Assembly (NCBI GenBank): GCA_022824945.1
Contig: JAJDYX010000013.1
Coordinates: forward strand, 513-64,512
Direction of reading: 5' to 3'
From: Candidatus Latescibacterota bacterium
GTDB taxonomy: Bacteria > Latescibacterota > UBA2968
DNA: 64,000 nucleotides
Below the pieces are notes generated by a model. It made no database searches. It was not told where the DNA came from and worked only from the letters and a program-made list of their open reading frames with translations. The position numbers were made by a program, and so were the translations under genes. Position 1 is the first letter of the stretch, and every line of letters starts with the position of its first letter. Shown here in pieces: positions 1 through 64,000 of the stretch.

Positions 1-212
1 AATCTCACTTGACGCTCGGTCAATATGAGGACTGCCGAATCCCGGTGACAGCCCCAATGACGCCTCTATGGTTTGTTGATTTTATTCTTAGAAATTTCTA
101 CAACACTGCGGATGAGCGATATACTGATGGTCTCTTTGATCAGAGTGGCTCGTTTGCCGAGTCGATACATCCGGACGAACGGGGTGTGGTTCACATGGTG
201 GTCCCGGCATGA
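1..212 (+). CDS. 3' end of an unidentified gene (partial, runs off window start)
   Basis: The frame is open from nt 3 to the TGA at 210-212. The stop overlaps the hsdR ATG (ATGA at 209-212), which suggests translational coupling. The C-terminal residues show no recognisable motif. Confidence 0.4.
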
Positions 213-2746
213 ATGGCGTGAGTAGCTTGAATGAATCCACTGTCGAGAACGCTGCGCTCGCGTATCTGGAGAGTCTCGGCTGGGGCGTTGCCCATGGTCC
301 CGATATAGCACCTGATACACCGGGTGCAGAGCGGAAGGATTATAGCGATGTGGTTCTGGCGCGGCGGTTGCGCGATGCGCTTGCACGGCTCAATCCCGAT
401 CTTCCTGCGGGCGCGTTGGATGATGCTTTTCGCAAGCTGACCCGGCTCGAAGGAACATCGCTGGCGTTTCGCAATCGCGTTTTTCATCGTTTGGTGGTGG
501 ATGGCGTTACGGTTGAGTACCGGGATGCGGGTGGAGGTGTGCGCGGGGCGCAGGTGAAGGTTATTGATTTTGCCGATCCCTCCAATAATGACTGGCTCGC
601 GGTCAATCAATTTACGGTTACTGAGAATAAGAATACCCGACGTCCGGATGTTGTGCTGTTTGTGAATGGTCTGCCTCTGGGGATTATCGAGCTTAAGAAC
701 CCGGTGGATGAGGATGCGACGATATGGACGGCGTGGCAGCAGATTCAGACGTATAAGGCGGAGTTGCCGAGTCTGTTTGCGATGAATGCGGCTTTGATGG
801 TTTCGGATGGGATGGAGGCGCGGGTTGGTACGCTGACTGCGGGGCGCGAGTGGTTCAAGCCCTGGCGTACGGTTTCTGGTGAGGATGTGGCTGATTCCAA
901 TATGCCCGAGTTGCAGGTGATGCTCGAAGGCGTCTGCGATTTCGGGCGTTTTCTTTCTCTGGTGCGCGATTTTGTTGTTTTTGAGGATGATGGTAGTGGT
1001 GTGCTGGTGAAGAAGATGGCGGGTTATCACCAGTTTCACGCGGTGCGGGTGGCTGTGGGTGAGACGCGGCGGGCTGTGGAATTGCAGCAGGCGGGGCGTG
1101 GGGTTGCCGAAGGGGGTGGGCGTTATGAGTCGGGCAAGCAGCCAGGGGGTGCGCCAGGTGATCGGCGGATTGGGGTGGTGTGGCATACGCAGGGGTCGGG
1201 TAAGAGTCTGACGATGGCTTTTTATGCCGGGGCTATTGTCCGGGATCCGGTGATGGAGAATCCGACGATTGTTGTTTTGACGGATCGCAATGATCTTGAC
1301 GATCAGCTTTTTGGTACGTTTTCTCGTTGCCGGAATTTGTTGCGTCAAACGCCAACGCAGGCGAGCAACCGCGCTGATTTGCGTCGAAAATTGTCCGTGG
1401 CGTCCGGGGGTGTGGTGTTTACGACTATTCAGAAGTTTTTCCCGGAGGAGAAGGGCGATACCCATCCGATGCTTTCGGCACGGCGCAATATCGTGGTTAT
1501 TGCCGATGAGGCTCATCGCAGTCAGTACGATTTTATCGATGGGTTTGCGAGGCATATGCGCGATGCTCTGCCCAATGCTTCTTTTGTCGGTTTTACAGGG
1601 ACACCTATTGAGTTGCAGGATGCGAATACCCGCGCTGTGTTTGGCAATTATATCAGTGTTTATGATATCCAGCGTTCTGTAGAGGATGGGGCTACGGTAC
1701 CTATTTACTATGAGAGCCGTCTGGCGAGGCTGTCATTGGATGAGCAGGAGAAACCGACGGTTGATCCGGATTTTGAGGAGGCGACAGAGGGTGAGGAGGT
1801 TGAGCGGAAGGAGAAGCTCAAGACCAGGTGGGCGCAATTAGAGGCTATTGTTGGGACGGAAAAACGGTTGAGACTTCTTGCCGAGGATATGGTTGCTCAT
1901 TTTGAGGAACGTCTTGAGGTGATGGATGGCAAGGCGATGGTCGTTTGTATGAGCCGTCGGATATGTATTGATCTTTATCGGGAGCTTGTGCGTTTGCGTC
2001 CGGACTGGCATGGTGAAGATGATGACAGGGGAAATATCAAAGTTGTGATGACTGGCTCTGCGTCCGATCCGGGTGACTGGCAGCCGCATATTCGCAATAA
2101 GCCGCGGCGGGAGGTTCTGGCGCAGCGATTCCGCGATGCGTCCGATCCGCTGAATATTGTGCTTGTACGCGATATGTGGTTGACGGGGTTTGATGCGCCC
2201 AGTTTGCATACGATGTACGTCGATAAGCCGATGCGCGGGCATGGGTTGATGCAGGCTATTGCGCGTGTCAACCGGGTGTTTAAAGATAAGCCGGGCGGTC
2301 TGGTGGTGGATTATCTGGGTCTTGCCCACGAACTCAAGTACGCATTGGCGACTTATACTGAGAGTGGGGGCACGGGGGATACTGCGCTCGATCAGGAAGA
2401 GGCGGTGGTGGCGTTGCGGGAGAAGTACGAGATTTGTTGTGGTTTGTTTTACGGGTTTGACTGGTCTAAATGGACTATTGGTACGCCTCAGGAGAAGTTG
2501 GGGTTGTTGCCAGCGGCACAGGAGCATGTTCTATCGCAGAGGGATGGGCTGTGGTTTAACACGTCACCCCGAGTTCGTCGCCGCCGAAGATGGCGAGGCG
2601 TTCTTTTGCGGTCATTTCCTCAGTGTTTTTGGGGCGGTAGTGGTATTGCAGTGCTCTGCGGCGATGGGCGGATCGGTTGGTTGGGCTGCCGTGATGGGTC
2701 ATGCCGTGCCAGAAGAGGCATCCGCCGGGGTCGAGGGGGACGGTGA
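209..2746 (+). CDS. hsdR: Type I restriction enzyme R subunit (HsdR), C-terminally truncated and probably degenerate
   Basis: The N-terminus is [28 protein letters not shown]...RLNPDLP and the nuclease region is [15 protein letters not shown]. Helicase motifs are present: [46 protein letters not shown] and QAIARVNR. Family-like sequence stops near nt 2548. The last 65 codons are an Arg/Gly-rich read-through antisense to the PhyH gene. Confidence 0.85.
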
Positions 2747-3398
2747 CGTTTCTGGGTACGGCGACGTCTGTGTCGCATATTTGCCAGTCGCGTCGCCTGA
2801 AATGCGGGATGGGTCCTTCGCGGTGTGACCCGGGGATGATGTGCAAGCATCCGTTTTCTTCTGTTGCGGCATCAATGGCGATCCATACGCCGACGACGGT
2901 GGTGCCGACGGGGTAGTTGAAGTACGCGCAGTCCTGATGCCAGGGTTTTTCGCGGCCGATGTGCGGGGGTTTGATCAGTCCCATGTCCTGAAAGAGTACG
3001 GGTGTGTCGTCCATCATGCGGGAGAGGACGGAGAGGATGGTCGGGTCGTGGGCGAGGTCGTTGAGCCGCGCGTCATGATCGACGAATTTCCAGATTTTAC
3101 GCACGCTGTCGCGTTTGGCTTCGCCTGTGAGTTTGGAAAAGTGCCCGCGTTTGGCGGCTTCGGCCATTACGCCTTTGAAGTCCTGGCTTTTGCCGTCGAT
3201 GAGATCCCACATGGCCTGGCCCGCGGATTCGATTTGTTGCGGTGTAAATGCCCGCCGTATGGCGAGGTAGCCCTGTTCGTGGAATCGGGCGATTTGACGG
3301 TCGTCGATGTCGGCGAGGGTGTCGAGATAGTCGGCGCGTCTGGTTGTTTCGTAGAGGGATGGTTCATGCATCGCGATAGGTGTTTCGGCGGTTGCCAT
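2556..3398 (-). CDS. Phytanoyl-CoA dioxygenase (PhyH) family Fe(II)/2-oxoglutarate oxygenase
   Basis: The 280-aa product has PhyH-like motifs: [31 protein letters not shown] and [14 protein letters not shown]. Confidence 0.8.
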
Positions 3399-3429
3399 GA
3401 TAGGCTCCTTGAGGGGCTGGGGGCTGGTC

Positions 3430-3484
3430 GGGCGACCACAGGCCTGCCCCTGTATGATTTAAGCAGGGGGGGTCGTCCCTACTT
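3430..3484. repeat. REP-like palindromic units (GGGCGACC...GCCCC / GGGGGGTCGTCCCTAC), inverted copies of the GTAGGGGCGA...TCGCCC family
   Basis: The reverse complement reads GGGGCAGGCCTGTGGTCGCCC and GTAGGGACGACCCCCC. This is the same family as 38358-38428. It lies in the divergent intergenic region. Confidence 0.6.
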
Positions 3485-3509
3485 ACAATCATAGGAACAC
3501 CACCCTGAC

Positions 3510-3546
3510 CATCTGTGTTCATCTGTGTTCATCTGTGGTTGCTTTT
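3510..3546 (+). repeat. Tandem decamer CATCTGTGTT x3 followed by GGTTGCTTTT
   Basis: The three units sit at 3510-3519, 3520-3529 and 3530-3539 (the last is CATCTGTGGT). The 16-mer ATCTGTGGTTGCTTTT (3531-3546) recurs exactly at 39975-39990. Confidence 0.8.
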
Positions 3547-3605
3547 TATTGCCTATTGCATTTTACAAATCTTTCTATCATGTGTCAATACTATCGGAGT
3601 GCATT

Positions 3606-5666
3606 ATGTCCAGAACTCAACCCCTTCCTCTTCCCCCGAACTTTAATCCCGATACTTTTATGCTGTCTCGACAAGAGGAGGGCAAGACGTATCACGCGCC
3701 GCGTCAGGCGGCTGAATTTGCCAACGATCTTCTGGCGAATGGTGCGCGTGAGGATATCGATCTGGCTGAGAAGGTTCTCGATGCGATGCTGACATGTCAG
3801 GAGACCCGCGAGGGCGATCCCCATTTGGGAAATTTTCTCTGGGAGCGCGAGGACGAGGTGGTGGAAGATCTCAATGCGGTGCAGTTTTGTCTTTTTCAGC
3901 TTATTCCACTGATGATTAACTATGGGGATGTGCTTTCTGATGATTTGCAAGACCGCGTCCGTCAGAGTATTCGCCTGGGGCTGGAGGAGGTTCGGCGGAT
4001 TGATGTTCATTTTCGCTATACGAATATTGTGGTTAAGGATATTACCAATACGTGTTTGGGAGGGGAATTGCTCGGGGATGAGGGTTTTGTGAACCGGGGT
4101 TATCAGAAGTTTCAGGCGTGGATGGATTTTACGACTCGAAATGGCTGTGCGTACGAGTTTAATAGTCCGAATTACGCGAATGTGGCGATGCGCGTTTTGC
4201 ACAGGCTGGGCGAACTCGTGCAGCACAAGCCCACGCGCATTGGTGCCAGGGCGATGTGCGCGCGTATTGGCCTTTCCGCTGCGCTGCATATTCATCCGCC
4301 TACGGGTCGCTGGGCAGGGCCTTTTAGCCGGGCGTACCGGCACGCGCTTTTTTGCCAGATGCCGCCGGAGATAGATGGTTTTCGCGAATATATTGAGACG
4401 GGTATTTTGCCAGCTTGGCTGTCCGATGCACTTGATTACCGGCCGGAGACGTTTTTTCTTTCGGAGACTGCCGATTCGGAAAATGGCGTGGGGATCTCTA
4501 CGTATCACAGTCCTTCGTTTGCGCTGGGGGTTTCTTCTCAGGAACTGCGCAGTCAGACGAATCGCTTTATTACGGGGCAGTCGAGTGTTTTTATCGCGCA
4601 TCACAAGACCGATACGGATCAGACGGGTATTATTTATTCCCGGTATGTGCTGGATGATCACTGGCTGGGGTCGTTTCGGTCAACGCCCGCGCGGTCCAAT
4701 GATCAGATTCTTTTTGAAGAGGGTCAGTGTCACAATGTTCAGGATGGTTCCCGGGCGATTGTTCTCTATTCACCGAAAGATCTGGGCGCGATGGCGCCGC
4801 GGAGCAGTGCCAAAGCCGTTGTGTGCTGGCACGATCGCGGGCTGGTGGATGAGATTTGGGTTGGTGATGAGAAGGTGGAGAACTTGCCGTTCGATGTTCC
4901 GGAAGGTGCTACGATTGGCGTTGCAATCGGTCCCGTTCTTTCCGCGATTCGTCCGCTTGCGCGTACGGATCTGGGGCGCAATGCGCCTCTGCGTCTGGTG
5001 GAGTACGATACGCATCTTTTTTTAGAGCTTTACAATTATCTCGGTCCGTCCAAGACGTTCTGGGAGCAGGGGCATCCCGGGTCTTTTTATCAGGGCAAAC
5101 CCCGGTGCGGTTTTTATGCGGAGATGGCTGAGCGTTCGGATTATGCCGATGTGCAATCTTTTGTTCGGATGGTTGCTGGCGGTGCTCTGAGAGATGATGC
5201 TGCGCCGTCTGTGACTTATGACGCGGGGAGGACGCGACCGTGGTCTGTGGAATATACCCGGGATGGGGAGACGCTGGGTATTGAGATCGATTTGCTGAAG
5301 TGGGATCTCCGGAGACGCTGGACGCATGAAGGTGTCCTCGGCTGGCCACCGCTCGAGTCGCCTGTTGCCCGTCAGAGTTGTATGGGCGAGATTTCGGTTG
5401 GAGACGTCAGGTTGATTTGCGGAAGCCAGCCCGCATGGCTTTTTGCATGTTCCCGGACTGACCGCTATGTGGCGGCTTTTTACGGGACGGAGCCAGAATC
5501 TCTGATGCTGACGGTGCCGGGAGGTGAGGTGCATGTTGAGGCGATGGGGACGGGTACTGTGATTTGGGATAAGGGCGATGTCGCGATTGAGGCTGTTCAA
5601 TGTGAGGGCGTCAAGATCACGGGTGGGCGTATGGTTTCTTGTGTTACGGCGGAGGAGGGCGCGTGA
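3606..5666 (+). CDS. Hypothetical 686-aa protein, no signal peptide, function unknown
   Basis: It is a long ORF whose stop overlaps the pcp start. I place the start at ATG 3606 (MSRTQPLPLPP) because the ORF-track start at 3525 lies inside the tandem decamer repeat. I recognise no diagnostic catalytic motif. Confidence 0.7.
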   Translation: MSRTQPLPLPPNFNPDTFMLSRQEEGKTYHAPRQAAEFANDLLANGAREDIDLAEKVLDAMLTCQETREGDPHLGNFLWEREDEVVEDLNAVQFCLFQLIPLMINYGDVLSDDLQDRVRQSIRLGLEEVRRIDVHFRYTNIVVKDITNTCLGGELLGDEGFVNRGYQKFQAWMDFTTRNGCAYEFNSPNYANVAMRVLHRLGELVQHKPTRIGARAMCARIGLSAALHIHPPTGRWAGPFSRAYRHALFCQMPPEIDGFREYIETGILPAWLSDALDYRPETFFLSETADSENGVGISTYHSPSFALGVSSQELRSQTNRFITGQSSVFIAHHKTDTDQTGIIYSRYVLDDHWLGSFRSTPARSNDQILFEEGQCHNVQDGSRAIVLYSPKDLGAMAPRSSAKAVVCWHDRGLVDEIWVGDEKVENLPFDVPEGATIGVAIGPVLSAIRPLARTDLGRNAPLRLVEYDTHLFLELYNYLGPSKTFWEQGHPGSFYQGKPRCGFYAEMAERSDYADVQSFVRMVAGGALRDDAAPSVTYDAGRTRPWSVEYTRDGETLGIEIDLLKWDLRRRWTHEGVLGWPPLESPVARQSCMGEISVGDVRLICGSQPAWLFACSRTDRYVAAFYGTEPESLMLTVPGGEVHVEAMGTGTVIWDKGDVAIEAVQCEGVKITGGRMVSCVTAEEGA

Positions 5667-6262
5667 AAATTTTACTGACGGGTTTTGAACCCTGGGCTGA
5701 GTGGTCGTCCAATCCATCGGGTGCTGTGGCTGAGTCTCTGAATGGGGCTTCGATTGCGGGATGCGAGGTTGTTTCGGCTGTGTTGCCGGTTGTTCACGGG
5801 GCGGATATTGATCGGGTTGCTCCGCTGATCTCAGAGCACGAGCCAGTGGCGGTGGTGTGTTTGGGGCTGCACGGTTCTGCGTCTGCGCTGCATGTCGAGC
5901 GCGTTGGGATTAATTTGAAGGTGATAGATGGGGTCGATTATCCCATTGTTGAAGGGGGTCCGGATGCCTATTTTTCCACGTTGCCGACCCGGGCTATGGT
6001 TGAGCGGATGGCGGATGCAGAGGTGCTGGCGCGGTTGACGTATTCGGCGGGTACGTTTTTGTGCAATCACATTATGTATTCTGTGTTGCATCTGGTCGCT
6101 GAGGATGATCTGCCTGCGGGTTTTATTCATTTGCCGCCTACGCCGGAGCTTGTTGCTGAACTGGGGAGGTCGCAGCCGAGTATGGCGTTGGAGGCGATTC
6201 GCACAGGTGTGGTTGCAGGGGTTACGGCTGTGGTGGAAAATATAAAGGTCAGGAGGGTGTGA
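5663..6262 (+). CDS. pcp: Pyrrolidone-carboxylate (pyroglutamyl) peptidase I, peptidase C15
   Basis: The product shows VKILLTGFEPW...NPSG, VVCLGLHG, ERVGINL and the catalytic region AGTFLCNHIMY. The GTG start overlaps the upstream stop (GTGA). Confidence 0.85.
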   Translation: MKILLTGFEPWAEWSSNPSGAVAESLNGASIAGCEVVSAVLPVVHGADIDRVAPLISEHEPVAVVCLGLHGSASALHVERVGINLKVIDGVDYPIVEGGPDAYFSTLPTRAMVERMADAEVLARLTYSAGTFLCNHIMYSVLHLVAEDDLPAGFIHLPPTPELVAELGRSQPSMALEAIRTGVVAGVTAVVENIKVRRV

Positions 6263-7344
6263 TGTCGAAGATCAAAATGGGGATTATTGGTTGCGGGGCG
6301 ATTGCCCAAGTGCAGCATATGCCGAATTTGGGGATTTTGCACGCGCTTTATGAGGTGACGTGGGTGTGCGATATTTCGCCGGGGTTGGCGCGATGGCTGG
6401 CAGAGGTTTTTGGCGTGCCGAATTTTACGACGGATCCGCATGAGTTGCTCAATGCGCGGGATGTGGATGCGGTGATTTTGTGCCATGCGGATCCGAAGAC
6501 GGAACTGGCGGTGGCGGCTTTTGAGGCGGGTAAGCATGTGTTTATTGAAAAGCCGATGTGTTATTCGCTCGAGGAAGTCGATGCGATATGTGCTGCGAAG
6601 GAGCGAGCGGGGACGGTGGGACAGGTGGGCTATATGAAGGTTTATGATCCGGCGTATGAGTTGGCTCGGGAGGAGGTGGGGGATGCGGGCGATGTGCGTT
6701 TTGTGCAGGTGAATCATTTGCATCCGAATAATAATTTGCATTTGAAGCAGTTTGAGTTGACCTATTTTGACGATTTGCCGCCCGAAGCTGCAGTTGAGAG
6801 AAACAAAGCGCGGCAGGCGGCTTTGAAACAGGCGGTGGGCGATGTGTCGGATGATGTTGCGCGGGCGTTTTTTACGCTGTCGGGGAGTATGATTCACGAT
6901 TTGTACGGTTTGCGTCTGATGCTGGGCAATCCGACGCGGGTGGTGAGTACCGAGGTGTGGCAAGGCGGACGGGCGATGACGACGATTTTGCAATATGCAT
7001 CGGGGGCGCGGTGTGTGGCGACGTGGATCGATTTGCCCGATTTGTGGCATTTTAAGGAGACGCTCGAGGTCCACAAGGACGATAAGCGCGTTATTCTGTC
7101 GTATCCCACAGGGTTTGCGCGGGGGATTCTGTCAACGCTCGATGTGCTGGAGATCCACGCCAATGGGTCTCACGGTACGCGCAGTCCCGAGATTGATTGG
7201 GAGAGTCCGTTTGTGCGGGAACTTCGGCATTTTTACGCATGTATTACAGATGGCGAGCCGTGCCGCACACCCGTGGAAGATGCGCGGTATGATATTGGGT
7301 TGATTATCGATATTACAAGGGGATATGTGGATGGGGGTAGATAA
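6262..7344 (+). CDS. Gfo/Idh/MocA family NAD(P)-dependent oxidoreductase
   Basis: The N-terminal Rossmann motif is KMGIIGCGAIAQVQHMPNL, followed by EKPM. AGGAGG at 6251-6256 favours ATG 6262 as the start. The start overlaps the pcp stop. Confidence 0.85.
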   Translation: MSKIKMGIIGCGAIAQVQHMPNLGILHALYEVTWVCDISPGLARWLAEVFGVPNFTTDPHELLNARDVDAVILCHADPKTELAVAAFEAGKHVFIEKPMCYSLEEVDAICAAKERAGTVGQVGYMKVYDPAYELAREEVGDAGDVRFVQVNHLHPNNNLHLKQFELTYFDDLPPEAAVERNKARQAALKQAVGDVSDDVARAFFTLSGSMIHDLYGLRLMLGNPTRVVSTEVWQGGRAMTTILQYASGARCVATWIDLPDLWHFKETLEVHKDDKRVILSYPTGFARGILSTLDVLEIHANGSHGTRSPEIDWESPFVRELRHFYACITDGEPCRTPVEDARYDIGLIIDITRGYVDGGR

Positions 7345-7370
7345 GTAAAACACGCCTTCAAGTACAGAAA

Positions 7371-7404
7371 AAAGCCCGTCAATATTCATTGATTGACGGG
7401 CTTT
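7371..7404. terminator. Bidirectional rho-independent terminator between convergent genes
   Basis: A perfect 13-bp stem, AAAGCCCGTCAAT / ATTGACGGGCTTT, encloses an 8-nt loop and is flanked by an A-run and a T-run. Confidence 0.75.
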
Positions 7405-7425
7405 GTGATGTTGACCGCGCGATAG

Positions 7426-10014
7426 CTATCCAGTGACCGGTTTGCCAAAGGAATCCACGAAGATGAGGAAGTCGGAAGTGCCAATGATTCCATCGTTGTC
7501 GAGGTCAAATTTTGGATCGAAGTTCTCCTGTCCGGTCTGGGTTCCAAATACTTCAAAAAATAGCAAAAAGTCTGCGGTCCCGACCTGTCCATCGCCATCA
7601 AAGTCGGCAGAGATAAGGGGGGTATCCTGTACCTCAAAGCGGATGATTTCAGTAAAGTCCGTTCGAAGTATGTTCTGTGCTTTATCCGATACTGTCATTT
7701 CAGCAAGTCCCCATGTTCCGGGGATACTGCCAACGGGTAAGATGATCGTTTTATGGTAGGTTTCATAGACAGCCGGATCGCGTGTAAAATAGATTTTGTG
7801 AAAATCCGGATCGTAATGTCTAAAGAAGTGCATCACACCATTCGGGTCGCGTAAATACATGTTTGTCAAACTATATCCACTGATGTTGTCTTTAACTCTA
7901 AAGCTAATATCGACCTGTGTTTCGCCGTTTGGTACTTCTGGATTTGTTGGTTCTGCCTGAATGGTGATCTGATTTAAATCGAGCACAGGCGGGATGACAT
8001 CCGGATTTGTCGTTTGAACGTCAATGGTGGCAGGTGCTTCATCTATTATGATATCTTCGTCCCTTAATCCATGTCCCGGATCGGTAAAGTACACGCCTTG
8101 TGCGTTTAATGCCATATCATACATATTGATGAAATTGAGTTTGTACGTGCCGCCTGGGAAGTAATCCGGAATTTTAAGTTGAACACTCGTTTCGCCAGTT
8201 TGTGGATCGTAATTTCCATATTCCTCCGAACGACGAGAGTATGTTTCAGTATTTGTATCGTTCAGTTGTGCATAGACTCCCTGTTCCCGTATTCCGTTTT
8301 CTTCAAAAAGCCTCCAACGTGCGGTGAGAATTTGTAAGGGCTTGCCTTCTGCCGTGCTTTGTGACAATGAGATTCGCATAGAATTTTTGATGTAGGCCGG
8401 GGGTTGATAATCGGCAAGTGGATTGTTGAGATAGAGTTTCCATCCGAAATCGACCTGAGATTCGTGACGTTCGTTGCCCTGGGCATCCCTGAGGGTAATT
8501 TGATCTGGACCCCAATAACCGTATGCTGCGTACTTTGATAATGTTTTACTGCCCCGCAAAATGTGGCCTGCATTGATGCGCCTGCCATCGGATCTTACAG
8601 GATGAAGCCAGACGTCAAAGAAGGTCCCTTTTGGGCTATGAATCCTGAGATGTGTTGCTTGCGCATTGTCAAAGCCATTCTCTTCCCGGTGAATTTCAAG
8701 CTCTATTGTTATTTCCTTGTCCTCTTCCGGTTCGCCATGTACGCGTATGTCAACCCGTATGATCCTCCCCGGATATACCACATCGGGATACAGATTATAG
8801 ACCTGAAATGTCAGGTCTTCGCGTATCCGAGATATGTAGCGCGTGCCGTGCATGACCCGGTCTCGAATAAATTCGTATTTGGCAGGGGAACGCGAGCGCA
8901 ATTTGTCGGGGTTCACGATGTAATAACTGATCGTTTCTGCCATGTCCTCATTTGGATTTACACCGTGTGCATAAGCAGATACGAACTCGGTTTGTTTGGT
9001 CGTTGACCAGCCATCTCCATCGTCCGGGTTTACATACCAGCCACCGAGTTTAATCCAGTCCTGTTTGAGTTGGTCGTCAAAGAGGTGTTCCCATAAGAAG
9101 TGTGCTTTTTCATGGAGAATCAGGCGGTGGATGTAGTCGAGTCCTTGTTCCTTAAAAGCAGATTCCATGAACTCAATATAGCCCTCGGTTACCCAGGCTA
9201 TAGCAGGAGCCTGCGGATTAATCGGATGCGGTGTTCCATCTAATCGCCGCACCAGATATTGCAAGCCTGGCGTGCTGAGCATGCCCTGTGGGTATTCTTC
9301 AAACATACTTACAAGGGCTATCAATTCTTCGTTTTTGAACTCTCCGAACCGACCTGAATGTTCCTTTGTTGTTCTTTGGGTAAGTACGGTATAGTCCGGC
9401 ACATCTATACTTACGCCATAGCGTTTCTCTAAAATTTTCTTCAGCGCACGTCTATCCCTGCCGTCGTCGGTTACATAGCGGACGATGGCTCGGTGTAGTC
9501 TTTTAGAGAAGAAACGGCCTCTCACACCCTCTATCTCAGCTAGCAATGGTTCAGCATAAGTAAAAGCCTCCCGGGACAGGGTGACGATTTTTTGTCCATC
9601 CTGGATGTGAATCTCTATGTCATTTTCAATATGCTGGTCCGTCAATTGCCATAACGAGGATGATACTTTGGGTATCTCTTCGTACAGGTTGTTACTCAAT
9701 TGTGGGATGGATTCAAAGGTTTGGAGCAGTCGGTAGGCTTGATCTGAGTTCCATTCGGTGCTGAGTAATACGGAATATTGTTGCATGAGACGCAGTGATG
9801 CGCTGTGCGGCACAACCTGTATCGGCTCATTTAAGAACATGACCTGCACGGGTTGAACGAGAGTTGCCGATTCTGTCCCTTCGTAGGTTGTATCGGTTTT
9901 CCATTGATAGGTGTATTGTGCAAGAGCGTGTCCGCTGAAGATGAGTGTCAGCAGAAGGACTATGCTACCCAGGTAGGCAAAGTTAGAGGTGCGATGATTT
10001 GTTTTTGCTGCCAT
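7426..10014 (-). CDS. Secreted putative zinc metallopeptidase (HExxH) with C-terminal dockerin-type repeats
   Basis: The N-terminus carries a signal/anchor (LGSIVLLLTLIFSGHALA). It has LILHEKAHFLWEH plus a downstream NPNEDMAETISYY as a candidate third Zn ligand. The C-terminus has two Ca-binding dockerin-like repeats, DFDGDGQVGTADFLLF and DLDNDGIIGTSDFLIF. Confidence 0.7.
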   Translation of the reverse strand: MAAKTNHRTSNFAYLGSIVLLLTLIFSGHALAQYTYQWKTDTTYEGTESATLVQPVQVMFLNEPIQVVPHSASLRLMQQYSVLLSTEWNSDQAYRLLQTFESIPQLSNNLYEEIPKVSSSLWQLTDQHIENDIEIHIQDGQKIVTLSREAFTYAEPLLAEIEGVRGRFFSKRLHRAIVRYVTDDGRDRRALKKILEKRYGVSIDVPDYTVLTQRTTKEHSGRFGEFKNEELIALVSMFEEYPQGMLSTPGLQYLVRRLDGTPHPINPQAPAIAWVTEGYIEFMESAFKEQGLDYIHRLILHEKAHFLWEHLFDDQLKQDWIKLGGWYVNPDDGDGWSTTKQTEFVSAYAHGVNPNEDMAETISYYIVNPDKLRSRSPAKYEFIRDRVMHGTRYISRIREDLTFQVYNLYPDVVYPGRIIRVDIRVHGEPEEDKEITIELEIHREENGFDNAQATHLRIHSPKGTFFDVWLHPVRSDGRRINAGHILRGSKTLSKYAAYGYWGPDQITLRDAQGNERHESQVDFGWKLYLNNPLADYQPPAYIKNSMRISLSQSTAEGKPLQILTARWRLFEENGIREQGVYAQLNDTNTETYSRRSEEYGNYDPQTGETSVQLKIPDYFPGGTYKLNFINMYDMALNAQGVYFTDPGHGLRDEDIIIDEAPATIDVQTTNPDVIPPVLDLNQITIQAEPTNPEVPNGETQVDISFRVKDNISGYSLTNMYLRDPNGVMHFFRHYDPDFHKIYFTRDPAVYETYHKTIILPVGSIPGTWGLAEMTVSDKAQNILRTDFTEIIRFEVQDTPLISADFDGDGQVGTADFLLFFEVFGTQTGQENFDPKFDLDNDGIIGTSDFLIFVDSFGKPVTG

Positions 10015-10043
10015 TGTGTTGCCCCTTTCAGGAGTCCTCGTCT

Positions 10044-10077
10044 ATTTGAATGTGAACGTTTGAATGTGAACGTTTGT
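10044..10077 (+). repeat. Tandem 14-mer TTTGAATGTGAACG x2.4
   Basis: Two exact copies lie at 10044-10057 and 10058-10071, followed by a partial third. The repeat sits in the divergent region between the protease gene and the toxin-antitoxin promoter. Confidence 0.7.
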
Positions 10078-10119
10078 GTTAATATAAAAGATATAGTTTA
10101 TGGGTCAATATCAAAAGGA

Positions 10120-10148
10120 TTGACATAATATAACTAATTAGATATAAT
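10120..10148 (+). promoter_or_regulatory. Consensus sigma70-type promoter (TTGACA-17 nt-TATAAT) of the toxin-antitoxin operon
   Basis: TTGACA lies at 10120-10125, followed by a 17-nt spacer and TATAAT at 10143-10148. Only 6 nt separate the -10 box from the ATG at 10155. Confidence 0.65.
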
Positions 10149-10154
10149 CAGAGC

Positions 10155-10529
10155 ATGGAACGTGAAGGAATATTCCTCAGAAATGTCCGGTGGGTTGGAG
10201 ATTCGAGAGAACAGCTACAGCGTTTTCCCAACCAGGTCCGCAAAGATATTGGACATTTGCTCTATCTGGTGCAGACTGGACAAACGCCGCCCTCTGCCAA
10301 GCCGATGAGGGGTATTGAATCCGGCGTATTTGAGATTGTCCGTGATTATGCTACAAATACCTACCGCGCCGTTTATACGGTCAAGATTGGCAGAAGTCTT
10401 TATGTGCTCCATGCATTTCAAAAGAAATCAAAGAGAGGAATCGCCACCCCTAAGAGAGATATCGACTTAATTAAAAGACGATTGAGACGAGCTAAGGAGT
10501 TGGCTAAACAGGAGGAAGACTATGGATAA
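10155..10529 (+). CDS. HigB/Gp49-like (RelE superfamily) toxin
   Basis: The 124-aa product contains WVGDSREQLQRFP...GIESGVFEIV...YRAVYTVKIGRSLYVLHAFQKKS. The toxin gene comes first and overlaps the HTH gene by 8 nt. Confidence 0.75.
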   Translation: MEREGIFLRNVRWVGDSREQLQRFPNQVRKDIGHLLYLVQTGQTPPSAKPMRGIESGVFEIVRDYATNTYRAVYTVKIGRSLYVLHAFQKKSKRGIATPKRDIDLIKRRLRRAKELAKQEEDYG

Positions 10530-10848
10530 AGATATTAAAGTTGAGGAGAGTAGTGGCAATATCTTTTTAGATTTGGGCTTTGATGAAGAGGAAGCAAAAG
10601 AGGAGTTGCTCAAAGCGCAACTCGGTGCGGAGATTTTTCGAATTCTCGAACACCGCAAGCTGACTCAGACAAAGGCCGCGAGGATTCTTGAAGTTAAACA
10701 GCCAGAAATTTCCCGGCTTAAAAGCGGCAAGTTTTCCTATTACAGCGTCGAACGGTTGATGCGATTCCTCAATCGCCTCAATTGTGAGGTCAGCATTCAT
10801 ATTGCCTGGCCGGAGAGTGAAGGAGCCAAGAGGGTTATTGCGGTATAG
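10522..10848 (+). CDS. XRE-family HTH antitoxin (HigA-like)
   Basis: The HTH region is LTQTKAARILEVKQPEISRLKSGK...SVERLMRFLNRL. The gene overlaps the toxin gene. Confidence 0.75.
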   Translation: MDKDIKVEESSGNIFLDLGFDEEEAKEELLKAQLGAEIFRILEHRKLTQTKAARILEVKQPEISRLKSGKFSYYSVERLMRFLNRLNCEVSIHIAWPESEGAKRVIAV

Positions 10849-10870
10849 TTATTCAAGTTGACCTAAAAAA

Positions 10871-10907
10871 AGCACCTGATCAATCCCATCTGATCAGGTG
10901 CTTTTTT
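10871..10907. terminator. Bidirectional rho-independent terminator
   Basis: A perfect 12-bp stem, AGCACCTGATCA / TGATCAGGTGCT, is preceded by an A-run and followed by TTTTTT. It lies between convergent genes. Confidence 0.8.
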
Positions 10908-10925
10908 CTTTTTATGTAATTCAAC

Positions 10926-13454
10926 CTACGCCGCGCTTCGGCTCTGTCTCGCTTTTGCCTCCCGGCGGTTGTGCCATTCGACCACGATAGGCGATGCGAC
11001 AAATGCCGAGGAGTAGGTTCCCACGATGACGCCGATGAGCAGGGCGAATGCAAAGTCGCGGATTACTTCTCCGCCCAGAAGGATGAGGGAGAGGACGACC
11101 AGCATGGTGGTGCCCGAGGTGAGTACCGTGCGGTTGAGACACTCGTTGATGGCGCGGTTGATTACGGAGGCAAATGTATCTCGGCGATACAATTTGATGT
11201 CTTCGCGTATGCGGTCATAGACCACGATTGTATCGTTGAGGGAGTATCCCACAATGGTGAGCAAGGCCGCCACAATGGCCAGGGAGATCTCCCAATTTAG
11301 AACTGAAAAGATCCCCAGGGTGATCATGACGTCGTGGAAAAGGGCGATGACGGCTGCGATCCCGAACTCGATTTGCCTGAAGCGCCACCACACGTAGATG
11401 ATAATGAGTATCATTGCGACGAGGATGGCATATACGGCATTGGTCTTGAGTTCTTCGCCAATTTTGGGTCCGACGGCTTCCTGCCGCCGCAACCACTCGG
11501 TCTCATCTTGAATATTGCCGGCAAAATCGGATTTGAGTCTGGTTTTTATGGCGTCTGCAATGGCCGTGCCTTCGGCTTCTTCTTCCACGCGAATGAGGAT
11601 GTCGTTGACCGAGCCGAATTCTTTGATTTCGCTGTTGCGCAAGTCCATGCTCTGGTCCTCAACGCGGACATCGCCCAGAGACTGGCGGATGTCGCCGACA
11701 GAGGCCGGGGGATCAAAGTGCAATTCGAGCAATGTGCCCCCGGCAAAGTCGATGCCCAGGTTATAACCGCCTTTGGTGAAGGTGGAACCCAGGCCGAACA
11801 GGATGAGAACAGCCGACAAGATGAAAGCGCCCCGTCGAACACCGAGAAAGTTGATGCTGGTGTCGCCAAATACGCGCAGCCTGCCAATGCTGAGGCGGGG
11901 ATTGACCTGGCGCGAGACAATGGTGTCGTAAACGGTGCGCGTGACAAAGATGGCGGTGAACATCGAGGAGATGATACCGATCATCAGGGTGAGTGCAAAT
12001 CCCTTGATGGGACCGGTGCCGTATTGGTAGAGTACGATGGCTGTGATGATGGTGGTTACGTTGGCATCTACGATGGTCTGGACGGCGCGCGCATAACCAT
12101 TTTCGATGGCTACCCGCACGGTTTTTTCTGCGCGCAATTCCTCGCGGATGCGTTCGAGAATCAGCACGTTGGCATCTACTGCCATACCTATGGTTAAAAT
12201 AATACCCGCTATGCCGGGCAGGGTGAGCGTGCCTTGAAATGCCGCGAGTATGGCCATGACAAAGACGAGGTTGAGCACGAGCGCGAGGTCGGCGACGAGG
12301 CCCGAAAAGCCGTAGTAGATGACCATGAAGATGATGACTATGACGAGGCCGATGAGGGCTGCATTTCTGCCCTGTTCTATGGAGTCGCGTCCAAGTGAAG
12401 GTCCGACCGTGCGGTCTTCGACGATATTGACGTCGGCGGGTAGCGCACCTGCGCGCAAGACAATGGCGAGGTCTTTGGCTTCGTCAACGGTGCCAGTGCC
12501 TTCAATAATGCCCGAGCCCTGGTTGATTTTGGAGCGGATTGTGGGCGCGGAATAGACCTGATCATCGAGAATAATGGCCATGCGTTCGCCCACGTTGGCG
12601 CCCGTGACCCGTCCAAAGAGGCGCACGCCCTGGCTGGTGGTGGTGAAGTTGACAATGGGTTGACCGGCGTTTTCAAAAGATTGTCCGGTTGTGACAGAGG
12701 CATCGGAGAGGATTTCACCCGTCATTTCTACGCGCCTTTTGAGATAATAAAGCGCGCGATAGCGTTGCCCATCGCCCATTTCTTCGACTTTGGAATTCCA
12801 CAGGAATTGCGCGTCGGGTGGCAGGAGCTTTTGTACGTCCGGGCGATTCAGAAGTTCTCGCACGGTGAGTATATTGTCTTCTGGCACCACGAAGTCTCCC
12901 CGAGAAGAGAGCATATAGCGAGAGAGAGATGGGGTTTCTTCAGCTATTTGCCCGAGGAGTGGGTCTTCGGCTTTCGCGGTGTCAACAGGTGCTTGCGCGG
13001 CGAGGTGGCGGTCAATTTTTTCGATTATGCCAGCGCGGTCGGCGTCGGATTTGAGGATTTTAAATTCGAGGCGCGCGGTTTTGCCGATCAGGCCCTTGGC
13101 GCGTTCGATGTCCTGCACACCCGGCAATTCGACCACGATGCGCCAATCGCCTTCGCGGTGAATGATGGGTTCAGAGACGCCGAATTGATCGATGCGATTG
13201 CGGATAATTTCGAGGGCGCGTGCGACCACGTCTGTTTTTTCATCTTCTGAGAGATTGGTTTGATCCACTTCGAGAACGAGATGGATACCCCCTTGTAAGT
13301 CCAATCCGAGGTTGATGGCCTGCTGTTTTACGCGCTCTCGCTGGTCTAAATTTTCCGGAGGTGCGTAGTAAAATTGGTAGGTGGGATAGAGATAAAAAAG
13401 TGCGAGCACTATGGTCGCACAGATGATTAACAAACGCCAGTATTCTCGGGTCAT
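10926..13454 (-). CDS. secDF: Fused protein-export membrane protein SecDF
   Basis: The 842-aa product has a SecD-type N-terminal TM segment, a large periplasmic loop and six TM segments. A SecF-like second half follows. Confidence 0.9.
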   Translation of the reverse strand: MTREYWRLLIICATIVLALFYLYPTYQFYYAPPENLDQRERVKQQAINLGLDLQGGIHLVLEVDQTNLSEDEKTDVVARALEIIRNRIDQFGVSEPIIHREGDWRIVVELPGVQDIERAKGLIGKTARLEFKILKSDADRAGIIEKIDRHLAAQAPVDTAKAEDPLLGQIAEETPSLSRYMLSSRGDFVVPEDNILTVRELLNRPDVQKLLPPDAQFLWNSKVEEMGDGQRYRALYYLKRRVEMTGEILSDASVTTGQSFENAGQPIVNFTTTSQGVRLFGRVTGANVGERMAIILDDQVYSAPTIRSKINQGSGIIEGTGTVDEAKDLAIVLRAGALPADVNIVEDRTVGPSLGRDSIEQGRNAALIGLVIVIIFMVIYYGFSGLVADLALVLNLVFVMAILAAFQGTLTLPGIAGIILTIGMAVDANVLILERIREELRAEKTVRVAIENGYARAVQTIVDANVTTIITAIVLYQYGTGPIKGFALTLMIGIISSMFTAIFVTRTVYDTIVSRQVNPRLSIGRLRVFGDTSINFLGVRRGAFILSAVLILFGLGSTFTKGGYNLGIDFAGGTLLELHFDPPASVGDIRQSLGDVRVEDQSMDLRNSEIKEFGSVNDILIRVEEEAEGTAIADAIKTRLKSDFAGNIQDETEWLRRQEAVGPKIGEELKTNAVYAILVAMILIIIYVWWRFRQIEFGIAAVIALFHDVMITLGIFSVLNWEISLAIVAALLTIVGYSLNDTIVVYDRIREDIKLYRRDTFASVINRAINECLNRTVLTSGTTMLVVLSLILLGGEVIRDFAFALLIGVIVGTYSSAFVASPIVVEWHNRREAKARQSRSAA

Positions 13455-13483
13455 CGCAGAAAGTTACTCCGTTTAGGTGTGAT

Positions 13484-14452
13484 TTATTGGTCGCGTTCAA
13501 CCACGTGTTGAACCGCCAATACGAGCGCGTCGCGCGCGCTGGAGGTGTGTAGAGCATTCAAATTTTTGAGAGCGGATTGGGCATAAGAACGCGCTTCTTT
13601 TCGCGCGGCTTCTACGCCCCGATAGCGCTGGACAAAGCGCAGTACTTCTCGCCAGTCGCTGTCGGTTTCTACGCCATTGAGTACTTTGCTGCGAATGTGG
13701 GCAGCTTCGCCGTTTTTGCAGTTTGCCAGTGCCCGAATTAAGGGTAAGGTCAGCTTTTTTTCTCGAAGATCGTTTCCCGTGGGTTTGCCCATGCTATTTG
13801 CACTGCCCATCAGGTCGAGGACGTCGTCGGTAATCTGGAAGGCGACGCCGATTTCGCTGCCGAAAGATGCCATACGCGCGATCTGGTCAGGCGATCCATT
13901 GCCCAAAATAGCACCCAATTCGCAAGCCAATGCGAGCAGTGATGCTGTTTTTTGGTTGATCATGCGAAAATAGAGCGAGGCTTCCCCCGAAGAAGATATT
14001 TCGCCCTCGAGAATTTCTCCTTCGACGACGCGCTGTATCGCGTGGGTCGTGGCGTCCATGACCGGTAGAGAGTTGAGTCCAACGAGCACTTGCATTGATT
14101 TGGCAAAGAGAAAATCGCCCATCAATATGGCTGCGCGGTTGCCCCATTGGAGGTGTAAGACGTCGGCACCCCGGCGCGTTTCCGCGTTGTCGATCACATC
14201 GTCGTGAATAAGCGATGCCGTTTGTATAATTTCAACGCCTACAGCAGCATCGATTACCGCGTCTGAACACTCGCCCACGGCCTGCGCTGTTAAGAATGCA
14301 AGAGCAGGTCGAAAACGCCTGCCCCTGTTTTTAACAACGTGATAGGCCATTTCTTGTATGCCCCCGATATCAGAGGCCGTCATAATTTCTTCGAGACGGG
14401 TTTCAAAACGTGCGATCTGATATTGGATGGGCGCGAAAATTTGGTCTAACAT
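13484..14452 (-). CDS. Long-chain polyprenyl diphosphate synthase (IspB/HepT-like)
   Basis: It has the two aspartate-rich motifs LIHDDVIDNAETRRG and DDVLD. The product chain length cannot be determined from sequence. Confidence 0.85.
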   Translation of the reverse strand: MLDQIFAPIQYQIARFETRLEEIMTASDIGGIQEMAYHVVKNRGRRFRPALAFLTAQAVGECSDAVIDAAVGVEIIQTASLIHDDVIDNAETRRGADVLHLQWGNRAAILMGDFLFAKSMQVLVGLNSLPVMDATTHAIQRVVEGEILEGEISSSGEASLYFRMINQKTASLLALACELGAILGNGSPDQIARMASFGSEIGVAFQITDDVLDLMGSANSMGKPTGNDLREKKLTLPLIRALANCKNGEAAHIRSKVLNGVETDSDWREVLRFVQRYRGVEAARKEARSYAQSALKNLNALHTSSARDALVLAVQHVVERDQ

Positions 14453-14529
14453 GGCGCGTTTATAAAGGGGTGAGACAAACGAATATTAAGGCGTGAGAAA
14501 TTAACAAAAAAGGTTGTAAAAGTCAATGA

Positions 14530-15396
14530 TTAGCAATTGGCGGTTGCCCGCGCGAGTACCGCGCGGGGATATCCCCCGAGGTCGGTGTGGGTAGCGATGT
14601 GGGTGAGGCCACTTTGTCGCGCGAGCAGTTGGGTGACGGCATCGGCCTGGTCATGGCCGATTTCCAAACCCAATAATCCGTCTGGTGCGAGCAAAGGGAC
14701 GCTTGTGGGAATGATTTTGCGATAAAAGTCGAGGCCGTCGCAGCCTCCGTCTAAGGCGAGACGAGGATCACTGGCGCGAACTTCGGGTTGTAGCGCGTCG
14801 ATTGCATGGCTGGGGATATATGGGGGATTGGAGAGGATGGCATCGAAGCCCTCTGGCGGTGCAAAGGATGTGAGGAGGTCGGTTTGTAGAAAGGAAATGC
14901 GGTTGGAAACGCCGTTGAGGCAGGCGTTTTGGCTGGCGAGGTAGAGAGCTTTGCGCGATATGTCTGTGGCGATTACATGCGATCTTGTGAGTGCTTTGCT
15001 CAGGGTGATGGCGATGATGCCGGATCCGGTGCCAATGTCGATGATGCGGGGTTTTGTGACGTTTTTTAATTGGTCGAGGACAATTTCGACGAGGATTTCT
15101 GTTTCCGGTCGGGGAATCAGGGCATCGGGTGTGGTGCGAAAGGGGAGGCCGTAAAATTCGGTGTTGCCCAAAAGGTGTTGCAGGGGGACGCGGTCAGCGC
15201 GGCGGTGAATCAGGTTGCGAAAGGTCGCGTTTTGTGCAGGTGTGAGCGGCTGGCGCGCCCGCATAAGCAGTTCTGAACGCGGGCATTCGAGCACATGGGC
15301 GAGTGTCCATTCGGCATCTGCCCGTGGACTGGAGACACCCGCTTTGGCGAGGATGTCTCTTGCCCAGGTCAGGAGATGGGGGATGGAGGAGGACAT
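14530..15396 (-). CDS. prmC: Release-factor glutamine N5-methyltransferase PrmC/HemK
   Basis: It has the SAM motif IIDIGTGSGIIAI and the catalytic NPPY motif. It lies immediately downstream of prfA. Confidence 0.9.
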   Translation of the reverse strand: MSSSIPHLLTWARDILAKAGVSSPRADAEWTLAHVLECPRSELLMRARQPLTPAQNATFRNLIHRRADRVPLQHLLGNTEFYGLPFRTTPDALIPRPETEILVEIVLDQLKNVTKPRIIDIGTGSGIIAITLSKALTRSHVIATDISRKALYLASQNACLNGVSNRISFLQTDLLTSFAPPEGFDAILSNPPYIPSHAIDALQPEVRASDPRLALDGGCDGLDFYRKIIPTSVPLLAPDGLLGLEIGHDQADAVTQLLARQSGLTHIATHTDLGGYPRAVLARATANC

Positions 15397-15410
15397 GGGG
15401 GTTAGAGGAT

Positions 15411-16478
15411 TTATTCCTGCTGTTTGAGTTTTTCCGTTTGGTCAGAGAGGCGAAGGGCTTCGATGAGTTCTGCGATGTTGCCGTCCAGAATGTCTTCAAG
15501 TCTGTGCAGGGTGAGTTTGATACGGTGGTCGGTTACGCGCCCTTGTGGGAAATTATAGGTGCGAATTTTCGCGCTTCGGTCGCCGCTGCCAATTTGTGAG
15601 CGGCGGTCGGCGGCGGTTTTTGCCTGTTGTTCGCGGATGGCCTGGTCGAGCAGGCGCGAGCGCAAGACTTTGAGTGCTTTGGCTCTGTTTTTGTGCTGGG
15701 ATTTTTCGTCCTGACATGTGACGACAAGACCCGATGGCATGTGGGTGATGCGCACTGCTGAGTCGGTGGTGTTGACGCTTTGACCGCCGGGACCTGAGGA
15801 GCGAAAGACATCGATTTTGAGGTCGTTGAGATCGATGTCTATATCGACGTCTTCTGCATCGGGAAGAACGGCTACGGTAGCTGTCGAGGTGTGGATGCGG
15901 CCGCTGGATTCGGTTTCGGGTATGCGCTGGACCCGGTGTACACCGCTTTCGTATTTTAGCCTACCGTAGATGCCGTTGCCAACGACTAAGAAGATGATCT
16001 CTTTGTATCCACCAATTCCCGTGGGATTTGAACTGAGGATTTCACAGCGCCCACCCGTGTTTTCTGCATAGCGCGAGTACATGCGGTGGAGATCGGCGGC
16101 AAAGAGGGCGGCTTCGTCTCCGCCTGCGCCTGCGCGTATTTCGACGACAGTGTCTTTGCTGTCGTTGGGGTCTTTGGGGATTAAGAGCATTTTGAGCTTG
16201 TTGGACAGGTCTGATTCGCGCAGGGCGAGGTCTTCTTTTTCCATCTGCGCCATATCGACGAGTTCGGCGTCATCTGACGTGCTGATGATGTCATTTACTT
16301 CGGCGAGGTCTTCGTACACTTTGTTGTAGTCGCGATACGTTGTGACGATTTCTTCGAGGTCGCGGTATTCTTTGCCGAGTTTGCGAAGGCGGTTGGGGTC
16401 TGAGGCGACTTCGGGTCTGGCCATTTCTTCGCCGAGTTTGAAATAGCGAGTTTCAATGGTTTTGAGTTGTTCAAACAT
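15411..16478 (-). CDS. prfA: Peptide chain release factor 1
   Basis: It has the GGQ motif ([23 protein letters not shown]) and an RF1-type overall sequence. Confidence 0.95.
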
Positions 16479-16482
16479 TTTA

Positions 16483-16514
16483 GAAGTGTGAAGTGTGAAG
16501 TGTGAAGTGTGAAG
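16483..16514 (+). repeat. Tandem heptamer GAAGTGT x4.6 (CACACTT on the prfA mRNA strand)
   Basis: The exact copies begin 5 nt upstream of the prfA start codon. No Shine-Dalgarno sequence is visible between the repeat and the ATG. Confidence 0.85.
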
Positions 16515-16542
16515 GGCGGGAAACTAAAAGCCGATAGCCATA

Positions 16543-16585
16543 CAAAAAGGGCGAAACAGTCGCGGTATGCGGCCGTTTCGCCCTT
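16543..16585 (-). terminator. rho-independent terminator of rpmE
   Basis: The stem is AAGGGCGAAAC / GTTTCGCCCTT. It is followed by a T-run on the minus strand. Confidence 0.7.
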
Positions 16586-16604
16586 CTATATGTGGATCGC
16601 GTTG

Positions 16605-16895
16605 CTAACTGTCCGTTTTTTCTTCTGCGTTTTCTTCTTCCCCGCCTTCAATACCATACCGGCGGCGATAGCGCTCGACCATACCGGCAGTGTCAACGAG
16701 CATCATCTTGCCCGTGAAGAACGGATGGGTAGCCGAACTGATTTCCATTTTGATCAGTGGATAGGTGTTGCCGTCTTCCCATTCGATGGTTTCTTCAGAG
16801 GTGCGCGTCGATCGCGTTTTGACCCGAAATGGTGGGTTGGCACTGACGTCTTCAAAGATTACGTCGCGGTATTCTGGATGAATATTGGGTTTCAT
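16605..16895 (-). CDS. rpmE: 50S ribosomal protein L31 (type B, no CxxC zinc motif)
   Basis: The product reads [14 protein letters not shown]...THPFFTGK. I place the start at ATG 16895 rather than the ORF-track start. Confidence 0.9.
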
Positions 16896-16986
16896 GCGAT
16901 TATCCTCAAGTTGTTCGATTGTTGTTAAATAAAGACAGGTCGAAGAATATACCAAAATGCCCAAAAATAATCAAGTCGCAGACTTC

Positions 16987-18270
16987 TTAGAAGGCGTGAA
17001 TCGGTTCACTCATGGCATTGAGGAAGTCTTCGTTGGTTTTGTTTTCTTTGGTGCGTTCTGTGAAAAATTCCATCGCTTCCAGAGGTTGCATCTGGTTGAG
17101 TAGTTTTCGCAAGATCCAAACGCGGTTGAGTTCTTTTTCTTTTAGCAGAAGTTCTTCTTTGCGCGTGCTGGACATGGATACGTCAATGGCGGGAAAGATG
17201 CGGCGATTGGAGAGCCTGCGGTCCAGCTTGAGTTCCATGTTGCCCGTGCCTTTAAATTCTTCGAAGATGACTTCATCCATACGGCTTCCAGTTTCGACAA
17301 GAGCAGTTGCCAGGATGGTCAGGCTGCCGCCTTCTTCAATGTTGCGCGCTGCGCCAAAAAATCGCTTGGGCCACTGCATGGCGGTCGAGTCGAGACCCCC
17401 CGAGAGAATGCGCCCACTGTGTGGGGCAACGGTGTTATAGGCGCGAGCCAGGCGGGTAATGCTGTCGAGCAGGATGACCACGTCCTGCTGGTGTTCGACC
17501 AATCGCTTGGCTTTTTCTATGACCATGTCGGCGACCTGTACATGTCGGGTCGGGGGTTCGTCAAAGGTCGAACTGACGACTTCGCCTTCGACCGAACGGA
17601 TCATGTCTGTGACTTCTTCGGGGCGCTCGTCAATGAGGAGGACAATAAGCGTGATTTCGGGATGGTTTTTGGTAATGGCGTTGGCAATTTTTTGCAGGAG
17701 CATGGTTTTGCCCGTGAATGGGGGGGCGACTATCATGCCGCGTTGGCCTTTGCCGATTGGGGTGAGGAGGTTCATGATGCGGGTGGAGATGTCCTGTGAT
17801 TCGTATTCGAGGTCAATGCGTTCGTCCGGGTGCAGTGGCGTGAGATTGTCAAATAGGATTTTTTGTTTCGCGACTTCCGGGTCTTCAAAATTGACGGCCT
17901 CAACGCGAATGAGTGCAAAGTATTTTTCGTCGCCTCTCGGTGGACGAATATGCCCCGATATGGTGTCTCCAGTTCGCAGATTGAAGCGTTTGATTTGCGA
18001 GTGGCCCACATAGATGTCGTCGGGACCGGGCAAATAATTGTACTTTGGCGATCTGAGGAAGCCAAATCCGTCTTCGAGGATGTCGAGTACACCCTGGGCG
18101 AAGATACGTCCACTTTTTGCGGTTTGGCTCTGGAGTATAGCGAAGATGAGTTCTTGTCTTCGCAGGCTGCTGTAGCCTTGTATGTTGAGTGCCTGCGCGT
18201 ATTTGTTGAGTTCGGGTATGCTGCATTCCTGCAACTCAAACATGTTCAATTTTTCTTCGGTGATTGCCAT
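16987..18270 (-). CDS. rho: Transcription termination factor Rho
   Basis: The Rho N-terminal domain reads [27 protein letters not shown]. It also has an RNA-binding domain, the Walker A motif APPFTGKT and the C-terminal ATPase. I place the start at MAITEEK. Confidence 0.95.
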
Positions 18271-18500
18271 TTTTGGGGGTTCCTGATGGGTTGGAAGGGG
18301 AGATGAGATACATGCCCGGACGACACCATGCCATGTGGGGCGCAAAACAGATGCTGTGCGAAATCATTGCGAAATCATTGGAGTACTGCGAAGCCTACGG
18401 AGAACAATGTTTTGGAAGATTGTGGGGCAGGATGCGGAGCATTAGTGCGAGGGAATGCTTTTTGAAGTTGACCTTAACCTAAAACAAACAATGTGGCTTG

Positions 18501-21170
18501 TCAAGGATTTTCAATCGCGTGTGTCAGTTCGCTGGCGATGTGTTCGAGCAGTGCGGGGTCTGTGATTTTATCGCCATTTTTACGCACGTAAAAGGCATCG
18601 ACAGCGCGGTCTGCCTGTGTGCCTATGCGAGCGGTGTAGATGTCGAAGCCAAGGTCTGATAATGTGCGCGTGATGCGATACAGGAGGCCTATTGCATCTT
18701 GTGCCGTAATGTCGATGACGGTGGAGCGCATAGAAACATTGTTGTCGAATGTGATTTTAGGGGATATGGGAACTGTGGGCTGACGCTTCAGGGACCACCT
18801 TTGACTGTAATTGGCGAACAGGTCTGAGACGCGCTCTTTTTGTTGAAAGACATCGGTCAGGGTTTGTTGAATTTTTTCTTGTAATGCGGCGTTATCATCC
18901 ATATCGGAAGTGACTTGAAAGATGTCGATGACTGTGCCGTCGTTGCGCGTGTAGGCGTGTGCGCTGAAGATGTTGATGTCGTGGGTTGCCAGCACACCAC
19001 AAATTTCAGATAGACGAAAGGGCTGGTCGTGCGTACAGATGGTGATTTCCAGAAAGAGTTCGCCGGGTTGTACGCTAACGGCGACCAATGAGGATCCCAT
19101 TGCGTCGATGAGTTGCAGGTGTTGTGCTATTTCTTCCGGGCTGTTTTGTTCGGGATAGCGCGGAGGCATGTTGTTGAGATGTTCAACGAGGATCTGATAC
19201 GGAATGCGCGATTCCAGAGCCGTGAGGATTTTTTGAATGTCCTGTAGTTCGGGTTGCTCGCGGTCGAGTTGGGTATTTTGTGTGAGGAGATGAAAGGTGT
19301 TTTCGTAGAGTTCGCGCAAGAGGTGACCTTTCCAGGCGGTCCACGCAGTTTGTGTGACGGCAGACAGGTCGGCATATGTGAGGACATAGAGCATTCGCAA
19401 ACTATCGGGATGTGAAAATGTGCTGGCAAATTCGGCGATCATGCGGTGATCTGACAGGTCGCGGCGCTGGGCAATGGCGGACATGGCGAGATGGTGTCGC
19501 ACGAGAAAAACAACGGTTTCTATCTGGTCATCGGGCAATTGGAGGCGTTTGAGAAAGTCCCGTGTCATTTCTGCACCGACAATGCTGTGATCTTTGTCGC
19601 GAACTGATTTTCCCACGTCGTGCATCAATAGCGCGAGATAGAGAAGCTCTTTTCTCGGGATTTCATTGTACACGCGTTTGAGGTGCTGCAAATCGTGGGG
19701 CAGAGAAGGCGTGCGCGCGAGGTGGTCGAGACGTTCTACTGCGACCAGGGTGTGTTCATCTGCTGTGTAGATGTGATAGCGATTGTATTGTACCAAACAG
19801 GTCAAACTGCCAAATTCGGGTACATAAGTGCCCAGGATGTCGAGTTCGTGCATGGTGCGAAGGGTCGTGCCAATGCCGACGGGCGTGCGGAAGAGGTCGA
19901 GAAAGATGCGACTGATGCGCTCGGAAGACCTGAAGGTGTCGTCAATGAGGTGGAGATGGTCTTTGATCCCCTGTTTGGCCGCTTCATTGAGGGGTACGCC
20001 GAAGCGCTGTGAATTGAGAAAAAGGGAGAGGAGGCGATAGGGCGTGTTATCAAAAAAGTGTCGCCGCTTTTGGGGCAGGGCAATGTGCGTGTGGTGTAGC
20101 ACAGAGCCGTCATCGAGTTGACGGCGGGTGAGCAATCCCACAGCCCGACCGGTGGATGATTGGCCTTTGAGGCGTTCACATATCAGGTCGCTGAGGTGTT
20201 TAATTGCACGCGCATGGGTGTAGTAGTCTCGCATGAAGTGTTCCACACCCAGTTCATTATCCCGGTCTTTGTAGCCCAGGTTTTTGGCAATGGCGGGCTG
20301 CAGGTCGTGTTCGAGTATATCAAAGGGTTTGCCCGTGTGAAAGTGCAGTTCGCTGCGCGTGCGCAACATAAAATCAGAGGCTTCGATGTAGATCTGATAA
20401 TTTCTGCGCGTGAGCACCTGGCTCTCTACCAGACCGTCGGGCGCGCGAAGGCCACGGCGTGCCATTAAGAACCAGCCGGATGTGTGAATATCTCGCAATC
20501 CTCCCGGGCTTTCTTTGACATTGGGCTCGAGGAGCTGGACAGAAAATTTGGATCTGCTGTGTCGCTGGATGCGTTCCTGATATTTTTTTTCCACAAAACC
20601 GCGTGCGCGTCTGCCAAAAAACCGCCGCGCAAGGGTGTCTTGCAGTTGGGGCTTCAAGGTGGGATCACCCACGAGATGGCGCGTTTCGAGCATCGCGGTC
20701 ATGGAATCGGCGTCGTCTTGCGCTGCAGTGATGCAATCAGAAAGGGTGCGCGTGCTGTATCCCACGTCAAATCGCAGATCCCAAAGGGTGTGGAGAATCG
20801 CGCGCGTTATGGGGTCGCCTTCATGGACTTTTTTATTGAAGAGAAATAACAGGTCAATATCCGAGTGGGGATTGAGCGCACCCCGGCCATATCCCCCTTG
20901 CGCGATTACGGCAAATCCGGTTGGCTCACCGTGTTCTTCTATGGCTTCGGCATACAGTGCCTGGATGAGTGTATCGACGCGCTGTGTGAGTGCTGCCACC
21001 ACAGCGTTGCCCGATGCCCCGCTCTGGTGATGTGTATGAATATTTTCCCAGGTGGTGTCGAGATAGGTTCGCAGGTACGACAGACGTTCGGCGGACCAGG
21101 CTTCGGATGTTTTTTTTGCGTTGAGCAGGTCGTGAGGAAGGGTATCACATATGGAGATTTGTTTATTCAA
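18501..21170 (-). CDS. glnD: [Protein-PII] uridylyltransferase/uridylyl-removing enzyme GlnD
   Basis: The 889-aa product has a nucleotidyltransferase region (GGYGRGALNPHSDIDLLFL) and an HD domain (LALLMHDVGK). It ends in two ACT-like domains. Confidence 0.9.
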   Translation of the reverse strand: MNKQISICDTLPHDLLNAKKTSEAWSAERLSYLRTYLDTTWENIHTHHQSGASGNAVVAALTQRVDTLIQALYAEAIEEHGEPTGFAVIAQGGYGRGALNPHSDIDLLFLFNKKVHEGDPITRAILHTLWDLRFDVGYSTRTLSDCITAAQDDADSMTAMLETRHLVGDPTLKPQLQDTLARRFFGRRARGFVEKKYQERIQRHSRSKFSVQLLEPNVKESPGGLRDIHTSGWFLMARRGLRAPDGLVESQVLTRRNYQIYIEASDFMLRTRSELHFHTGKPFDILEHDLQPAIAKNLGYKDRDNELGVEHFMRDYYTHARAIKHLSDLICERLKGQSSTGRAVGLLTRRQLDDGSVLHHTHIALPQKRRHFFDNTPYRLLSLFLNSQRFGVPLNEAAKQGIKDHLHLIDDTFRSSERISRIFLDLFRTPVGIGTTLRTMHELDILGTYVPEFGSLTCLVQYNRYHIYTADEHTLVAVERLDHLARTPSLPHDLQHLKRVYNEIPRKELLYLALLMHDVGKSVRDKDHSIVGAEMTRDFLKRLQLPDDQIETVVFLVRHHLAMSAIAQRRDLSDHRMIAEFASTFSHPDSLRMLYVLTYADLSAVTQTAWTAWKGHLLRELYENTFHLLTQNTQLDREQPELQDIQKILTALESRIPYQILVEHLNNMPPRYPEQNSPEEIAQHLQLIDAMGSSLVAVSVQPGELFLEITICTHDQPFRLSEICGVLATHDINIFSAHAYTRNDGTVIDIFQVTSDMDDNAALQEKIQQTLTDVFQQKERVSDLFANYSQRWSLKRQPTVPISPKITFDNNVSMRSTVIDITAQDAIGLLYRITRTLSDLGFDIYTARIGTQADRAVDAFYVRKNGDKITDPALLEHIASELTHAIENP

Positions 21171-21320
21171 TGGGTAGTCCTTTGGAAATGGCTGTGATGC
21201 TACGAGAGGTTAATAATATCACGCAACGGATAGGTGTCAAGATATTTGGGCTTGCGCTTTGGGTCGAAATATGGAAAATTAACGTTAGATGGTTTTTATA
21301 GTTGTATCGGGAGAACGCTC

Positions 21321-22379
21321 ATGGACATGGCTATGGATTATAGTGCTTCAATTCTGGAGGGGCTGGGGGAGGGCATCGTGGCTTTTGATAAAACACATCA
21401 GGCCGTGATGGCCAATGCACATCTGATTGCGTTGATGGGGTGGGACAAACAGGCTGTTTGTGGCGCATCGCCAGAGGAGCTATTTGCCCAACGCCCTGAG
21501 TTGTTGCGGATTTTGAACGAGGGTATAAAAAATAAGGTGCTGGTGTCAGATACGGATCTGGTACACCACAATGCAGATGGTGGATTGCAACATCTGCGCG
21601 TGAGTACGTCATTTTTGAATGCGGATACGCAGTGCGGGCTGGTGCTGGCGGTGCGCGATGTTTCTGAGATAAAGCGGATGGAATGGGAGATTTTTCAAGT
21701 TGAAAAGATGACGGCGTTGGGGCGTTTGGCCGCTTCTGTTGCCCATGAGGTGCGCAATCCCCTGGGGGCGATTGACATTCAGTTGCAGTTGTTGGAGGAA
21801 GATCTCGACGAGTTGTCAAGTGCGTTGAAAGAGCGCCTTGTGGGACGGCTCAATATCGCGCAGACAGAGATGAAACGGCTCGACCGCCTCGTGTATAATT
21901 TTTTGCGTTTTTCGCGTACGCCCAAACTTCATTTGCGACAGGTGTTTCTCAACGATGTGGTTCGCCGCGTTTTTGAGCTGGTCTCGCCCGAAGCACGCGA
22001 GCGCGGCATTGTGTTGCGTCTGGAGCTTTCCGACGGTCTGCCCGCGATTAATGGAGATGAGGATCAACTCGGTCAAGCCGTGCTCAATATTGTGGTGAAT
22101 GCCTTTCAGTCCATGGCCGAAGGTGGCGATTTGATTGCCGAAACGCAAACCGAGTCGGGGCAGGTGTGTTTGATGCTTAAGGATACGGGGTGCGGGATTC
22201 CAGAAGAAGAAGTGGATCGCATTTTCGAGTTTTATTATACGACGAAGGATGAGGGTACCGGGTTGGGGCTATCTATTGCCCAGCGCATTATTTATCAGCA
22301 CGGAGGGCATATCGATGTCGAGAGCCTTCCCGAACGAGGTACGACTTTCCGGGTGTATTTGCCCGTGCCTGAGAGGTAA
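21321..22379 (+). CDS. Cytoplasmic PAS-domain sensor histidine kinase (NtrB-like)
   Basis: It has a PAS-like N-terminus, the H-box SVAHEVRNPLGAI, and N/G boxes (NIVVNAFQSM, DTGCGIP, GTGLGLSIA). I see no TM segment. An RBS GGGAGA lies before ATG 21321. Confidence 0.85.
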   Translation: MDMAMDYSASILEGLGEGIVAFDKTHQAVMANAHLIALMGWDKQAVCGASPEELFAQRPELLRILNEGIKNKVLVSDTDLVHHNADGGLQHLRVSTSFLNADTQCGLVLAVRDVSEIKRMEWEIFQVEKMTALGRLAASVAHEVRNPLGAIDIQLQLLEEDLDELSSALKERLVGRLNIAQTEMKRLDRLVYNFLRFSRTPKLHLRQVFLNDVVRRVFELVSPEARERGIVLRLELSDGLPAINGDEDQLGQAVLNIVVNAFQSMAEGGDLIAETQTESGQVCLMLKDTGCGIPEEEVDRIFEFYYTTKDEGTGLGLSIAQRIIYQHGGHIDVESLPERGTTFRVYLPVPER

Positions 22380-22382
22380 CTT

Positions 22383-23741
22383 ATGGAGGCGAGTGAGATT
22401 CGGATTTTGATTGCAGATGATGAGTACTATATCTGCGAGGGGCTGCGGGAGGCGATGACCAAAGACGGTTATCGGGTTGATGTGGCTTATGATGGGAATC
22501 GGGCAAAAGCGCTTATGGAAGCCCATGAGTACGATGCCGCAATTTTTGATCTCAAGATGCCGGGGCAGGATGGTCTGGCGCTTTTGAAGTGGGTAAGCGG
22601 TTCAAATCGCGAGATTGGCGTTATTGTGATTACGGCTTATGGAGAGGTGGAGACGGCTGTTGAGGCCATGCGACGGGGGGCGTATGATTATTTGACCAAG
22701 CCGGTAGATCTGAAGCGGTTGCGCCTGTCTTTAGAGCGTTTGCTGGATCACCAGGCTCTGGTCGCGGAGAATCGCGTATTGCGGGCGCGTCTGGATTCCA
22801 ATGGCGAAAATGGAGATGTTGTGCATCGAAGTGCCGCGATGGAACAGGTTTGTGATACCATAGCGCAGGCGGCAATGACCGATGTGCCGGTTTTGATTAC
22901 TGGCGAGACGGGGACGGGGAAAGAACTCGTGGCGCGTGCGATTCATCAGGCGAGTGCGCGGCGGAATGCGCCTCTGGTGGCGATGAATTGCGGGGCGTTT
23001 GCCGAGACGTTATTTGGCAGCGAGTTGTTCGGTTATGTAAAGGGCGCGTTTACGGGGGCGACGGCGGATAAGGCGGGTTTTTTTGCCGCGGCTGAAGGCG
23101 GAACGCTTTTTTTTGATGAGGTGGGCGAAATCCCTTTGCCCAATCAAGTCGATTTGCTTCGCGTCTTAGAAGAAAAAGTTTATCGCCCGGTGGGGAGCAC
23201 CAGGGCGGTGGCCGCAGATGTGCGAACTATTTTTGTCACCAATCGCGATCTCGATCGGGAAGTGGCAGAAGGGCGGTTTAGAGAGGATCTGTATTATCGC
23301 ATCAATGTGGTGCCCATTCGCCTGCCACCGCTTCGCGAACGCGTTGAAGATATTCCGCTTTTGGTCGATGTGTTTTTTGATAATCTGTGTGCGTTGCACC
23401 ACAAAGCGCGCAAGGAATTAACTCCGGATGCGATGGACAGGGTTCTGGCTTATTTTTGGCCGGGCAATGTGCGCGAGTTGAAAAATACGATTGAGCGGGT
23501 TGTGGTAACCTGTGCAGATCAAAAGGTCGATGTCGATCATTTGCCTTCTCGGATACGCGATGCCCAGAATGAGATGGATACGATAACGGTTGAACTCGGT
23601 TCTTCGCTTGAAGATGTGGAGCGCGCGTTGATCGAAAAAACACTTGCACATGTGACGGCAAATCGCAAAGAGGCTGCGGCTCTGCTGGGGATCAGTGTGC
23701 GCGCGTTGCAATACAAGATCAAGGCGTATAATCTGCGCTAA
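22383..23741 (+). CDS. Sigma54-dependent response regulator (NtrC-family bacterial enhancer-binding protein)
   Basis: It has a REC domain (ILIADDE...IFDLKMPGQDG) and an AAA+ domain with GETGTGKE, the GAFTGA loop and ESELFGY-like sequence. A Fis-type HTH sits at the C-terminus (NRKEAAALLGISVRALQYKIK). Confidence 0.92.
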   Translation: MEASEIRILIADDEYYICEGLREAMTKDGYRVDVAYDGNRAKALMEAHEYDAAIFDLKMPGQDGLALLKWVSGSNREIGVIVITAYGEVETAVEAMRRGAYDYLTKPVDLKRLRLSLERLLDHQALVAENRVLRARLDSNGENGDVVHRSAAMEQVCDTIAQAAMTDVPVLITGETGTGKELVARAIHQASARRNAPLVAMNCGAFAETLFGSELFGYVKGAFTGATADKAGFFAAAEGGTLFFDEVGEIPLPNQVDLLRVLEEKVYRPVGSTRAVAADVRTIFVTNRDLDREVAEGRFREDLYYRINVVPIRLPPLRERVEDIPLLVDVFFDNLCALHHKARKELTPDAMDRVLAYFWPGNVRELKNTIERVVVTCADQKVDVDHLPSRIRDAQNEMDTITVELGSSLEDVERALIEKTLAHVTANRKEAAALLGISVRALQYKIKAYNLR

Positions 23742-23750
23742 TTTCCAAAA

Positions 23751-23796
23751 GCGCAATTTTTGCATTTTAGTTATAAAATAGGGTGCAATTTTTGCA
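23751..23796 (+). promoter_or_regulatory. Two copies of GCAATTTTTGCAT (inverted-repeat core TGCAA-TTT-TTGCA), candidate enhancer (UAS) sites
   Basis: Identical 13-mers lie at 23752-23764 and 23784-23796, 32 bp apart. They sit about 95 and 128 bp upstream of the sigma54 promoter and directly downstream of the activator gene. Confidence 0.5.
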
Positions 23797-23883
23797 TATC
23801 AAAAGAAAGAAAAAGGGTATGAAAATAAAATTTTCTGAATGTTGTTCAATATAAACAATAGGTTATGTCTTTGAGTATATGTT

Positions 23884-23898
23884 TGGCACGGATATTGC
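23884..23898 (+). promoter_or_regulatory. Sigma54 (RpoN) promoter, -24/-12 type
   Basis: TGGCACGGATATTGC is an exact match to TGGCAC-N5-TTGC. It lies about 95 nt upstream of the PtsN-like ORF. Confidence 0.8.
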
Positions 23899-23992
23899 TA
23901 TAATATTAGGGCGCGGTTATCGCGGATTTTTGATATTGGGAGTAACTTTCTGTTTTTATTGATGTTAATGAGTTATTCTCCATTTTTAAGAA

Positions 23993-24559
23993 ATGTCTTA
24001 TAGTTTGAAGGTGCAAATTCTGCATTTTGTTGCGTGTGGGGACCCGGTGACTCAAACGACAATTTTACCTGAAGGCGATGTTTTTCAGTTTGATGTTTCG
24101 CTTCTTGTACCCGAGTTGCAATCACAGGATCGCATGGGGGCGATCAAGGAACTGGTTGATCGGCTCTATGGGCGCAAGAAGGTGGTCGATAGTTTGAAGT
24201 TTTTGCAAACTATTCTGGATCGAGAAGATCAGATGAGTACTGTTTTGGGTCGAGGTGTTGCACTGCCTCATGCGCGATGCCGATCGGTTGCTCAGCCCGG
24301 TGTGGCATTGGGTATTTCTCAGACGGGTATTGCTTTTCCCCCAGATGCAGAACCCGTTCACGTAATATGCATGGTTGCAGTACCCGATATGGCTCCTGTG
24401 CCTTATTTATCGGTTTTGAGCAATTTGGCTCTGTTGTTTAAAAATTCAGATGTGCGAGCGGGTTTGATGGCCTGCGACACGTCGATGAGTATGTATCAAT
24501 TTATGACAGAACACCTGGCGCAAATTCGCAAGGTGTCGGCTCCCCATTCTGTTTTATAG
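23993..24559 (+). CDS. PTS EIIA type-2 domain protein (PtsN / EIIA-Ntr-like)
   Basis: It contains AIKELVDRL..., ILDREDQMSTVLGRGVALPHAR (the phosphorylatable His context) and VHVICMVAVP. The N-terminal start is uncertain. Confidence 0.75.
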   Translation: MSYSLKVQILHFVACGDPVTQTTILPEGDVFQFDVSLLVPELQSQDRMGAIKELVDRLYGRKKVVDSLKFLQTILDREDQMSTVLGRGVALPHARCRSVAQPGVALGISQTGIAFPPDAEPVHVICMVAVPDMAPVPYLSVLSNLALLFKNSDVRAGLMACDTSMSMYQFMTEHLAQIRKVSAPHSVL

Positions 24560-24592
24560 TAGCTCTTCCCCATTTTTTACAGGAGGTTCCCC

Positions 24593-25444
24593 TTGCCTGG
24601 AATTATGATACAAGATAGTGAGTCTCTGGATTTGTATCTGCGAGACATTGCCTCGTCTGAACCCCTTTCGAGTGCAGAAGAAATTGAACTGGCCAAGAAG
24701 ATCCATAAAGGTTGCCAGAGATCCAGAGATAAACTGGTTGCGGCCAATCTCCGTTTTGTGGTGAGTGTGGCGCGCGAATATCAAAATCACGGGGTGCCTC
24801 TGGCCGATTTGATCAGCGCGGGCAATATGGGTCTGATGACAGCTGCCGAGCGTTTTGATGGCACGCGGGGCTTTAAGTTTATTTCCTATGCTGTCTGGTG
24901 GATCCGCCAGGCGATCCACCAGAGTCTGGCACAGGATTCGCGGGTTGTGCGGTTGCCTATTAACCGCATTGATTTGTTGCACAATATTTCAAAGGTGTCG
25001 CGCGAGTTGAGGCAGTCGAGTGAGACCGAACCCGAACCCGAAACTGTGGCCAAAGAACTCGGCGTGTCGGTGGAGATGGTTCAGGATACGCTGATGCGCG
25101 CGCGCGATGTCTGGTCTCTGGATGCGTCTTTCCGCGAGGAGGATGACCACAGTTTGTTGCATGTGTTGCCCGATAAGACGCAAAAGGCACCCGATGAGGA
25201 AGTTGTAGAAGATTCGGTGCGCGAGCAGGTAAAAGATGTGCTCACGTCTCTGGATGACCGCGAGACCGAGGTTTTGCGCCTGTATTTTGGTCTGGGTGGT
25301 GAAGAGCCTCTTACGCTCGAAGAGATCGGTGTTCGGTTCAATTTGACCCGAGAGCGCGTGCGGCAAATTAAGGAGAAAGCACTTCGCAGGTTGCGCCATC
25401 CGCGTCGTCGCTCGCGGCTCGAGCCGTTGCTGGAAGTGACTTAA
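24593..25444 (+). CDS. RNA polymerase sigma factor, sigma70 family with regions 1.2-4 (group 2/RpoS-like size)
   Basis: Region 1.2 reads LDLYLRDIASSEPLS and region 2 reads NLRFVVSVAREY...DLISAGNMGLMTAAERFD...FISYAVWWIRQAI. Region 4 reads LTLEEIGVRFNLTRERVRQIKEKALRRLR. AGGAGG lies 6 nt before the TTG at 24593. Confidence 0.88.
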   Translation: MPGIMIQDSESLDLYLRDIASSEPLSSAEEIELAKKIHKGCQRSRDKLVAANLRFVVSVAREYQNHGVPLADLISAGNMGLMTAAERFDGTRGFKFISYAVWWIRQAIHQSLAQDSRVVRLPINRIDLLHNISKVSRELRQSSETEPEPETVAKELGVSVEMVQDTLMRARDVWSLDASFREEDDHSLLHVLPDKTQKAPDEEVVEDSVREQVKDVLTSLDDRETEVLRLYFGLGGEEPLTLEEIGVRFNLTRERVRQIKEKALRRLRHPRRRSRLEPLLEVT

Positions 25445-25470
25445 ATGCGGTGAGACGTAAATGCAGTAAA

Positions 25471-25498
25471 AAAAGGCCCCTGTTTTCAGGGGCCTTTT
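25471..25498. terminator. Bidirectional rho-independent terminator (GGCCCCTG-TTTT-CAGGGGCC)
   Basis: A perfect stem is flanked by an A-run and a T-run. It is a variant of the hairpin repeated after each array gene. Confidence 0.8.
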
Positions 25499-25515
25499 GC
25501 TTTGTGCGTTCGGCG

Positions 25516-27354
25516 CTACTTGAGGTAGAGCAGTCGTCGCGTCTGTACCCCGCCGGGATAGCTCAGGCGTGCGATATAGATCCCCGTCGATAGCGAGATG
25601 CCCCGCTGGTCGAGGACATCCCACCGTATCTGGTAGGTGCCAGCGGTCTGGGACCCATCCACCAGCGTGCGTACCGGCTGACCCAGCACATTGTAGATTA
25701 CCAACTGCACCGGACCGGGGCTGGACAGATGATAGGTTATCAGGGTGGCGCTGTTGAACGGGTTGGGAAAGTTGGGCGCCAGACCGCTGGCTTCCGGCAC
25801 TGTCTCGGCTGTGAGCACGGGCTTGGATGCGGCGAGTGGTCCGACTCGTACGACCTTCATATCGCCGCCGAGCGTCAGTTCCAGTACCTGGCGTTGATTG
25901 TGATTGAGGGGAATGGAGTGCCATTGGCCGACGATTTTGCCATCGGTGTTGCTGGCGCGGGCTGTATAGTAACCAGTGACCCCATCTGCGCTGGAGATGG
26001 TGAGGGACAAATAGCCATTGGCATCTGTGACAGCACTATAGGCGTAGTCGGCTGGCTGGCCGGCGATGGATCGAGCAAATTCGACGGTCAACCCTCCGAC
26101 GGCGTCGCCCAGGACTGTGGCCGCCACTTGCGTAAGGGGACCGTCCGGGACAACATCGGGTGCGCGACCATAGAAGCCCGATCCAACGATGAAGTCAGCC
26201 GGGATTGTGCTTCCGTCTGCCCTCCGGATTTCAGCGGCAAACTCGCGTGCGTATCCCACCTTGGGGATGTCGGCTCTGTCTGTGTCGTCGGTGGGATCGT
26301 CGAAGTAATACTCCACGAAGCCGCCTTCCGGGTTACCGGTCGCCGCTTCGATGACTTGAGGCAGAATGAACTCTCCGGTCACAGCGTCAGTAACGGTCGG
26401 TATCAGAGGCCGATACTCGTATTTGTCCGGGAAGGCTGCGTGAAAAATGATGACGTTGCTGACAATATCCAGGACGTAGAGGTACACGGAACCGTGTCTC
26501 CACGGCCCGTTCGGATCCCGCAAGGCGATCCTGGCTTTCGCCTGTGCGGCTAAATCGCCGGAACTCATGAGGTCGAGAAAGTAATTCCCCGCTTGGGTAA
26601 CGAAGGCCTTCAAGGTTTCCCGATCTACCACGTCCTTGGCGGTAATGGCCGGATCGCCGTAATCGATGGCTTCATCGCTAATGGGAACCAGGTGAGATTC
26701 ATTGAGATCGAATCCCATGAGCATCACAATCGGAGCACCCCCTAAATTGGGCTCGATATAGATGGCGGCATGGCCCGAAGCGCCTGGTATGCCTGGCGAC
26801 AGTCCTGGAATGGGGGTGGTCGCGTCGAATGCGCCGTCCGGTTCCTGCGACAATGTGCCCATGACCGCGCCGAAAGCCTGGGCGGCGGTAGCAGGATCGG
26901 GAGATGCCAGATTGGCCAGATCGGTTGGAGATACGCCCAACGCAAAAAGGATCGCGCCATAAATCACAGGGTTGAGCAGCCTCCCCGTCAACGACATGTC
27001 CTTCGCGTGAATGTACACTCTGCCGTCGGGAGTCAGGCTCACGATGTACGTGGAACCGGAACGCCAAATCCCATCGTCCAGCCTTATGATGCATCCGATA
27101 TATACCGCTTGTTCCGCGGTCGCGGCCCCCTGAGCATATTCTCTGGACCGCTCTCTCACGGCCAGCGCGAAGTCCATCAGGGTCGCGCTTCCGTCTTCCA
27201 CTTGTTGCGCCGTCACACGCGGATCCGCAGGAGGCGTCACGCCGGGAGGAAGTGGACAATCTGCCAGGGCGGGAGGCGCATTGGAAAAGACGCCAGCCAG
27301 CACGAGCAGTCCAACAACGGGAATCATGTAGGTGGGTAATGTTCGAGTTTTCAT
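25516..27354 (-). CDS. Array paralog 1: exported tandem Cache-like protein with beta-sandwich and T9SS C-terminal sorting domain
   Basis: It has a signal peptide (MKTRTLPTYMIPVVGLLVLAGVFSNAPPALA) and a conserved Cys pair. The Cache_2-like motif is LRDPNGPWRHGSVYLYVLD...FHAAFPD...EGGFVEYYFDDPTDDTDRADIPKVGYAREF...GSGFY. The C-terminal sorting domain is FPNPFNSATLITYHLS...LLYLK. An SD GGGAGGA precedes ATG 27354. Confidence 0.8.
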   Translation of the reverse strand: MKTRTLPTYMIPVVGLLVLAGVFSNAPPALADCPLPPGVTPPADPRVTAQQVEDGSATLMDFALAVRERSREYAQGAATAEQAVYIGCIIRLDDGIWRSGSTYIVSLTPDGRVYIHAKDMSLTGRLLNPVIYGAILFALGVSPTDLANLASPDPATAAQAFGAVMGTLSQEPDGAFDATTPIPGLSPGIPGASGHAAIYIEPNLGGAPIVMLMGFDLNESHLVPISDEAIDYGDPAITAKDVVDRETLKAFVTQAGNYFLDLMSSGDLAAQAKARIALRDPNGPWRHGSVYLYVLDIVSNVIIFHAAFPDKYEYRPLIPTVTDAVTGEFILPQVIEAATGNPEGGFVEYYFDDPTDDTDRADIPKVGYAREFAAEIRRADGSTIPADFIVGSGFYGRAPDVVPDGPLTQVAATVLGDAVGGLTVEFARSIAGQPADYAYSAVTDANGYLSLTISSADGVTGYYTARASNTDGKIVGQWHSIPLNHNQRQVLELTLGGDMKVVRVGPLAASKPVLTAETVPEASGLAPNFPNPFNSATLITYHLSSPGPVQLVIYNVLGQPVRTLVDGSQTAGTYQIRWDVLDQRGISLSTGIYIARLSYPGGVQTRRLLYLK

Positions 27355-27547
27355 CGCGATGGTCCTCCCTTTAAGGAATGGGCGGTGAAGGAATAATGAA
27401 AAATACCCTGGCAAGGAAATAATAGACGATATATAGTTTCAGGGACAATATATCGCCCCTATTAGATGGTGACAAGTCCTATCTCAATCGCAAATTTGTC
27501 CTGCTATTCAAAATTTGTTCCAGTTTCCATAGGGTGTTGTTTTTGGC

Positions 27548-27576
27548 TTGACAGCGCGTGAATCGAAAAATATACT
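27548..27576 (+). promoter_or_regulatory. Near-consensus sigma70-type promoter (TTGACA-17 nt-TATACT)
   Basis: TTGACA lies at 27548-27553 and TATACT at 27571-27576. The promoter is about 45 nt upstream of the lipoprotein gene start. Confidence 0.55.
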
Positions 27577-27619
27577 GTAGTTGTTCATTTTTCGGATAAT
27601 AATTTGCAGGGAGATTGAG

Positions 27620-28126
27620 ATGAAACGCCTGATGATATGCCTTCTTTCCGCGTTCGCGCTGCAGGGCTGTAGTGATCGTTTGTCAGATATGCAAACGCAA
27701 CTATCAGGTACCTGGGTCTTGCAAACTCGTCAATTGCAAGATGGGACTGTGTTGCGTGGCCCGCATATAAAAGGGTCGCTTTTTTGGGAGCCAATCAGTT
27801 CTCGAAAAGCACATATTACGCTCAGTCTTCTGGAGGACTTAAAAGACGGTACGCCCAGACGATTTAATTATGCTGGCAGTACGTATGAAATTTCTACATC
27901 GGCGATTACGCGAGCCAGGCATGTGCTGGTTCGCCAGGGGTATCGGTCTTCTGCCGAAGCACCGATGTCGATTTATCCCAAGGCCAAGAGCGTGAAGGGC
28001 AAAATTACGGTTGAGGGCGATAAAATTGAGATTGCACACGATGAGCAGCAGTGGGTTTTTGAAGGTAATACGATGACGGCATCCTATGAGGGGGCATGGG
28101 TTGATACATGGGCGCGGGTTCAGTAG
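27620..28126 (+). CDS. Lipocalin-like lipoprotein
   Basis: It has a signal peptide with a lipobox (LLSAFALQGC) and a GTWVL motif typical of lipocalin-like domains. It is 168 aa and is convergent with array paralog 2. Confidence 0.65.
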   Translation: MKRLMICLLSAFALQGCSDRLSDMQTQLSGTWVLQTRQLQDGTVLRGPHIKGSLFWEPISSRKAHITLSLLEDLKDGTPRRFNYAGSTYEISTSAITRARHVLVRQGYRSSAEAPMSIYPKAKSVKGKITVEGDKIEIAHDEQQWVFEGNTMTASYEGAWVDTWARVQ

Positions 28127-28152
28127 GGTGTTGTGAAAAAGACGAGGCGCAT

Positions 28153-28190
28153 AAAAAAATGCCCCTGAATTAATTTTCAGGGGCATTTTT
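28153..28190. terminator. Bidirectional terminator (ATGCCCCTGAA-loop-TTCAGGGGCAT)
   Basis: A perfect stem is flanked by A7 and T5. Confidence 0.8.
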
Positions 28191-28202
28191 CTTTGCTCAG
28201 CA

Positions 28203-30005
28203 CTACTTGAGGTAGAGCAGGCGTTGCGTCTGCACCCCACCGGGATAGCTCAGACGCGCGATATAGGTCCCCGTTGATAGCGAGACGCCCCGCTGGTCGA
28301 GGACATCCCACCGTATCTGGTAGGTGCCAGCGGCCTGGGACTCATTCACCAGCGTGCGTACCGGCTGACCCAGCACATTGTAGATCACCAACTGCACCGG
28401 ACCGGGATTGGATAGGTGGTAGGTTATCAGGGTGGCGCTGTTGAAAGGGTTGGGAAAGTTGGGCGCCAGACCGCTGACCTCTGTCTCGGCTGCGAGCACG
28501 GGCTTGGCTGCGGCCAGTGGTCCGACTTGTACGACTTTCATCTTGCCGCCCAGTGGCAGTTCTAATACCTGGCGTTGATTGTGATTGAGGGGAATGGAGT
28601 GCCATTGGCCGACGATCTCACCATCGGCGTTGCTGGCGCGTGCTTGATAGTAACCATTCACGCCATCTGCGTTGGAGATGGTCAGGGACAAAGAGCCATT
28701 AGCATCTGTGACGGCGTTATAGGCGTAGTCGGCTGGCTGTCCGGCGATGGATCGAGCAAACGCGACGGTCAATCCCTCGACGGCGTCGCCTATGACCGTG
28801 GCTTCCACTTGTGTAAAGGGACCGTCCGGGACAACGTCGGGTGCGCGCCCATAAAAACCCGATCCGGCGATGATGTTGAGTGGGACGACTTTTCCGTCGG
28901 CTGTCTGGATTGAACCTTTGAACTCGCGTGAGTAGCCCACCTTGGGGATGTCGGCGCTGTCGGTGTCGTCATTGGGATCGTCGAAGTGGTATTCCCAAAA
29001 GCCGCCTTCCGGGCTACTGGTCGCCGCGGCGAGGAGCAGATCCCAAACGAGTTCCCCAGTAATGGCGTCTCGGGTAATGCCCGGAGGTCGAAGCTCAAAT
29101 TTGTTCGGGAATCCTCCGTGAACCCGGGTGAGGTTGCTGATGAGATCTATGATATAGATGTACACGTTACCGTGCCTCCAGGGGCCGTTCGGATCTCGCA
29201 AGGCGATTTTGGCTTTAGAGATAGCGGTTAAATCGCCGGTCTTCTGGATTTCGATAAACCACTCCCCCGCTTGCGTGACGAAGGTCTTCAGGGTTTCTCG
29301 ATCTACCACATCTCTGGCGGTAATGGTTGGGTCGCCGTAATCGAGGTCTTCTTGAACCACGTGAGTTTCATTGAGATGGAATCCGGCAAGCAGCATGATC
29401 GGTCCTAAATTGGCCGAGGAATATACGGTGACATAGCCGGAGGCACCCGGTATCCCCGGACTTAGACCCGGAATAGGGTTGGTCGCATCGAATGCGGCAT
29501 CAGGTTCTTGCATCAATGTATTAAATACGGCGGCACCAGCCTGGGCGGCGACGGCAGGATCGGGGGAAGCCAGGTCGGCCAGAACGGTTAAGGGTACTCC
29601 CAGCGCAGAAAGGATCGCGCCGTAAATCACGGGATTGAGCAGTCTGCCGGACAATGCCATATCTTTTGTGTGAATGAGCACCCTGCTGTCGGGCGTCAGT
29701 ATCACAAGGAAGGTGGAACCGGAATGCCAATGGCTCCCATCTTCCCTGATAAGACATCCGAAGTAGAACAATTGGTCTGGCGTCGATGCTCTCTGGCTGA
29801 ATTGATCTCTCACGCCCCGTGCGAAGTCCATCAGGCTGGCGCTGCCGTCTTCCACCTGTTGTGCCGTCACAGCCGGAGCCGCAGGAGGCGACACGCCGGC
29901 CGGGAGTTGACAATCTGCCAGGACGGGATGCGCATTAAGAAAGACGCCGGCGAGTACGAGCAGTCCGACGACGGGAATAGTGAGCAATGTTCGAGCTTTC
30001 ATCAC
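28203..30005 (-). CDS. Array paralog 2: exported tandem Cache-like protein with T9SS C-terminal sorting domain
   Basis: At 600 aa it has the same architecture as paralog 1. It has a signal peptide, the Cache_2-like motif LRDPNGPWRHGNVYIYIID...EGGFWEYHFDDPNDDTDSADIPKVGYSREF and the FPNPFNSATLITYHLS...LLYLK sorting domain. Confidence 0.8.
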   Translation of the reverse strand: MMKARTLLTIPVVGLLVLAGVFLNAHPVLADCQLPAGVSPPAAPAVTAQQVEDGSASLMDFARGVRDQFSQRASTPDQLFYFGCLIREDGSHWHSGSTFLVILTPDSRVLIHTKDMALSGRLLNPVIYGAILSALGVPLTVLADLASPDPAVAAQAGAAVFNTLMQEPDAAFDATNPIPGLSPGIPGASGYVTVYSSANLGPIMLLAGFHLNETHVVQEDLDYGDPTITARDVVDRETLKTFVTQAGEWFIEIQKTGDLTAISKAKIALRDPNGPWRHGNVYIYIIDLISNLTRVHGGFPNKFELRPPGITRDAITGELVWDLLLAAATSSPEGGFWEYHFDDPNDDTDSADIPKVGYSREFKGSIQTADGKVVPLNIIAGSGFYGRAPDVVPDGPFTQVEATVIGDAVEGLTVAFARSIAGQPADYAYNAVTDANGSLSLTISNADGVNGYYQARASNADGEIVGQWHSIPLNHNQRQVLELPLGGKMKVVQVGPLAAAKPVLAAETEVSGLAPNFPNPFNSATLITYHLSNPGPVQLVIYNVLGQPVRTLVNESQAAGTYQIRWDVLDQRGVSLSTGTYIARLSYPGGVQTQRLLYLK

Positions 30006-30106
30006 GGTGGTCCTCCCTTAAGGAATGGGTGATAAGGAATAAGCGTAGGAAAAATAATATGAAGATGCCCTGATAAGCAAATAAATTTTTTTGTCGTAAA
30101 TTCCAT

Positions 30107-30139
30107 AAAAAATGCCCCTGAATTTTCAGGGGCATTTTT
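30107..30139 (-). terminator. rho-independent terminator (ATGCCCCTGAA-TT-TTCAGGGGCAT)
   Basis: It is the same hairpin family with flanking A/T runs. It lies downstream of paralog 3. Confidence 0.8.
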
Positions 30140-30159
30140 GTAGCTATGAGAAATCGGCA

Positions 30160-31980
30160 CTACTTGAGGTAGAGCAGGCGCTGCGTCTGCACCCCACCGG
30201 GATAGCTCAGACGTGCGATATAGGTCCCCGTCGATAGCGAGATGCCCCGCTGGTCGAGGACATCCCACCGTATCTGGTAGGTGCCTGCGGCCTGGGACTC
30301 ATTCACCAGCGTGCGTACAGGCTGACCCAGCACATTGTAGATTACCAACTGCACCGGACCAGGGCTGGACAGGTGGTAGGTTATCAGGGTGGCGCTGTTG
30401 AAAGGGTTGGGAAAGTTGGGTGCCAGACCACTAACTTCCGGTACTGTCTCGGCTGCGAGCACGGGCTTGGCTGCGGCGAGTGGTTCGACGCGTACGACCT
30501 CCATATTGCCGCCGAGGGTCAGTTTCAGGACCTGGCGTTGATTGTGATTGAGGGGAATGGAGTGCCACTGGCCGACGATTTCGCCATCGGCGTTGCTGGC
30601 GCGGGCTGTATAGTACCCACTCACGCCATCTGGGTTGGAGATGGTGAGGGACAAAGAGCCATTGGCATCTGTGACAGCGCTATAGGCGTAGTCGGGCTGT
30701 TGGCCGGCGATGGATCGAGCAAATGCGACGTTCAACCCTTCGACGGCGTCGCCTGAGACCGTGGCCTCCACTTGTGTAAAGGGACCGTCCGGGACAACGT
30801 CGGGTGCGCGCCCATAGAAACCCGATCCAATGATGTAGCGTAATTGGAATGTGGTTCCGTCAACCTCTTTGATTGTACCGGTGAACTCGCGTGCGTAGCC
30901 TACCTTGGGGATGTCGGCGCGATCTGTGTCGTCGTTGGGATCGTCGAAATAATATTCCACGAAGCCGCCTTCCGGACTACTGGTCGCCGCTGCGATGACC
31001 TGCGGCAGAACGAACTCTCCGGTCACTACGTCTCGCACAGTCGGTATCAGAGGTTTAAACTCGAATCTGTCCGGAAACGCTCCGTGGAAGAAGATTATGT
31101 TGGAGATACGGTCCAGGATGTAGAGGTACACGGAACCGTGTCTCCAGGGCCCATTTGGATCCCGCAAGGCGATCCTGGCTTTTGAAGAAGCGGTCAGATC
31201 GCGAGTCTGGTGTAACGCGAAAACGAACTTCCAGGCTTCCTCGACGAAGGCCTTCAGGGTTTCTCGATCTACCACGTCCTTGGCAGTAATGGCCGGGGCA
31301 CCGTAATCGATCTCTTCTTTTACTACGTGAGTTTCGTTGATATCGAATCCGGCGAGCAGCACGAGCGGGAGCCGAAAATTGACTGAAAAATATACGGCGG
31401 CATGGCCGGCAGCACCTGGTATTCCAGGTCGCAGGCCTGGAATAGGAGTGGTCGCATCGAATGGGGCATCCGGTTCTTGCGACAATGTGTTAAAGACGGC
31501 GGCACCCGCCTGGGCGGCGGTAGCAGGATCGGGAGACGCCAGATTCGCCAGATCGGTTGGGGATACGCCCAGTGCCAAAAGGATTTCGCCATAAATCAAT
31601 GGGTTGAGTTGCCAGCCCGACAATGCCATGGACTTCGCATGAACGTATATCCTGCCGTCGGGCGTCAGTGCCACAAGGTAGGTGGAACCGGAACGGTAAG
31701 CAGACCCCTCCTGCCTGGTGAGACAGATATAGTATGCCATCTCTTCCAGAGTCGTTATGTTTTGGGACAAGGTCTTATATTGATTCCTCATTTCCAGCGT
31801 GAAGTCCACCAGGCTGACACTGCCGTTTTCCACTTGTTGCGCCGTCACACCCGGTTCTGCAAGAGGCGTCACGCCGGGAGGGATTCCACAATTTGCCAGG
31901 GCGGGAGGCGCATTAGAAAAGACACCAGCCAGCACGAGCAGTCCGACAATGGGAATAGTGTATGATGTTCGAGTTTTCAT
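30160..31980 (-). CDS. Array paralog 3: exported tandem Cache-like protein with T9SS C-terminal sorting domain
   Basis: It is 606 aa counted from MKTRTSYTIPIVG, with an SD AGGAGGA upstream. It has the same motif set and C-terminal sorting domain. Confidence 0.8.
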   Translation of the reverse strand: MKTRTSYTIPIVGLLVLAGVFSNAPPALANCGIPPGVTPLAEPGVTAQQVENGSVSLVDFTLEMRNQYKTLSQNITTLEEMAYYICLTRQEGSAYRSGSTYLVALTPDGRIYVHAKSMALSGWQLNPLIYGEILLALGVSPTDLANLASPDPATAAQAGAAVFNTLSQEPDAPFDATTPIPGLRPGIPGAAGHAAVYFSVNFRLPLVLLAGFDINETHVVKEEIDYGAPAITAKDVVDRETLKAFVEEAWKFVFALHQTRDLTASSKARIALRDPNGPWRHGSVYLYILDRISNIIFFHGAFPDRFEFKPLIPTVRDVVTGEFVLPQVIAAATSSPEGGFVEYYFDDPNDDTDRADIPKVGYAREFTGTIKEVDGTTFQLRYIIGSGFYGRAPDVVPDGPFTQVEATVSGDAVEGLNVAFARSIAGQQPDYAYSAVTDANGSLSLTISNPDGVSGYYTARASNADGEIVGQWHSIPLNHNQRQVLKLTLGGNMEVVRVEPLAAAKPVLAAETVPEVSGLAPNFPNPFNSATLITYHLSSPGPVQLVIYNVLGQPVRTLVNESQAAGTYQIRWDVLDQRGISLSTGTYIARLSYPGGVQTQRLLYLK

Positions 31981-32320
31981 TACGATGGTCCTCCTTCTTG
32001 AAAACATAAGCCCTATAGCTGGTTGTACTCTTTCTGAGAAGCTATTTTAAAACTATGGGAAAAAATGTTGAAAACGTATTCATCTTAGAATAATAAAATA
32101 TATTTTAGTCAGCAAATAAATTTTCTGTCATAAACTGAGGGGCATAGGCATGCCATGTTTAAGCATGTGATGATGGCAATTTGGTATTGAAGTTGAGCAG
32201 AGATCTCCTGACTTTACATTGTGTTAAAAAAGGATTTTTCATATATTTATGAGAGAAGTATATCCAGGCTGCACTAAAAGAGCAAAATGGGAGTGCGAGA
32301 ACAATACCGGAGAAAATTAG

Positions 32321-32560
32321 ATGGCAGCAATTGTTTTCGATACCTACGCCTTCGTAAAAGAACTGACTCAGGCCGGGATGCCGGAAGAACAGGCGGAGGT
32401 GTTGGCGCGTTCACAGGCGGCACTGATTGACGAAAAATTGGCTACGAAGCAGGATTTACAAGAACTGGAATTGCGTCTGAAGCACGACTTGACCCTGCGT
32501 CTTGGTTCCATGATGGTGGTCGCTATTGGCGTGGTCGCTGCTCTGGTAAAGCTATTGTGA
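32321..32560 (+). CDS. Small coiled-coil protein with C-terminal TM helix (DUF1640-like)
   Basis: The 79-aa product reads FDTYAFVKELTQAGMPEEQAEVLA...ATKQDLQELELRLKHDL followed by the hydrophobic tail MMVVAIGVVAALVKLL. Confidence 0.6.
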   Translation: MAAIVFDTYAFVKELTQAGMPEEQAEVLARSQAALIDEKLATKQDLQELELRLKHDLTLRLGSMMVVAIGVVAALVKLL

Positions 32561-32576
32561 GGACAAGCAGGGATAG

Positions 32577-32640
32577 GTCACAACACAATGACGGCATCTT
32601 ATGAGGGGGCATGGGTTGATACATGGGCGCGGGTTCAGTA
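32577..32640 (+). pseudogene. 3' remnant of a second lipocalin-like lipoprotein gene
   Basis: It encodes ..NTMTASYEGAWVDTWARVQ*. It is nearly identical at nucleotide level to 28061-28126 and is followed by the same spacer and terminator. Confidence 0.8.
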
Positions 32641-32665
32641 GGGTGTTATAAAAAAGACGAGGCGT

Positions 32666-32702
32666 AAAAAAAATGCCCCTGAATTTTCAGGGGCATTTTT
32701 TT
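32666..32702. terminator. Terminator hairpin (ATGCCCCTGAA-TT-TTCAGGGGCAT)
   Basis: It belongs to the same hairpin family, flanked by A8 and T7. It lies downstream of paralog 4. Confidence 0.8.
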
Positions 32703-32711
32703 AGTTCGGCA

Positions 32712-34496
32712 CTATTTGAGGTAAAGCAGGCGTTGCGTCTGCACCCCACCGGGATAGCTCAGGCGTGCGATATAGGTCCCCGTCGATAGCGAGACGCCCC
32801 GATGGTCGAGGACATCCCACCGTATCTGGTAGGTGCCAGCGGCCTGGGATTCATTCACCAACGTGCGTACGGGTTGCCCCAGCACATTGTAGATCACCAA
32901 CTGCACCGGACCGGGGCTGGACAGGTGGTAGGTTATCAGGGTGGCGCTGTTGAACGGGTTGGGAAAGTTGGGCGCCAGACCGCTGGCTTCCGGCACTGTC
33001 TCGGTTGCGAGCACTGGCTTGGCTGCGGCCAGTGGTTCGACGCGTACGATCTTCATACCGCCGCCCAGGGTCAGTTCTAATACCTGGCGTTGATTGTGAT
33101 TGAGGGGAATGGAGTGCCACTGGCCGACGATTTCGCCATCGGCGTTGCTGGCGCGGGCTGTATAGTACCCACTCACGCCATCTGGGTTGGAGATGGTGAG
33201 GGACAAATAGCCATTGGCATCGGTGACGGCGTTATAGGCGTAGTCGGGCTGTTGGCCTGCGATGGATCGCGCAAACGCGATGGTCAACCCTTCGACGGCG
33301 TCGCCTGAGACCGTGGCCTCTACTTGTGTAAGGGGACCGTCCGGGACAACGTCGGGTGCGCGCCCATAAAAACCCGATCCGACGATGAAGTTGACCGGGG
33401 CTACGCGTCCGCCTAAATTGAGTTCACCAGTGAACTGTCGGGCGTAACCCACCTTGGGGATATCCGCGCTGTCTGTGTCGTCGGTGGGATCGTCGTAGAA
33501 ATACTCCACGAAGCCGCCTTCCGGACTGCTCTTCGCCGCTTCGAGGACCTGCGGCAGTATGAGCTCTCCGGTACGGCCGTCTCGGGCAATACCTACGAGA
33601 GGTCGCAGCTCGAATCTGTCTGGAAACGCACCGTGGAACAGGACTATGTTGCTGGTGAGATCCAGGACGTAGAGGTACACGGAACCGTGTCTATAGGGTC
33701 CGTTCTCATCCCGCAAGGCGATTCTGGCTTTCGACAAAGCGGTCACCAGATCGCCGCTCGTCTGGTGTTCGAGAAACCACTCTCCCGCTTGCGTGACAAA
33801 GGCCTTCAGGGTTTCTCGATCTACCACGTCCCTGGCCGTAATGGTTGGGTCGCCGTAATCGATGACTTCTTCAACTACGTGAGATTCGTTGAGATCGAAT
33901 CCCGCGAGCAGCACGATCGGGGTCCGGAAACTGGGCGATATAATTGCGGCGGCATAGCCGGAAGCCCCTGGGATATCGGGCACATTGAACGGGCCGCCAT
34001 CCCCGGCTACCGCGGCAGCGAGAGCGGCCAGGGCCGCAGCACGGTCGGTGAGGTCGGCTGGATTGATTCCCAATGCTTGAAGGATCGCGCCATATATCAA
34101 GGGGTTGAGCAGCCTGCCCGACAATGACATGTCCTTTGCGTGAACGAATATCCTGCTGTCAGCCGTCAGTTGAATGAGGTAGGTGGAACCGGAACGCCAG
34201 GGGCTCCCCTCGTGCCTGATGAGACATCCGAGGTAAAACGCTTCTTCTACAGTCGCTACTCCCTGGCTAAATTGATCTCTGGCAGCCAGCGCGAAGTCCA
34301 TCAGGCTGGCACTGCCGTTTTCCACCTGTTGCGCCGTCACACGCGGGTCCGGAGGAGGCGTCACGCCGGGAGGGAGTGGACAATCTTCCTGCGTTTGCGC
34401 CAGGGGCGGAGGCGCATTGAAAAAGATGCCGGCCAGCACGATTAGTCCGACAATGGGAATCAGGTATTCTGAATTGAGCAATGTTCGAGTTTTCAT
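32712..34496 (-). CDS. Array paralog 4: exported tandem Cache-like protein with T9SS C-terminal sorting domain
   Basis: At 594 aa it has the same architecture as the other paralogs. It has a signal peptide, the motif LRDENGPYRHGSVYLYVLD...EGGFVEYFYDDPTDDTDSADIPKVGYARQF and the C-terminal sorting domain. Confidence 0.8.
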   Translation of the reverse strand: MKTRTLLNSEYLIPIVGLIVLAGIFFNAPPPLAQTQEDCPLPPGVTPPPDPRVTAQQVENGSASLMDFALAARDQFSQGVATVEEAFYLGCLIRHEGSPWRSGSTYLIQLTADSRIFVHAKDMSLSGRLLNPLIYGAILQALGINPADLTDRAAALAALAAAVAGDGGPFNVPDIPGASGYAAAIISPSFRTPIVLLAGFDLNESHVVEEVIDYGDPTITARDVVDRETLKAFVTQAGEWFLEHQTSGDLVTALSKARIALRDENGPYRHGSVYLYVLDLTSNIVLFHGAFPDRFELRPLVGIARDGRTGELILPQVLEAAKSSPEGGFVEYFYDDPTDDTDSADIPKVGYARQFTGELNLGGRVAPVNFIVGSGFYGRAPDVVPDGPLTQVEATVSGDAVEGLTIAFARSIAGQQPDYAYNAVTDANGYLSLTISNPDGVSGYYTARASNADGEIVGQWHSIPLNHNQRQVLELTLGGGMKIVRVEPLAAAKPVLATETVPEASGLAPNFPNPFNSATLITYHLSSPGPVQLVIYNVLGQPVRTLVNESQAAGTYQIRWDVLDHRGVSLSTGTYIARLSYPGGVQTQRLLYLK

Positions 34497-34765
34497 TACG
34501 ATGGTCCTCCTTCTTGGATAAATAAGCCCCTATAGCTGTGTCTTCTTTCCGAGAGGCTCTTTTTTAAACCTATGGAGCAATAAGAAACGTTTGTAACCGA
34601 AGCGCAGACAGAATAAGAAAAAATACCCTGATAAGCAAATAAATTTTCTATACATAAATCCCATTGCTTTTAATATTGGCGAAACACTTATGAAACCTGC
34701 TGGAAATATAATAAGCGTAAGTTTTGGCTATTATTTCGGTGCTGTTTCACAGTAAAATATGGGTC

Positions 34766-36106
34766 ATGACTATGAATGATGGAAGCCGCGAATACGTGCT
34801 GAATGCCGCGTCAGAACACGGGGTCAAATTTATCCGGCTCTGGTTTACGGATATTTTGGGTTTTCTAAAGAGTGTCGCAATTCCGGTCGAGCAACTCGAT
34901 GGCGCTTTGACCGAGGGGATCGGTTTTGATGGGTCGTCCGTAGAGGGCTTTGCGCGCACTGACGAGAGCGATATGATCGCTATGCCCGATCCCAATACGT
35001 TTCAGGTGTTGCCTTTTCGCCCGCAAGAAGGCGGCACGGTTGCGCGTATGTTTTGCGATATTCTCCAGCCGGGGGGAAACCCATATCGGGGAGATCCGCG
35101 CTGGGTGCTGAAAAAGAATTTGAGACGCGCAGGCGATATGGGCTTTACGTTTTACGTGAGTCCAGAGATGGAGTTTTTCTATTTTGAGAAACCCGAGGTT
35201 CCTCTCGAGGGTTTGGATGAGGGGGGGTATTTTGATCAGACGTCTCTGGATGTGGCGAGTGATTTGCGCCGGGATACGGTGTTGACGCTTGAGAAGATGG
35301 GGATTGAGGTGGCGTCCAGCCATCACGAGGATGCGCCGAGCCAGCACGAGATCGATTTGCTTTATACCGATGCGCTGACGATGGCGGACAATGCGATGAC
35401 TTATCGTTTGGTCGTGAAGGAGATTGCCGTGAAACACGGCGTTTGGGCGACGTTTATGCCCAAGCCTCTTTTTGGTGTTAATGGCAATGGTATGCATACG
35501 AATATGTCGCTGTTTAAGGGGGAGGCTAACGCGTTTTACGACGCTGAAGATGAATACCATCTGTCGGATACGGCGCGGTATTTTATCGCGGGCTTGCTCA
35601 AACATGCCTGTGAGATTACGCTGGTGACGAATCAGTGGGTCAATTCGTATAAGCGATTGGTGCCGGGTTATGAAGCGCCTTTGTACACGACGTGGTCGGT
35701 GGTCAATCGATCGGATCTGGTGCGCGTGCCAGCCTATTCTCTGGATAAGGAGAGTACGACGCGCATTGAATACCGGTCGCCCGATCCGGCCTGCAATCCC
35801 TATCTGGCATTTGCAATTATGTTGGCTGCGGGATTGGAGGGCGTTGAAAAGCGCTATGAGGTGCCGCCGCCTATGGAAAAGAATGTGGCTGAGATGTCCA
35901 GTGCCGAACGGGAGGAAGCGGGTATTAAGACCCTGCCTCTGGATCTGTCGCAGGCTATTGATCTGGCCGAGGGTAGCGATTTGCTTCGCAATGCCCTGGG
36001 AGATCACATTTTTGAGAAGTTTATTGCGAATAAGAAGATCGAATGGGCCAATTATAGGGCGCAGGTGACGGGTTACGAACTGGATCAACATCTCAAGATT
36101 TTGTGA
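34766..36106 (+). CDS. glnA: Glutamine synthetase, type I (GSI-alpha-like; no NLYDLP adenylylation motif seen)
   Basis: It shows KFIRLWFTDILGFLKSVAIP, FDGSS.EGF, SPEMEFFYF, the HHEDAPSQHEID region and NGNGMHTNMSLF. The start is either ATG 34766 or ATG 34772. Confidence 0.92.
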   Translation: MTMNDGSREYVLNAASEHGVKFIRLWFTDILGFLKSVAIPVEQLDGALTEGIGFDGSSVEGFARTDESDMIAMPDPNTFQVLPFRPQEGGTVARMFCDILQPGGNPYRGDPRWVLKKNLRRAGDMGFTFYVSPEMEFFYFEKPEVPLEGLDEGGYFDQTSLDVASDLRRDTVLTLEKMGIEVASSHHEDAPSQHEIDLLYTDALTMADNAMTYRLVVKEIAVKHGVWATFMPKPLFGVNGNGMHTNMSLFKGEANAFYDAEDEYHLSDTARYFIAGLLKHACEITLVTNQWVNSYKRLVPGYEAPLYTTWSVVNRSDLVRVPAYSLDKESTTRIEYRSPDPACNPYLAFAIMLAAGLEGVEKRYEVPPPMEKNVAEMSSAEREEAGIKTLPLDLSQAIDLAEGSDLLRNALGDHIFEKFIANKKIEWANYRAQVTGYELDQHLKIL

Positions 36107-36115
36107 GGTACAAGG

Positions 36116-36361
36116 ATGCCAAAAAAATGCAGACCATGTCCCCGAGGTTTATACGACGGGTGCCCGATTCCGCGGGAGTTGTGTAGCGAAGATTACGCGC
36201 GTACGGGCGAGTGGCATTGTTTGATGTTTTTGCGCGAGTTTGAGTGGTTTGTGTTTGGTACTTCTGGGGAAGACGCCGCGCCAGAGGCTCTCAGAACGGG
36301 AGAAGAAATTGTGTCGCTGGAGGATTTGATGCGGGTGCTGGAGGGAATGGACGATGGGTGA
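36116..36361 (+). CDS. Small Cys-rich hypothetical protein (81 aa)
   Basis: A GAGG lies 7 nt before the ATG. The start is 10 nt after the glnA stop, and the stop overlaps the hemE start (ATGGGTGA). The N-terminus is CRPCPRGLYDGCPIPRELC. Confidence 0.5.
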   Translation: MPKKCRPCPRGLYDGCPIPRELCSEDYARTGEWHCLMFLREFEWFVFGTSGEDAAPEALRTGEEIVSLEDLMRVLEGMDDG

Positions 36362-37394
36362 TAGATCAGATCGTTTTTTAAAGGCGTGTCGCCGCGAGTG
36401 TGTGGATGCGACGCCTGTTTGGCTTATGCGTCAGGCCGGGCGGTATATGAAGGAGTACTGGACGTATCGCGATCGCTACAGTTTTCTCGATATGGTGAAG
36501 ACGCCCGAGATCTCTACGGCGATTACGATGCAGCCCGTGAATGCTTATGATGTGGATGCTGCGATTATTTTTCAGGATTTGTTGCCGATTCTCGAAGCGA
36601 TGGGTTTGGATCTGGACTATGTAAAGGGCGAGGGTCCGGTTATTCACAATCCGATTCGCACCGTGGCAGATATCGATGCGTTGATCGTGAGACCGGCCGA
36701 AGAGGCGATGCCTTATGCGGGTGATGCTATTCGGATGGCTACGGCAGAACTCGATGGTCGCGTTCCGTTGATTGGTTTTGCAGGTGCGCCTTTTACGCTG
36801 GTTTGTTATGCGGTGGAAGGCGGTTCGTCGCGCAATTACGAGATTGCCAAGGGGTTGATGTACGGCGAGTCAGCGCAGTGGCATCGTTTGATGGATATGA
36901 TGGCGACGGCGATTGGCGATTATCTCATCGCTCAGGCACGGGCGGGGGCGAGGGTGTTGCAGGTGTTTGATAGCTGGGTCGGTGCGTTGAGTCCGGCAGA
37001 TTATCGCGAGTACGTGTTGCCGCATTCGCAAAAGGCGATTGCGATTGCGAAGGGAGAAGTCGATGTGCCGCTTATTCATTTTGGCACGGGTACGGCGGGT
37101 ATTCTCGAGTTGTTGAAAGAGGCGGGGGGCGATGTTATTGGCGTTGATTGGCGCATTGATATAGATGTGGCGTGGCGTCGTTTGGGCGATGATGTGGGTG
37201 TGCAGGGGAATCTGGATCCCGTTGTGTTGTTCGCGCCTTTTGAGGAGATTGAGCGGCAGACGAGGCGGATATTGGATTCGGTGAGGGGAAGGCCGGGGCA
37301 TATTTTTAATCTGGGTCATGGGATTTTACAGCGCACACCGGTGGAGAATGTGCGGAGGTTGGTTGATTTTGTGCATGAATATACGGCGCGATGA
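36354..37394 (+). CDS. hemE: Uroporphyrinogen decarboxylase
   Basis: It has the HemE signature PVWLMRQAGRYM...Y and FQDL, plus the C-terminal GHIFNLGHGI. Confidence 0.93.
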   Translation: MGDRSDRFLKACRRECVDATPVWLMRQAGRYMKEYWTYRDRYSFLDMVKTPEISTAITMQPVNAYDVDAAIIFQDLLPILEAMGLDLDYVKGEGPVIHNPIRTVADIDALIVRPAEEAMPYAGDAIRMATAELDGRVPLIGFAGAPFTLVCYAVEGGSSRNYEIAKGLMYGESAQWHRLMDMMATAIGDYLIAQARAGARVLQVFDSWVGALSPADYREYVLPHSQKAIAIAKGEVDVPLIHFGTGTAGILELLKEAGGDVIGVDWRIDIDVAWRRLGDDVGVQGNLDPVVLFAPFEEIERQTRRILDSVRGRPGHIFNLGHGILQRTPVENVRRLVDFVHEYTAR

Positions 37395-38325
37395 AAAGAC
37401 AATAGGTGTGCTTTTGATGGCTTATGGCAGTCCCGATTCGCTGGACGATATGGCGGCTTATTTGAGCGATATTCGGGATGGCAGGCCGATGTCGCCAGAG
37501 TTTGTGGCGGAGTTTCGCAGTCGCTACGCGCAGATCGGTGGCAGGTCGCCGCTGAATGAACGCACGTTTGAGCAGGCAGGGCATGTCGAGGCGGTGTTGA
37601 AGAAGCGCGGGCGGAATGTGAAGGCGTACACGGGGATGCGTCATTGGAAGCCGCGGATTGTGGAGGCGGTGGCGAAGATGCAGGGGGATGGCGTTGAGAA
37701 GGCCGTGGGTATTGTGATGGCACCGCATTATTCGCGGATGAGTGTTGGGTTGTATCAGCAGAAGGTCGAGGATGCGCAAAGAGAAGTGGGGAGTGCTATT
37801 GATTTTGTCTATGTCAATTCGTGGTGCGATCAGCCCCGGTTGATTGAGGCGCAGGCGGCAAAGGTACGGGCGGGGTTGGAGAAGTTTCCAGAGGATGCGA
37901 GGCAGAAGGCAAAGGTGGTTTTTTCGGCGCATAGTTTGCCGGCCCGGTTGTTGAAGATGGGCGATCCCTATGATGATGAATTAAAATGCAATGCACAGGC
38001 GATTGTGGATCGATTGGGGCCGGTGGATTGGATGTTTTCATATCAGAGTGCCGCGCATACGGGCGAACCCTGGTTGGGTCCGCAGATTGAAGATGTGATT
38101 CCCGCTCTATCTTCTGGCAATTACCGCGATGTTCTGGTCTCGCCTATTGGTTTTGTGTGCGATCACGTCGAGGTGCTTTACGATATTGATATCGGTTGCC
38201 AGGAGATTGCACGACAACGCGGGATTCGCCTCGAACGCACAGAGATGATGAATAGCGATCCCGTGTTTATCGAGGCGGTTGCAGATGCGGTGGAAGAGGT
38301 GATCCGCAGAAAAAAACGCGAATAA
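37375..38325 (+). CDS. hemH: Ferrochelatase (or coproporphyrin ferrochelatase)
   Basis: It contains IGVLLMAYGSPDS, YAQIGGRSPL, RHWKP, FSAHSLP and VCDHVEVLYDID. The start overlaps the hemE 3' end, so its exact position is uncertain. Confidence 0.9.
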   Translation: MNIRRDEKTIGVLLMAYGSPDSLDDMAAYLSDIRDGRPMSPEFVAEFRSRYAQIGGRSPLNERTFEQAGHVEAVLKKRGRNVKAYTGMRHWKPRIVEAVAKMQGDGVEKAVGIVMAPHYSRMSVGLYQQKVEDAQREVGSAIDFVYVNSWCDQPRLIEAQAAKVRAGLEKFPEDARQKAKVVFSAHSLPARLLKMGDPYDDELKCNAQAIVDRLGPVDWMFSYQSAAHTGEPWLGPQIEDVIPALSSGNYRDVLVSPIGFVCDHVEVLYDIDIGCQEIARQRGIRLERTEMMNSDPVFIEAVADAVEEVIRRKKRE

Positions 38326-38340
38326 TTTGAGCGTTTTTCG

Positions 38341-38428
38341 CAGATGGACGCAGATGTGTAGGGGCGAACTCTTGTGGTCGCCCATCGTTGTGATTTTCAG
38401 AAATGTAGGGGCGAGGCATGCCTCGCCC
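38341..38428. repeat. REP-like cluster: CAGATGGACGCAGATG motif plus two GTAGGGGCGA...TCGCCC palindromic units
   Basis: Unit 1 is at 38358-38383. Unit 2 contains a perfect 20-nt palindrome, GGGCGAGGCATGCCTCGCCC, at 38409-38428. Confidence 0.75.
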
Positions 38429-38444
38429 AAAATTAGATAGCGAT

Positions 38445-39821
38445 ATGCATATAACTATTATTGGCGGTGGCATAGCGGGTCTTGCGACCGCTTTTTATTT
38501 GGAAAAAAGAGCGAGAGAACTGGGTCGGGATGTCCAGTATTCCTTGCTGGAGCGCAGTGACCGATGGGGCGGGATGATCGCGACAGAGTCGGTGGATGGT
38601 TTTTTGATTGAGGGCGGTCCGGATTTGTTGTTGACGCAAAAGCCCGCGGGTATTCAGTTGTGTAAGGATTTGGGGTTGGCGGATCGGTTGATTTCGACGA
38701 ATAATGATCGCCAGCGGACGTTTTTGGTGCGGGATGGGGAACTGGTGGCTTTTCCGGAGGATTTTTCACTGGTGCCCGCGAGATTCTGGCCTCTGGTGAC
38801 TTCGCCTCTGTTTTCGTTTTTGGGAAAGGTGCGGATGGGGCTGGAGTTGTTTGTGCCGCGGCGGAGAGATGAGGCCGATGAGAGTCTGGCGAGTTTTATT
38901 CGGCGGCGGTTGGGCAGGGAGGCTGTGAATATTGGCGGGGCGATGCTGGCGGGTATCCACAGTGCAGATGCAGAGCGTTTGAGTATGCGGTGTGCGTTTC
39001 CGATGTATGTGGCGATGGAGCAGCACTATGGGAGTTTGATTAAGGGGGTGCGGGCGATGAGGAAGGTGCGCGCATCTACGGGGACCGCGATGTTTCAGAC
39101 GCTGATTGGCGGGATGGGTGAGTTGGTCGATACTTTGATTGCGGGTTTGGATGGGGATTTGCGCCGGGGTGTTGTGGTTGGGGATGTGCGAAAGGTGGAT
39201 GGGGGGTTTGAGGTGGTCGCAGGTACGGAGGTGATTGAGACAGATGCCGTGGTGATGGCGACGCCGGCTTATGTGAGTGCTGATCTGGTGGCGGATTTTG
39301 CGCCTGATTTGAGTCTTTTGTTGCGCGATATTCGCTATGTTTCAACGGCGACGGTTTCGCTGGCGTATCGGAAGAGAGATGTTGAGGGTCAACACGATTT
39401 TGAGGGGTTTGGTTTTTTGTCGCCGAAACACGAGGGGCGGCGGATTACGGCGTGTACCTATGTTTCGACGAAGCTGAATTTTCGCGCGCCGGACGATGGC
39501 GTTCTGGTGCGTACTTTTGTGGGGGGAGCAGGGCGTGAAGATCTGGTGGGTCTGGATGATGAGGCGTTGATTGCACTGTCGCGCGAGGAGTTGGAAGATT
39601 TGATGGGGTTGACGGCTGATCCTCTGTTTGCGCGCGTTTTTCGCTGGAGAAAAGGACGCCCCCAGTTCGATGTGGGGCATCTGGATCGCGTGGCTGAAAT
39701 GGAGCATCTGGCCGCGCAGGTGGATGGGTTGTTTTTGACAGGGAGTGCGTATCGCGGGTCGGCGATTCCCGATTGTGTTGTGCAGGCGGTGGATACGGTG
39801 GATCGGATTTTTGGGATCTGA
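38445..39821 (+). CDS. hemY: FAD-dependent protoporphyrinogen/coproporphyrinogen III oxidase (HemY/CgoX type)
   Basis: The product begins MHITIIGGGIAGLATAFYL (GxGxxG) with HemY-like sequence throughout. The ORF-track ATG at 38418 lies in the centre of the 20-nt palindrome, so I prefer ATG 38445. Confidence 0.88.
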   Translation: MHITIIGGGIAGLATAFYLEKRARELGRDVQYSLLERSDRWGGMIATESVDGFLIEGGPDLLLTQKPAGIQLCKDLGLADRLISTNNDRQRTFLVRDGELVAFPEDFSLVPARFWPLVTSPLFSFLGKVRMGLELFVPRRRDEADESLASFIRRRLGREAVNIGGAMLAGIHSADAERLSMRCAFPMYVAMEQHYGSLIKGVRAMRKVRASTGTAMFQTLIGGMGELVDTLIAGLDGDLRRGVVVGDVRKVDGGFEVVAGTEVIETDAVVMATPAYVSADLVADFAPDLSLLLRDIRYVSTATVSLAYRKRDVEGQHDFEGFGFLSPKHEGRRITACTYVSTKLNFRAPDDGVLVRTFVGGAGREDLVGLDDEALIALSREELEDLMGLTADPLFARVFRWRKGRPQFDVGHLDRVAEMEHLAAQVDGLFLTGSAYRGSAIPDCVVQAVDTVDRIFGI

Positions 39822-39835
39822 CAGACGTTAGGAAC

Positions 39836-39990
39836 CACCGATGAACACAGATATACACAGATGAAAAACTTTTTGTGCAGGCAGAGTTTGTCCCATTGAT
39901 CTGATAGAGCAGTACATTTGTTGCACATATTTCGGGATAGGCAATACAGCAACCATCCGTGTTCATCGGTGTTTATCTGTGGTTGCTTTT
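39836..39990. repeat. Inverted repeat pair (CACCGATGAACAC / GTGTTCATCGGTG) of the CAGATGAACAC repeat family flanking ~110 bp
   Basis: Perfect 13-bp arms lie at 39836-39848 and 39959-39971. The right end carries ATCTGTGGTTGCTTTT (39975-39990), identical to 3531-3546. Confidence 0.7.
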
Positions 39991-40016
39991 GATTTTTTAT
40001 TTTAATTGATGAATCC

Positions 40017-40811
40017 ATGTTTATTACAACCCATAAACATTTCAAGACGATTATCATGGTTGCCACCCGGTCCCTGGATGACAAGGGGTGGGTTCTTGTG
40101 GGTGGCTCTGTTTTGCGCCTGTTGCGCGTTGTGTTTCTGCTTTCTCTGTGGCGTATGTTGTTGCCAGAGTCCGGGGAGGTTTCTGGTATGACGCGCAATG
40201 CGGTGCTTACTTATACCCTGATTGCCGAGGTTTTTGCCGGGCAGATTTCTGTGCGTACAGGTCTGGATGGGGCGCTCTGGCGCGGGGATATTGCCAATCG
40301 CTTTTTGCGCCCGGTGGGTATTTACGGCCAGTTTATCGCGGAGATGTTTGGTTCGGGTTTGCCCAATCTCATTTTGTTTTCACTGCCGCTTTTTTGTTTG
40401 GCGCCCCTTTTGGGGGTTAATCCATTGCCGGAGAGCGCGTCTGCGGGCGTTTTGTTTTTGGGTAGTTTGATGCTGGGTATTGCCATTGGTGCGGCGTTTG
40501 ATTTCATTTTTGCGAGTTTTATGGTTTTGCTGGAACAACATGTCTATGCTTTGACGCAGATTCGAGATGCGGTGAGTGTTTTGTTGTCGGGCGCTATTAT
40601 TCCACTGGCGTTGATGCCATGGGGTATTGGGGATGTTCTGGTTTTTTTGCCTTTTGCATCGCTGGCTTCCGCGCCGCTACGCATTTATACGGGTACGGGG
40701 GATCCCGTTTTTCTCATTGGCCTTCAGGCTTTCTGGGCTGTTGTGCTCTGGCCCGTCGCGCACAGGCTCTGGAATGCCAATCGCGAACGTCTGGTTTCGC
40801 ATGGGGGGTGA
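40017..40811 (+). CDS. ABC-2 type transporter permease (uncharacterised-transport family, COG4587-like)
   Basis: The 264-aa polytopic membrane protein shows about six hydrophobic segments. It belongs to a split operon with the second permease and the ATPase downstream. Confidence 0.7.
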   Translation: MFITTHKHFKTIIMVATRSLDDKGWVLVGGSVLRLLRVVFLLSLWRMLLPESGEVSGMTRNAVLTYTLIAEVFAGQISVRTGLDGALWRGDIANRFLRPVGIYGQFIAEMFGSGLPNLILFSLPLFCLAPLLGVNPLPESASAGVLFLGSLMLGIAIGAAFDFIFASFMVLLEQHVYALTQIRDAVSVLLSGAIIPLALMPWGIGDVLVFLPFASLASAPLRIYTGTGDPVFLIGLQAFWAVVLWPVAHRLWNANRERLVSHGG

Positions 40812-40983
40812 GAGAAGTGTGGTATCAAGACAAAGCGCGCTTAACCCTGCTGTCCTGCATTGACATCAATAGAAATTCAACTTATTTTCAGATTTAATCC
40901 GGACTATTATTGATGTGAGATGCTGGAGCCTGTGAAGATAAGCGAGAGGAAAAATCAGGTCCATACAACAGATTGAGGGTAAT

Positions 40984-41238
40984 ATGACACGCATTCTCGA
41001 AAAATCTCGTTCTCCAAAATGGGTCTATGATGATTCGGGCGAGGTCATTGAGGTGATTCTTGGATATGACGATTTCAAGACGTTGCTTCAAAAAGTGGCT
41101 CGGGAAACAGATTGGGAGACGCTTCCTCTGCACTTGCAGGATGCTGTTGACACCATGTTAATGGATGAAGCGAATGAGGAGAATAGCGAAACGCGGCCTT
41201 TGCGCGATTTGATCCGTGAAACTGGAGACGTATCTTAG
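40984..41238 (+). CDS. Putative antitoxin partner of the RelE/ParE toxin
   Basis: The 84-aa acidic protein ends 2 nt before the toxin start. I assign it by position and size, not by a recognised motif. Confidence 0.55.
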   Translation: MTRILEKSRSPKWVYDDSGEVIEVILGYDDFKTLLQKVARETDWETLPLHLQDAVDTMLMDEANEENSETRPLRDLIRETGDVS

Positions 41239-41240
41239 CA

Positions 41241-41501
41241 ATGGCTTACGCTGTTCATATGCGTTCAGCGGCAGAACGAGAACGCCGTCGGTTGCAGGGC
41301 CATATTCGTCAACGCATTAACCGACATCTTCTCCAACTGGAAGCAGAGCCACGTCCTTCAGGCGTGGAAAAACTGGTTGGTCGCCTGAATTCGTGGCGTA
41401 TTCGCGTGGGAGACTATCGCATTCTTTATGAAATTGACGATACGAATCAGCGCGTTATCATCCACCGTATCGCTCATCGGCGCGATGTATATCAGCGCTA
41501 A
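41241..41501 (+). CDS. RelE/ParE family toxin
   Basis: The 86-aa product shows LEAEPRPSGVEKLVGRLNSWRIRVGDYRILYEIDDTNQRVIIHRIAHRRDVY, a classic RelE/ParE pattern. Confidence 0.85.
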   Translation: MAYAVHMRSAAERERRRLQGHIRQRINRHLLQLEAEPRPSGVEKLVGRLNSWRIRVGDYRILYEIDDTNQRVIIHRIAHRRDVYQR

Positions 41502-41559
41502 AAAATAAAGCACTCACTCAGTATGCGTGGGTGCTTTTGTGGTAAGAGGGAAATTCTTT

Positions 41560-42393
41560 GTGAAAACTTTGACAACACTCATCGCCCGCTGGCGGGTGCA
41601 GGCTTATCTGGATTTTATGTGGATGACGCGAGATTTTCGGTTTTTTTTCATTAATATTGTTTCCGATATTATTCTCAATCTGGCGGGTGTTACTGCTGTT
41701 TTTTTTCTGGCAGAGCGGTTTGAGGGTATTGGCCTGTGGTCGCGGGATCAAATTGTTTTTATGCTGGGTTATGCCGCGCTTGTTCGCGGTTTTTTAGATA
41801 TGGGGTTTAGCTATAATGTTCTCCAGATTAGCCGCCGCATTGGGCGCGGTCAGATGGATCATACGCTCGTGCAACCCCAGCCGGTGTGGATGGGGTTGTT
41901 GACAGAGGGTTTTATGCCTTTTTCCGGGGCGTGGTCTTTGCTTACCGGGATTGGTATTTGGACGTGGGCTATTTTTCAGTTGGATGCGGTGTTTACGCTG
42001 TACTGGTGGTTGATGTTTTTTAGCAATCTCGCGTCTTCTTGCGCGATTGTGCTATCTTTTTCTTTTGCGTGGGGGAGTCTGGCTTTTTGGGCTCCGGTTG
42101 CTGCGGAAGAAATTAGCAGTCGCGCGGTTAATTTTATGTTTCAGCTCAAGTCTTTTCCTCTGGATGGTTTGAGTGTTTATGTGCTTGCCAGTATGCTTAC
42201 GGTTTTGCCCGTTGGTTTTGTCGCGTGGTATCCCTGCCGCCAGTTGCTCGGTATTGCGCCTGCAAACCTGTGGCATACGCCGCTTGTGGCGATGGTTTTC
42301 TCTCTTATTGCCTGGATTTTATTTAAAAAGGGAATGCAGCACTATGAACAGACCGGGTCACAGCGCTACCTCGGTTTCGGACATCGCGGTTGA
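41560..42393 (+). CDS. ABC-2 type transporter permease (COG3694-like)
   Basis: It is a polytopic membrane protein. I prefer the GTG start at 41560, which is preceded by AGAGGG; the ORF-track alternative is 41527. Its 3' end overlaps the ATPase start. Confidence 0.7.
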   Translation: MKTLTTLIARWRVQAYLDFMWMTRDFRFFFINIVSDIILNLAGVTAVFFLAERFEGIGLWSRDQIVFMLGYAALVRGFLDMGFSYNVLQISRRIGRGQMDHTLVQPQPVWMGLLTEGFMPFSGAWSLLTGIGIWTWAIFQLDAVFTLYWWLMFFSNLASSCAIVLSFSFAWGSLAFWAPVAAEEISSRAVNFMFQLKSFPLDGLSVYVLASMLTVLPVGFVAWYPCRQLLGIAPANLWHTPLVAMVFSLIAWILFKKGMQHYEQTGSQRYLGFGHRG

Positions 42394-43375
42394 GCTTTCC
42401 GAGGTCGATAAGATTTTTTACCAGCGCCAGCGTTCGGAGAAGGTTCGGGATGTTTTCAAGAATTTGTTTCGGCCCAATGTCCGGGAGATTCGCGCATTGC
42501 AAAAGGTGAATCTCGAGATTCGCCGTGGCGAGGTCGTCGCGTATGCGGGGCCCAATGGTGCGGGAAAATCCACGACTGTGAAGCTGCTTTCCAGTGTGCT
42601 TGCACCTACTTCTGGGACTGTTCGCTGTCTGGGCATGGATCCCATGAAGGATCGCGTCCATTATGTGAAGCGCATTGGCGTGGTTTTTGGTCAGCGGACA
42701 GAGTTGTGGTGGGACCAGCCGGTTGCGGCGAGTTTTGAGTGGAAGCGCGTGGTGTGGGATATTCCCCGGGACCGGTATGACGCTATGCTCGATTTTGTGA
42801 AGGAGCTTCTCGGGATTGATGCGTTTTTCAATAGTCTCGCGCGGCAACTCAGTTTGGGGCAAAAGATGCGGGCAGACCTGGCTCTTATGCTTATGCACGA
42901 GCCTGAGATTCTCTTTTTGGACGAGCCTACTATCGGGGTTGATGTGCTTGCCAAACGCAATATGCTGGAGTTTATCAAGAGTCTCAATCGGGAAAAGGGC
43001 GTTACGGTTATGATCACGAGTCACGATATGGATGAGCTGGAGCAACTCGCGGGGCGCATTGTGATGATCGATAAGGGCAATATCGCTTTTGATGGGGATT
43101 TTCGGGAGTTGCGCGGTCAGTTTGGTGACCGCAGGCATCTTATTATTGAGACTGCCGATACGTCTCCGCCGCAACTTTCAGACGTTCAATTTATCGAGAG
43201 CAAGAGCAATCGCCATCACTTTACTTTTGATGCGGCGCAAATATCGATACCGACATTGCTCGATGAAGCGGCGGAGCAAACGACTATTCGCGATGTGGAA
43301 ACACACCGCGCCCCGATTGATGATGTGATCGCGGATATGTATGAGTATTGGGATGGGAAGGGGGGGGAGGAATAG
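42344..43375 (+). CDS. ABC transporter ATP-binding protein
   Basis: It has Walker A GPNGAGKST, the signature LSLGQKMRADLA and Walker B ILFLDEPTIGVD. I place the start at ATG 42344 (MNRPGH). Confidence 0.9.
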   Translation: MNRPGHSATSVSDIAVELSEVDKIFYQRQRSEKVRDVFKNLFRPNVREIRALQKVNLEIRRGEVVAYAGPNGAGKSTTVKLLSSVLAPTSGTVRCLGMDPMKDRVHYVKRIGVVFGQRTELWWDQPVAASFEWKRVVWDIPRDRYDAMLDFVKELLGIDAFFNSLARQLSLGQKMRADLALMLMHEPEILFLDEPTIGVDVLAKRNMLEFIKSLNREKGVTVMITSHDMDELEQLAGRIVMIDKGNIAFDGDFRELRGQFGDRRHLIIETADTSPPQLSDVQFIESKSNRHHFTFDAAQISIPTLLDEAAEQTTIRDVETHRAPIDDVIADMYEYWDGKGGEE

Positions 43376-43410
43376 GAGGGAATAGACTTGCTAAAATGTC
43401 GATCTTCGTA

Positions 43411-43791
43411 TCAGGCGACCTGCTCCTCCTGGAGGCCTTTTACTCTTTTGCCAAAACGTTCACAAAAAAAACGCACACATTCGGGAGCGAGATCAATGGC
43501 TTGTTCGTCATATTCACCTGTTTCGGGATTGGGCCAAATCAAGGCATAGTCGCCAATCACCTGATGAAATCGCTCTTTATTGCGTAACAACTCAAAAACG
43601 CCTCCTGGATTTTCTTCAACAAAGAGTGGATAAAAATCCAGTTCATAAATGGAAACATCGAGGTCTTCTTCAAACCAAAGGCGCAAGACGTAAGTGGTCA
43701 GATATTCGGCTTTGAGTAGCCCTTTTTCTTTATTATCTATCCACAGAGTTTCGTCGTCTGCTACAGTTTGCCATTCTTTCCATTTCATCAT
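43411..43791 (-). CDS. Hypothetical protein, possibly DUF2442-like
   Basis: The 126-aa product has a C-terminal pattern, GGVFELLRNKERFHQVIGDYALIWPNP...DLAPECV, that resembles DUF2442. This call is weak. Confidence 0.45.
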   Translation of the reverse strand: MMKWKEWQTVADDETLWIDNKEKGLLKAEYLTTYVLRLWFEEDLDVSIYELDFYPLFVEENPGGVFELLRNKERFHQVIGDYALIWPNPETGEYDEQAIDLAPECVRFFCERFGKRVKGLQEEQVA

Positions 43792-43829
43792 ATTATCCCA
43801 CGATAGAAATCGGTTAAAAAAACAAGGGG

Positions 43830-44282
43830 CTAATTGACTGATTTGACAATTTCGATTTTGACTCTGGCTACGCCTTCGTTGACCATGGCGAGCTTTTTGG
43901 CTGCGCCGAGGGAGAGGTCGAGGATGCGACCTTTGATAAAGGGACCGCGGTCGTTTACTTTGACGACGACGGATTTGCCGTTTGCCATGTGGGTGACGCG
44001 GATTATTGTGCCGAGGGGCAGTTCGCGGTGTGCGGCGGATAAGCCGTTCATGTCGTATATTTCACCGCTGGCTGTTGGTCGTCCGTGAAATTTGTGCGCG
44101 TAGTAAGACGCATAGCCAATTTGAGATGATCGGTATTTTGGGGCGGCGGTTGTTTTGGCGGGTTTGGAGGGTTTGGGTTTGTCTGTGATGGGTTTGCCTC
44201 GATAGCGAGGGTGCGAGGCACATCCCATGATGGAGACGCAGAGGAGGATGCAGAGCAGGTGTGAAATTTTAATGCGCCGCAG
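43830..44282 (-). CDS. rlpA: Septal ring lytic transglycosylase RlpA-like lipoprotein (DPBB domain)
   Basis: It contains GYASYYAHKFHGRPTASGEIYD...AAHRELPLGTIIRVT...VVVKVNDRGPF and the lipobox SIMGC. The start is uncertain. I propose a CTG at 44282 just before RRIKISHLLCILLC, because the longer ORF overlaps pyrD. Confidence 0.75.
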   Translation of the reverse strand: MRRIKISHLLCILLCVSIMGCASHPRYRGKPITDKPKPSKPAKTTAAPKYRSSQIGYASYYAHKFHGRPTASGEIYDMNGLSAAHRELPLGTIIRVTHMANGKSVVVKVNDRGPFIKGRILDLSLGAAKKLAMVNEGVARVKIEIVKSVN

Positions 44283-45207
44283 GTGGTTGCATGCTGCCGA
44301 CGAGGTCGGATATGCGGTCGATTTGGTGTGTTTTGCAATAGTCTGCAATGCCATCGAGTATCTCCAGGGCTGCAAGAGGGCGAACAAAGGTTGTGGTTCC
44401 GACCTGTATGGCGGACGCGCCAATGATGAGAAATTCAATGGCGTCGCGCGCTGTGGCTATGCCGCCCATGCCGATGACCGGGACGGAGACCCGTTCGACG
44501 ACTTTCCAGAGGAGGGCGAGGGCGATGGGTTTGATCGCGGGTCCAGATAAACCGCCTGTGATGTTTCCCAGGATGGGGCGTCGCGTGTCTGTGTCGATTG
44601 CCATGCCCAGCAGGGTGTTGATGAGGGCGATGCCGTCCGCGCCGCCTTCTTCGACTGCGCTGGCTATGGCGGCTATGTCGGTTACGTTTGGGGTGAGTTT
44701 GACGATGATGGGCAATTGCGATACGGCTTTAACGGCGCGCGTTACGTTGTGGGCGGCGCGCTCGGAACAGCCAAAGAGCATGCCGCCGTCTTTCATGTTG
44801 GGCGATGAGATGTTGAGTTCGAGGGCGTCTATGCCTTCGAGGTCGTTGAACCGGGCGGCCATGTCGGCAAATTCCCGGTCCGATGTTCCCGCTATGCTGA
44901 CGATGCGCCCCGTGTTGAGCGCGGCAAGGGGCGGGACTTTTTCGGCGATGAATGCGTCGATGCCCGGGTTGGTCAGGCCAATGGCGTTGAGCATGCCGGA
45001 TGGGGTTTCGGCTGTGCGCGGCGGTGGGTTGCCCGCCCGGGGGTGATAGGTGATGGTTTTGGTGACGATGCCACCGATTTTGCTCAGGTCAAAGAGCGAC
45101 GCATATTCGGCGCCGTGTCCAAAAGTTCCCGAGGCCATGATGACGGGGTTTTTGAGTGTGAGCCTTTTGGCGATTTTTGTCGAGAGATCTAATTGAGAGT
45201 TGGACAT
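44269..45207 (-). CDS. pyrD: Dihydroorotate dehydrogenase, class 1 catalytic subunit
   Basis: It contains LKNPVIMASGTFG, GGIVTKT, NAIGLTNPG and IGMGGI. Confidence 0.92.
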   Translation of the reverse strand: MSNSQLDLSTKIAKRLTLKNPVIMASGTFGHGAEYASLFDLSKIGGIVTKTITYHPRAGNPPPRTAETPSGMLNAIGLTNPGIDAFIAEKVPPLAALNTGRIVSIAGTSDREFADMAARFNDLEGIDALELNISSPNMKDGGMLFGCSERAAHNVTRAVKAVSQLPIIVKLTPNVTDIAAIASAVEEGGADGIALINTLLGMAIDTDTRRPILGNITGGLSGPAIKPIALALLWKVVERVSVPVIGMGGIATARDAIEFLIIGASAIQVGTTTFVRPLAALEILDGIADYCKTHQIDRISDLVGSMQPPAAH

Positions 45208-45307
45208 TTGACCGAATGGGGTATTTGTTTTGCAATGGCACGAGGTTAATATTATTTTCTGATTGAATCTTCGTCAAGGAAAATCATGAAAACCGGGGGT
45301 TTGTACA

Positions 45308-46183
45308 ATGATTATTGACGCGCATAATCACATTTATTATCACGGTTTGAATGCCGAGGGCGTGCTGAATGAGATGGATCAGTTTGGGTATGATGTGGCG
45401 TGGTTGCTTACGTGGTATTTGCCGCCGGGTGAGCATGTTGCGAGTAGCCATCGGGTGTTTAATCCGGTGAATGCACGGCCCGATGGCACGCATGCGGGAA
45501 CGACGTTGAATGATCTTTCGCAGGCGTGTGAGAAATATCCGGATCGGTTTGTGGCGGGGTATTGTCCCTGTCCGTCGGAGGGCGATGCGGCAGGGCTTTT
45601 TGAGGCTGCGTATTATTCGCATGGTGTTCGGGTGTGTGGCGAGTGGAGCTATCGGATGTTGTTGAATGATCCGCGTGCGATTCTGTTGTTTCGCAAGGCG
45701 GGTGAGTTGGGCGCGCCAGTGGTTTTGCATATTGATACGCCGTTTTTGAATGGGGTGTATCAGGAGCACTGGTATGGCGGGGAGATTGGCGCGTTGGAGC
45801 AGGCGTTGCAGGCGTGTCCGGATACGATATTTGTCGGTCACGCGCCCGGTTTCTGGCGGCATGTGAGTGGGGATGAGGCGACGGATCCGGAGACATATCC
45901 TTCGGGTGAGGTTGCGCCGGGGGGGCGTTTGTTCGATTTGTTTGCACAATATGCGAATCTCTGGGCGGATTTGTCGGCGGGTTCTGGTTTGAATGCGTTG
46001 CAGCGGATGGCGGATGAGGGGCGAGATTTTTTGATCGAATATCAGGATCGTTTGTTGTTTGGTCGCGACGCTCCGGGGAATGCATTGCAGGTGCATTTGG
46101 AGGGGCTGGATTTGCCACAGGATGTCAGGGAGAAGATTTATTGCGAGAATGCGCTGCGTTTGGTTCCTTTAGAGAGGTCATAA
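45308..46183 (+). CDS. Amidohydrolase-family metal-dependent hydrolase (TIM barrel)
   Basis: The N-terminal MIIDAHNHIYY is an HxH metal motif. Internal His/Asp positions are consistent with the amidohydrolase_2 type. Confidence 0.7.
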   Translation: MIIDAHNHIYYHGLNAEGVLNEMDQFGYDVAWLLTWYLPPGEHVASSHRVFNPVNARPDGTHAGTTLNDLSQACEKYPDRFVAGYCPCPSEGDAAGLFEAAYYSHGVRVCGEWSYRMLLNDPRAILLFRKAGELGAPVVLHIDTPFLNGVYQEHWYGGEIGALEQALQACPDTIFVGHAPGFWRHVSGDEATDPETYPSGEVAPGGRLFDLFAQYANLWADLSAGSGLNALQRMADEGRDFLIEYQDRLLFGRDAPGNALQVHLEGLDLPQDVREKIYCENALRLVPLERS

Positions 46184-46198
46184 TACAAGGGAGGTAAA

Positions 46199-47224
46199 AT
46201 GAAAACACATGTATTTACCAGTGGGCAGGATGGGTATCACACGTATCGCATTCCGGCATTGCTGGTGACACAGGCGGGGACTTTGCTGGCGTTTTGCGAG
46301 GGGCGGCGCACGGGACGTGGGGATCACGGGGATCTCGATTTGCTGGTGAAGCGGTCGGAGGACGGCGGGGAGACGTGGTCTGAACAGGTGTTGATTTACG
46401 GGGAGCCTGGAGAGGTGACGATTGGCAATCCGTGTCCTGTGGTGGATGGTGATACGGGTGTGATCTGGTTGCCGTTTTGTCGGGAGAATGACGATGTGTT
46501 TATTACGCATAGTGCAGATGATGGGGAGACGTGGGCAGATCCGAAGGAGATTACTGCGGATGTGAAGATGCCCGCATGGGGCTGGTATGCGACGGGTCCG
46601 GGGGTTGGTATTCAATTGCAGCGGGGGGAGCACAGGGGACGGCTGGTGATTCCGTGCGATCATCGGGAGGATACGGCTTATGGCAATGGTTCGCATGCAA
46701 TTTATAGCGATGACCATGGCGAGACATGGCAATTGAGTGCGTTGATTACGCCAGGTGCGAATGAATGCCAGGTTGTGGAGTTGTCAGATGGGTCGTTGAA
46801 GATGAATATTCGGATGCAGACGTATAGCGAAGGGGTGCGGGGGATTTCGGTGAGTGGGGATGGTGGACACAGTTGGTCAGAGGTTGTACACGATGCGAAT
46901 TTGCCGTGTCCGAAATGTCAGGCGAGTTTGATAGGCGAAGGCGACCGATTGTTTTTTTCAAATCCCGTGTCGCTCACGCCGGTAGAAAGCCCTCAAGCTG
47001 GAGAACGGTTTTATCCGGGCAAGGGACGAGGCGAGCGCGTGAATATGACTGTGCGTTTGAGCGAGGATGGCGGGGAGACGTGGTCCCGGGAAAAGCTGTT
47101 GCACGAGGGTCCGGCAGCGTATTCCTGCCTAACTCTGTTACCCGATGGAGATGTTGGGTGTTTGTATGAGGCGGGAGAAGAACATTCGTATCAGTATCTA
47201 ATTTTTGAGCGGTTTAGCCTGTGA
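46199..47224 (+). CDS. Exo-alpha-sialidase-like BNR/Asp-box glycosidase (GH33-like), no signal peptide
   Basis: It has the YRIP motif (YHTYRIPALLV). Repeated Asp-boxes are present: SEDGGETWS, SADDGETWA, SDDHGETWQ, SGDGGHSWS and SEDGGETWS. Confidence 0.8.
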   Translation: MKTHVFTSGQDGYHTYRIPALLVTQAGTLLAFCEGRRTGRGDHGDLDLLVKRSEDGGETWSEQVLIYGEPGEVTIGNPCPVVDGDTGVIWLPFCRENDDVFITHSADDGETWADPKEITADVKMPAWGWYATGPGVGIQLQRGEHRGRLVIPCDHREDTAYGNGSHAIYSDDHGETWQLSALITPGANECQVVELSDGSLKMNIRMQTYSEGVRGISVSGDGGHSWSEVVHDANLPCPKCQASLIGEGDRLFFSNPVSLTPVESPQAGERFYPGKGRGERVNMTVRLSEDGGETWSREKLLHEGPAAYSCLTLLPDGDVGCLYEAGEEHSYQYLIFERFSL

Positions 47225-47308
47225 TCCGCAGCTTTGGTTTCTAATCCGCGTATTTCCGCGTCATCCGATTAATCCGTGATCGGTTTTTGAGCGGTTTAGA
47301 ATATGATC
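47202..47308 (+). repeat. ~25-bp direct duplication of the sialidase 3' end flanking a small inserted repeat element
   Basis: TTTTTGAGCGGTTTAG occurs at 47202-47217 and again at 47284-47299. Both copies are followed by nnTnTGATC. The 82-bp interval between them contains AATCCGCG / AATCCGTGATC motifs. Confidence 0.7.
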
Positions 47309-47327
47309 TAATTAAAGGGAGTTCAAT

Positions 47328-48599
47328 GTGCCCAGATTAATTTCTCAAATTGGCAGTGAACGCGCGACTTCTGGCGCGGGGAATAAGGTCGTTACGCACG
47401 ATGGCAGGACGCATGTGGTCTGGCAGGATGTGACGGGTGAGGGCTATTTTAACAGGGTTTGCACTTTTGATCGCGATACTGGGGAATGTTTGGGACCATT
47501 CACGCTTAATCAGGGGCGCGATAATCACGCGCGTCCGATTATAACGGTTGATCACGAGGGCTATTTGCAGGCTATTATGAGTGGTCATAATTCGCCGGTG
47601 ACGTATCGGCGGTCGGTGCGGCCCAATGATGCGAGTGAGTGGACGGAGGGTGAGCCGGCTGGTTCGGGGACTTATCCGGTTGTTGTGTGCGGTTTGGATG
47701 ATGCGCTTTTTTTGACGGTGCGGTCATCCAATCGCTGGGATGGTGTGGATTTTTATTCTAAAGATAAGGGTGAAGCTTGGCGAGAACGCGGGAAGTTGAT
47801 TGTACGGCGTGAGGATTATACGGGTTATGGTGCGTTTCAAACGGGTATGGCTATCGATGCTGATGGCGTTATTCATCTTGTGGTGGATTTTTACGAGGGT
47901 ATAGGCATCCGCGATCTGCGCGGGTTACATCAGGCTGTGTGTTATATGTGCAGTCGAGATGGTGGCGCGTCCTGGGAGAGGGCCGATGGCACGCGCGTCG
48001 AGTTGCCAGCGCGGCCCGAGCAGCTCGATATTCTCGTCAGGACTGAGGAGGATGAACGCCACGAGCCTATGCCCCGTCCCGAGGTGCTCTCACAGGGGTG
48101 TATTGTGGTTTCTTCTGAGGGACCACATATTCTCTATGTTTCGCATCTGGATGAGCCGGGGGAGATCGTTTATGCCCGGCCCGATGCACAGGGTGTCTGG
48201 CAGCGAGCGTCCATTGATGCGGGTTTTCCAGACCACCGTCCGACGGGGTGCCGAGGGGCGTTTAGTGTGGACGAAGCGGGTAATCTTTATGCGTTGCTGG
48301 AGCTTCAGCCGCTTGGGAAGGGCTGGAATGATGGGAAACCCACGCGTGGATTGAACTGGGAGACCAAGGACAAGCGTCTGGTGTGGTTGACTTTGCAGGA
48401 TGGGGATTGGAAATCGCAGCTCGCGTTGCCGCAGGATACGGTTTTTAACGAGGCGAACCTGGAACGCCCTACTGGTGCCAATACCATTCCCGCAGGGCAA
48501 TTCCCACCTTTTGTTTTTTTTGATGGGGAGTCGCGTTATCCAGATAAAGAGGCAGGTGAGGTGATCAATAATCAGGTGTTTTTTTGCGATTCAAAATAA
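47328..48599 (+). CDS. BNR/Asp-box repeat protein (BNR_4-like), function unknown
   Basis: The 423-aa product has the Asp-box SRDGGASWER and a beta-propeller-like repeat pattern. It uses a GTG start. Confidence 0.6.
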   Translation: MPRLISQIGSERATSGAGNKVVTHDGRTHVVWQDVTGEGYFNRVCTFDRDTGECLGPFTLNQGRDNHARPIITVDHEGYLQAIMSGHNSPVTYRRSVRPNDASEWTEGEPAGSGTYPVVVCGLDDALFLTVRSSNRWDGVDFYSKDKGEAWRERGKLIVRREDYTGYGAFQTGMAIDADGVIHLVVDFYEGIGIRDLRGLHQAVCYMCSRDGGASWERADGTRVELPARPEQLDILVRTEEDERHEPMPRPEVLSQGCIVVSSEGPHILYVSHLDEPGEIVYARPDAQGVWQRASIDAGFPDHRPTGCRGAFSVDEAGNLYALLELQPLGKGWNDGKPTRGLNWETKDKRLVWLTLQDGDWKSQLALPQDTVFNEANLERPTGANTIPAGQFPPFVFFDGESRYPDKEAGEVINNQVFFCDSK

Positions 48600-48600
48600 A

Positions 48601-48631
48601 AAAGGGACACCCAATAGAGTGTCCCTTTTTA
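48601..48631. terminator. Bidirectional rho-independent terminator
   Basis: The stem is AAAGGGACAC / GTGTCCCTTT with an 8-nt loop and flanking A/T runs. It lies between convergent genes. Confidence 0.8.
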
Positions 48632-48649
48632 TAGCGAAAGACTGACCGC

Positions 48650-50311
<1,662 letters not shown>

Positions 50312-50344
50312 TTAATACGGTACTTGTGCCGCTTTAATGCGGTA

Positions 50345-50635
50345 TTAATCAATGATCGCTAAAATATCGCCTTCGGGCATGATCAGATAGTCTTCGTCGT
50401 CCAGACGGACTTCTGTGCCCGAATACTTGCCGTAAAGTACTGTGTCGCCGGATGCGACCGACAACGGGATCCGGTTGCCGGAATCGTCGGGTTTGCCATC
50501 GCCAACAGCCACGATTTCGCCCCGCTGGGGTTTTTCTTTGGCTGTGTCGGGAATGATGATGCCACCCTTGACCTGTTCGTCTTCTTCAACAGGTTTGACC
50601 AGCACGCGATCCCCGAGGGGTTTCACCTTCGCCAT
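50345..50635 (-). CDS. groES: Co-chaperonin GroES
   Basis: The product reads [45 protein letters not shown]. Confidence 0.97.
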
Positions 50636-50686
50636 TTTTATAGCCTCCTTATGCGAGGTGGAGTGAAAAGAAACGGATGATGTGTT

Positions 50687-50713
50687 TTAGCACTCTCACT
50701 TGCCGAGTGCTAA
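50687..50713. promoter_or_regulatory. CIRCE operator (HrcA binding site)
   Basis: TTAGCACTC-N9-GAGTGCTAA is an exact consensus match. It lies 52 nt upstream of groES. Confidence 0.92.
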
Positions 50714-50723
50714 TGGGGCGGAG

Positions 50724-50752
50724 AATATATCAAAGACCTTTCAGTAGCGCAA
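50724..50752 (-). promoter_or_regulatory. Candidate groESL promoter (TTGCGC-17 nt-TATATT on minus strand)
   Basis: The -10 box ends about 10 nt upstream of CIRCE. This is the typical arrangement for HrcA-controlled promoters. Confidence 0.55.
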
Positions 50753-50754
50753 GA

Positions 50755-50793
50755 AAAATAAAAAAATGGGACAATCTCGTTGGAGAATGTCCC
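50755..50793 (-). terminator. rho-independent terminator of sodN
   Basis: The stem is GGGACA(A/T)TCTC / GAGAATGTCCC with a 4-nt loop and one mismatch. It is followed by a T-run on the minus strand. Confidence 0.65.
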
Positions 50794-50817
50794 ATAAAAA
50801 GCAGTGATGTAGATTAA

Positions 50818-51270
50818 CTATTTCGCGTTGTAGAGCGCCTGAAAAGCGTTTATGTGATCGCGCAAGGTCTGCGCGTTTTTCGGGTCTGTGGTTTGCTTGC
50901 ATTTCATTGCCGTGCGTATAATTTTGTGCAGGGCTATTAGCTTTTCGGTATAGGCTTTTGCCGCGGCGGCATCTCCTTCTGCCGGTTCTGTGATTCGTTG
51001 CGCCAGAAAGTATTGTGCGACGATATCGCGAATCTGATCGGCATGGTGCTCTTTGTTGACGACCCACCGCACGATCTGGTTGTTGTTCTTTTCGCTTTCT
51101 CCCGACAATTTGTTGATTTCATTCATCGATTTTTCAATGGTAGTCGCGTTTTCCAATAGCAGTACAAACCGACCCTCATCGCCATAGATCCCACACGGTA
51201 TCTCGCAGTGCGCTCCGACGAGAACGGGAAGGAGGAATACGCTCAGTAAAGAAATGGTAAAATGTCTCAT
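50818..51270 (-). CDS. sodN: Nickel-containing superoxide dismutase (NiSOD) precursor
   Basis: The Ni-hook HCEIPCGIY follows a 20-aa hydrophobic leader, MRHFTISLLSVFLLPVLVGA. The rest aligns by eye with the Streptomyces SodN helices. Confidence 0.85.
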   Translation of the reverse strand: MRHFTISLLSVFLLPVLVGAHCEIPCGIYGDEGRFVLLLENATTIEKSMNEINKLSGESEKNNNQIVRWVVNKEHHADQIRDIVAQYFLAQRITEPAEGDAAAAKAYTEKLIALHKIIRTAMKCKQTTDPKNAQTLRDHINAFQALYNAK

Positions 51271-51340
51271 TTGGATCTCCTTGTAAAAATTTTAACCTGA
51301 ACTGGATTGACATTCGAATATAATACATATCCCCGCGGAT

Positions 51341-52426
51341 TCAAAACCCCCACATTCGCAATGCGGCATCGGTTTTGATATCTACACCGTTCTCGCGGAG
51401 CGAATCGCGACTGTCCAATAAAAACCGTTTGACAGCCTCAATGCTGACGATAATACCCAAACCGGGTTCCACGACCTCGCGTTCTTCAACCGAGATGTGA
51501 CCGAGCAAGTCGGGCGATAATGTCGCACCTTCATTTAATCTATGATGGGGCACCAATAAGCGGAATGTTTCTGTTGTGGCTCCCCGACAAAGGCCCACGA
51601 GTTCAAAATTGGGCAAGCCATCTCGTACGGCAACCACAGGTCCGCCACTGTAGCCTGCACGGATGGGCGCATCGACAAAAAACCGATCTTTGTCCTCGTC
51701 CAAACTCACGGTGCCCGCAGTGAGATGCATCTTATTTTTTGGATGACCTGCGATATAGACAAAATTGCCCCATTGTAGATCCGATGTCTTGCCCAGCCGC
51801 AGCAAAAAAGGCCATGGTTTTTTCATCAAATGGGGGATATTGAGTTTGAGCAAAGATAGGTCTGCTTCGGGATCGAGGCGCACGATTTTTGCAGAGATGC
51901 GTTCGCCATCGCGATTGACCACGTGCAATGAGGTACTGGTTTTAATGGAGATCCGTTCGAGTACCTTTGTTTCCATGCCCCGGGCGTCCCGCATGAAATA
52001 CCGAATGGTATCCGGTGCTGTTACCAGATGTGCATTTGTCAGTGCAACTGCCACATTGTATTGATTGGCCACGGATTGTCGCGAAATTACGAGCGCAGTG
52101 CCCACTTTGGAATAAGAATCGACGGTTTCGCGGATGCCATTTCGCAATAGCCGATAGCCGGTTGGGCTGTTTTCATCTCTTAAAGGCAAATGGAGCAATA
52201 AGCCTCTGTCGTTTCTCATATCATGTGTGTAAAATATGTTGGTATATTGGGGTGTCCACACGACTTTTACGGTGGAAGCAAATAGGGTTTCAAATCCGGC
52301 CCGGGCATCACCCCGCCCAATGGGGACGCGATAATCGTATTCCCCGTCGGGTGCGAGAACATATTGCGCGGCGCATCCCCCAAAGCACAGGAGAGCTATT
52401 GCGATTAGCCGGTAGAGGTTTTGCAT
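51341..52426 (-). CDS. Trypsin-like (S1C-type) serine protease lipoprotein
   Basis: It has the lipobox LLCFGGC. The candidate catalytic triad contexts are LTNAHLV, DLSLLKL and GYSGGPVV. I recognise no PDZ domain. Confidence 0.7.
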   Translation of the reverse strand: MQNLYRLIAIALLCFGGCAAQYVLAPDGEYDYRVPIGRGDARAGFETLFASTVKVVWTPQYTNIFYTHDMRNDRGLLLHLPLRDENSPTGYRLLRNGIRETVDSYSKVGTALVISRQSVANQYNVAVALTNAHLVTAPDTIRYFMRDARGMETKVLERISIKTSTSLHVVNRDGERISAKIVRLDPEADLSLLKLNIPHLMKKPWPFLLRLGKTSDLQWGNFVYIAGHPKNKMHLTAGTVSLDEDKDRFFVDAPIRAGYSGGPVVAVRDGLPNFELVGLCRGATTETFRLLVPHHRLNEGATLSPDLLGHISVEEREVVEPGLGIIVSIEAVKRFLLDSRDSLRENGVDIKTDAALRMWGF

Positions 52427-52547
52427 TGCTTTTTCGCACCCTTTCTGTATATTTGCCTTGCGTTACCCACAGCAGTATAATGATTTCGCTCAAACACCGC
52501 CACCATATCTCCCGCCTGTTTGTCAGCTATTGGCTCCTATAGAAAAT

Positions 52548-54683
52548 ATGTCTGTCTCTCGCGATCAGGTACTGAATTTTGTGCGCCAACAACACAGGCG
52601 TCCGCGCAAGATCAGGGAACTTGCTCGCGCGCTTCGCGTCTCTGATCGGGCTTATTCAGATTTTCGCCGCCTGATTCGCCGCATGGTGCGCGATGGTGAC
52701 CTCGTAAAGTTGCGCCGCAGCCGTTACGGCATTCCGTCTGAACACAATCTCGTCGTTGGTCGCATCAGTGTCCAGGCCAGTGGATATGGTCTGCTTGCGC
52801 CCGAAGATGGGGGCGCAGATATTTTTATTGGTGCGAGATACATGAGGCGTGCGCGACATGGGGATCGCGCTGTGGCGCGCCTTACGCGCAAGGCACAGGG
52901 CAGCGATCGCGCAGAAGGCGAGTTGATTCGCATTGTGGAACGCGCAGAGCAAACAATGGTGGGTACGTATGACGGCGTTTCTCTCGTCACTTCCGACGAT
53001 CCGCGTATCCGCGCGCGCGTTCATATCCCCGATGACCTGACCTGTGGTGCTAAGGCGGGGCAAAAGGTGGTTGTTCGCCTTAAATATTCCTCACCCAATG
53101 CCCATCCCGATGGGCGGATTATCGAAGTTCTGGGCAATGCGGACGATGCGGGTATTGAGACCCTTATTCTGATCAAAAAACTCGGTCTTCCTCTCGATTT
53201 CCCTCAACATGTTCTCGATGCTACAGAAGCGATTCCCGAAGGTATTCCCACAGAGGAAATTGACCGTCGCCTCGATTTGCGCGATTTGGTCTGTTTTACG
53301 ATTGATCCAGCCGATGCGCGCGATCACGACGATGCCGTATCGCTTCAGGTTCTCGATGATCAGACCTATTGTCTGGGCATTCATATTGCCGATGTCAGCT
53401 TCTATGTTCCCGAAGGTTCGTCTCTCGACCACGAAGCCCTCGCACGCGGCAGCAGTGTGTATTTGCCCGATCGCGTTATTCCTATGTTGCCGGAGAAACT
53501 CTCGGCAAATATCTGTTCTTTACAGCCCTGTGAAGATCGCCTTGCTCTGAGTATTCTGGCGCGGATTACCTCCGGAGGTGAGTTGATTGACGCCCAGATT
53601 GCAGAGACGGTTATACGCAGCCGCGCGAGTCTGTCTTATGGAGAGGTTCAGCAGGTGCTCGACCGCGATAGATACACGGGTAATCCCGCTGAACCGTATG
53701 CCGACATTCTCATGCATATGGAGGCTCTGAGAAGTCGTCTGACGGAGAAACGCCTGGCAAGGGGTACGATTGATTTTGAGATTCCCGAACCTCGTATTAT
53801 TCTCGACGATCAGGGCTATCCTGTTCACATTCGTCCCCGCGCCCGTCTGAATAGTCATCGTCTTATTGAAGAATTTATGCTTCTGGCTAATGAGATTGTC
53901 GCGCGGCGCATGGCCGATAGCGGCGTCCCAATTCTCTATCGCGTCCACGAACCGCCCGACGGTGAAAAACTCGCCGCATTTTGCGATCTGGCAAAAACAC
54001 TGGGGTATCGTCTTTCCAACCCTTCGCGGATAGATAGCATCCAGGCGTTTCTCGCAAATTTCAAGGATGAGCCGATCGGTCATATTTTGAGCCATCGCCT
54101 GTTGCGTTCAATGAAGAAGGCTGTGTACACGCCCGACAATGTCGGTCATTTTGGGTTGGCTTGCGATACTTATACGCATTTCACATCGCCCATTCGACGC
54201 TACCCCGATCTAATTCTTCACCGCACTTTGCGCGATGCGATTAACGATGCGATCACGCCCGGGCAGATGGCGCGTCGGGCACGCCTCTTGCCCGATATTG
54301 GCGATCTAGCGACGCAACGCGAGATCGCCGCGCAACAGGCCGAGTGGGATGCTATTCGGCTTATGCAAATTCTCTATTTGAAAGATAAGATGGGCGAGTG
54401 TTTTGATGCCGTTATTGTCGATGTGCGTTCTATTGGTTTTTTTGTTCAACTCAATGATGTACTCATTGAGGGTCTGGTTCACGTAAAATATCTCTACGAT
54501 GATTATTATATTTACCACGAGTTGCAAGGTGCTCTCATTGGCGAATCCACGGGAACGATTTTCCGACTCGGGGATTCGGTTCAGGTACAACTCGCGCAAC
54601 TCGACCGGCAACGCCTGCGGATAGACTTTCACCTTTTGTCACATGCGCAAAATGATCGTCCCAAAAGACGCGGGAGGAGATAG
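52548..54683 (+). CDS. rnr: Ribonuclease R
   Basis: It has an N-terminal HTH-like region and cold-shock-like domains. The RNB catalytic region includes TIDPADARDHDDAVS, and a C-terminal S1 domain is followed by a basic tail. I place the start at ATG 52548. Confidence 0.9.
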   Translation: MSVSRDQVLNFVRQQHRRPRKIRELARALRVSDRAYSDFRRLIRRMVRDGDLVKLRRSRYGIPSEHNLVVGRISVQASGYGLLAPEDGGADIFIGARYMRRARHGDRAVARLTRKAQGSDRAEGELIRIVERAEQTMVGTYDGVSLVTSDDPRIRARVHIPDDLTCGAKAGQKVVVRLKYSSPNAHPDGRIIEVLGNADDAGIETLILIKKLGLPLDFPQHVLDATEAIPEGIPTEEIDRRLDLRDLVCFTIDPADARDHDDAVSLQVLDDQTYCLGIHIADVSFYVPEGSSLDHEALARGSSVYLPDRVIPMLPEKLSANICSLQPCEDRLALSILARITSGGELIDAQIAETVIRSRASLSYGEVQQVLDRDRYTGNPAEPYADILMHMEALRSRLTEKRLARGTIDFEIPEPRIILDDQGYPVHIRPRARLNSHRLIEEFMLLANEIVARRMADSGVPILYRVHEPPDGEKLAAFCDLAKTLGYRLSNPSRIDSIQAFLANFKDEPIGHILSHRLLRSMKKAVYTPDNVGHFGLACDTYTHFTSPIRRYPDLILHRTLRDAINDAITPGQMARRARLLPDIGDLATQREIAAQQAEWDAIRLMQILYLKDKMGECFDAVIVDVRSIGFFVQLNDVLIEGLVHVKYLYDDYYIYHELQGALIGESTGTIFRLGDSVQVQLAQLDRQRLRIDFHLLSHAQNDRPKRRGRR

Positions 54684-54764
54684 ACGCAATTTTGAACCTT
54701 TTGGGCATTCAAACATTAAAATAGAGGGTTGATTTTAAAGCGATCAGTTCCCCACCCATCCTGG

Positions 54765-54834
54765 ACTCCTGCTTAAAGCATGCAGGAGTGACGATTGTCA
54801 TTGCGGCAGGTTCCCCGCTTAAAGCATGCGGGGA
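54765..54834 (+). repeat. Two hairpins with identical 9-nt loop (TTAAAGCAT) and compensatory stem changes
   Basis: Hairpin 1 is ACTCCTGC-TTAAAGCAT-GCAGGAGT at 54765-54789. Hairpin 2 is TCCCCGC-TTAAAGCAT-GCGGGGA at 54812-54834. Confidence 0.7.
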
Positions 54835-54886
54835 CATGCTTAGCCGCAATCCAGTCTGTCAAATAAGAACAACACGGGCATATATC

Positions 54887-56134
54887 ATGTTTTTCCGAGC
54901 TAGTGTCGCGGTTTTACTTTTCGCGTTCCAGACTGCCTGGGGTGCCAATACGAAGGATCTGCTTGAAGCGGATCGATTGAGCAAACACCTCAAGGCGAAG
55001 GGCGATCAGAAAGAACATATTGCCAAACACGTTTCCGCACTTCGCGATGTCGTGATTGAATATCAAACCGAACGCGCACGCCGTACCAATGAAGCCCTTT
55101 TGTGGCAGGGCTATATCCCCAAACTCAAAGATCTGAGAAGTCTGCGCCAGAGTGCTAATGACAGTGCGAGTGTCGTGTTTGATGCGCTCAAAACTGCGCT
55201 CGATAGTAAGCAAATTGAACGCCTGGATAAACTCATCAACAAAGGCGATGTTTTTGCCATTCCCATTGCGCAACATCCCTATTACCACGTTCAAAACTCT
55301 CCGCTTTTTCCGGAGTTTTCGGGAAAAAAAGAGGTCTATAAGCTCAGCCTGCCTTCAGAACCCGATCCGGATAACACCTGGACATATCCCCAATTGCTCA
55401 AGGTATGGACTGTGCGTAGCTTTATTCCCTCGGTGCGTCCCATAGATAATTTGTCGCAGGCACCGAGTATTGCCGAACATCCCGATTTGCAATTCCGAGA
55501 GTTGAACGTTTCCGAACGCTATCGCGTCGTGCGTTCCCCACTGCTTATATCAGCAACGCTGTACGTCCCGGATCTCGTGCGTTCAGAGTTTGACATGTTG
55601 CAAACCCACTACGGTCCCGATAGCATTTCTGTCCAGACATGGGATGCGTATGCCAGCCAAAACCAACTCGATGACGATATTCAAATTCGCTTAAAATTCA
55701 ATACCATCTACGACAAAGCGTATCTCGATCTTGGTCGCTGGACAATTTATCTCGAAGACAGCGAAGAGATCGGGTACGAACCCGACAAAATTGAAGAACG
55801 GGCATTTTATCCACTCGAAGCGCTACAGGTTTCTGTACCGGGCAGAGAAATGGAAGTTACGGATGTATTTGGTACGTATATTTCTCCCACTTATACGCCC
55901 GGTGAAAAAGTGCGCTATTTTGCAGAGCCGCCCGCGAATATTACTTATGTGGGCAATGAAAAATTGCTTATACTTTATTTTTCCGCGCATACGGTTATGA
56001 AAACACCGGTTGTTTCAGATCAGACAAAGTACATCAAACTCATCGTGCAGTCTCACGAAACCGATTTTGGCCGTAGCGAACTGATGTGGGAGTTCAAAAA
56101 ACCCAAATCAAAAATTCGTCCACCTGGGGATTAA
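54887..56134 (+). CDS. Secreted hypothetical protein (415 aa)
   Basis: It has the signal peptide MFFRASVAVLLFAFQTAWGA and no recognisable domain. It is followed after 5 nt by the TPR lipoprotein gene. Confidence 0.6.
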   Translation: MFFRASVAVLLFAFQTAWGANTKDLLEADRLSKHLKAKGDQKEHIAKHVSALRDVVIEYQTERARRTNEALLWQGYIPKLKDLRSLRQSANDSASVVFDALKTALDSKQIERLDKLINKGDVFAIPIAQHPYYHVQNSPLFPEFSGKKEVYKLSLPSEPDPDNTWTYPQLLKVWTVRSFIPSVRPIDNLSQAPSIAEHPDLQFRELNVSERYRVVRSPLLISATLYVPDLVRSEFDMLQTHYGPDSISVQTWDAYASQNQLDDDIQIRLKFNTIYDKAYLDLGRWTIYLEDSEEIGYEPDKIEERAFYPLEALQVSVPGREMEVTDVFGTYISPTYTPGEKVRYFAEPPANITYVGNEKLLILYFSAHTVMKTPVVSDQTKYIKLIVQSHETDFGRSELMWEFKKPKSKIRPPGD

Positions 56135-56139
56135 CGATC

Positions 56140-58041
56140 ATGCGTTACACATTCTTATGTTTGCTCACATTGCTCGTCGGCTGTGCAACAGCACAGCAAC
56201 CGCAAATTAGCTTGCGGTCTGTACCAAAGAAAATACCTCCACATCCCCAGGCAGTTACGCACTTTTTGCGGGCGCGATTTGCAGAAGCCGCAGGCCAACG
56301 CGATCAGGCTATTTCCGAACTGCGAGCTGCTGTGCAGTACGATTCGACCTCTGCGACGCTTTACAGCGCGCTGGCTCGCAATCTCAATGCTGTTCGGCGG
56401 TTTCAAGATGCGGTCAAACCCGCGCGGCGGGCCGTTCAAATAGATCCCAAAAATGTGCAGACCCGCTGGCTCTATTATCACGCTCTCAGCCGGGGCTTGC
56501 GCGACACCACCACAGCTATTGACCAGTTAAATACTATTGTGCGACTCGCGCCGCGAGACCTGAGTGCTTATAATCAACTTCTCCAAATTTACAATGCCCG
56601 GGGGCAGCACAGTAAAGTCATAACAGTGCTCGATAGCATTGTTGCTATTCCAGGACAGGGCGCGCGGGAAAAGCTCTTTGCCGCTGAAAACTACCACCGG
56701 CTGCGCGCATTTGACAAAGCAGCGCAAATTTATCTCGATATCCTCGAAGATGATCCCAATAACGACGATCTCCTTTTTCAACTGGGCATAACACAGCTCT
56801 CTCTGGCCGATACACTATCTGCCGAGCAAAATTTTCGGCGGATAATCGCGCGGCAAGATTATAACGTTACCAAGCAGACTGTTCCTGTTTGGGTTCAATT
56901 AGTACATATTTACACCCACAAACACCATCTAAATCGCCTTCTTGAAGCACCAGACACCCACCTGGTCAATCGGTTGGGCAATGTGCTTCTCAGAATGGTG
57001 AGGGGCCGTCACGATCACGACGAGAAAATGCTATTTGCCGATATGGCCGAACGCGTTCTCAATCACCAGTTGCAAACCGATCCCGAAAATCAGACCTTGC
57101 TGGGCACAAAAGCCGGTCTGTTGCTCGATGTCAATCGTACGGCTGAGGCGCGCAAAACCTATCGCCACGCCAACTTGCAGGGTGAAAAGACCGAATATCA
57201 TCTCGGCATAGCCCGTTCTTACAGAGTTGAAGAAAACTGGGCAAGCGCGCAACAGATTTTGGAAAAGCTCCATCGGGATACGCGCTCTGAAAGCGAGTAT
57301 TACGATCAAATCGCGTTTGACCTCGCCCGCGTTTATTTGCGGCAGGACGAAATTGCCAGTGCGCGCAATATCTATCAACAGGCTGTTGACGCGAGGCCAG
57401 AACACACGGGTTTTCGCTACGAACTGGCGCGTACATATCTTTTTGATCGCAACTGGGAAAAAGCCATTCCTCTGCTGGAGCCACTTATTGCGGATACGGA
57501 AGACAATCCCGAATTTCTCGAGCATGTGCTCTTTGATCTGGGGCGCAGTCTTGAACGGGCGGGAGAGTTCGATCGCGCTGTCGCAATATTTCAACGTCTT
57601 TTGGCACTGGACCAGGATCACGCAGAGGCCAGCAATTATTTGGGGTATATGCTCGCCGAGCGCGGCGAACGCCTCACTGAAGCGAAAAAGTTAATTGAAC
57701 GCGCTCTGAAAAATGACCCTGAGAACGGTGCTTATCTCGATAGCCTCGGCTGGGTCTATTATCAGCTCAAACAATACGAAAACGCTGCGCGCTGGCTGGA
57801 CCGCGCACTTACCGTAGAGGAAGAAACCCTTCGCCAAACCAATCCCAATTCCCCGATCGTAGATGGCTTGCGCGAAAATCTCGCGGTCATCCACGAGCAC
57901 GCGGGAGACACAGCGCACAAAATGGGCGATTTCTCCCGCGCAAGCCACCATTATGAACGCGCTATAGAATTTGATCCCGATAACCAGACTCTGCGGGAAA
58001 AATTCAAAAATCTTTCCAAAGATGCCAGTTTTTCCGAATAG
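56140..58041 (+). CDS. TPR-repeat lipoprotein
   Basis: It has the lipobox LLTLLVGC. Many TPR-like repeats are present, for example the A..Y..AL..DP.N patterns. Confidence 0.75.
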   Translation: MRYTFLCLLTLLVGCATAQQPQISLRSVPKKIPPHPQAVTHFLRARFAEAAGQRDQAISELRAAVQYDSTSATLYSALARNLNAVRRFQDAVKPARRAVQIDPKNVQTRWLYYHALSRGLRDTTTAIDQLNTIVRLAPRDLSAYNQLLQIYNARGQHSKVITVLDSIVAIPGQGAREKLFAAENYHRLRAFDKAAQIYLDILEDDPNNDDLLFQLGITQLSLADTLSAEQNFRRIIARQDYNVTKQTVPVWVQLVHIYTHKHHLNRLLEAPDTHLVNRLGNVLLRMVRGRHDHDEKMLFADMAERVLNHQLQTDPENQTLLGTKAGLLLDVNRTAEARKTYRHANLQGEKTEYHLGIARSYRVEENWASAQQILEKLHRDTRSESEYYDQIAFDLARVYLRQDEIASARNIYQQAVDARPEHTGFRYELARTYLFDRNWEKAIPLLEPLIADTEDNPEFLEHVLFDLGRSLERAGEFDRAVAIFQRLLALDQDHAEASNYLGYMLAERGERLTEAKKLIERALKNDPENGAYLDSLGWVYYQLKQYENAARWLDRALTVEEETLRQTNPNSPIVDGLRENLAVIHEHAGDTAHKMGDFSRASHHYERAIEFDPDNQTLREKFKNLSKDASFSE

Positions 58042-58098
58042 ACGGAGCGGTGTACAACTGCGCCAGCAGTTCATCCCGCCCCGCATCCCAAATGCCCA

Positions 58099-58869
58099 AT
58101 GCGCAATTATAGATTCCTACTTGTTGTTTTTCTTTTAATCGCTGGCTGTGTCGCCAATCGTCCCGCTCTTTTGCCGCCTGTTACTTCTTCAACCGAATTT
58201 TTCCATCTCATCGCTACCCGCTACGACAGTTTGCACAATCAGGAGGTTCGCGCCAGCGTTGACCTCACGATTGATGGGGTGCGCGAGCGCAGGGCTTCTG
58301 CGCTTGTGCGCCATCGATTCCCTTCGGATCTCAAACTCGTCGTCGGCGGTTTCGGCACTGTGGTCATGGCCGCGCGTGCCCAAAATGATACGCTACACGT
58401 TCACCTGCCTCGCGAGAATCGCTATCTCGTGGGCAATCCCGAAGATGTGCTCTATGTGCTCACGGATGTTGATTTGTCCTATTATGCGTATGATCGCGCC
58501 ATTCTCGGTTTGCCCAATATCTCCCCCATAGATGCCTCCCGTGTGGTGCGTTTTGAACCCGGGAAGGAAAATCTTTTTCTCGAATTGCAACACGATCTCT
58601 ATTTGCGCCGTCTCTGGATTGAAGCGAGCACGGGCTTTTTGCGCGAAGAAAGAGTTTATAATGCCGATGGGCAACTCGTATCGGCGCGCCTTCTGTCTGA
58701 TTATCACAGGGACGATGGCTTTTTTTTGCCCCGTCGCATCGAGATTCAGCAAGGTGAGGATGTGATGCTCATTCAGATCAAATCGCGCGCCATTAATACA
58801 GGTCTGTCCGACGAAGATTTTGTTTTGCCCGTGCCCAAAGATGCCACGCGCCATGATATTCAACGGTGA
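58099..58869 (+). CDS. Lipoprotein, DUF4292 / LolB-like
   Basis: It has the lipobox FLLIAGC. Its size and beta-rich sequence resemble the DUF4292 proteins that accompany TPR lipoproteins in FCB-group genomes. The family assignment is tentative. Confidence 0.5.
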   Translation: MRNYRFLLVVFLLIAGCVANRPALLPPVTSSTEFFHLIATRYDSLHNQEVRASVDLTIDGVRERRASALVRHRFPSDLKLVVGGFGTVVMAARAQNDTLHVHLPRENRYLVGNPEDVLYVLTDVDLSYYAYDRAILGLPNISPIDASRVVRFEPGKENLFLELQHDLYLRRLWIEASTGFLREERVYNADGQLVSARLLSDYHRDDGFFLPRRIEIQQGEDVMLIQIKSRAINTGLSDEDFVLPVPKDATRHDIQR

Positions 58870-58896
58870 AAACAAAAGCCCTGATGCGGATAAAAC

Positions 58897-58931
58897 AAAA
58901 GAGCACTGGTTCTAAGAATCAGTGCTCTTTT
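58897..58931. terminator. Bidirectional rho-independent terminator
   Basis: The stem is AGAGCACTG / CAGTGCTCT with flanking AAAA/TTTT. It lies between convergent genes. Confidence 0.75.
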
Positions 58932-58957
58932 ATTTTGGGCAAGGTGGAACGCGCCTG

Positions 58958-61549
58958 TTACTCGCCTAATGTGCTAAGACTGATGGTGGGACCGAAGAAG
59001 AGGGCGTTGGCAAAGAGTTTTTGGGTGCCGTACCAATAGGCGCGGAAGGTGGGGTTGTCGAGCATGAGTATGACGCGGCCATTGCCCTGTTTGGCGACGA
59101 GAGTGGATGCGGTTTCGGCGATGTAATTGTGGTTTTGTTCAGAGATATAACCCGCGAGCAAGGGCTGTTTGGCGTATTGCAAAGGGGTGGCATAGGGGTT
59201 TACTGGTCTGATAAAGAGTGTGCCGCGCCGAAAGACTGGCAGGATATCGCTGCGATATCCATAGGCGAGGGGATGGGTGCGGTCCAGGCGGACCCGAAAG
59301 ATAGCACCGCCAATGATCTGCGCTCCCCGATCGCTGGGTGCGTCGATATAAGCTTTGCGTTCACTGCGATTTTCTCGCTTTCGCTCGACGAATTGGGCAC
59401 TGGCGAGTTTGGTATTGATGGCCCAGTGAACCGCACTGTTGAGTGCTATGAGTGTATTGCCCTGACGCAGCCACTGTTTTAAGGCATGGACACCTGTGGA
59501 GTCGAGGTCGCTATAAGACCCGCCTGCTGCGATTACTGTATTGTAGCGATTGAGGTCTATATCGCGCACATGGCTGGCGTCTATGAGGCTGACCGCCATG
59601 TTATAGCGCTGGTCTAACAAATGCCACACTTCACCGGCGTTATAGACATCGGCGCCTTTGCCAATTAAAAGGGCTATTTGAGGGATTTCGAGGGGGACAA
59701 ATCCCGGGCTGCCCAAGTCAATACCGCTGTCGGTCTGTCCGGTGGAGACGGCAAATACTTCAAGAGCATCTTCGCGTGCGATTGTTTGCATGAGGTCTCG
59801 AATCGTCTGTGGATCATTTTTTTGTATGCCCATGGGGATGAGTATGGTGCCGTAGTCAAATAAGTGCTCATCCTCCGAGTCTGAGGAAATACGCATGCGA
59901 AACTGCTGCGAGGACACTTTGGCTCTTATGCCGGCTTCTTGCAGGCGGTAGAGTGCGCGCGGTGCATAATGTCCGTTCCATTCAAAGAGGTACGCATAAG
60001 TATTGATCTCCGGGTTGAAGACAGACAGACGGCCACGAGGAAATTTAGACGGTGGCAAGAGGTCGCCGATAAATTCCTGGGATGACGATTTGATTTCTAC
60101 CAGGGGCATGTTAAACGATAGGGGCAATGTCCAGGCTGAGACATCGTAAAATAAGCTGTCGCGAAAGGTCGTGCGGCGCTCAAACAGGCTGGTGAGCAGG
60201 CGGTATTGCGGTTGCGCGGTGGGTATGATATAGGCCGATCCGGGCTGGAAGGTCTGACCGCCGACGCGCATGGGACGCGCGAGGTCGTAAATCTGTATGT
60301 GGTGCTGCTGGAGGATGTCGATAAAATGATGGGTGCGCGCCATGTCATCCGGGTCGCCAAAAACATAAGCTTTGATGGCGGCAGCCCCGGCTTCCCGGAT
60401 TGCGGAGGTATAAAAATCGCGCTGATGCGATAGCAGTTCGGTGCGCAGTTCACGGGCTGCTTGGAGTGCTGATAGGGCAGTTTTCACCTGGTTGCGTATG
60501 GCAAAGGGAAAGGAGATGGGCCCGTGAATACTTTCTTGCATAAGCCCGCGTGCGCTGGCTTGCTCAAAGAGAAGGCCCACGCCGCCATTGAGATCGGGAT
60601 AGGTCGATCCTTTGCCGACGTAAAAGTCGTCGAATGACTCCCGTGTGTAATATAGCGTGCCGATTTCATTGAGCGCGCTGACGTGGCGTTCGGCGATTGC
60701 AGCGGTGAGTTCATAGGTGCGTGCCGGGGTGAGGGGATTGTTGCGCGAGGGAATGCCCGGTTGAAAAAAGTAAGTGGAATTGGTGTTCATTTCGTGGTGG
60801 TCGGTGAGCATGTTGGGCTTCCAGGCGTGAAATGTCTCAATCCGCCCCCGGCTTTCGGGATGCTGGATAAATACCCAGTCGCGGTTGAGGTCAAACCAGT
60901 AGTGGTTGGTGCGCCCACTCGGCCAGATTTCTCGATGTTCCCGGTGTTCGGGGTCGGCAATGAGTTGTTTGCTGCGGTGCATGTTTGCCCAGTGTGCAAA
61001 GCGACTGAAGCCATCGGGATTGGATACGGGGTCGAGCAAGATGACGGCATTGGCGAGGAGGTTGTTTATGGCGGGACCTTGCGCCGCTGAGAGGTGATAT
61101 GCAATTAATGGCGCGGCGTTGCCCCCGCTGGGTTCGTTGCCGTGGATGCTATATCCCATGTACACGACCACGGGCATTGTGTTGATGTCGAGCGCGGGCG
61201 ACTGGTCCGGATTTGTGAGTTGCCGGTGTTGTGTCTGGATGGTTTCGAGATTCTGGTGATTTTGCGGGGATGTGATGGTGAGTAATAATAGGGGGCGTTG
61301 CTGGTGTGTTTGGGCATATTGTGTGAGGACTATGCGGTCAGAGCGTTCGGCCAATGTGTGCATGTAGTTTACGATGAGGTCGTGCCGCAGGTGCCAATCG
61401 CCAATCTGAAATCCAAAAAAGGCTTCGGGTGTGGGGATGTCGGGATTATAGGTCGTACCCTCGGGCAGGTAATAGCTGAGGTCAACGCGAGAATGAGCCG
61501 GTGTGCTCAGGCCGATCAATGCGATAAGGACGATTAATAGGCGTGTCAT
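58958..61549 (-). CDS. Secreted M14-family zinc carboxypeptidase (large, 863 aa)
   Basis: It has a signal peptide (LIVLIALIGLSTPAHS) and the M14 zinc site context YMGYSIHGNEPSG. A long C-terminal extension follows. Confidence 0.8.
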   Translation of the reverse strand: MTRLLIVLIALIGLSTPAHSRVDLSYYLPEGTTYNPDIPTPEAFFGFQIGDWHLRHDLIVNYMHTLAERSDRIVLTQYAQTHQQRPLLLLTITSPQNHQNLETIQTQHRQLTNPDQSPALDINTMPVVVYMGYSIHGNEPSGGNAAPLIAYHLSAAQGPAINNLLANAVILLDPVSNPDGFSRFAHWANMHRSKQLIADPEHREHREIWPSGRTNHYWFDLNRDWVFIQHPESRGRIETFHAWKPNMLTDHHEMNTNSTYFFQPGIPSRNNPLTPARTYELTAAIAERHVSALNEIGTLYYTRESFDDFYVGKGSTYPDLNGGVGLLFEQASARGLMQESIHGPISFPFAIRNQVKTALSALQAARELRTELLSHQRDFYTSAIREAGAAAIKAYVFGDPDDMARTHHFIDILQQHHIQIYDLARPMRVGGQTFQPGSAYIIPTAQPQYRLLTSLFERRTTFRDSLFYDVSAWTLPLSFNMPLVEIKSSSQEFIGDLLPPSKFPRGRLSVFNPEINTYAYLFEWNGHYAPRALYRLQEAGIRAKVSSQQFRMRISSDSEDEHLFDYGTILIPMGIQKNDPQTIRDLMQTIAREDALEVFAVSTGQTDSGIDLGSPGFVPLEIPQIALLIGKGADVYNAGEVWHLLDQRYNMAVSLIDASHVRDIDLNRYNTVIAAGGSYSDLDSTGVHALKQWLRQGNTLIALNSAVHWAINTKLASAQFVERKRENRSERKAYIDAPSDRGAQIIGGAIFRVRLDRTHPLAYGYRSDILPVFRRGTLFIRPVNPYATPLQYAKQPLLAGYISEQNHNYIAETASTLVAKQGNGRVILMLDNPTFRAYWYGTQKLFANALFFGPTISLSTLGE

Positions 61550-61693
61550 TGGGTGCCTTGTGTGATGAATTAAAAATTAAAAATTGGAAGTGGGGTAGTT
61601 CAATTCTTAATTAGCATAGATATAACTAAGGAAAGAAAATATCGCAAAAAGTCAAATGTTGCAAAAATAAATAAATTAGAATAAATAAATAAT

Positions 61694-61722
61694 TTGCATT
61701 TAAAACTGAAATATTTTATATT
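61694..61722 (+). promoter_or_regulatory. Candidate sigma70-type promoter (TTGCAT-17 nt-TATATT)
   Basis: The spacing is correct, but the surrounding region is very AT-rich, so a chance match is plausible. Confidence 0.3.
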
Positions 61723-61745
61723 TTTTGTGAAACTTTTTACATAAA

Positions 61746-62183
61746 ATGGCGTCTAAAATGAAAAAAAGGAGAGAAATGCGTAAAATTATTGAAAAATGTC
61801 CCGCCTGCCAGAATGATGTGATTATCACCCGCATTCGCTGCACGCAATGTGAATGTGAAGTGATTGGAGAGTTTCAGCCGACAATTTTTAACCGTCTGAC
61901 GCCCGAAAATCTGGCTTTTGTCGAGACATTTGTCCGATTGCGCGGCAATGTCAAAGAGATGACGCGCGAACTCCGCGTGCCCTATAGCACGATTCGCAAC
62001 CATCTCGACGATGTGATTGCAGAACTCGGTTTTGCAACTGGAACACAGTCCGAGGTGGAAGATTTGTCCGCTGCGTCTCAACAAGAGGTTCTCAACCGTC
62101 TCGAATCCGGTGAAATTTCAGTGGAGGATGCTGCGGAAGAACTCGGAAGAATAAAAAAAGATAGAGAAAGGAGTATATCGTGA
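61746..62183 (+). CDS. DUF2089-family protein (zinc ribbon + HTH)
   Basis: It contains CPACQNDVIITRIRCTQCECEV followed by FVETFVRLRGNVKEMTRELRVPYSTIRNHLDDV. Confidence 0.75.
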   Translation: MASKMKKRREMRKIIEKCPACQNDVIITRIRCTQCECEVIGEFQPTIFNRLTPENLAFVETFVRLRGNVKEMTRELRVPYSTIRNHLDDVIAELGFATGTQSEVEDLSAASQQEVLNRLESGEISVEDAAEELGRIKKDRERSIS

Positions 62184-63517
62184 AAGAAGAACGCATGAAG
62201 GTTCTCGAGATGATTCAGGATGGAAAAATAACGGCGGAAGACGCCGTGAAATTACTCGACGCCCTCGGAGATACCGCGGAAGAACCGCAAAGTGAAGGTC
62301 GCCAACGCAGACGCAATGAAAGTCGTCAGCGCCAGCGCAGACGCAGACGCACTGGCGGCGCAGATATTCAGGTTGAAGTGCAAGAGCGCATCCGCGAGGC
62401 CATGCCGAGAGTCAAACGCGCGGTGCGCGAAGCCACGCGCTCAATTCCCGATGTGGGTAAGATCGTTCAGGAAGCGATGCAAACGGCATCTGAAGCCTTT
62501 TCACAATGGACGGAAGATGGGGATAGAAAGTATCCTGAAAAATCGGTGCGACAATTTGTTGAAACGACACCGATCCAGGTATCTGATCGTCTATCTGTAC
62601 AGACACGAGAAGGCCATATTACCTCAAAAATTTGGGATCGCGATGAGGTCAAGATTGACGCGACGATCTCGGTTTGGGGATCTGATGAAGAAGCGGTGAA
62701 TGCCTTTGCCGAACAAATTGATGTTCAAATACAGCGGGAGTCCGGCGTTGTGAAAGTACGACCCAATGTACCCAAACGGGAAAAAGGCGATCCGATTCGG
62801 TCTGTGCGGATCGACTTTGAGTTGCATCATCCCCAAAAAGTCGATCTCGATGTGCGAGCCAATCGCGGCAATATCACGCTTCCCAAAATTGATGGTGCAG
62901 CAAATCTCAAAAATAACCGCGGCAAAACGATTTTGGAAGGCGCGTCGGGCAATATAAGGATTAAACAGAACCGCGGCGATGTCGCGGTGCAACATGTTGG
63001 AGGTGATTTTACTGCAAACAACAATCGCGGTTCAATTAAAGTTGGTCGGGTTGATAGAAATGCGGTTGTAAAAAATAATGGCGGCGCAACGCATCTTGCA
63101 AATATTGTTGGTACAACTACTGTCCATACTAACCGGGGTGCTATTGAGATTGAAAATCCCGAATCGAGCGTGATGATACAAAGCCGCGGCGGCAAGATTG
63201 CGGTGCGTCCACACAAACCCATTGGCGATGACTATGCGATTCAAAATAGAGATGGCGCGGTTGATCTCACCATTCCCGATGGTTCGGCAGTTGATGTACA
63301 CGGTTATGTCGGGCGCGGAAATATCCAGACCGACCTGCCTCTGTCTATTACCGGTGTGTCGCGTACCTCACAGGTCGTGACGGGTCAGCTCAATGGCGGT
63401 GGTTCCAAGGTTGCGATTGAACTCGGTCGGGGCAGTCTGAGATTGTCTTCAGGTGAAGAGATAGATGAGCCTGAAACGCCCACGCCACCCGAACCGCCTG
63501 AGACTCCTGAAAAATAA
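62180..63517 (+). CDS. DUF4097-family beta-strand-repeat protein with SHOCT-like N-terminal motif
   Basis: The N-terminus is VLEMIQDGKITAEDAVKLLDALGD, followed by an Arg-rich linker. It then has repeated NRG..... units (NRGNITL, NRGKTIL, NRGDVAV, NRGSIKV, NRGAIEI). The start overlaps the upstream stop by 4 nt. Confidence 0.7.
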   Translation: MKEERMKVLEMIQDGKITAEDAVKLLDALGDTAEEPQSEGRQRRRNESRQRQRRRRRTGGADIQVEVQERIREAMPRVKRAVREATRSIPDVGKIVQEAMQTASEAFSQWTEDGDRKYPEKSVRQFVETTPIQVSDRLSVQTREGHITSKIWDRDEVKIDATISVWGSDEEAVNAFAEQIDVQIQRESGVVKVRPNVPKREKGDPIRSVRIDFELHHPQKVDLDVRANRGNITLPKIDGAANLKNNRGKTILEGASGNIRIKQNRGDVAVQHVGGDFTANNNRGSIKVGRVDRNAVVKNNGGATHLANIVGTTTVHTNRGAIEIENPESSVMIQSRGGKIAVRPHKPIGDDYAIQNRDGAVDLTIPDGSAVDVHGYVGRGNIQTDLPLSITGVSRTSQVVTGQLNGGGSKVAIELGRGSLRLSSGEEIDEPETPTPPEPPETPEK

Positions 63518-63530
63518 CGCGGTTAAATAA

Positions 63531-63570
63531 AAAACCCGCTCCCTGAAGACAGAAATAGGGAGCGGGTTTT
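63531..63570 (+). terminator. rho-independent terminator
   Basis: A 14-bp stem, AAAACCCGCTCCCT / AGGGAGCGGGTTTT, encloses a 12-nt loop. Confidence 0.8.
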
Positions 63571-63781
63571 GGTTATATATACAATAGTGCCGGTGAGATG
63601 ATTGATTGCTCATACTGCGTAAAATCAGTTAATATTCTGCTTGCCCTGCAAAATTATGCAATTATCTTTTTTTGACATTGTAGGGACAGTGCCCCCGGAT
63701 AGAATTATCACGAGCAAGCTCTTGCTGCCCCTTATTCGCAACACTGCGCTGTATTTGCATCTTAAAGGGAGGAAACAGAAC

Positions 63782-64000
63782 ATGATACACAGGCCCACAC
63801 CGAATCTGCCGGAAACGTTTGCCGCACATGCTTTCCCAATCGTCTCTTTCCCCATAGCTAAGTTTCCTTTCTTTTCGAAATTGCTTTTGATGATCGCCCT
63901 GGCGATGTTTGTGTTTGTTGGTCAGGCGCCTTCACAGGGTCCGAGTGTGTCGCTCACGCATGTTCCCGATGCAGGGGGCACCGAAGGCATAGTTTCTGGA
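63782..64000 (+). CDS. 5' end of an exported protein gene (partial, runs off window end)
   Basis: GGGAGG at 63768-63773 lies 8 nt before the ATG. The frame is open to the end of the window. The hydrophobic segment is KLLLMIALAMFVFVGQAPS. Confidence 0.5.
   Translation, partial: MIHRPTPNLPETFAAHAFPIVSFPIAKFPFFSKLLLMIALAMFVFVGQAPSQGPSVSLTHVPDAGGTEGIVSG

Follow-up and report, generated by a model that had tools for sequence, protein, structure and literature searches.

Cache domains of the sCache_2 and dCache_2 families (PF17200 and PF08269; solved examples 2QHK, 4EXO, TlpB 3UB6 and Adeh_3718 4K08) are the closest described relatives of a group of exported proteins that we find encoded in a 64,000-nucleotide stretch of DNA (hereafter, the window) from a sponge-associated Latescibacterota genome. 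The window proteins have the sequence signature of these sensors in common with them, along with a predicted PAS-like topology, a long N-terminal helix and a non-cytoplasmic location. dCache_2 arose through duplication of sCache_2 (Upadhyay et al. 2016, PMC4822843), an origin that the tandem modules of the window proteins fit, and in that census all Cache families except SMP_2 occur with known output domains, with VWA_N and VGCC_alpha2 among the recorded partners. Unlike the Cache domains of chemoreceptors and kinases, those in the window lack flanking transmembrane (TM) helices and any HAMP, MCP, kinase or cyclase output. The eukaryotic calcium-channel alpha2-delta subunits and CACHD1 likewise use an extracellular Cache domain for binding and have no kinase or other prokaryote-type output attached to it. 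They belong to the dCache_1 subfamily, however, and are membrane-anchored in an ion-channel complex, and the likeness holds at the level of the superfamily.

Two export systems offer further parallels. Type A cargo of the type IX secretion system (T9SS; TIGR04183), such as the gingipains and Flavobacterium ChiA, also combine a Sec signal peptide with an Ig-like or beta-sandwich domain and an ~80-aa sorting domain at the extreme C-terminus, but where those cargo have a protease, glycosidase or adhesin as functional domain, the window proteins have a Cache sensor fold, and their host is a Latescibacterota sponge symbiont. Type Va autotransporters (PF03797) provide the second parallel, since in relatives from Proteobacteria and other phyla a Cache passenger of ~370 aa precedes the barrel, whereas the window proteins have no barrel. 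Our literature search returned no paper linking Latescibacteria to T9SS or type IX secretion, and none that uses Cache domain, autotransporter and passenger together as terms. The eukaryote-like repeat proteins of sponge symbionts (ankyrin, LRR, WD40, TPR) are similarly enriched in sponge-associated genomes across phyla, and those of the LRR and WD40 kinds in Latescibacterota share their T9SS sorting domain with the Cache proteins. The Cache fold differs from them in being prokaryotic and normally small-molecule-binding, not a scaffold of protein–protein repeats.

The window contains four intact, adjacent paralogs on the minus strand, of 612 aa (paralog 1, 25516..27354), 600 aa (paralog 2, 28203..30005), 606 aa (paralog 3, 30160..31980) and 594 aa (paralog 4, 32712..34496), exactly where the original prediction had placed them. 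Each comprises a signal peptide, a Cys pair, two Cache-like modules, a transthyretin-like sandwich and a T9SS type A sorting domain. Two small plus-strand ORFs (27581-28126 and 32321-32560) break up the array. The ORF of paralog 1 can be extended to a TTG at 27414, and its MKTRT start matches the other paralogs in the alignment; paralog 2 aligns with the other three over its full length. An AAGGAGG motif lies immediately upstream of the paralog 3 ATG at 31980, while paralog 4 has a shorter insertion in its first module and a hairpin and T-run directly 3′ of its stop codon. The four are ~75% identical overall, with 59-67% identity across the first ~395 aa and near-identity across the last ~210 aa, and all are under purifying selection (omega 0.35-0.53 in the N-terminal and 0.15-0.27 in the C-terminal part). 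Database matches are P0021 for paralog 1 (100% identical) and P0081 (100%) and P0085 (98%) for paralog 2; P0081, whose source field is blank, is probably the window's own protein. The closest database relative of paralog 4 is P0109 (98%). The intact frames, an omega of 0.15-0.53 and the near-identical proteins (95-100%) in other assemblies largely refute a reading of these genes as pseudogenes.

The AlphaFold2 model of paralog 3 (aa 31-395, pLDDT 94.5) contains two PAS/Cache-like modules. The first (aa 30-225, 31306..31893 on the minus strand, pLDDT >90) harbors the Cys31-Cys86 pair and a helical insertion, and the second (aa 226-392, 30805..31305, minus strand) is of sCache_2 type and matches both dCache_2 and sCache_2. 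Both have a predicted PAS-like topology, and hhalign shows them to be homologous (probability 98%, E 2e-13). Compared with sCache_2 sensors, the first module is strongly diverged, with its helical insertion and disulfide-type Cys pair, and in the second the conserved Lys is preceded by an acidic insertion, DDPxDDTD. The loop holding this insertion, FDDPxDDTDxADIPKVGY, is almost invariant, and the general sCache_2 signature Y...H...GGF.EY...K..Y...G.Y is retained. Against a gathering score of 26.5 bits, dCache_2 scores 27.3 bits in paralog 3, 26.2 in paralog 1 and 17.4 in paralog 4; paralog 2 taken alone has no dCache_2 or Pfam Cache match. Relatives match Cache domains more strongly, at up to 65 bits and with E-values down to 7e-90. 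The second module of paralog 3 has a weak profile match to 2QHK, and among its relatives one family member matches 2QHK and 4EXO (E 2e-10) and TlpB 3UB6 (E 6e-9), with 4K08 also matched by a relative. PAS or Cache tandem sensors make up nearly all of the Foldseek matches listed for this region, with no substantial enzyme-fold match among them. As these Foldseek E-values are weak (best 5.9e-4) and the TM-scores low, the fold assignment is based mainly on HMM and profile homology. Together, the model, the structural matches and the profiles bear out the predicted pair of Cache-like modules, the second of sCache_2 type, and assign the N-terminal two thirds to the Cache/PAS type of fold and not to an enzyme.

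The remaining parts of the protein point to export. In the paralogs, the sole consistently hydrophobic stretch by hydropathy covers aa ~5-30 and ends in A-x-A, consistent with the predicted Sec signal peptide. In paralog 3 this putative peptide (aa 1-29, 31894..31980, minus strand) begins MKTRT and has a hydrophobic core and ALA followed by N-C; it is the only hydropathy window above 1.6. The conserved Cys pair was also confirmed: of 87 aligned relatives with a residue at each of the two positions, 85 keep both Cys31 and Cys86, as numbered in paralog 3. C-terminal to the Cache modules lies a transthyretin/prealbumin-like beta-sandwich (aa 398-500, 30481..30789, minus strand, pLDDT about 75-90). 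Foldseek matches transthyretin, a prealbumin-like fold, with probability 1.0 and a target TM-score of about 0.45-0.5, and these matches, reported without query coordinates, presumably belong to aa 398-500 of the model. The original prediction had called this domain CarboxypepD_reg-like; the beta-sandwich holds, but the CarboxypepD_reg HMM has no match in the paralogs. The T9SS type A sorting domain of paralog 3 (aa 517-606, 30163..30432, minus strand; NFPNPFNSAT...RLLYLK) matches TIGR04183 at aa 523-602. All four paralogs score 41-45 bits on this model (44.8, 42.5, 42.2 and 41.4 for paralogs 1 to 4) against a cutoff of 23, in agreement with the sorting domain proposed from the sequence. FlgD_ig scores 31.7 bits in paralog 1 and 34.1 in paralog 3, the latter above the gathering score, and Pfam Por_Secre_tail scores 20-21 bits, below its gathering score of 27. 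The sorting domain is near-invariant among 118 family members. The window holds no T9SS component genes. In related Latescibacterota chromosomes, all nine further ORFs scanned carry the sorting domain above cutoff, which lends indirect support to the presence of T9SS machinery, and these are mostly leucine-rich-repeat or WD40/beta-propeller proteins; in a motif scan, 29 ORFs had the tail and lacked the Cache motifs.

None of the four paralogs has a consistent internal TM segment by hydropathy or an output domain by HMM, as predicted, and binding could thus not be relayed through the protein itself. In the wider family, the 58 longest representatives likewise lack output domains (HAMP, MCP, kinase, GGDEF or EAL). 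Their extra domains are solely autotransporter barrels, T9SS tails (in one relative of CHU_C type), Ig-like domains and further Cache repeats, so the paralogs are not fragments of transducers. The ~370-aa Cache region also occurs, with similar signal peptides and at 52-68% identity, in metagenome-assembled genomes (MAGs) of at least eight phyla, including chromosome-level MAGs of Alpha- and Gammaproteobacteria, Terriglobia, Nitrospirales, Opitutales and Binatia. This range overlaps the 59-67% that separates paralogs within the window. Most carriers come from sponge or coral metagenome series, as judged from MAG names and sample series. A T9SS tail is found in Latescibacterota and in Bacteroidota/Rhodothermaceae; in other phyla (Proteobacteria, Nitrospirales, Binatia and others) the module usually sits on a type V autotransporter barrel, which scores above gathering for PF03797 and ends in a terminal aromatic residue. 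These fusions strengthen the earlier view of the Cache proteins as stand-alone exported cargo. Because the module has no signalling part and rides on different export devices in bacteria of many phyla within the same MAG series, it is probably a surface binding protein. The reading that we favor, with somewhat better than even confidence, is that each gene encodes an exported non-signalling binding protein, displayed on the surface or released, and shared horizontally among sponge symbionts. Of the extracellular ligand-capture or ligand-sensing family originally envisaged, export without an output domain stands, and the ligand role is suggested by the predicted fold.

A possible, though less likely, alternative is that these are host-interaction or adhesion factors, in which the target of the Cache-fold region would be a protein, glycan or matrix component of the host instead of a diffusible small molecule. 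On the symbiont surface such factors would help in recognizing the host, attaching to it or avoiding phagocytosis, a role much like the one proposed for the eukaryote-like repeat proteins. Leucine-rich-repeat and WD40 proteins of related genomes bear the same sorting domain, and the format used in other phyla is that of autotransporter passengers, which are typically adhesins, proteases or toxins. The family crosses phyla and is seemingly confined to sponge or coral MAG series, and its multi-copy arrays differ in the number of copies. Among 118 members, variability peaks at aa 61-90 and 251-270, in the surface helices of the two modules, and at aa 191-210 and 371-380, which are strands and a hairpin, while the acidic loop hardly varies; this pattern would fit a varying exposed surface, like that of an adhesin or antigen, at least as well as it would fit differences in ligand specificity. 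Surface Cache domains of sponge Thaumarchaeota have been put forward as host-recognition candidates (Haber et al. 2021, PMC7848895). However, characterized sCache_2 domains bind small molecules, among them 4EXO, 3UB6 and 4K08, and the general sCache_2 signature is retained here.

The genomic setting bears on a third, improbable reading, that of accessory proteins of the periplasm or envelope that pass a ligand or ligand-bound signal to a transporter or membrane sensor with a gene of its own, on the model of LuxP with LuxQ or of the solute-binding proteins of ABC or TRAP systems. A Cache fold with a signal peptide and no output domain of its own would suit such a role, as would the position of the array between nitrogen-regulation genes (glnD, ntrB, ntrC, ptsN) and glnA. 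Yet the T9SS tail and autotransporter barrels direct the module past the outer membrane, and across 32 non-Latescibacterota loci there is no conserved neighbor gene, transporters and sensors included. Moreover, the array genes lie on the strand opposite to their neighbors, and the glnA-to-sigma setting, a conserved synteny in one lineage with 1 to 4 copies, looks less like an operon than like a spot prone to insertions. Secreted enzymes (a hydrolase in a PAS-like scaffold) or decaying chemoreceptor or kinase fragments are most improbable: T9SS cargo are often hydrolases and phmmer gave weak, non-significant matches to carboxylesterases (E 0.04-0.7), but there is no enzyme-family HMM match, the listed structural matches include no substantial enzyme fold, and the intact, selected frames, near-identical proteins in other assemblies and 58 long relatives free of transducer domains speak against remnants.

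Under the favored reading of an exported binding protein, the signal peptide would deliver each protein to the periplasm, where a disulfide probably joins the two conserved Cys of the first module. By the known behavior of its family, the type A sorting domain would then direct type IX secretion across the outer membrane, followed by release or attachment to the cell surface. The working part would be the tandem sCache_2-derived, dCache_2-like modules, held apart from the sorting domain by the transthyretin-like spacer, and their action would be extracellular, on a binding target in the sponge tissue that is most likely a small molecule accommodated by the Cache pocket. The Cache region behaves like a mobile passenger, probably passed among bacteria of many phyla, mostly of sponge and coral holobionts by MAG name, which each lineage would have joined to its own surface-export device, be it a T9SS tail or an autotransporter barrel. 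In Latescibacterota it appears to have expanded into old, individually conserved paralogs, in arrays of one to six copies. What is new here is a portable Cache passenger on different surface-export devices in different phyla, its variable-copy arrays in Latescibacterota and, in related genomes, a single sorting domain common to Cache, leucine-rich-repeat and WD40 proteins.

The four minus-strand open reading frames (ORFs) lie exactly where the original prediction placed them: paralog 1 at 25516–27354 (612 aa), paralog 2 at 28203–30005 (600 aa), paralog 3 at 30160–31980 (606 aa) and paralog 4 at 32712–34496 (594 aa). Aligned end to end, they share ~75% identity. The initial ~395 residues are only 59–67% identical, and from GSGFYGRAPDVVPDGP on, the final ~210 residues are nearly identical. 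Nei–Gojobori estimates give dS 0.52–0.67 and omega 0.35–0.53 for the N-terminal part, and dS 0.20–0.28 and omega 0.15–0.27 for the C-terminal part. With omega between 0.15 and 0.53, all four paralogs are functional and under purifying selection, and their 3′ ends have either been homogenised or are of younger age. The genes had been described as a tandem array; all four paralogs are present, but their contiguity is broken by two plus-strand ORFs. One (27581–28126) encodes 181 aa with a lipoprotein-type signal (LQGC), has no family match and is conserved at 92–98% at the same place in the loci of relatives. The other (32321–32560) encodes 79 aa with a hydrophobic C-terminal tail and shows 96% conservation in L003, a homologous locus from another genome. 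An AAGGAGG motif lies directly 5′ of the paralog 3 ATG, and a hairpin and T-run lie downstream of paralog 4.

The proposed Cache fold of the N-terminal part is borne out by Pfam dCache_2 matches, AlphaFold2 topology, Foldseek matches to sensors and the matches of a divergent relative to solved sCache_2 domains. Residues ~240–372 (paralog 3 numbering throughout) match dCache_2 at 27.3 bits in paralog 3, 26.2 in paralog 1 and 17.4 in paralog 4, against a gathering score of 26.5; the Pfam scan gave no dCache_2 match in paralog 2, and only paralogs 1 and 3 scored for sCache_2, at ~14 bits. The window proteins owe their assignment to the Cache superfamily in part to transitive homology via full-length relatives, such as P0136, which is clearly over threshold (dCache_2 65.1 bits, sCache_2 43.9 bits). 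The full-length AlphaFold2 model is confident (pLDDT >90) for residues 31–390 and less so (~75–90) for residues 400–500, and a separate model of residues 31–395 reaches pLDDT 94.5 and pTM 0.90. Both modules adopt the same modelled topology of two N-terminal helices, two strands, helices and three strands, a PAS-like alpha/beta fold whose long N-terminal helix recalls solved Cache domains. They match each other in a profile–profile comparison (probability 98%, E = 2e-13) and carry parallel conserved Arg, Tyr and His residues (R89/Y101/H114 in the first module, R273/Y285/H299 in the second). This homology fits the published account in which dCache_2 derives from sCache_2 by duplication (PMC4822843).

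Transthyretin matches swamped the Foldseek list for the full model, and the N-terminal part was therefore modelled and searched separately. Nearly all matches listed for residues 31–395 are PAS or Cache tandem sensors, including NifL, HIF-2a/ARNT, LOV-PAS, the TlpA dCache domain (6E09), LuxQ (3C30) and vpHK1S-Z8 (3LIE), with weak E-values (best 5.9e-4). A PDB sequence search with paralog 3 was uninformative on this part, returning an invasin Ig-domain match and non-significant esterase matches. As the family profile matched 2QHK alone among PDB sequences and not significantly (E = 0.66), we used P0147, a divergent multi-repeat relative. The repeats of P0147 give matches to 2QHK and 4EXO (both E = 2e-10), TlpB (3UB6; 6e-9) and 4K08 (4e-5), and this relative provides the strongest link between the window proteins and solved Cache domains. 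The prealbumin-like sandwich predicted for the middle domain is supported by fold, with Foldseek returning transthyretin-type sandwiches, but not by HMM. The conserved Cys pair holds up well: Cys31 and Cys86 are both kept in 85 of the 87 aligned relatives having residues at both positions, and probably form a disulfide. By analogy with other Cache domains, the region may bind a small molecule.

The export signals are equally consistent among the four proteins. A hydropathy scan and reading of the sequences by eye agree on the predicted Sec signal peptide, with a positively charged start, a hydrophobic core at residues ~9–29 and an A-x-A motif. This hydrophobic stretch (residues ~5–30, ending in A-x-A) is the only one common to all four paralogs. 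The other two above-threshold hydropathy windows fall within confidently folded strands or helices, in keeping with the predicted lack of a transmembrane helix; beyond the signal peptide, the scan reveals no consistent hydrophobic segment. At the opposite end, the expected sorting domain of the type IX secretion system (T9SS) is recovered in every paralog by NCBIfam TIGR04183 (T9SS type A sorting domain; 41.4–44.8 bits against a cutoff of 23), and in 4/4 proteins the match sits at the extreme C terminus, ending four residues before the stop codon. Pfam Por_Secre_tail scores 20–21 bits, under its gathering score of 27, and FlgD_ig, whose fold is related to the sorting domain, scores 32–34 bits against 27. 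The sorting domain is modelled with pLDDT <50, and the autotransporter beta-domain PF03797 is absent from the four proteins in the Pfam scan. No T9SS component is recognisable among the window genes. A pair at 56086–58869, a 651-aa TPR protein (56086–58041) followed by a DUF4292 protein (58099–58869), was considered as a PorW/SprE candidate and rejected, as the TPR protein reaches 38.8 bits where the model of this T9SS lipoprotein requires 250; the match could be generic TPR similarity. From their tails, the four paralogs are predicted to be exported by a T9SS, and their final location is probably the cell surface or the medium.

Cache domains are usually regarded as the input heads of membrane receptors. 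HMM scans found no output-domain matches in the four window proteins, and a Pfam scan of the 58 longest family representatives found no HAMP, MCPsignal, HisKA, HATPase_c, GGDEF or EAL. The predicted absence of signalling output thus extends to the longest homologs, which lack transducer domains, and the window genes are therefore not transducer fragments. In a 2016 census, every Cache family but one was found with signalling output (PMC4822843), and the four proteins depart from that view of Cache domains as paired with signalling outputs.

A word-indexed search yielded 1416 relatives among 8000 candidates scored, and the best 120 of these are nearly all ~600 aa long, 65–80% identical and present several per chromosome. 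An exhaustive HMMER search with residues 31–400 returned 448 clusters (50% identity) among 1.84 billion representatives: the Cache-passenger family is real but narrow. Counting Pfam matches with E ≤ 0.001, dCache_2 occurs in 42 of the 58 longest representatives (best E = 7e-90) and sCache_2 in 26; Autotransporter and Cache_3-Cache_2 each occur in 11, FlgD_ig in 8, Por_Secre_tail in 6 and CHU_C in 1. Outside Latescibacterota, the gene usually runs on into an autotransporter barrel with a terminal aromatic residue, and PF03797 is above its gathering score in three relatives (P0126, P0137, P0142). The predicted signal peptide is recognisably alike across phyla, and NCBI annotation is generic ("T9SS type A sorting domain-containing protein", "cache domain-containing protein").

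The passenger also varies in unit number and ending. Tandem runs of three to seven Cache units occur in some relatives. Long multi-unit forms were seen at two loci from other genomes (L021, 9935–15346; L025, 9671–15331) and in the database relatives P0121 and P0147; such polypeptides contain either three full two-module units or as many as seven single sCache_2 units, and span 1400–2142 aa with an autotransporter-like barrel at the end. At L037, a locus of a Gammaproteobacteria MAG, two ORFs (9965–11185 and 11182–12492) with overlapping stop and start codons take the place of a single homolog, encoding a 406-aa passenger and a 436-aa autotransporter-like barrel; possible explanations are a frameshift, an assembly error and a genuine two-gene form. 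Two further relatives (P0139, P0149) end in a hydrophobic stretch with basic residues behind it, as in ...LLLVYLISGRWRPVRQAVLA, reminiscent of PEP-CTERM-type anchors, and in three others (P0132, P0133, P0222) the motif FTTLPVIP recurs ahead of an acidic tail.

In a scan of one genome per species, full-length matches were confined to MAGs of Latescibacterota and MAGs labelled Gemmatimonadota. By themselves, the N-terminal ~400 residues recur at 52–66% identity in MAGs of Alpha-, Gamma- and Deltaproteobacteria, Nitrospirales, Terriglobia, Bryobacterales, Aminicenantes, Opitutales, Binatia and Gemmatimonadetes. Many of these MAGs are chromosome-level, so mis-binning cannot account for the phylum spread. 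Since cross-phylum identity overlaps that among the window paralogs, horizontal transfer is the simplest account of how the Cache passenger spread. The bin names RHO, IRC and COS agree with three of the sponge hosts studied by Robbins et al. 2021 (PMC8163846), namely Rhopaloeides, Ircinia and Coscinoderma, and UUID-named chromosome-level MAGs (prefixes OZ, OX, OY and CBD) look like those of sponge genome notes reporting Latescibacteria MAGs.

Latescibacterota often carry arrays of 2 to 6 copies. The stretch from the sigma-factor gene to glnA (25445–34723) is syntenic in close relatives, whose GlnA proteins are 95–97% identical, and comparison with homologous loci from other genomes reveals one copy in L002 and L013, two in L001 and L004, three in L005 and four in both L003 and the window. 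With one to four Cache–T9SS genes by genome, this interval is a copy-number-variable spot. Paralogs 1, 2 and 4 have counterparts 95–100% identical elsewhere in the database, and the Cache regions of the window paralogs differ among themselves by 33–41%. The paralogs are old and individually maintained, in an array that gains and loses members. Hardly any change is seen in the sorting domain or the acidic loop DDPxDDTDxADIPKV among 118 family members, and variability peaks at residues 61–90, 191–210, 251–270 and 371–380, of which the helix patches 61–90 and 251–270 occupy equivalent positions in the two modules.

The array is flanked by genes for GlnD (18501–21170, minus strand), a PAS histidine kinase like NtrB (21234–22379), a sigma-54 activator like NtrC (22383–23741), a PtsN-type EIIA (23993–24559) and a sigma-70 family factor (24593–25444) on one side, and by glutamine synthetase (glnA, 34724–36106) on the other. 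We found no functional link between this nitrogen-regulation cluster (18501–25444 and 34724–36106) and the array, and set the idea aside, as the flanks are conserved synteny, the copy number ranges from one to four and the array genes are on the opposite strand. Clustering of neighbours at 32 loci from other phyla gave no family common to more than six loci, and an operon partner was rejected for want of a conserved neighbour there. The window array adjoins no transporter genes, and a reading as ABC, TRAP or TTT solute-binding proteins was discarded in the absence of conserved transporter linkage at the 32 loci or in the window.

Other features of the window were noted in passing. Plus-strand GC skew is strongly positive almost window-wide (1–64000), especially at 36001–48000; it is 0.1–0.34 over most of the window, stretches of minus-strand genes included, and ~0 only at 48–58 kb. 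Such values are unusually high for a bacterial chromosome. Two adjacent BNR-repeat proteins (46199–47224 and 47328–48599) look like sialidases or glycosidases and match neuraminidase and rhamnosidase models weakly; at the start of the window, 209–2746 encodes a type I restriction R subunit. The BNR-repeat and restriction genes fit the lifestyle of a host-glycan-degrading, phage-exposed symbiont.

The sorting tag is not restricted to Cache proteins. A motif scan of related Latescibacterota loci found 29 ORFs with the same tail and without Cache motifs; all nine that were tested exceed the TIGR04183 cutoff (28–38 bits), and most of these are leucine-rich-repeat (LRR) proteins, like XopAC, XopL or internalins, or WD40/beta-propeller proteins. 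Tagged repeat-protein ORFs include L057 7997–10300, L064 2064–5747, L050 6731–10633, L056 8786–10609, L073 5423–10315 and L014 14682–19937. Large tail-bearing ORFs in related loci were considered as PorU candidates and proved to be LRR and beta-propeller proteins. As the tag is nearly invariant on many unrelated proteins, we infer a working recognition system. LRR and WD40 are among the eukaryote-like repeat classes enriched in sponge symbionts (PMC8163846), and the shared tail suggests that eukaryote-like repeat proteins of Latescibacterota symbionts may be T9SS cargo.

We consider it probable, with moderate confidence, that the window proteins are surface-displayed or released binding proteins that act in sponge tissue and relay no signal through themselves. 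A role of the Cache proteins in host contact or adhesion is the leading alternative, less likely yet worth keeping in view: LRR and WD40 proteins bear the same tail, other phyla use the autotransporter format, and variation is concentrated on surface helices. That they act as periplasmic partners of a sensor or transporter is improbable, since export modules sit on the same passenger and the 32 loci have no conserved neighbours. Finally, no enzyme fold has a substantial match among the Foldseek matches listed for the N-terminal part, the genes are under purifying selection, and an enzyme or a pseudogene is very hard to credit.

More tentatively, the binding proteins may belong to a surface family specific to sponge and coral holobionts, with tandem sCache_2 as a mobile passenger that acts, alongside LRR and WD40 proteins, as a trap or recognition module for host molecules. 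Here a prokaryotic sensor fold would have become a free passenger outside the cell, passed horizontally from phylum to phylum and fitted to the recipient's own export device, be it T9SS, type V autotransporter or others. At the symbiont surface, the passenger would trap or recognise a host-derived molecule; it would be exported as one set with the LRR and WD40 proteins and would take part in host–symbiont recognition. In sponge Thaumarchaeota, Cache Pfams are enriched and a surface recognition role has been proposed (PMC7848895), which points in the same direction but concerns other proteins.

Cache domain, T9SS tail and autotransporter are each of a known kind; their combination is undescribed in the literature searched, where we found no paper joining Cache domain, secretion and type IX secretion, none joining T9SS with Latescibacter and none on a Cache domain as an autotransporter passenger. 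A paper on sponge Latescibacterota mentions neither secretion nor Cache (PMC12993501). According to Robbins et al. 2021 (PMC8163846), the secretion systems commonly put forward for eukaryote-like proteins are present in few sponge lineages, and the tag shared with LRR and WD40 proteins suggests an export route for such proteins in Latescibacterota. For sponge symbiosis, the family offers a concrete, expressible candidate of ~370 aa common to unrelated symbionts. If the recognition-module reading is true, this would be the first described bacterial Cache domain working without any transducer. For Cache biology, a large, conserved family with the Cache region as exported cargo, on a T9SS tail in some lineages and an autotransporter barrel in others, indicates that bacteria also use the fold as a free-standing binding module outside the cell.
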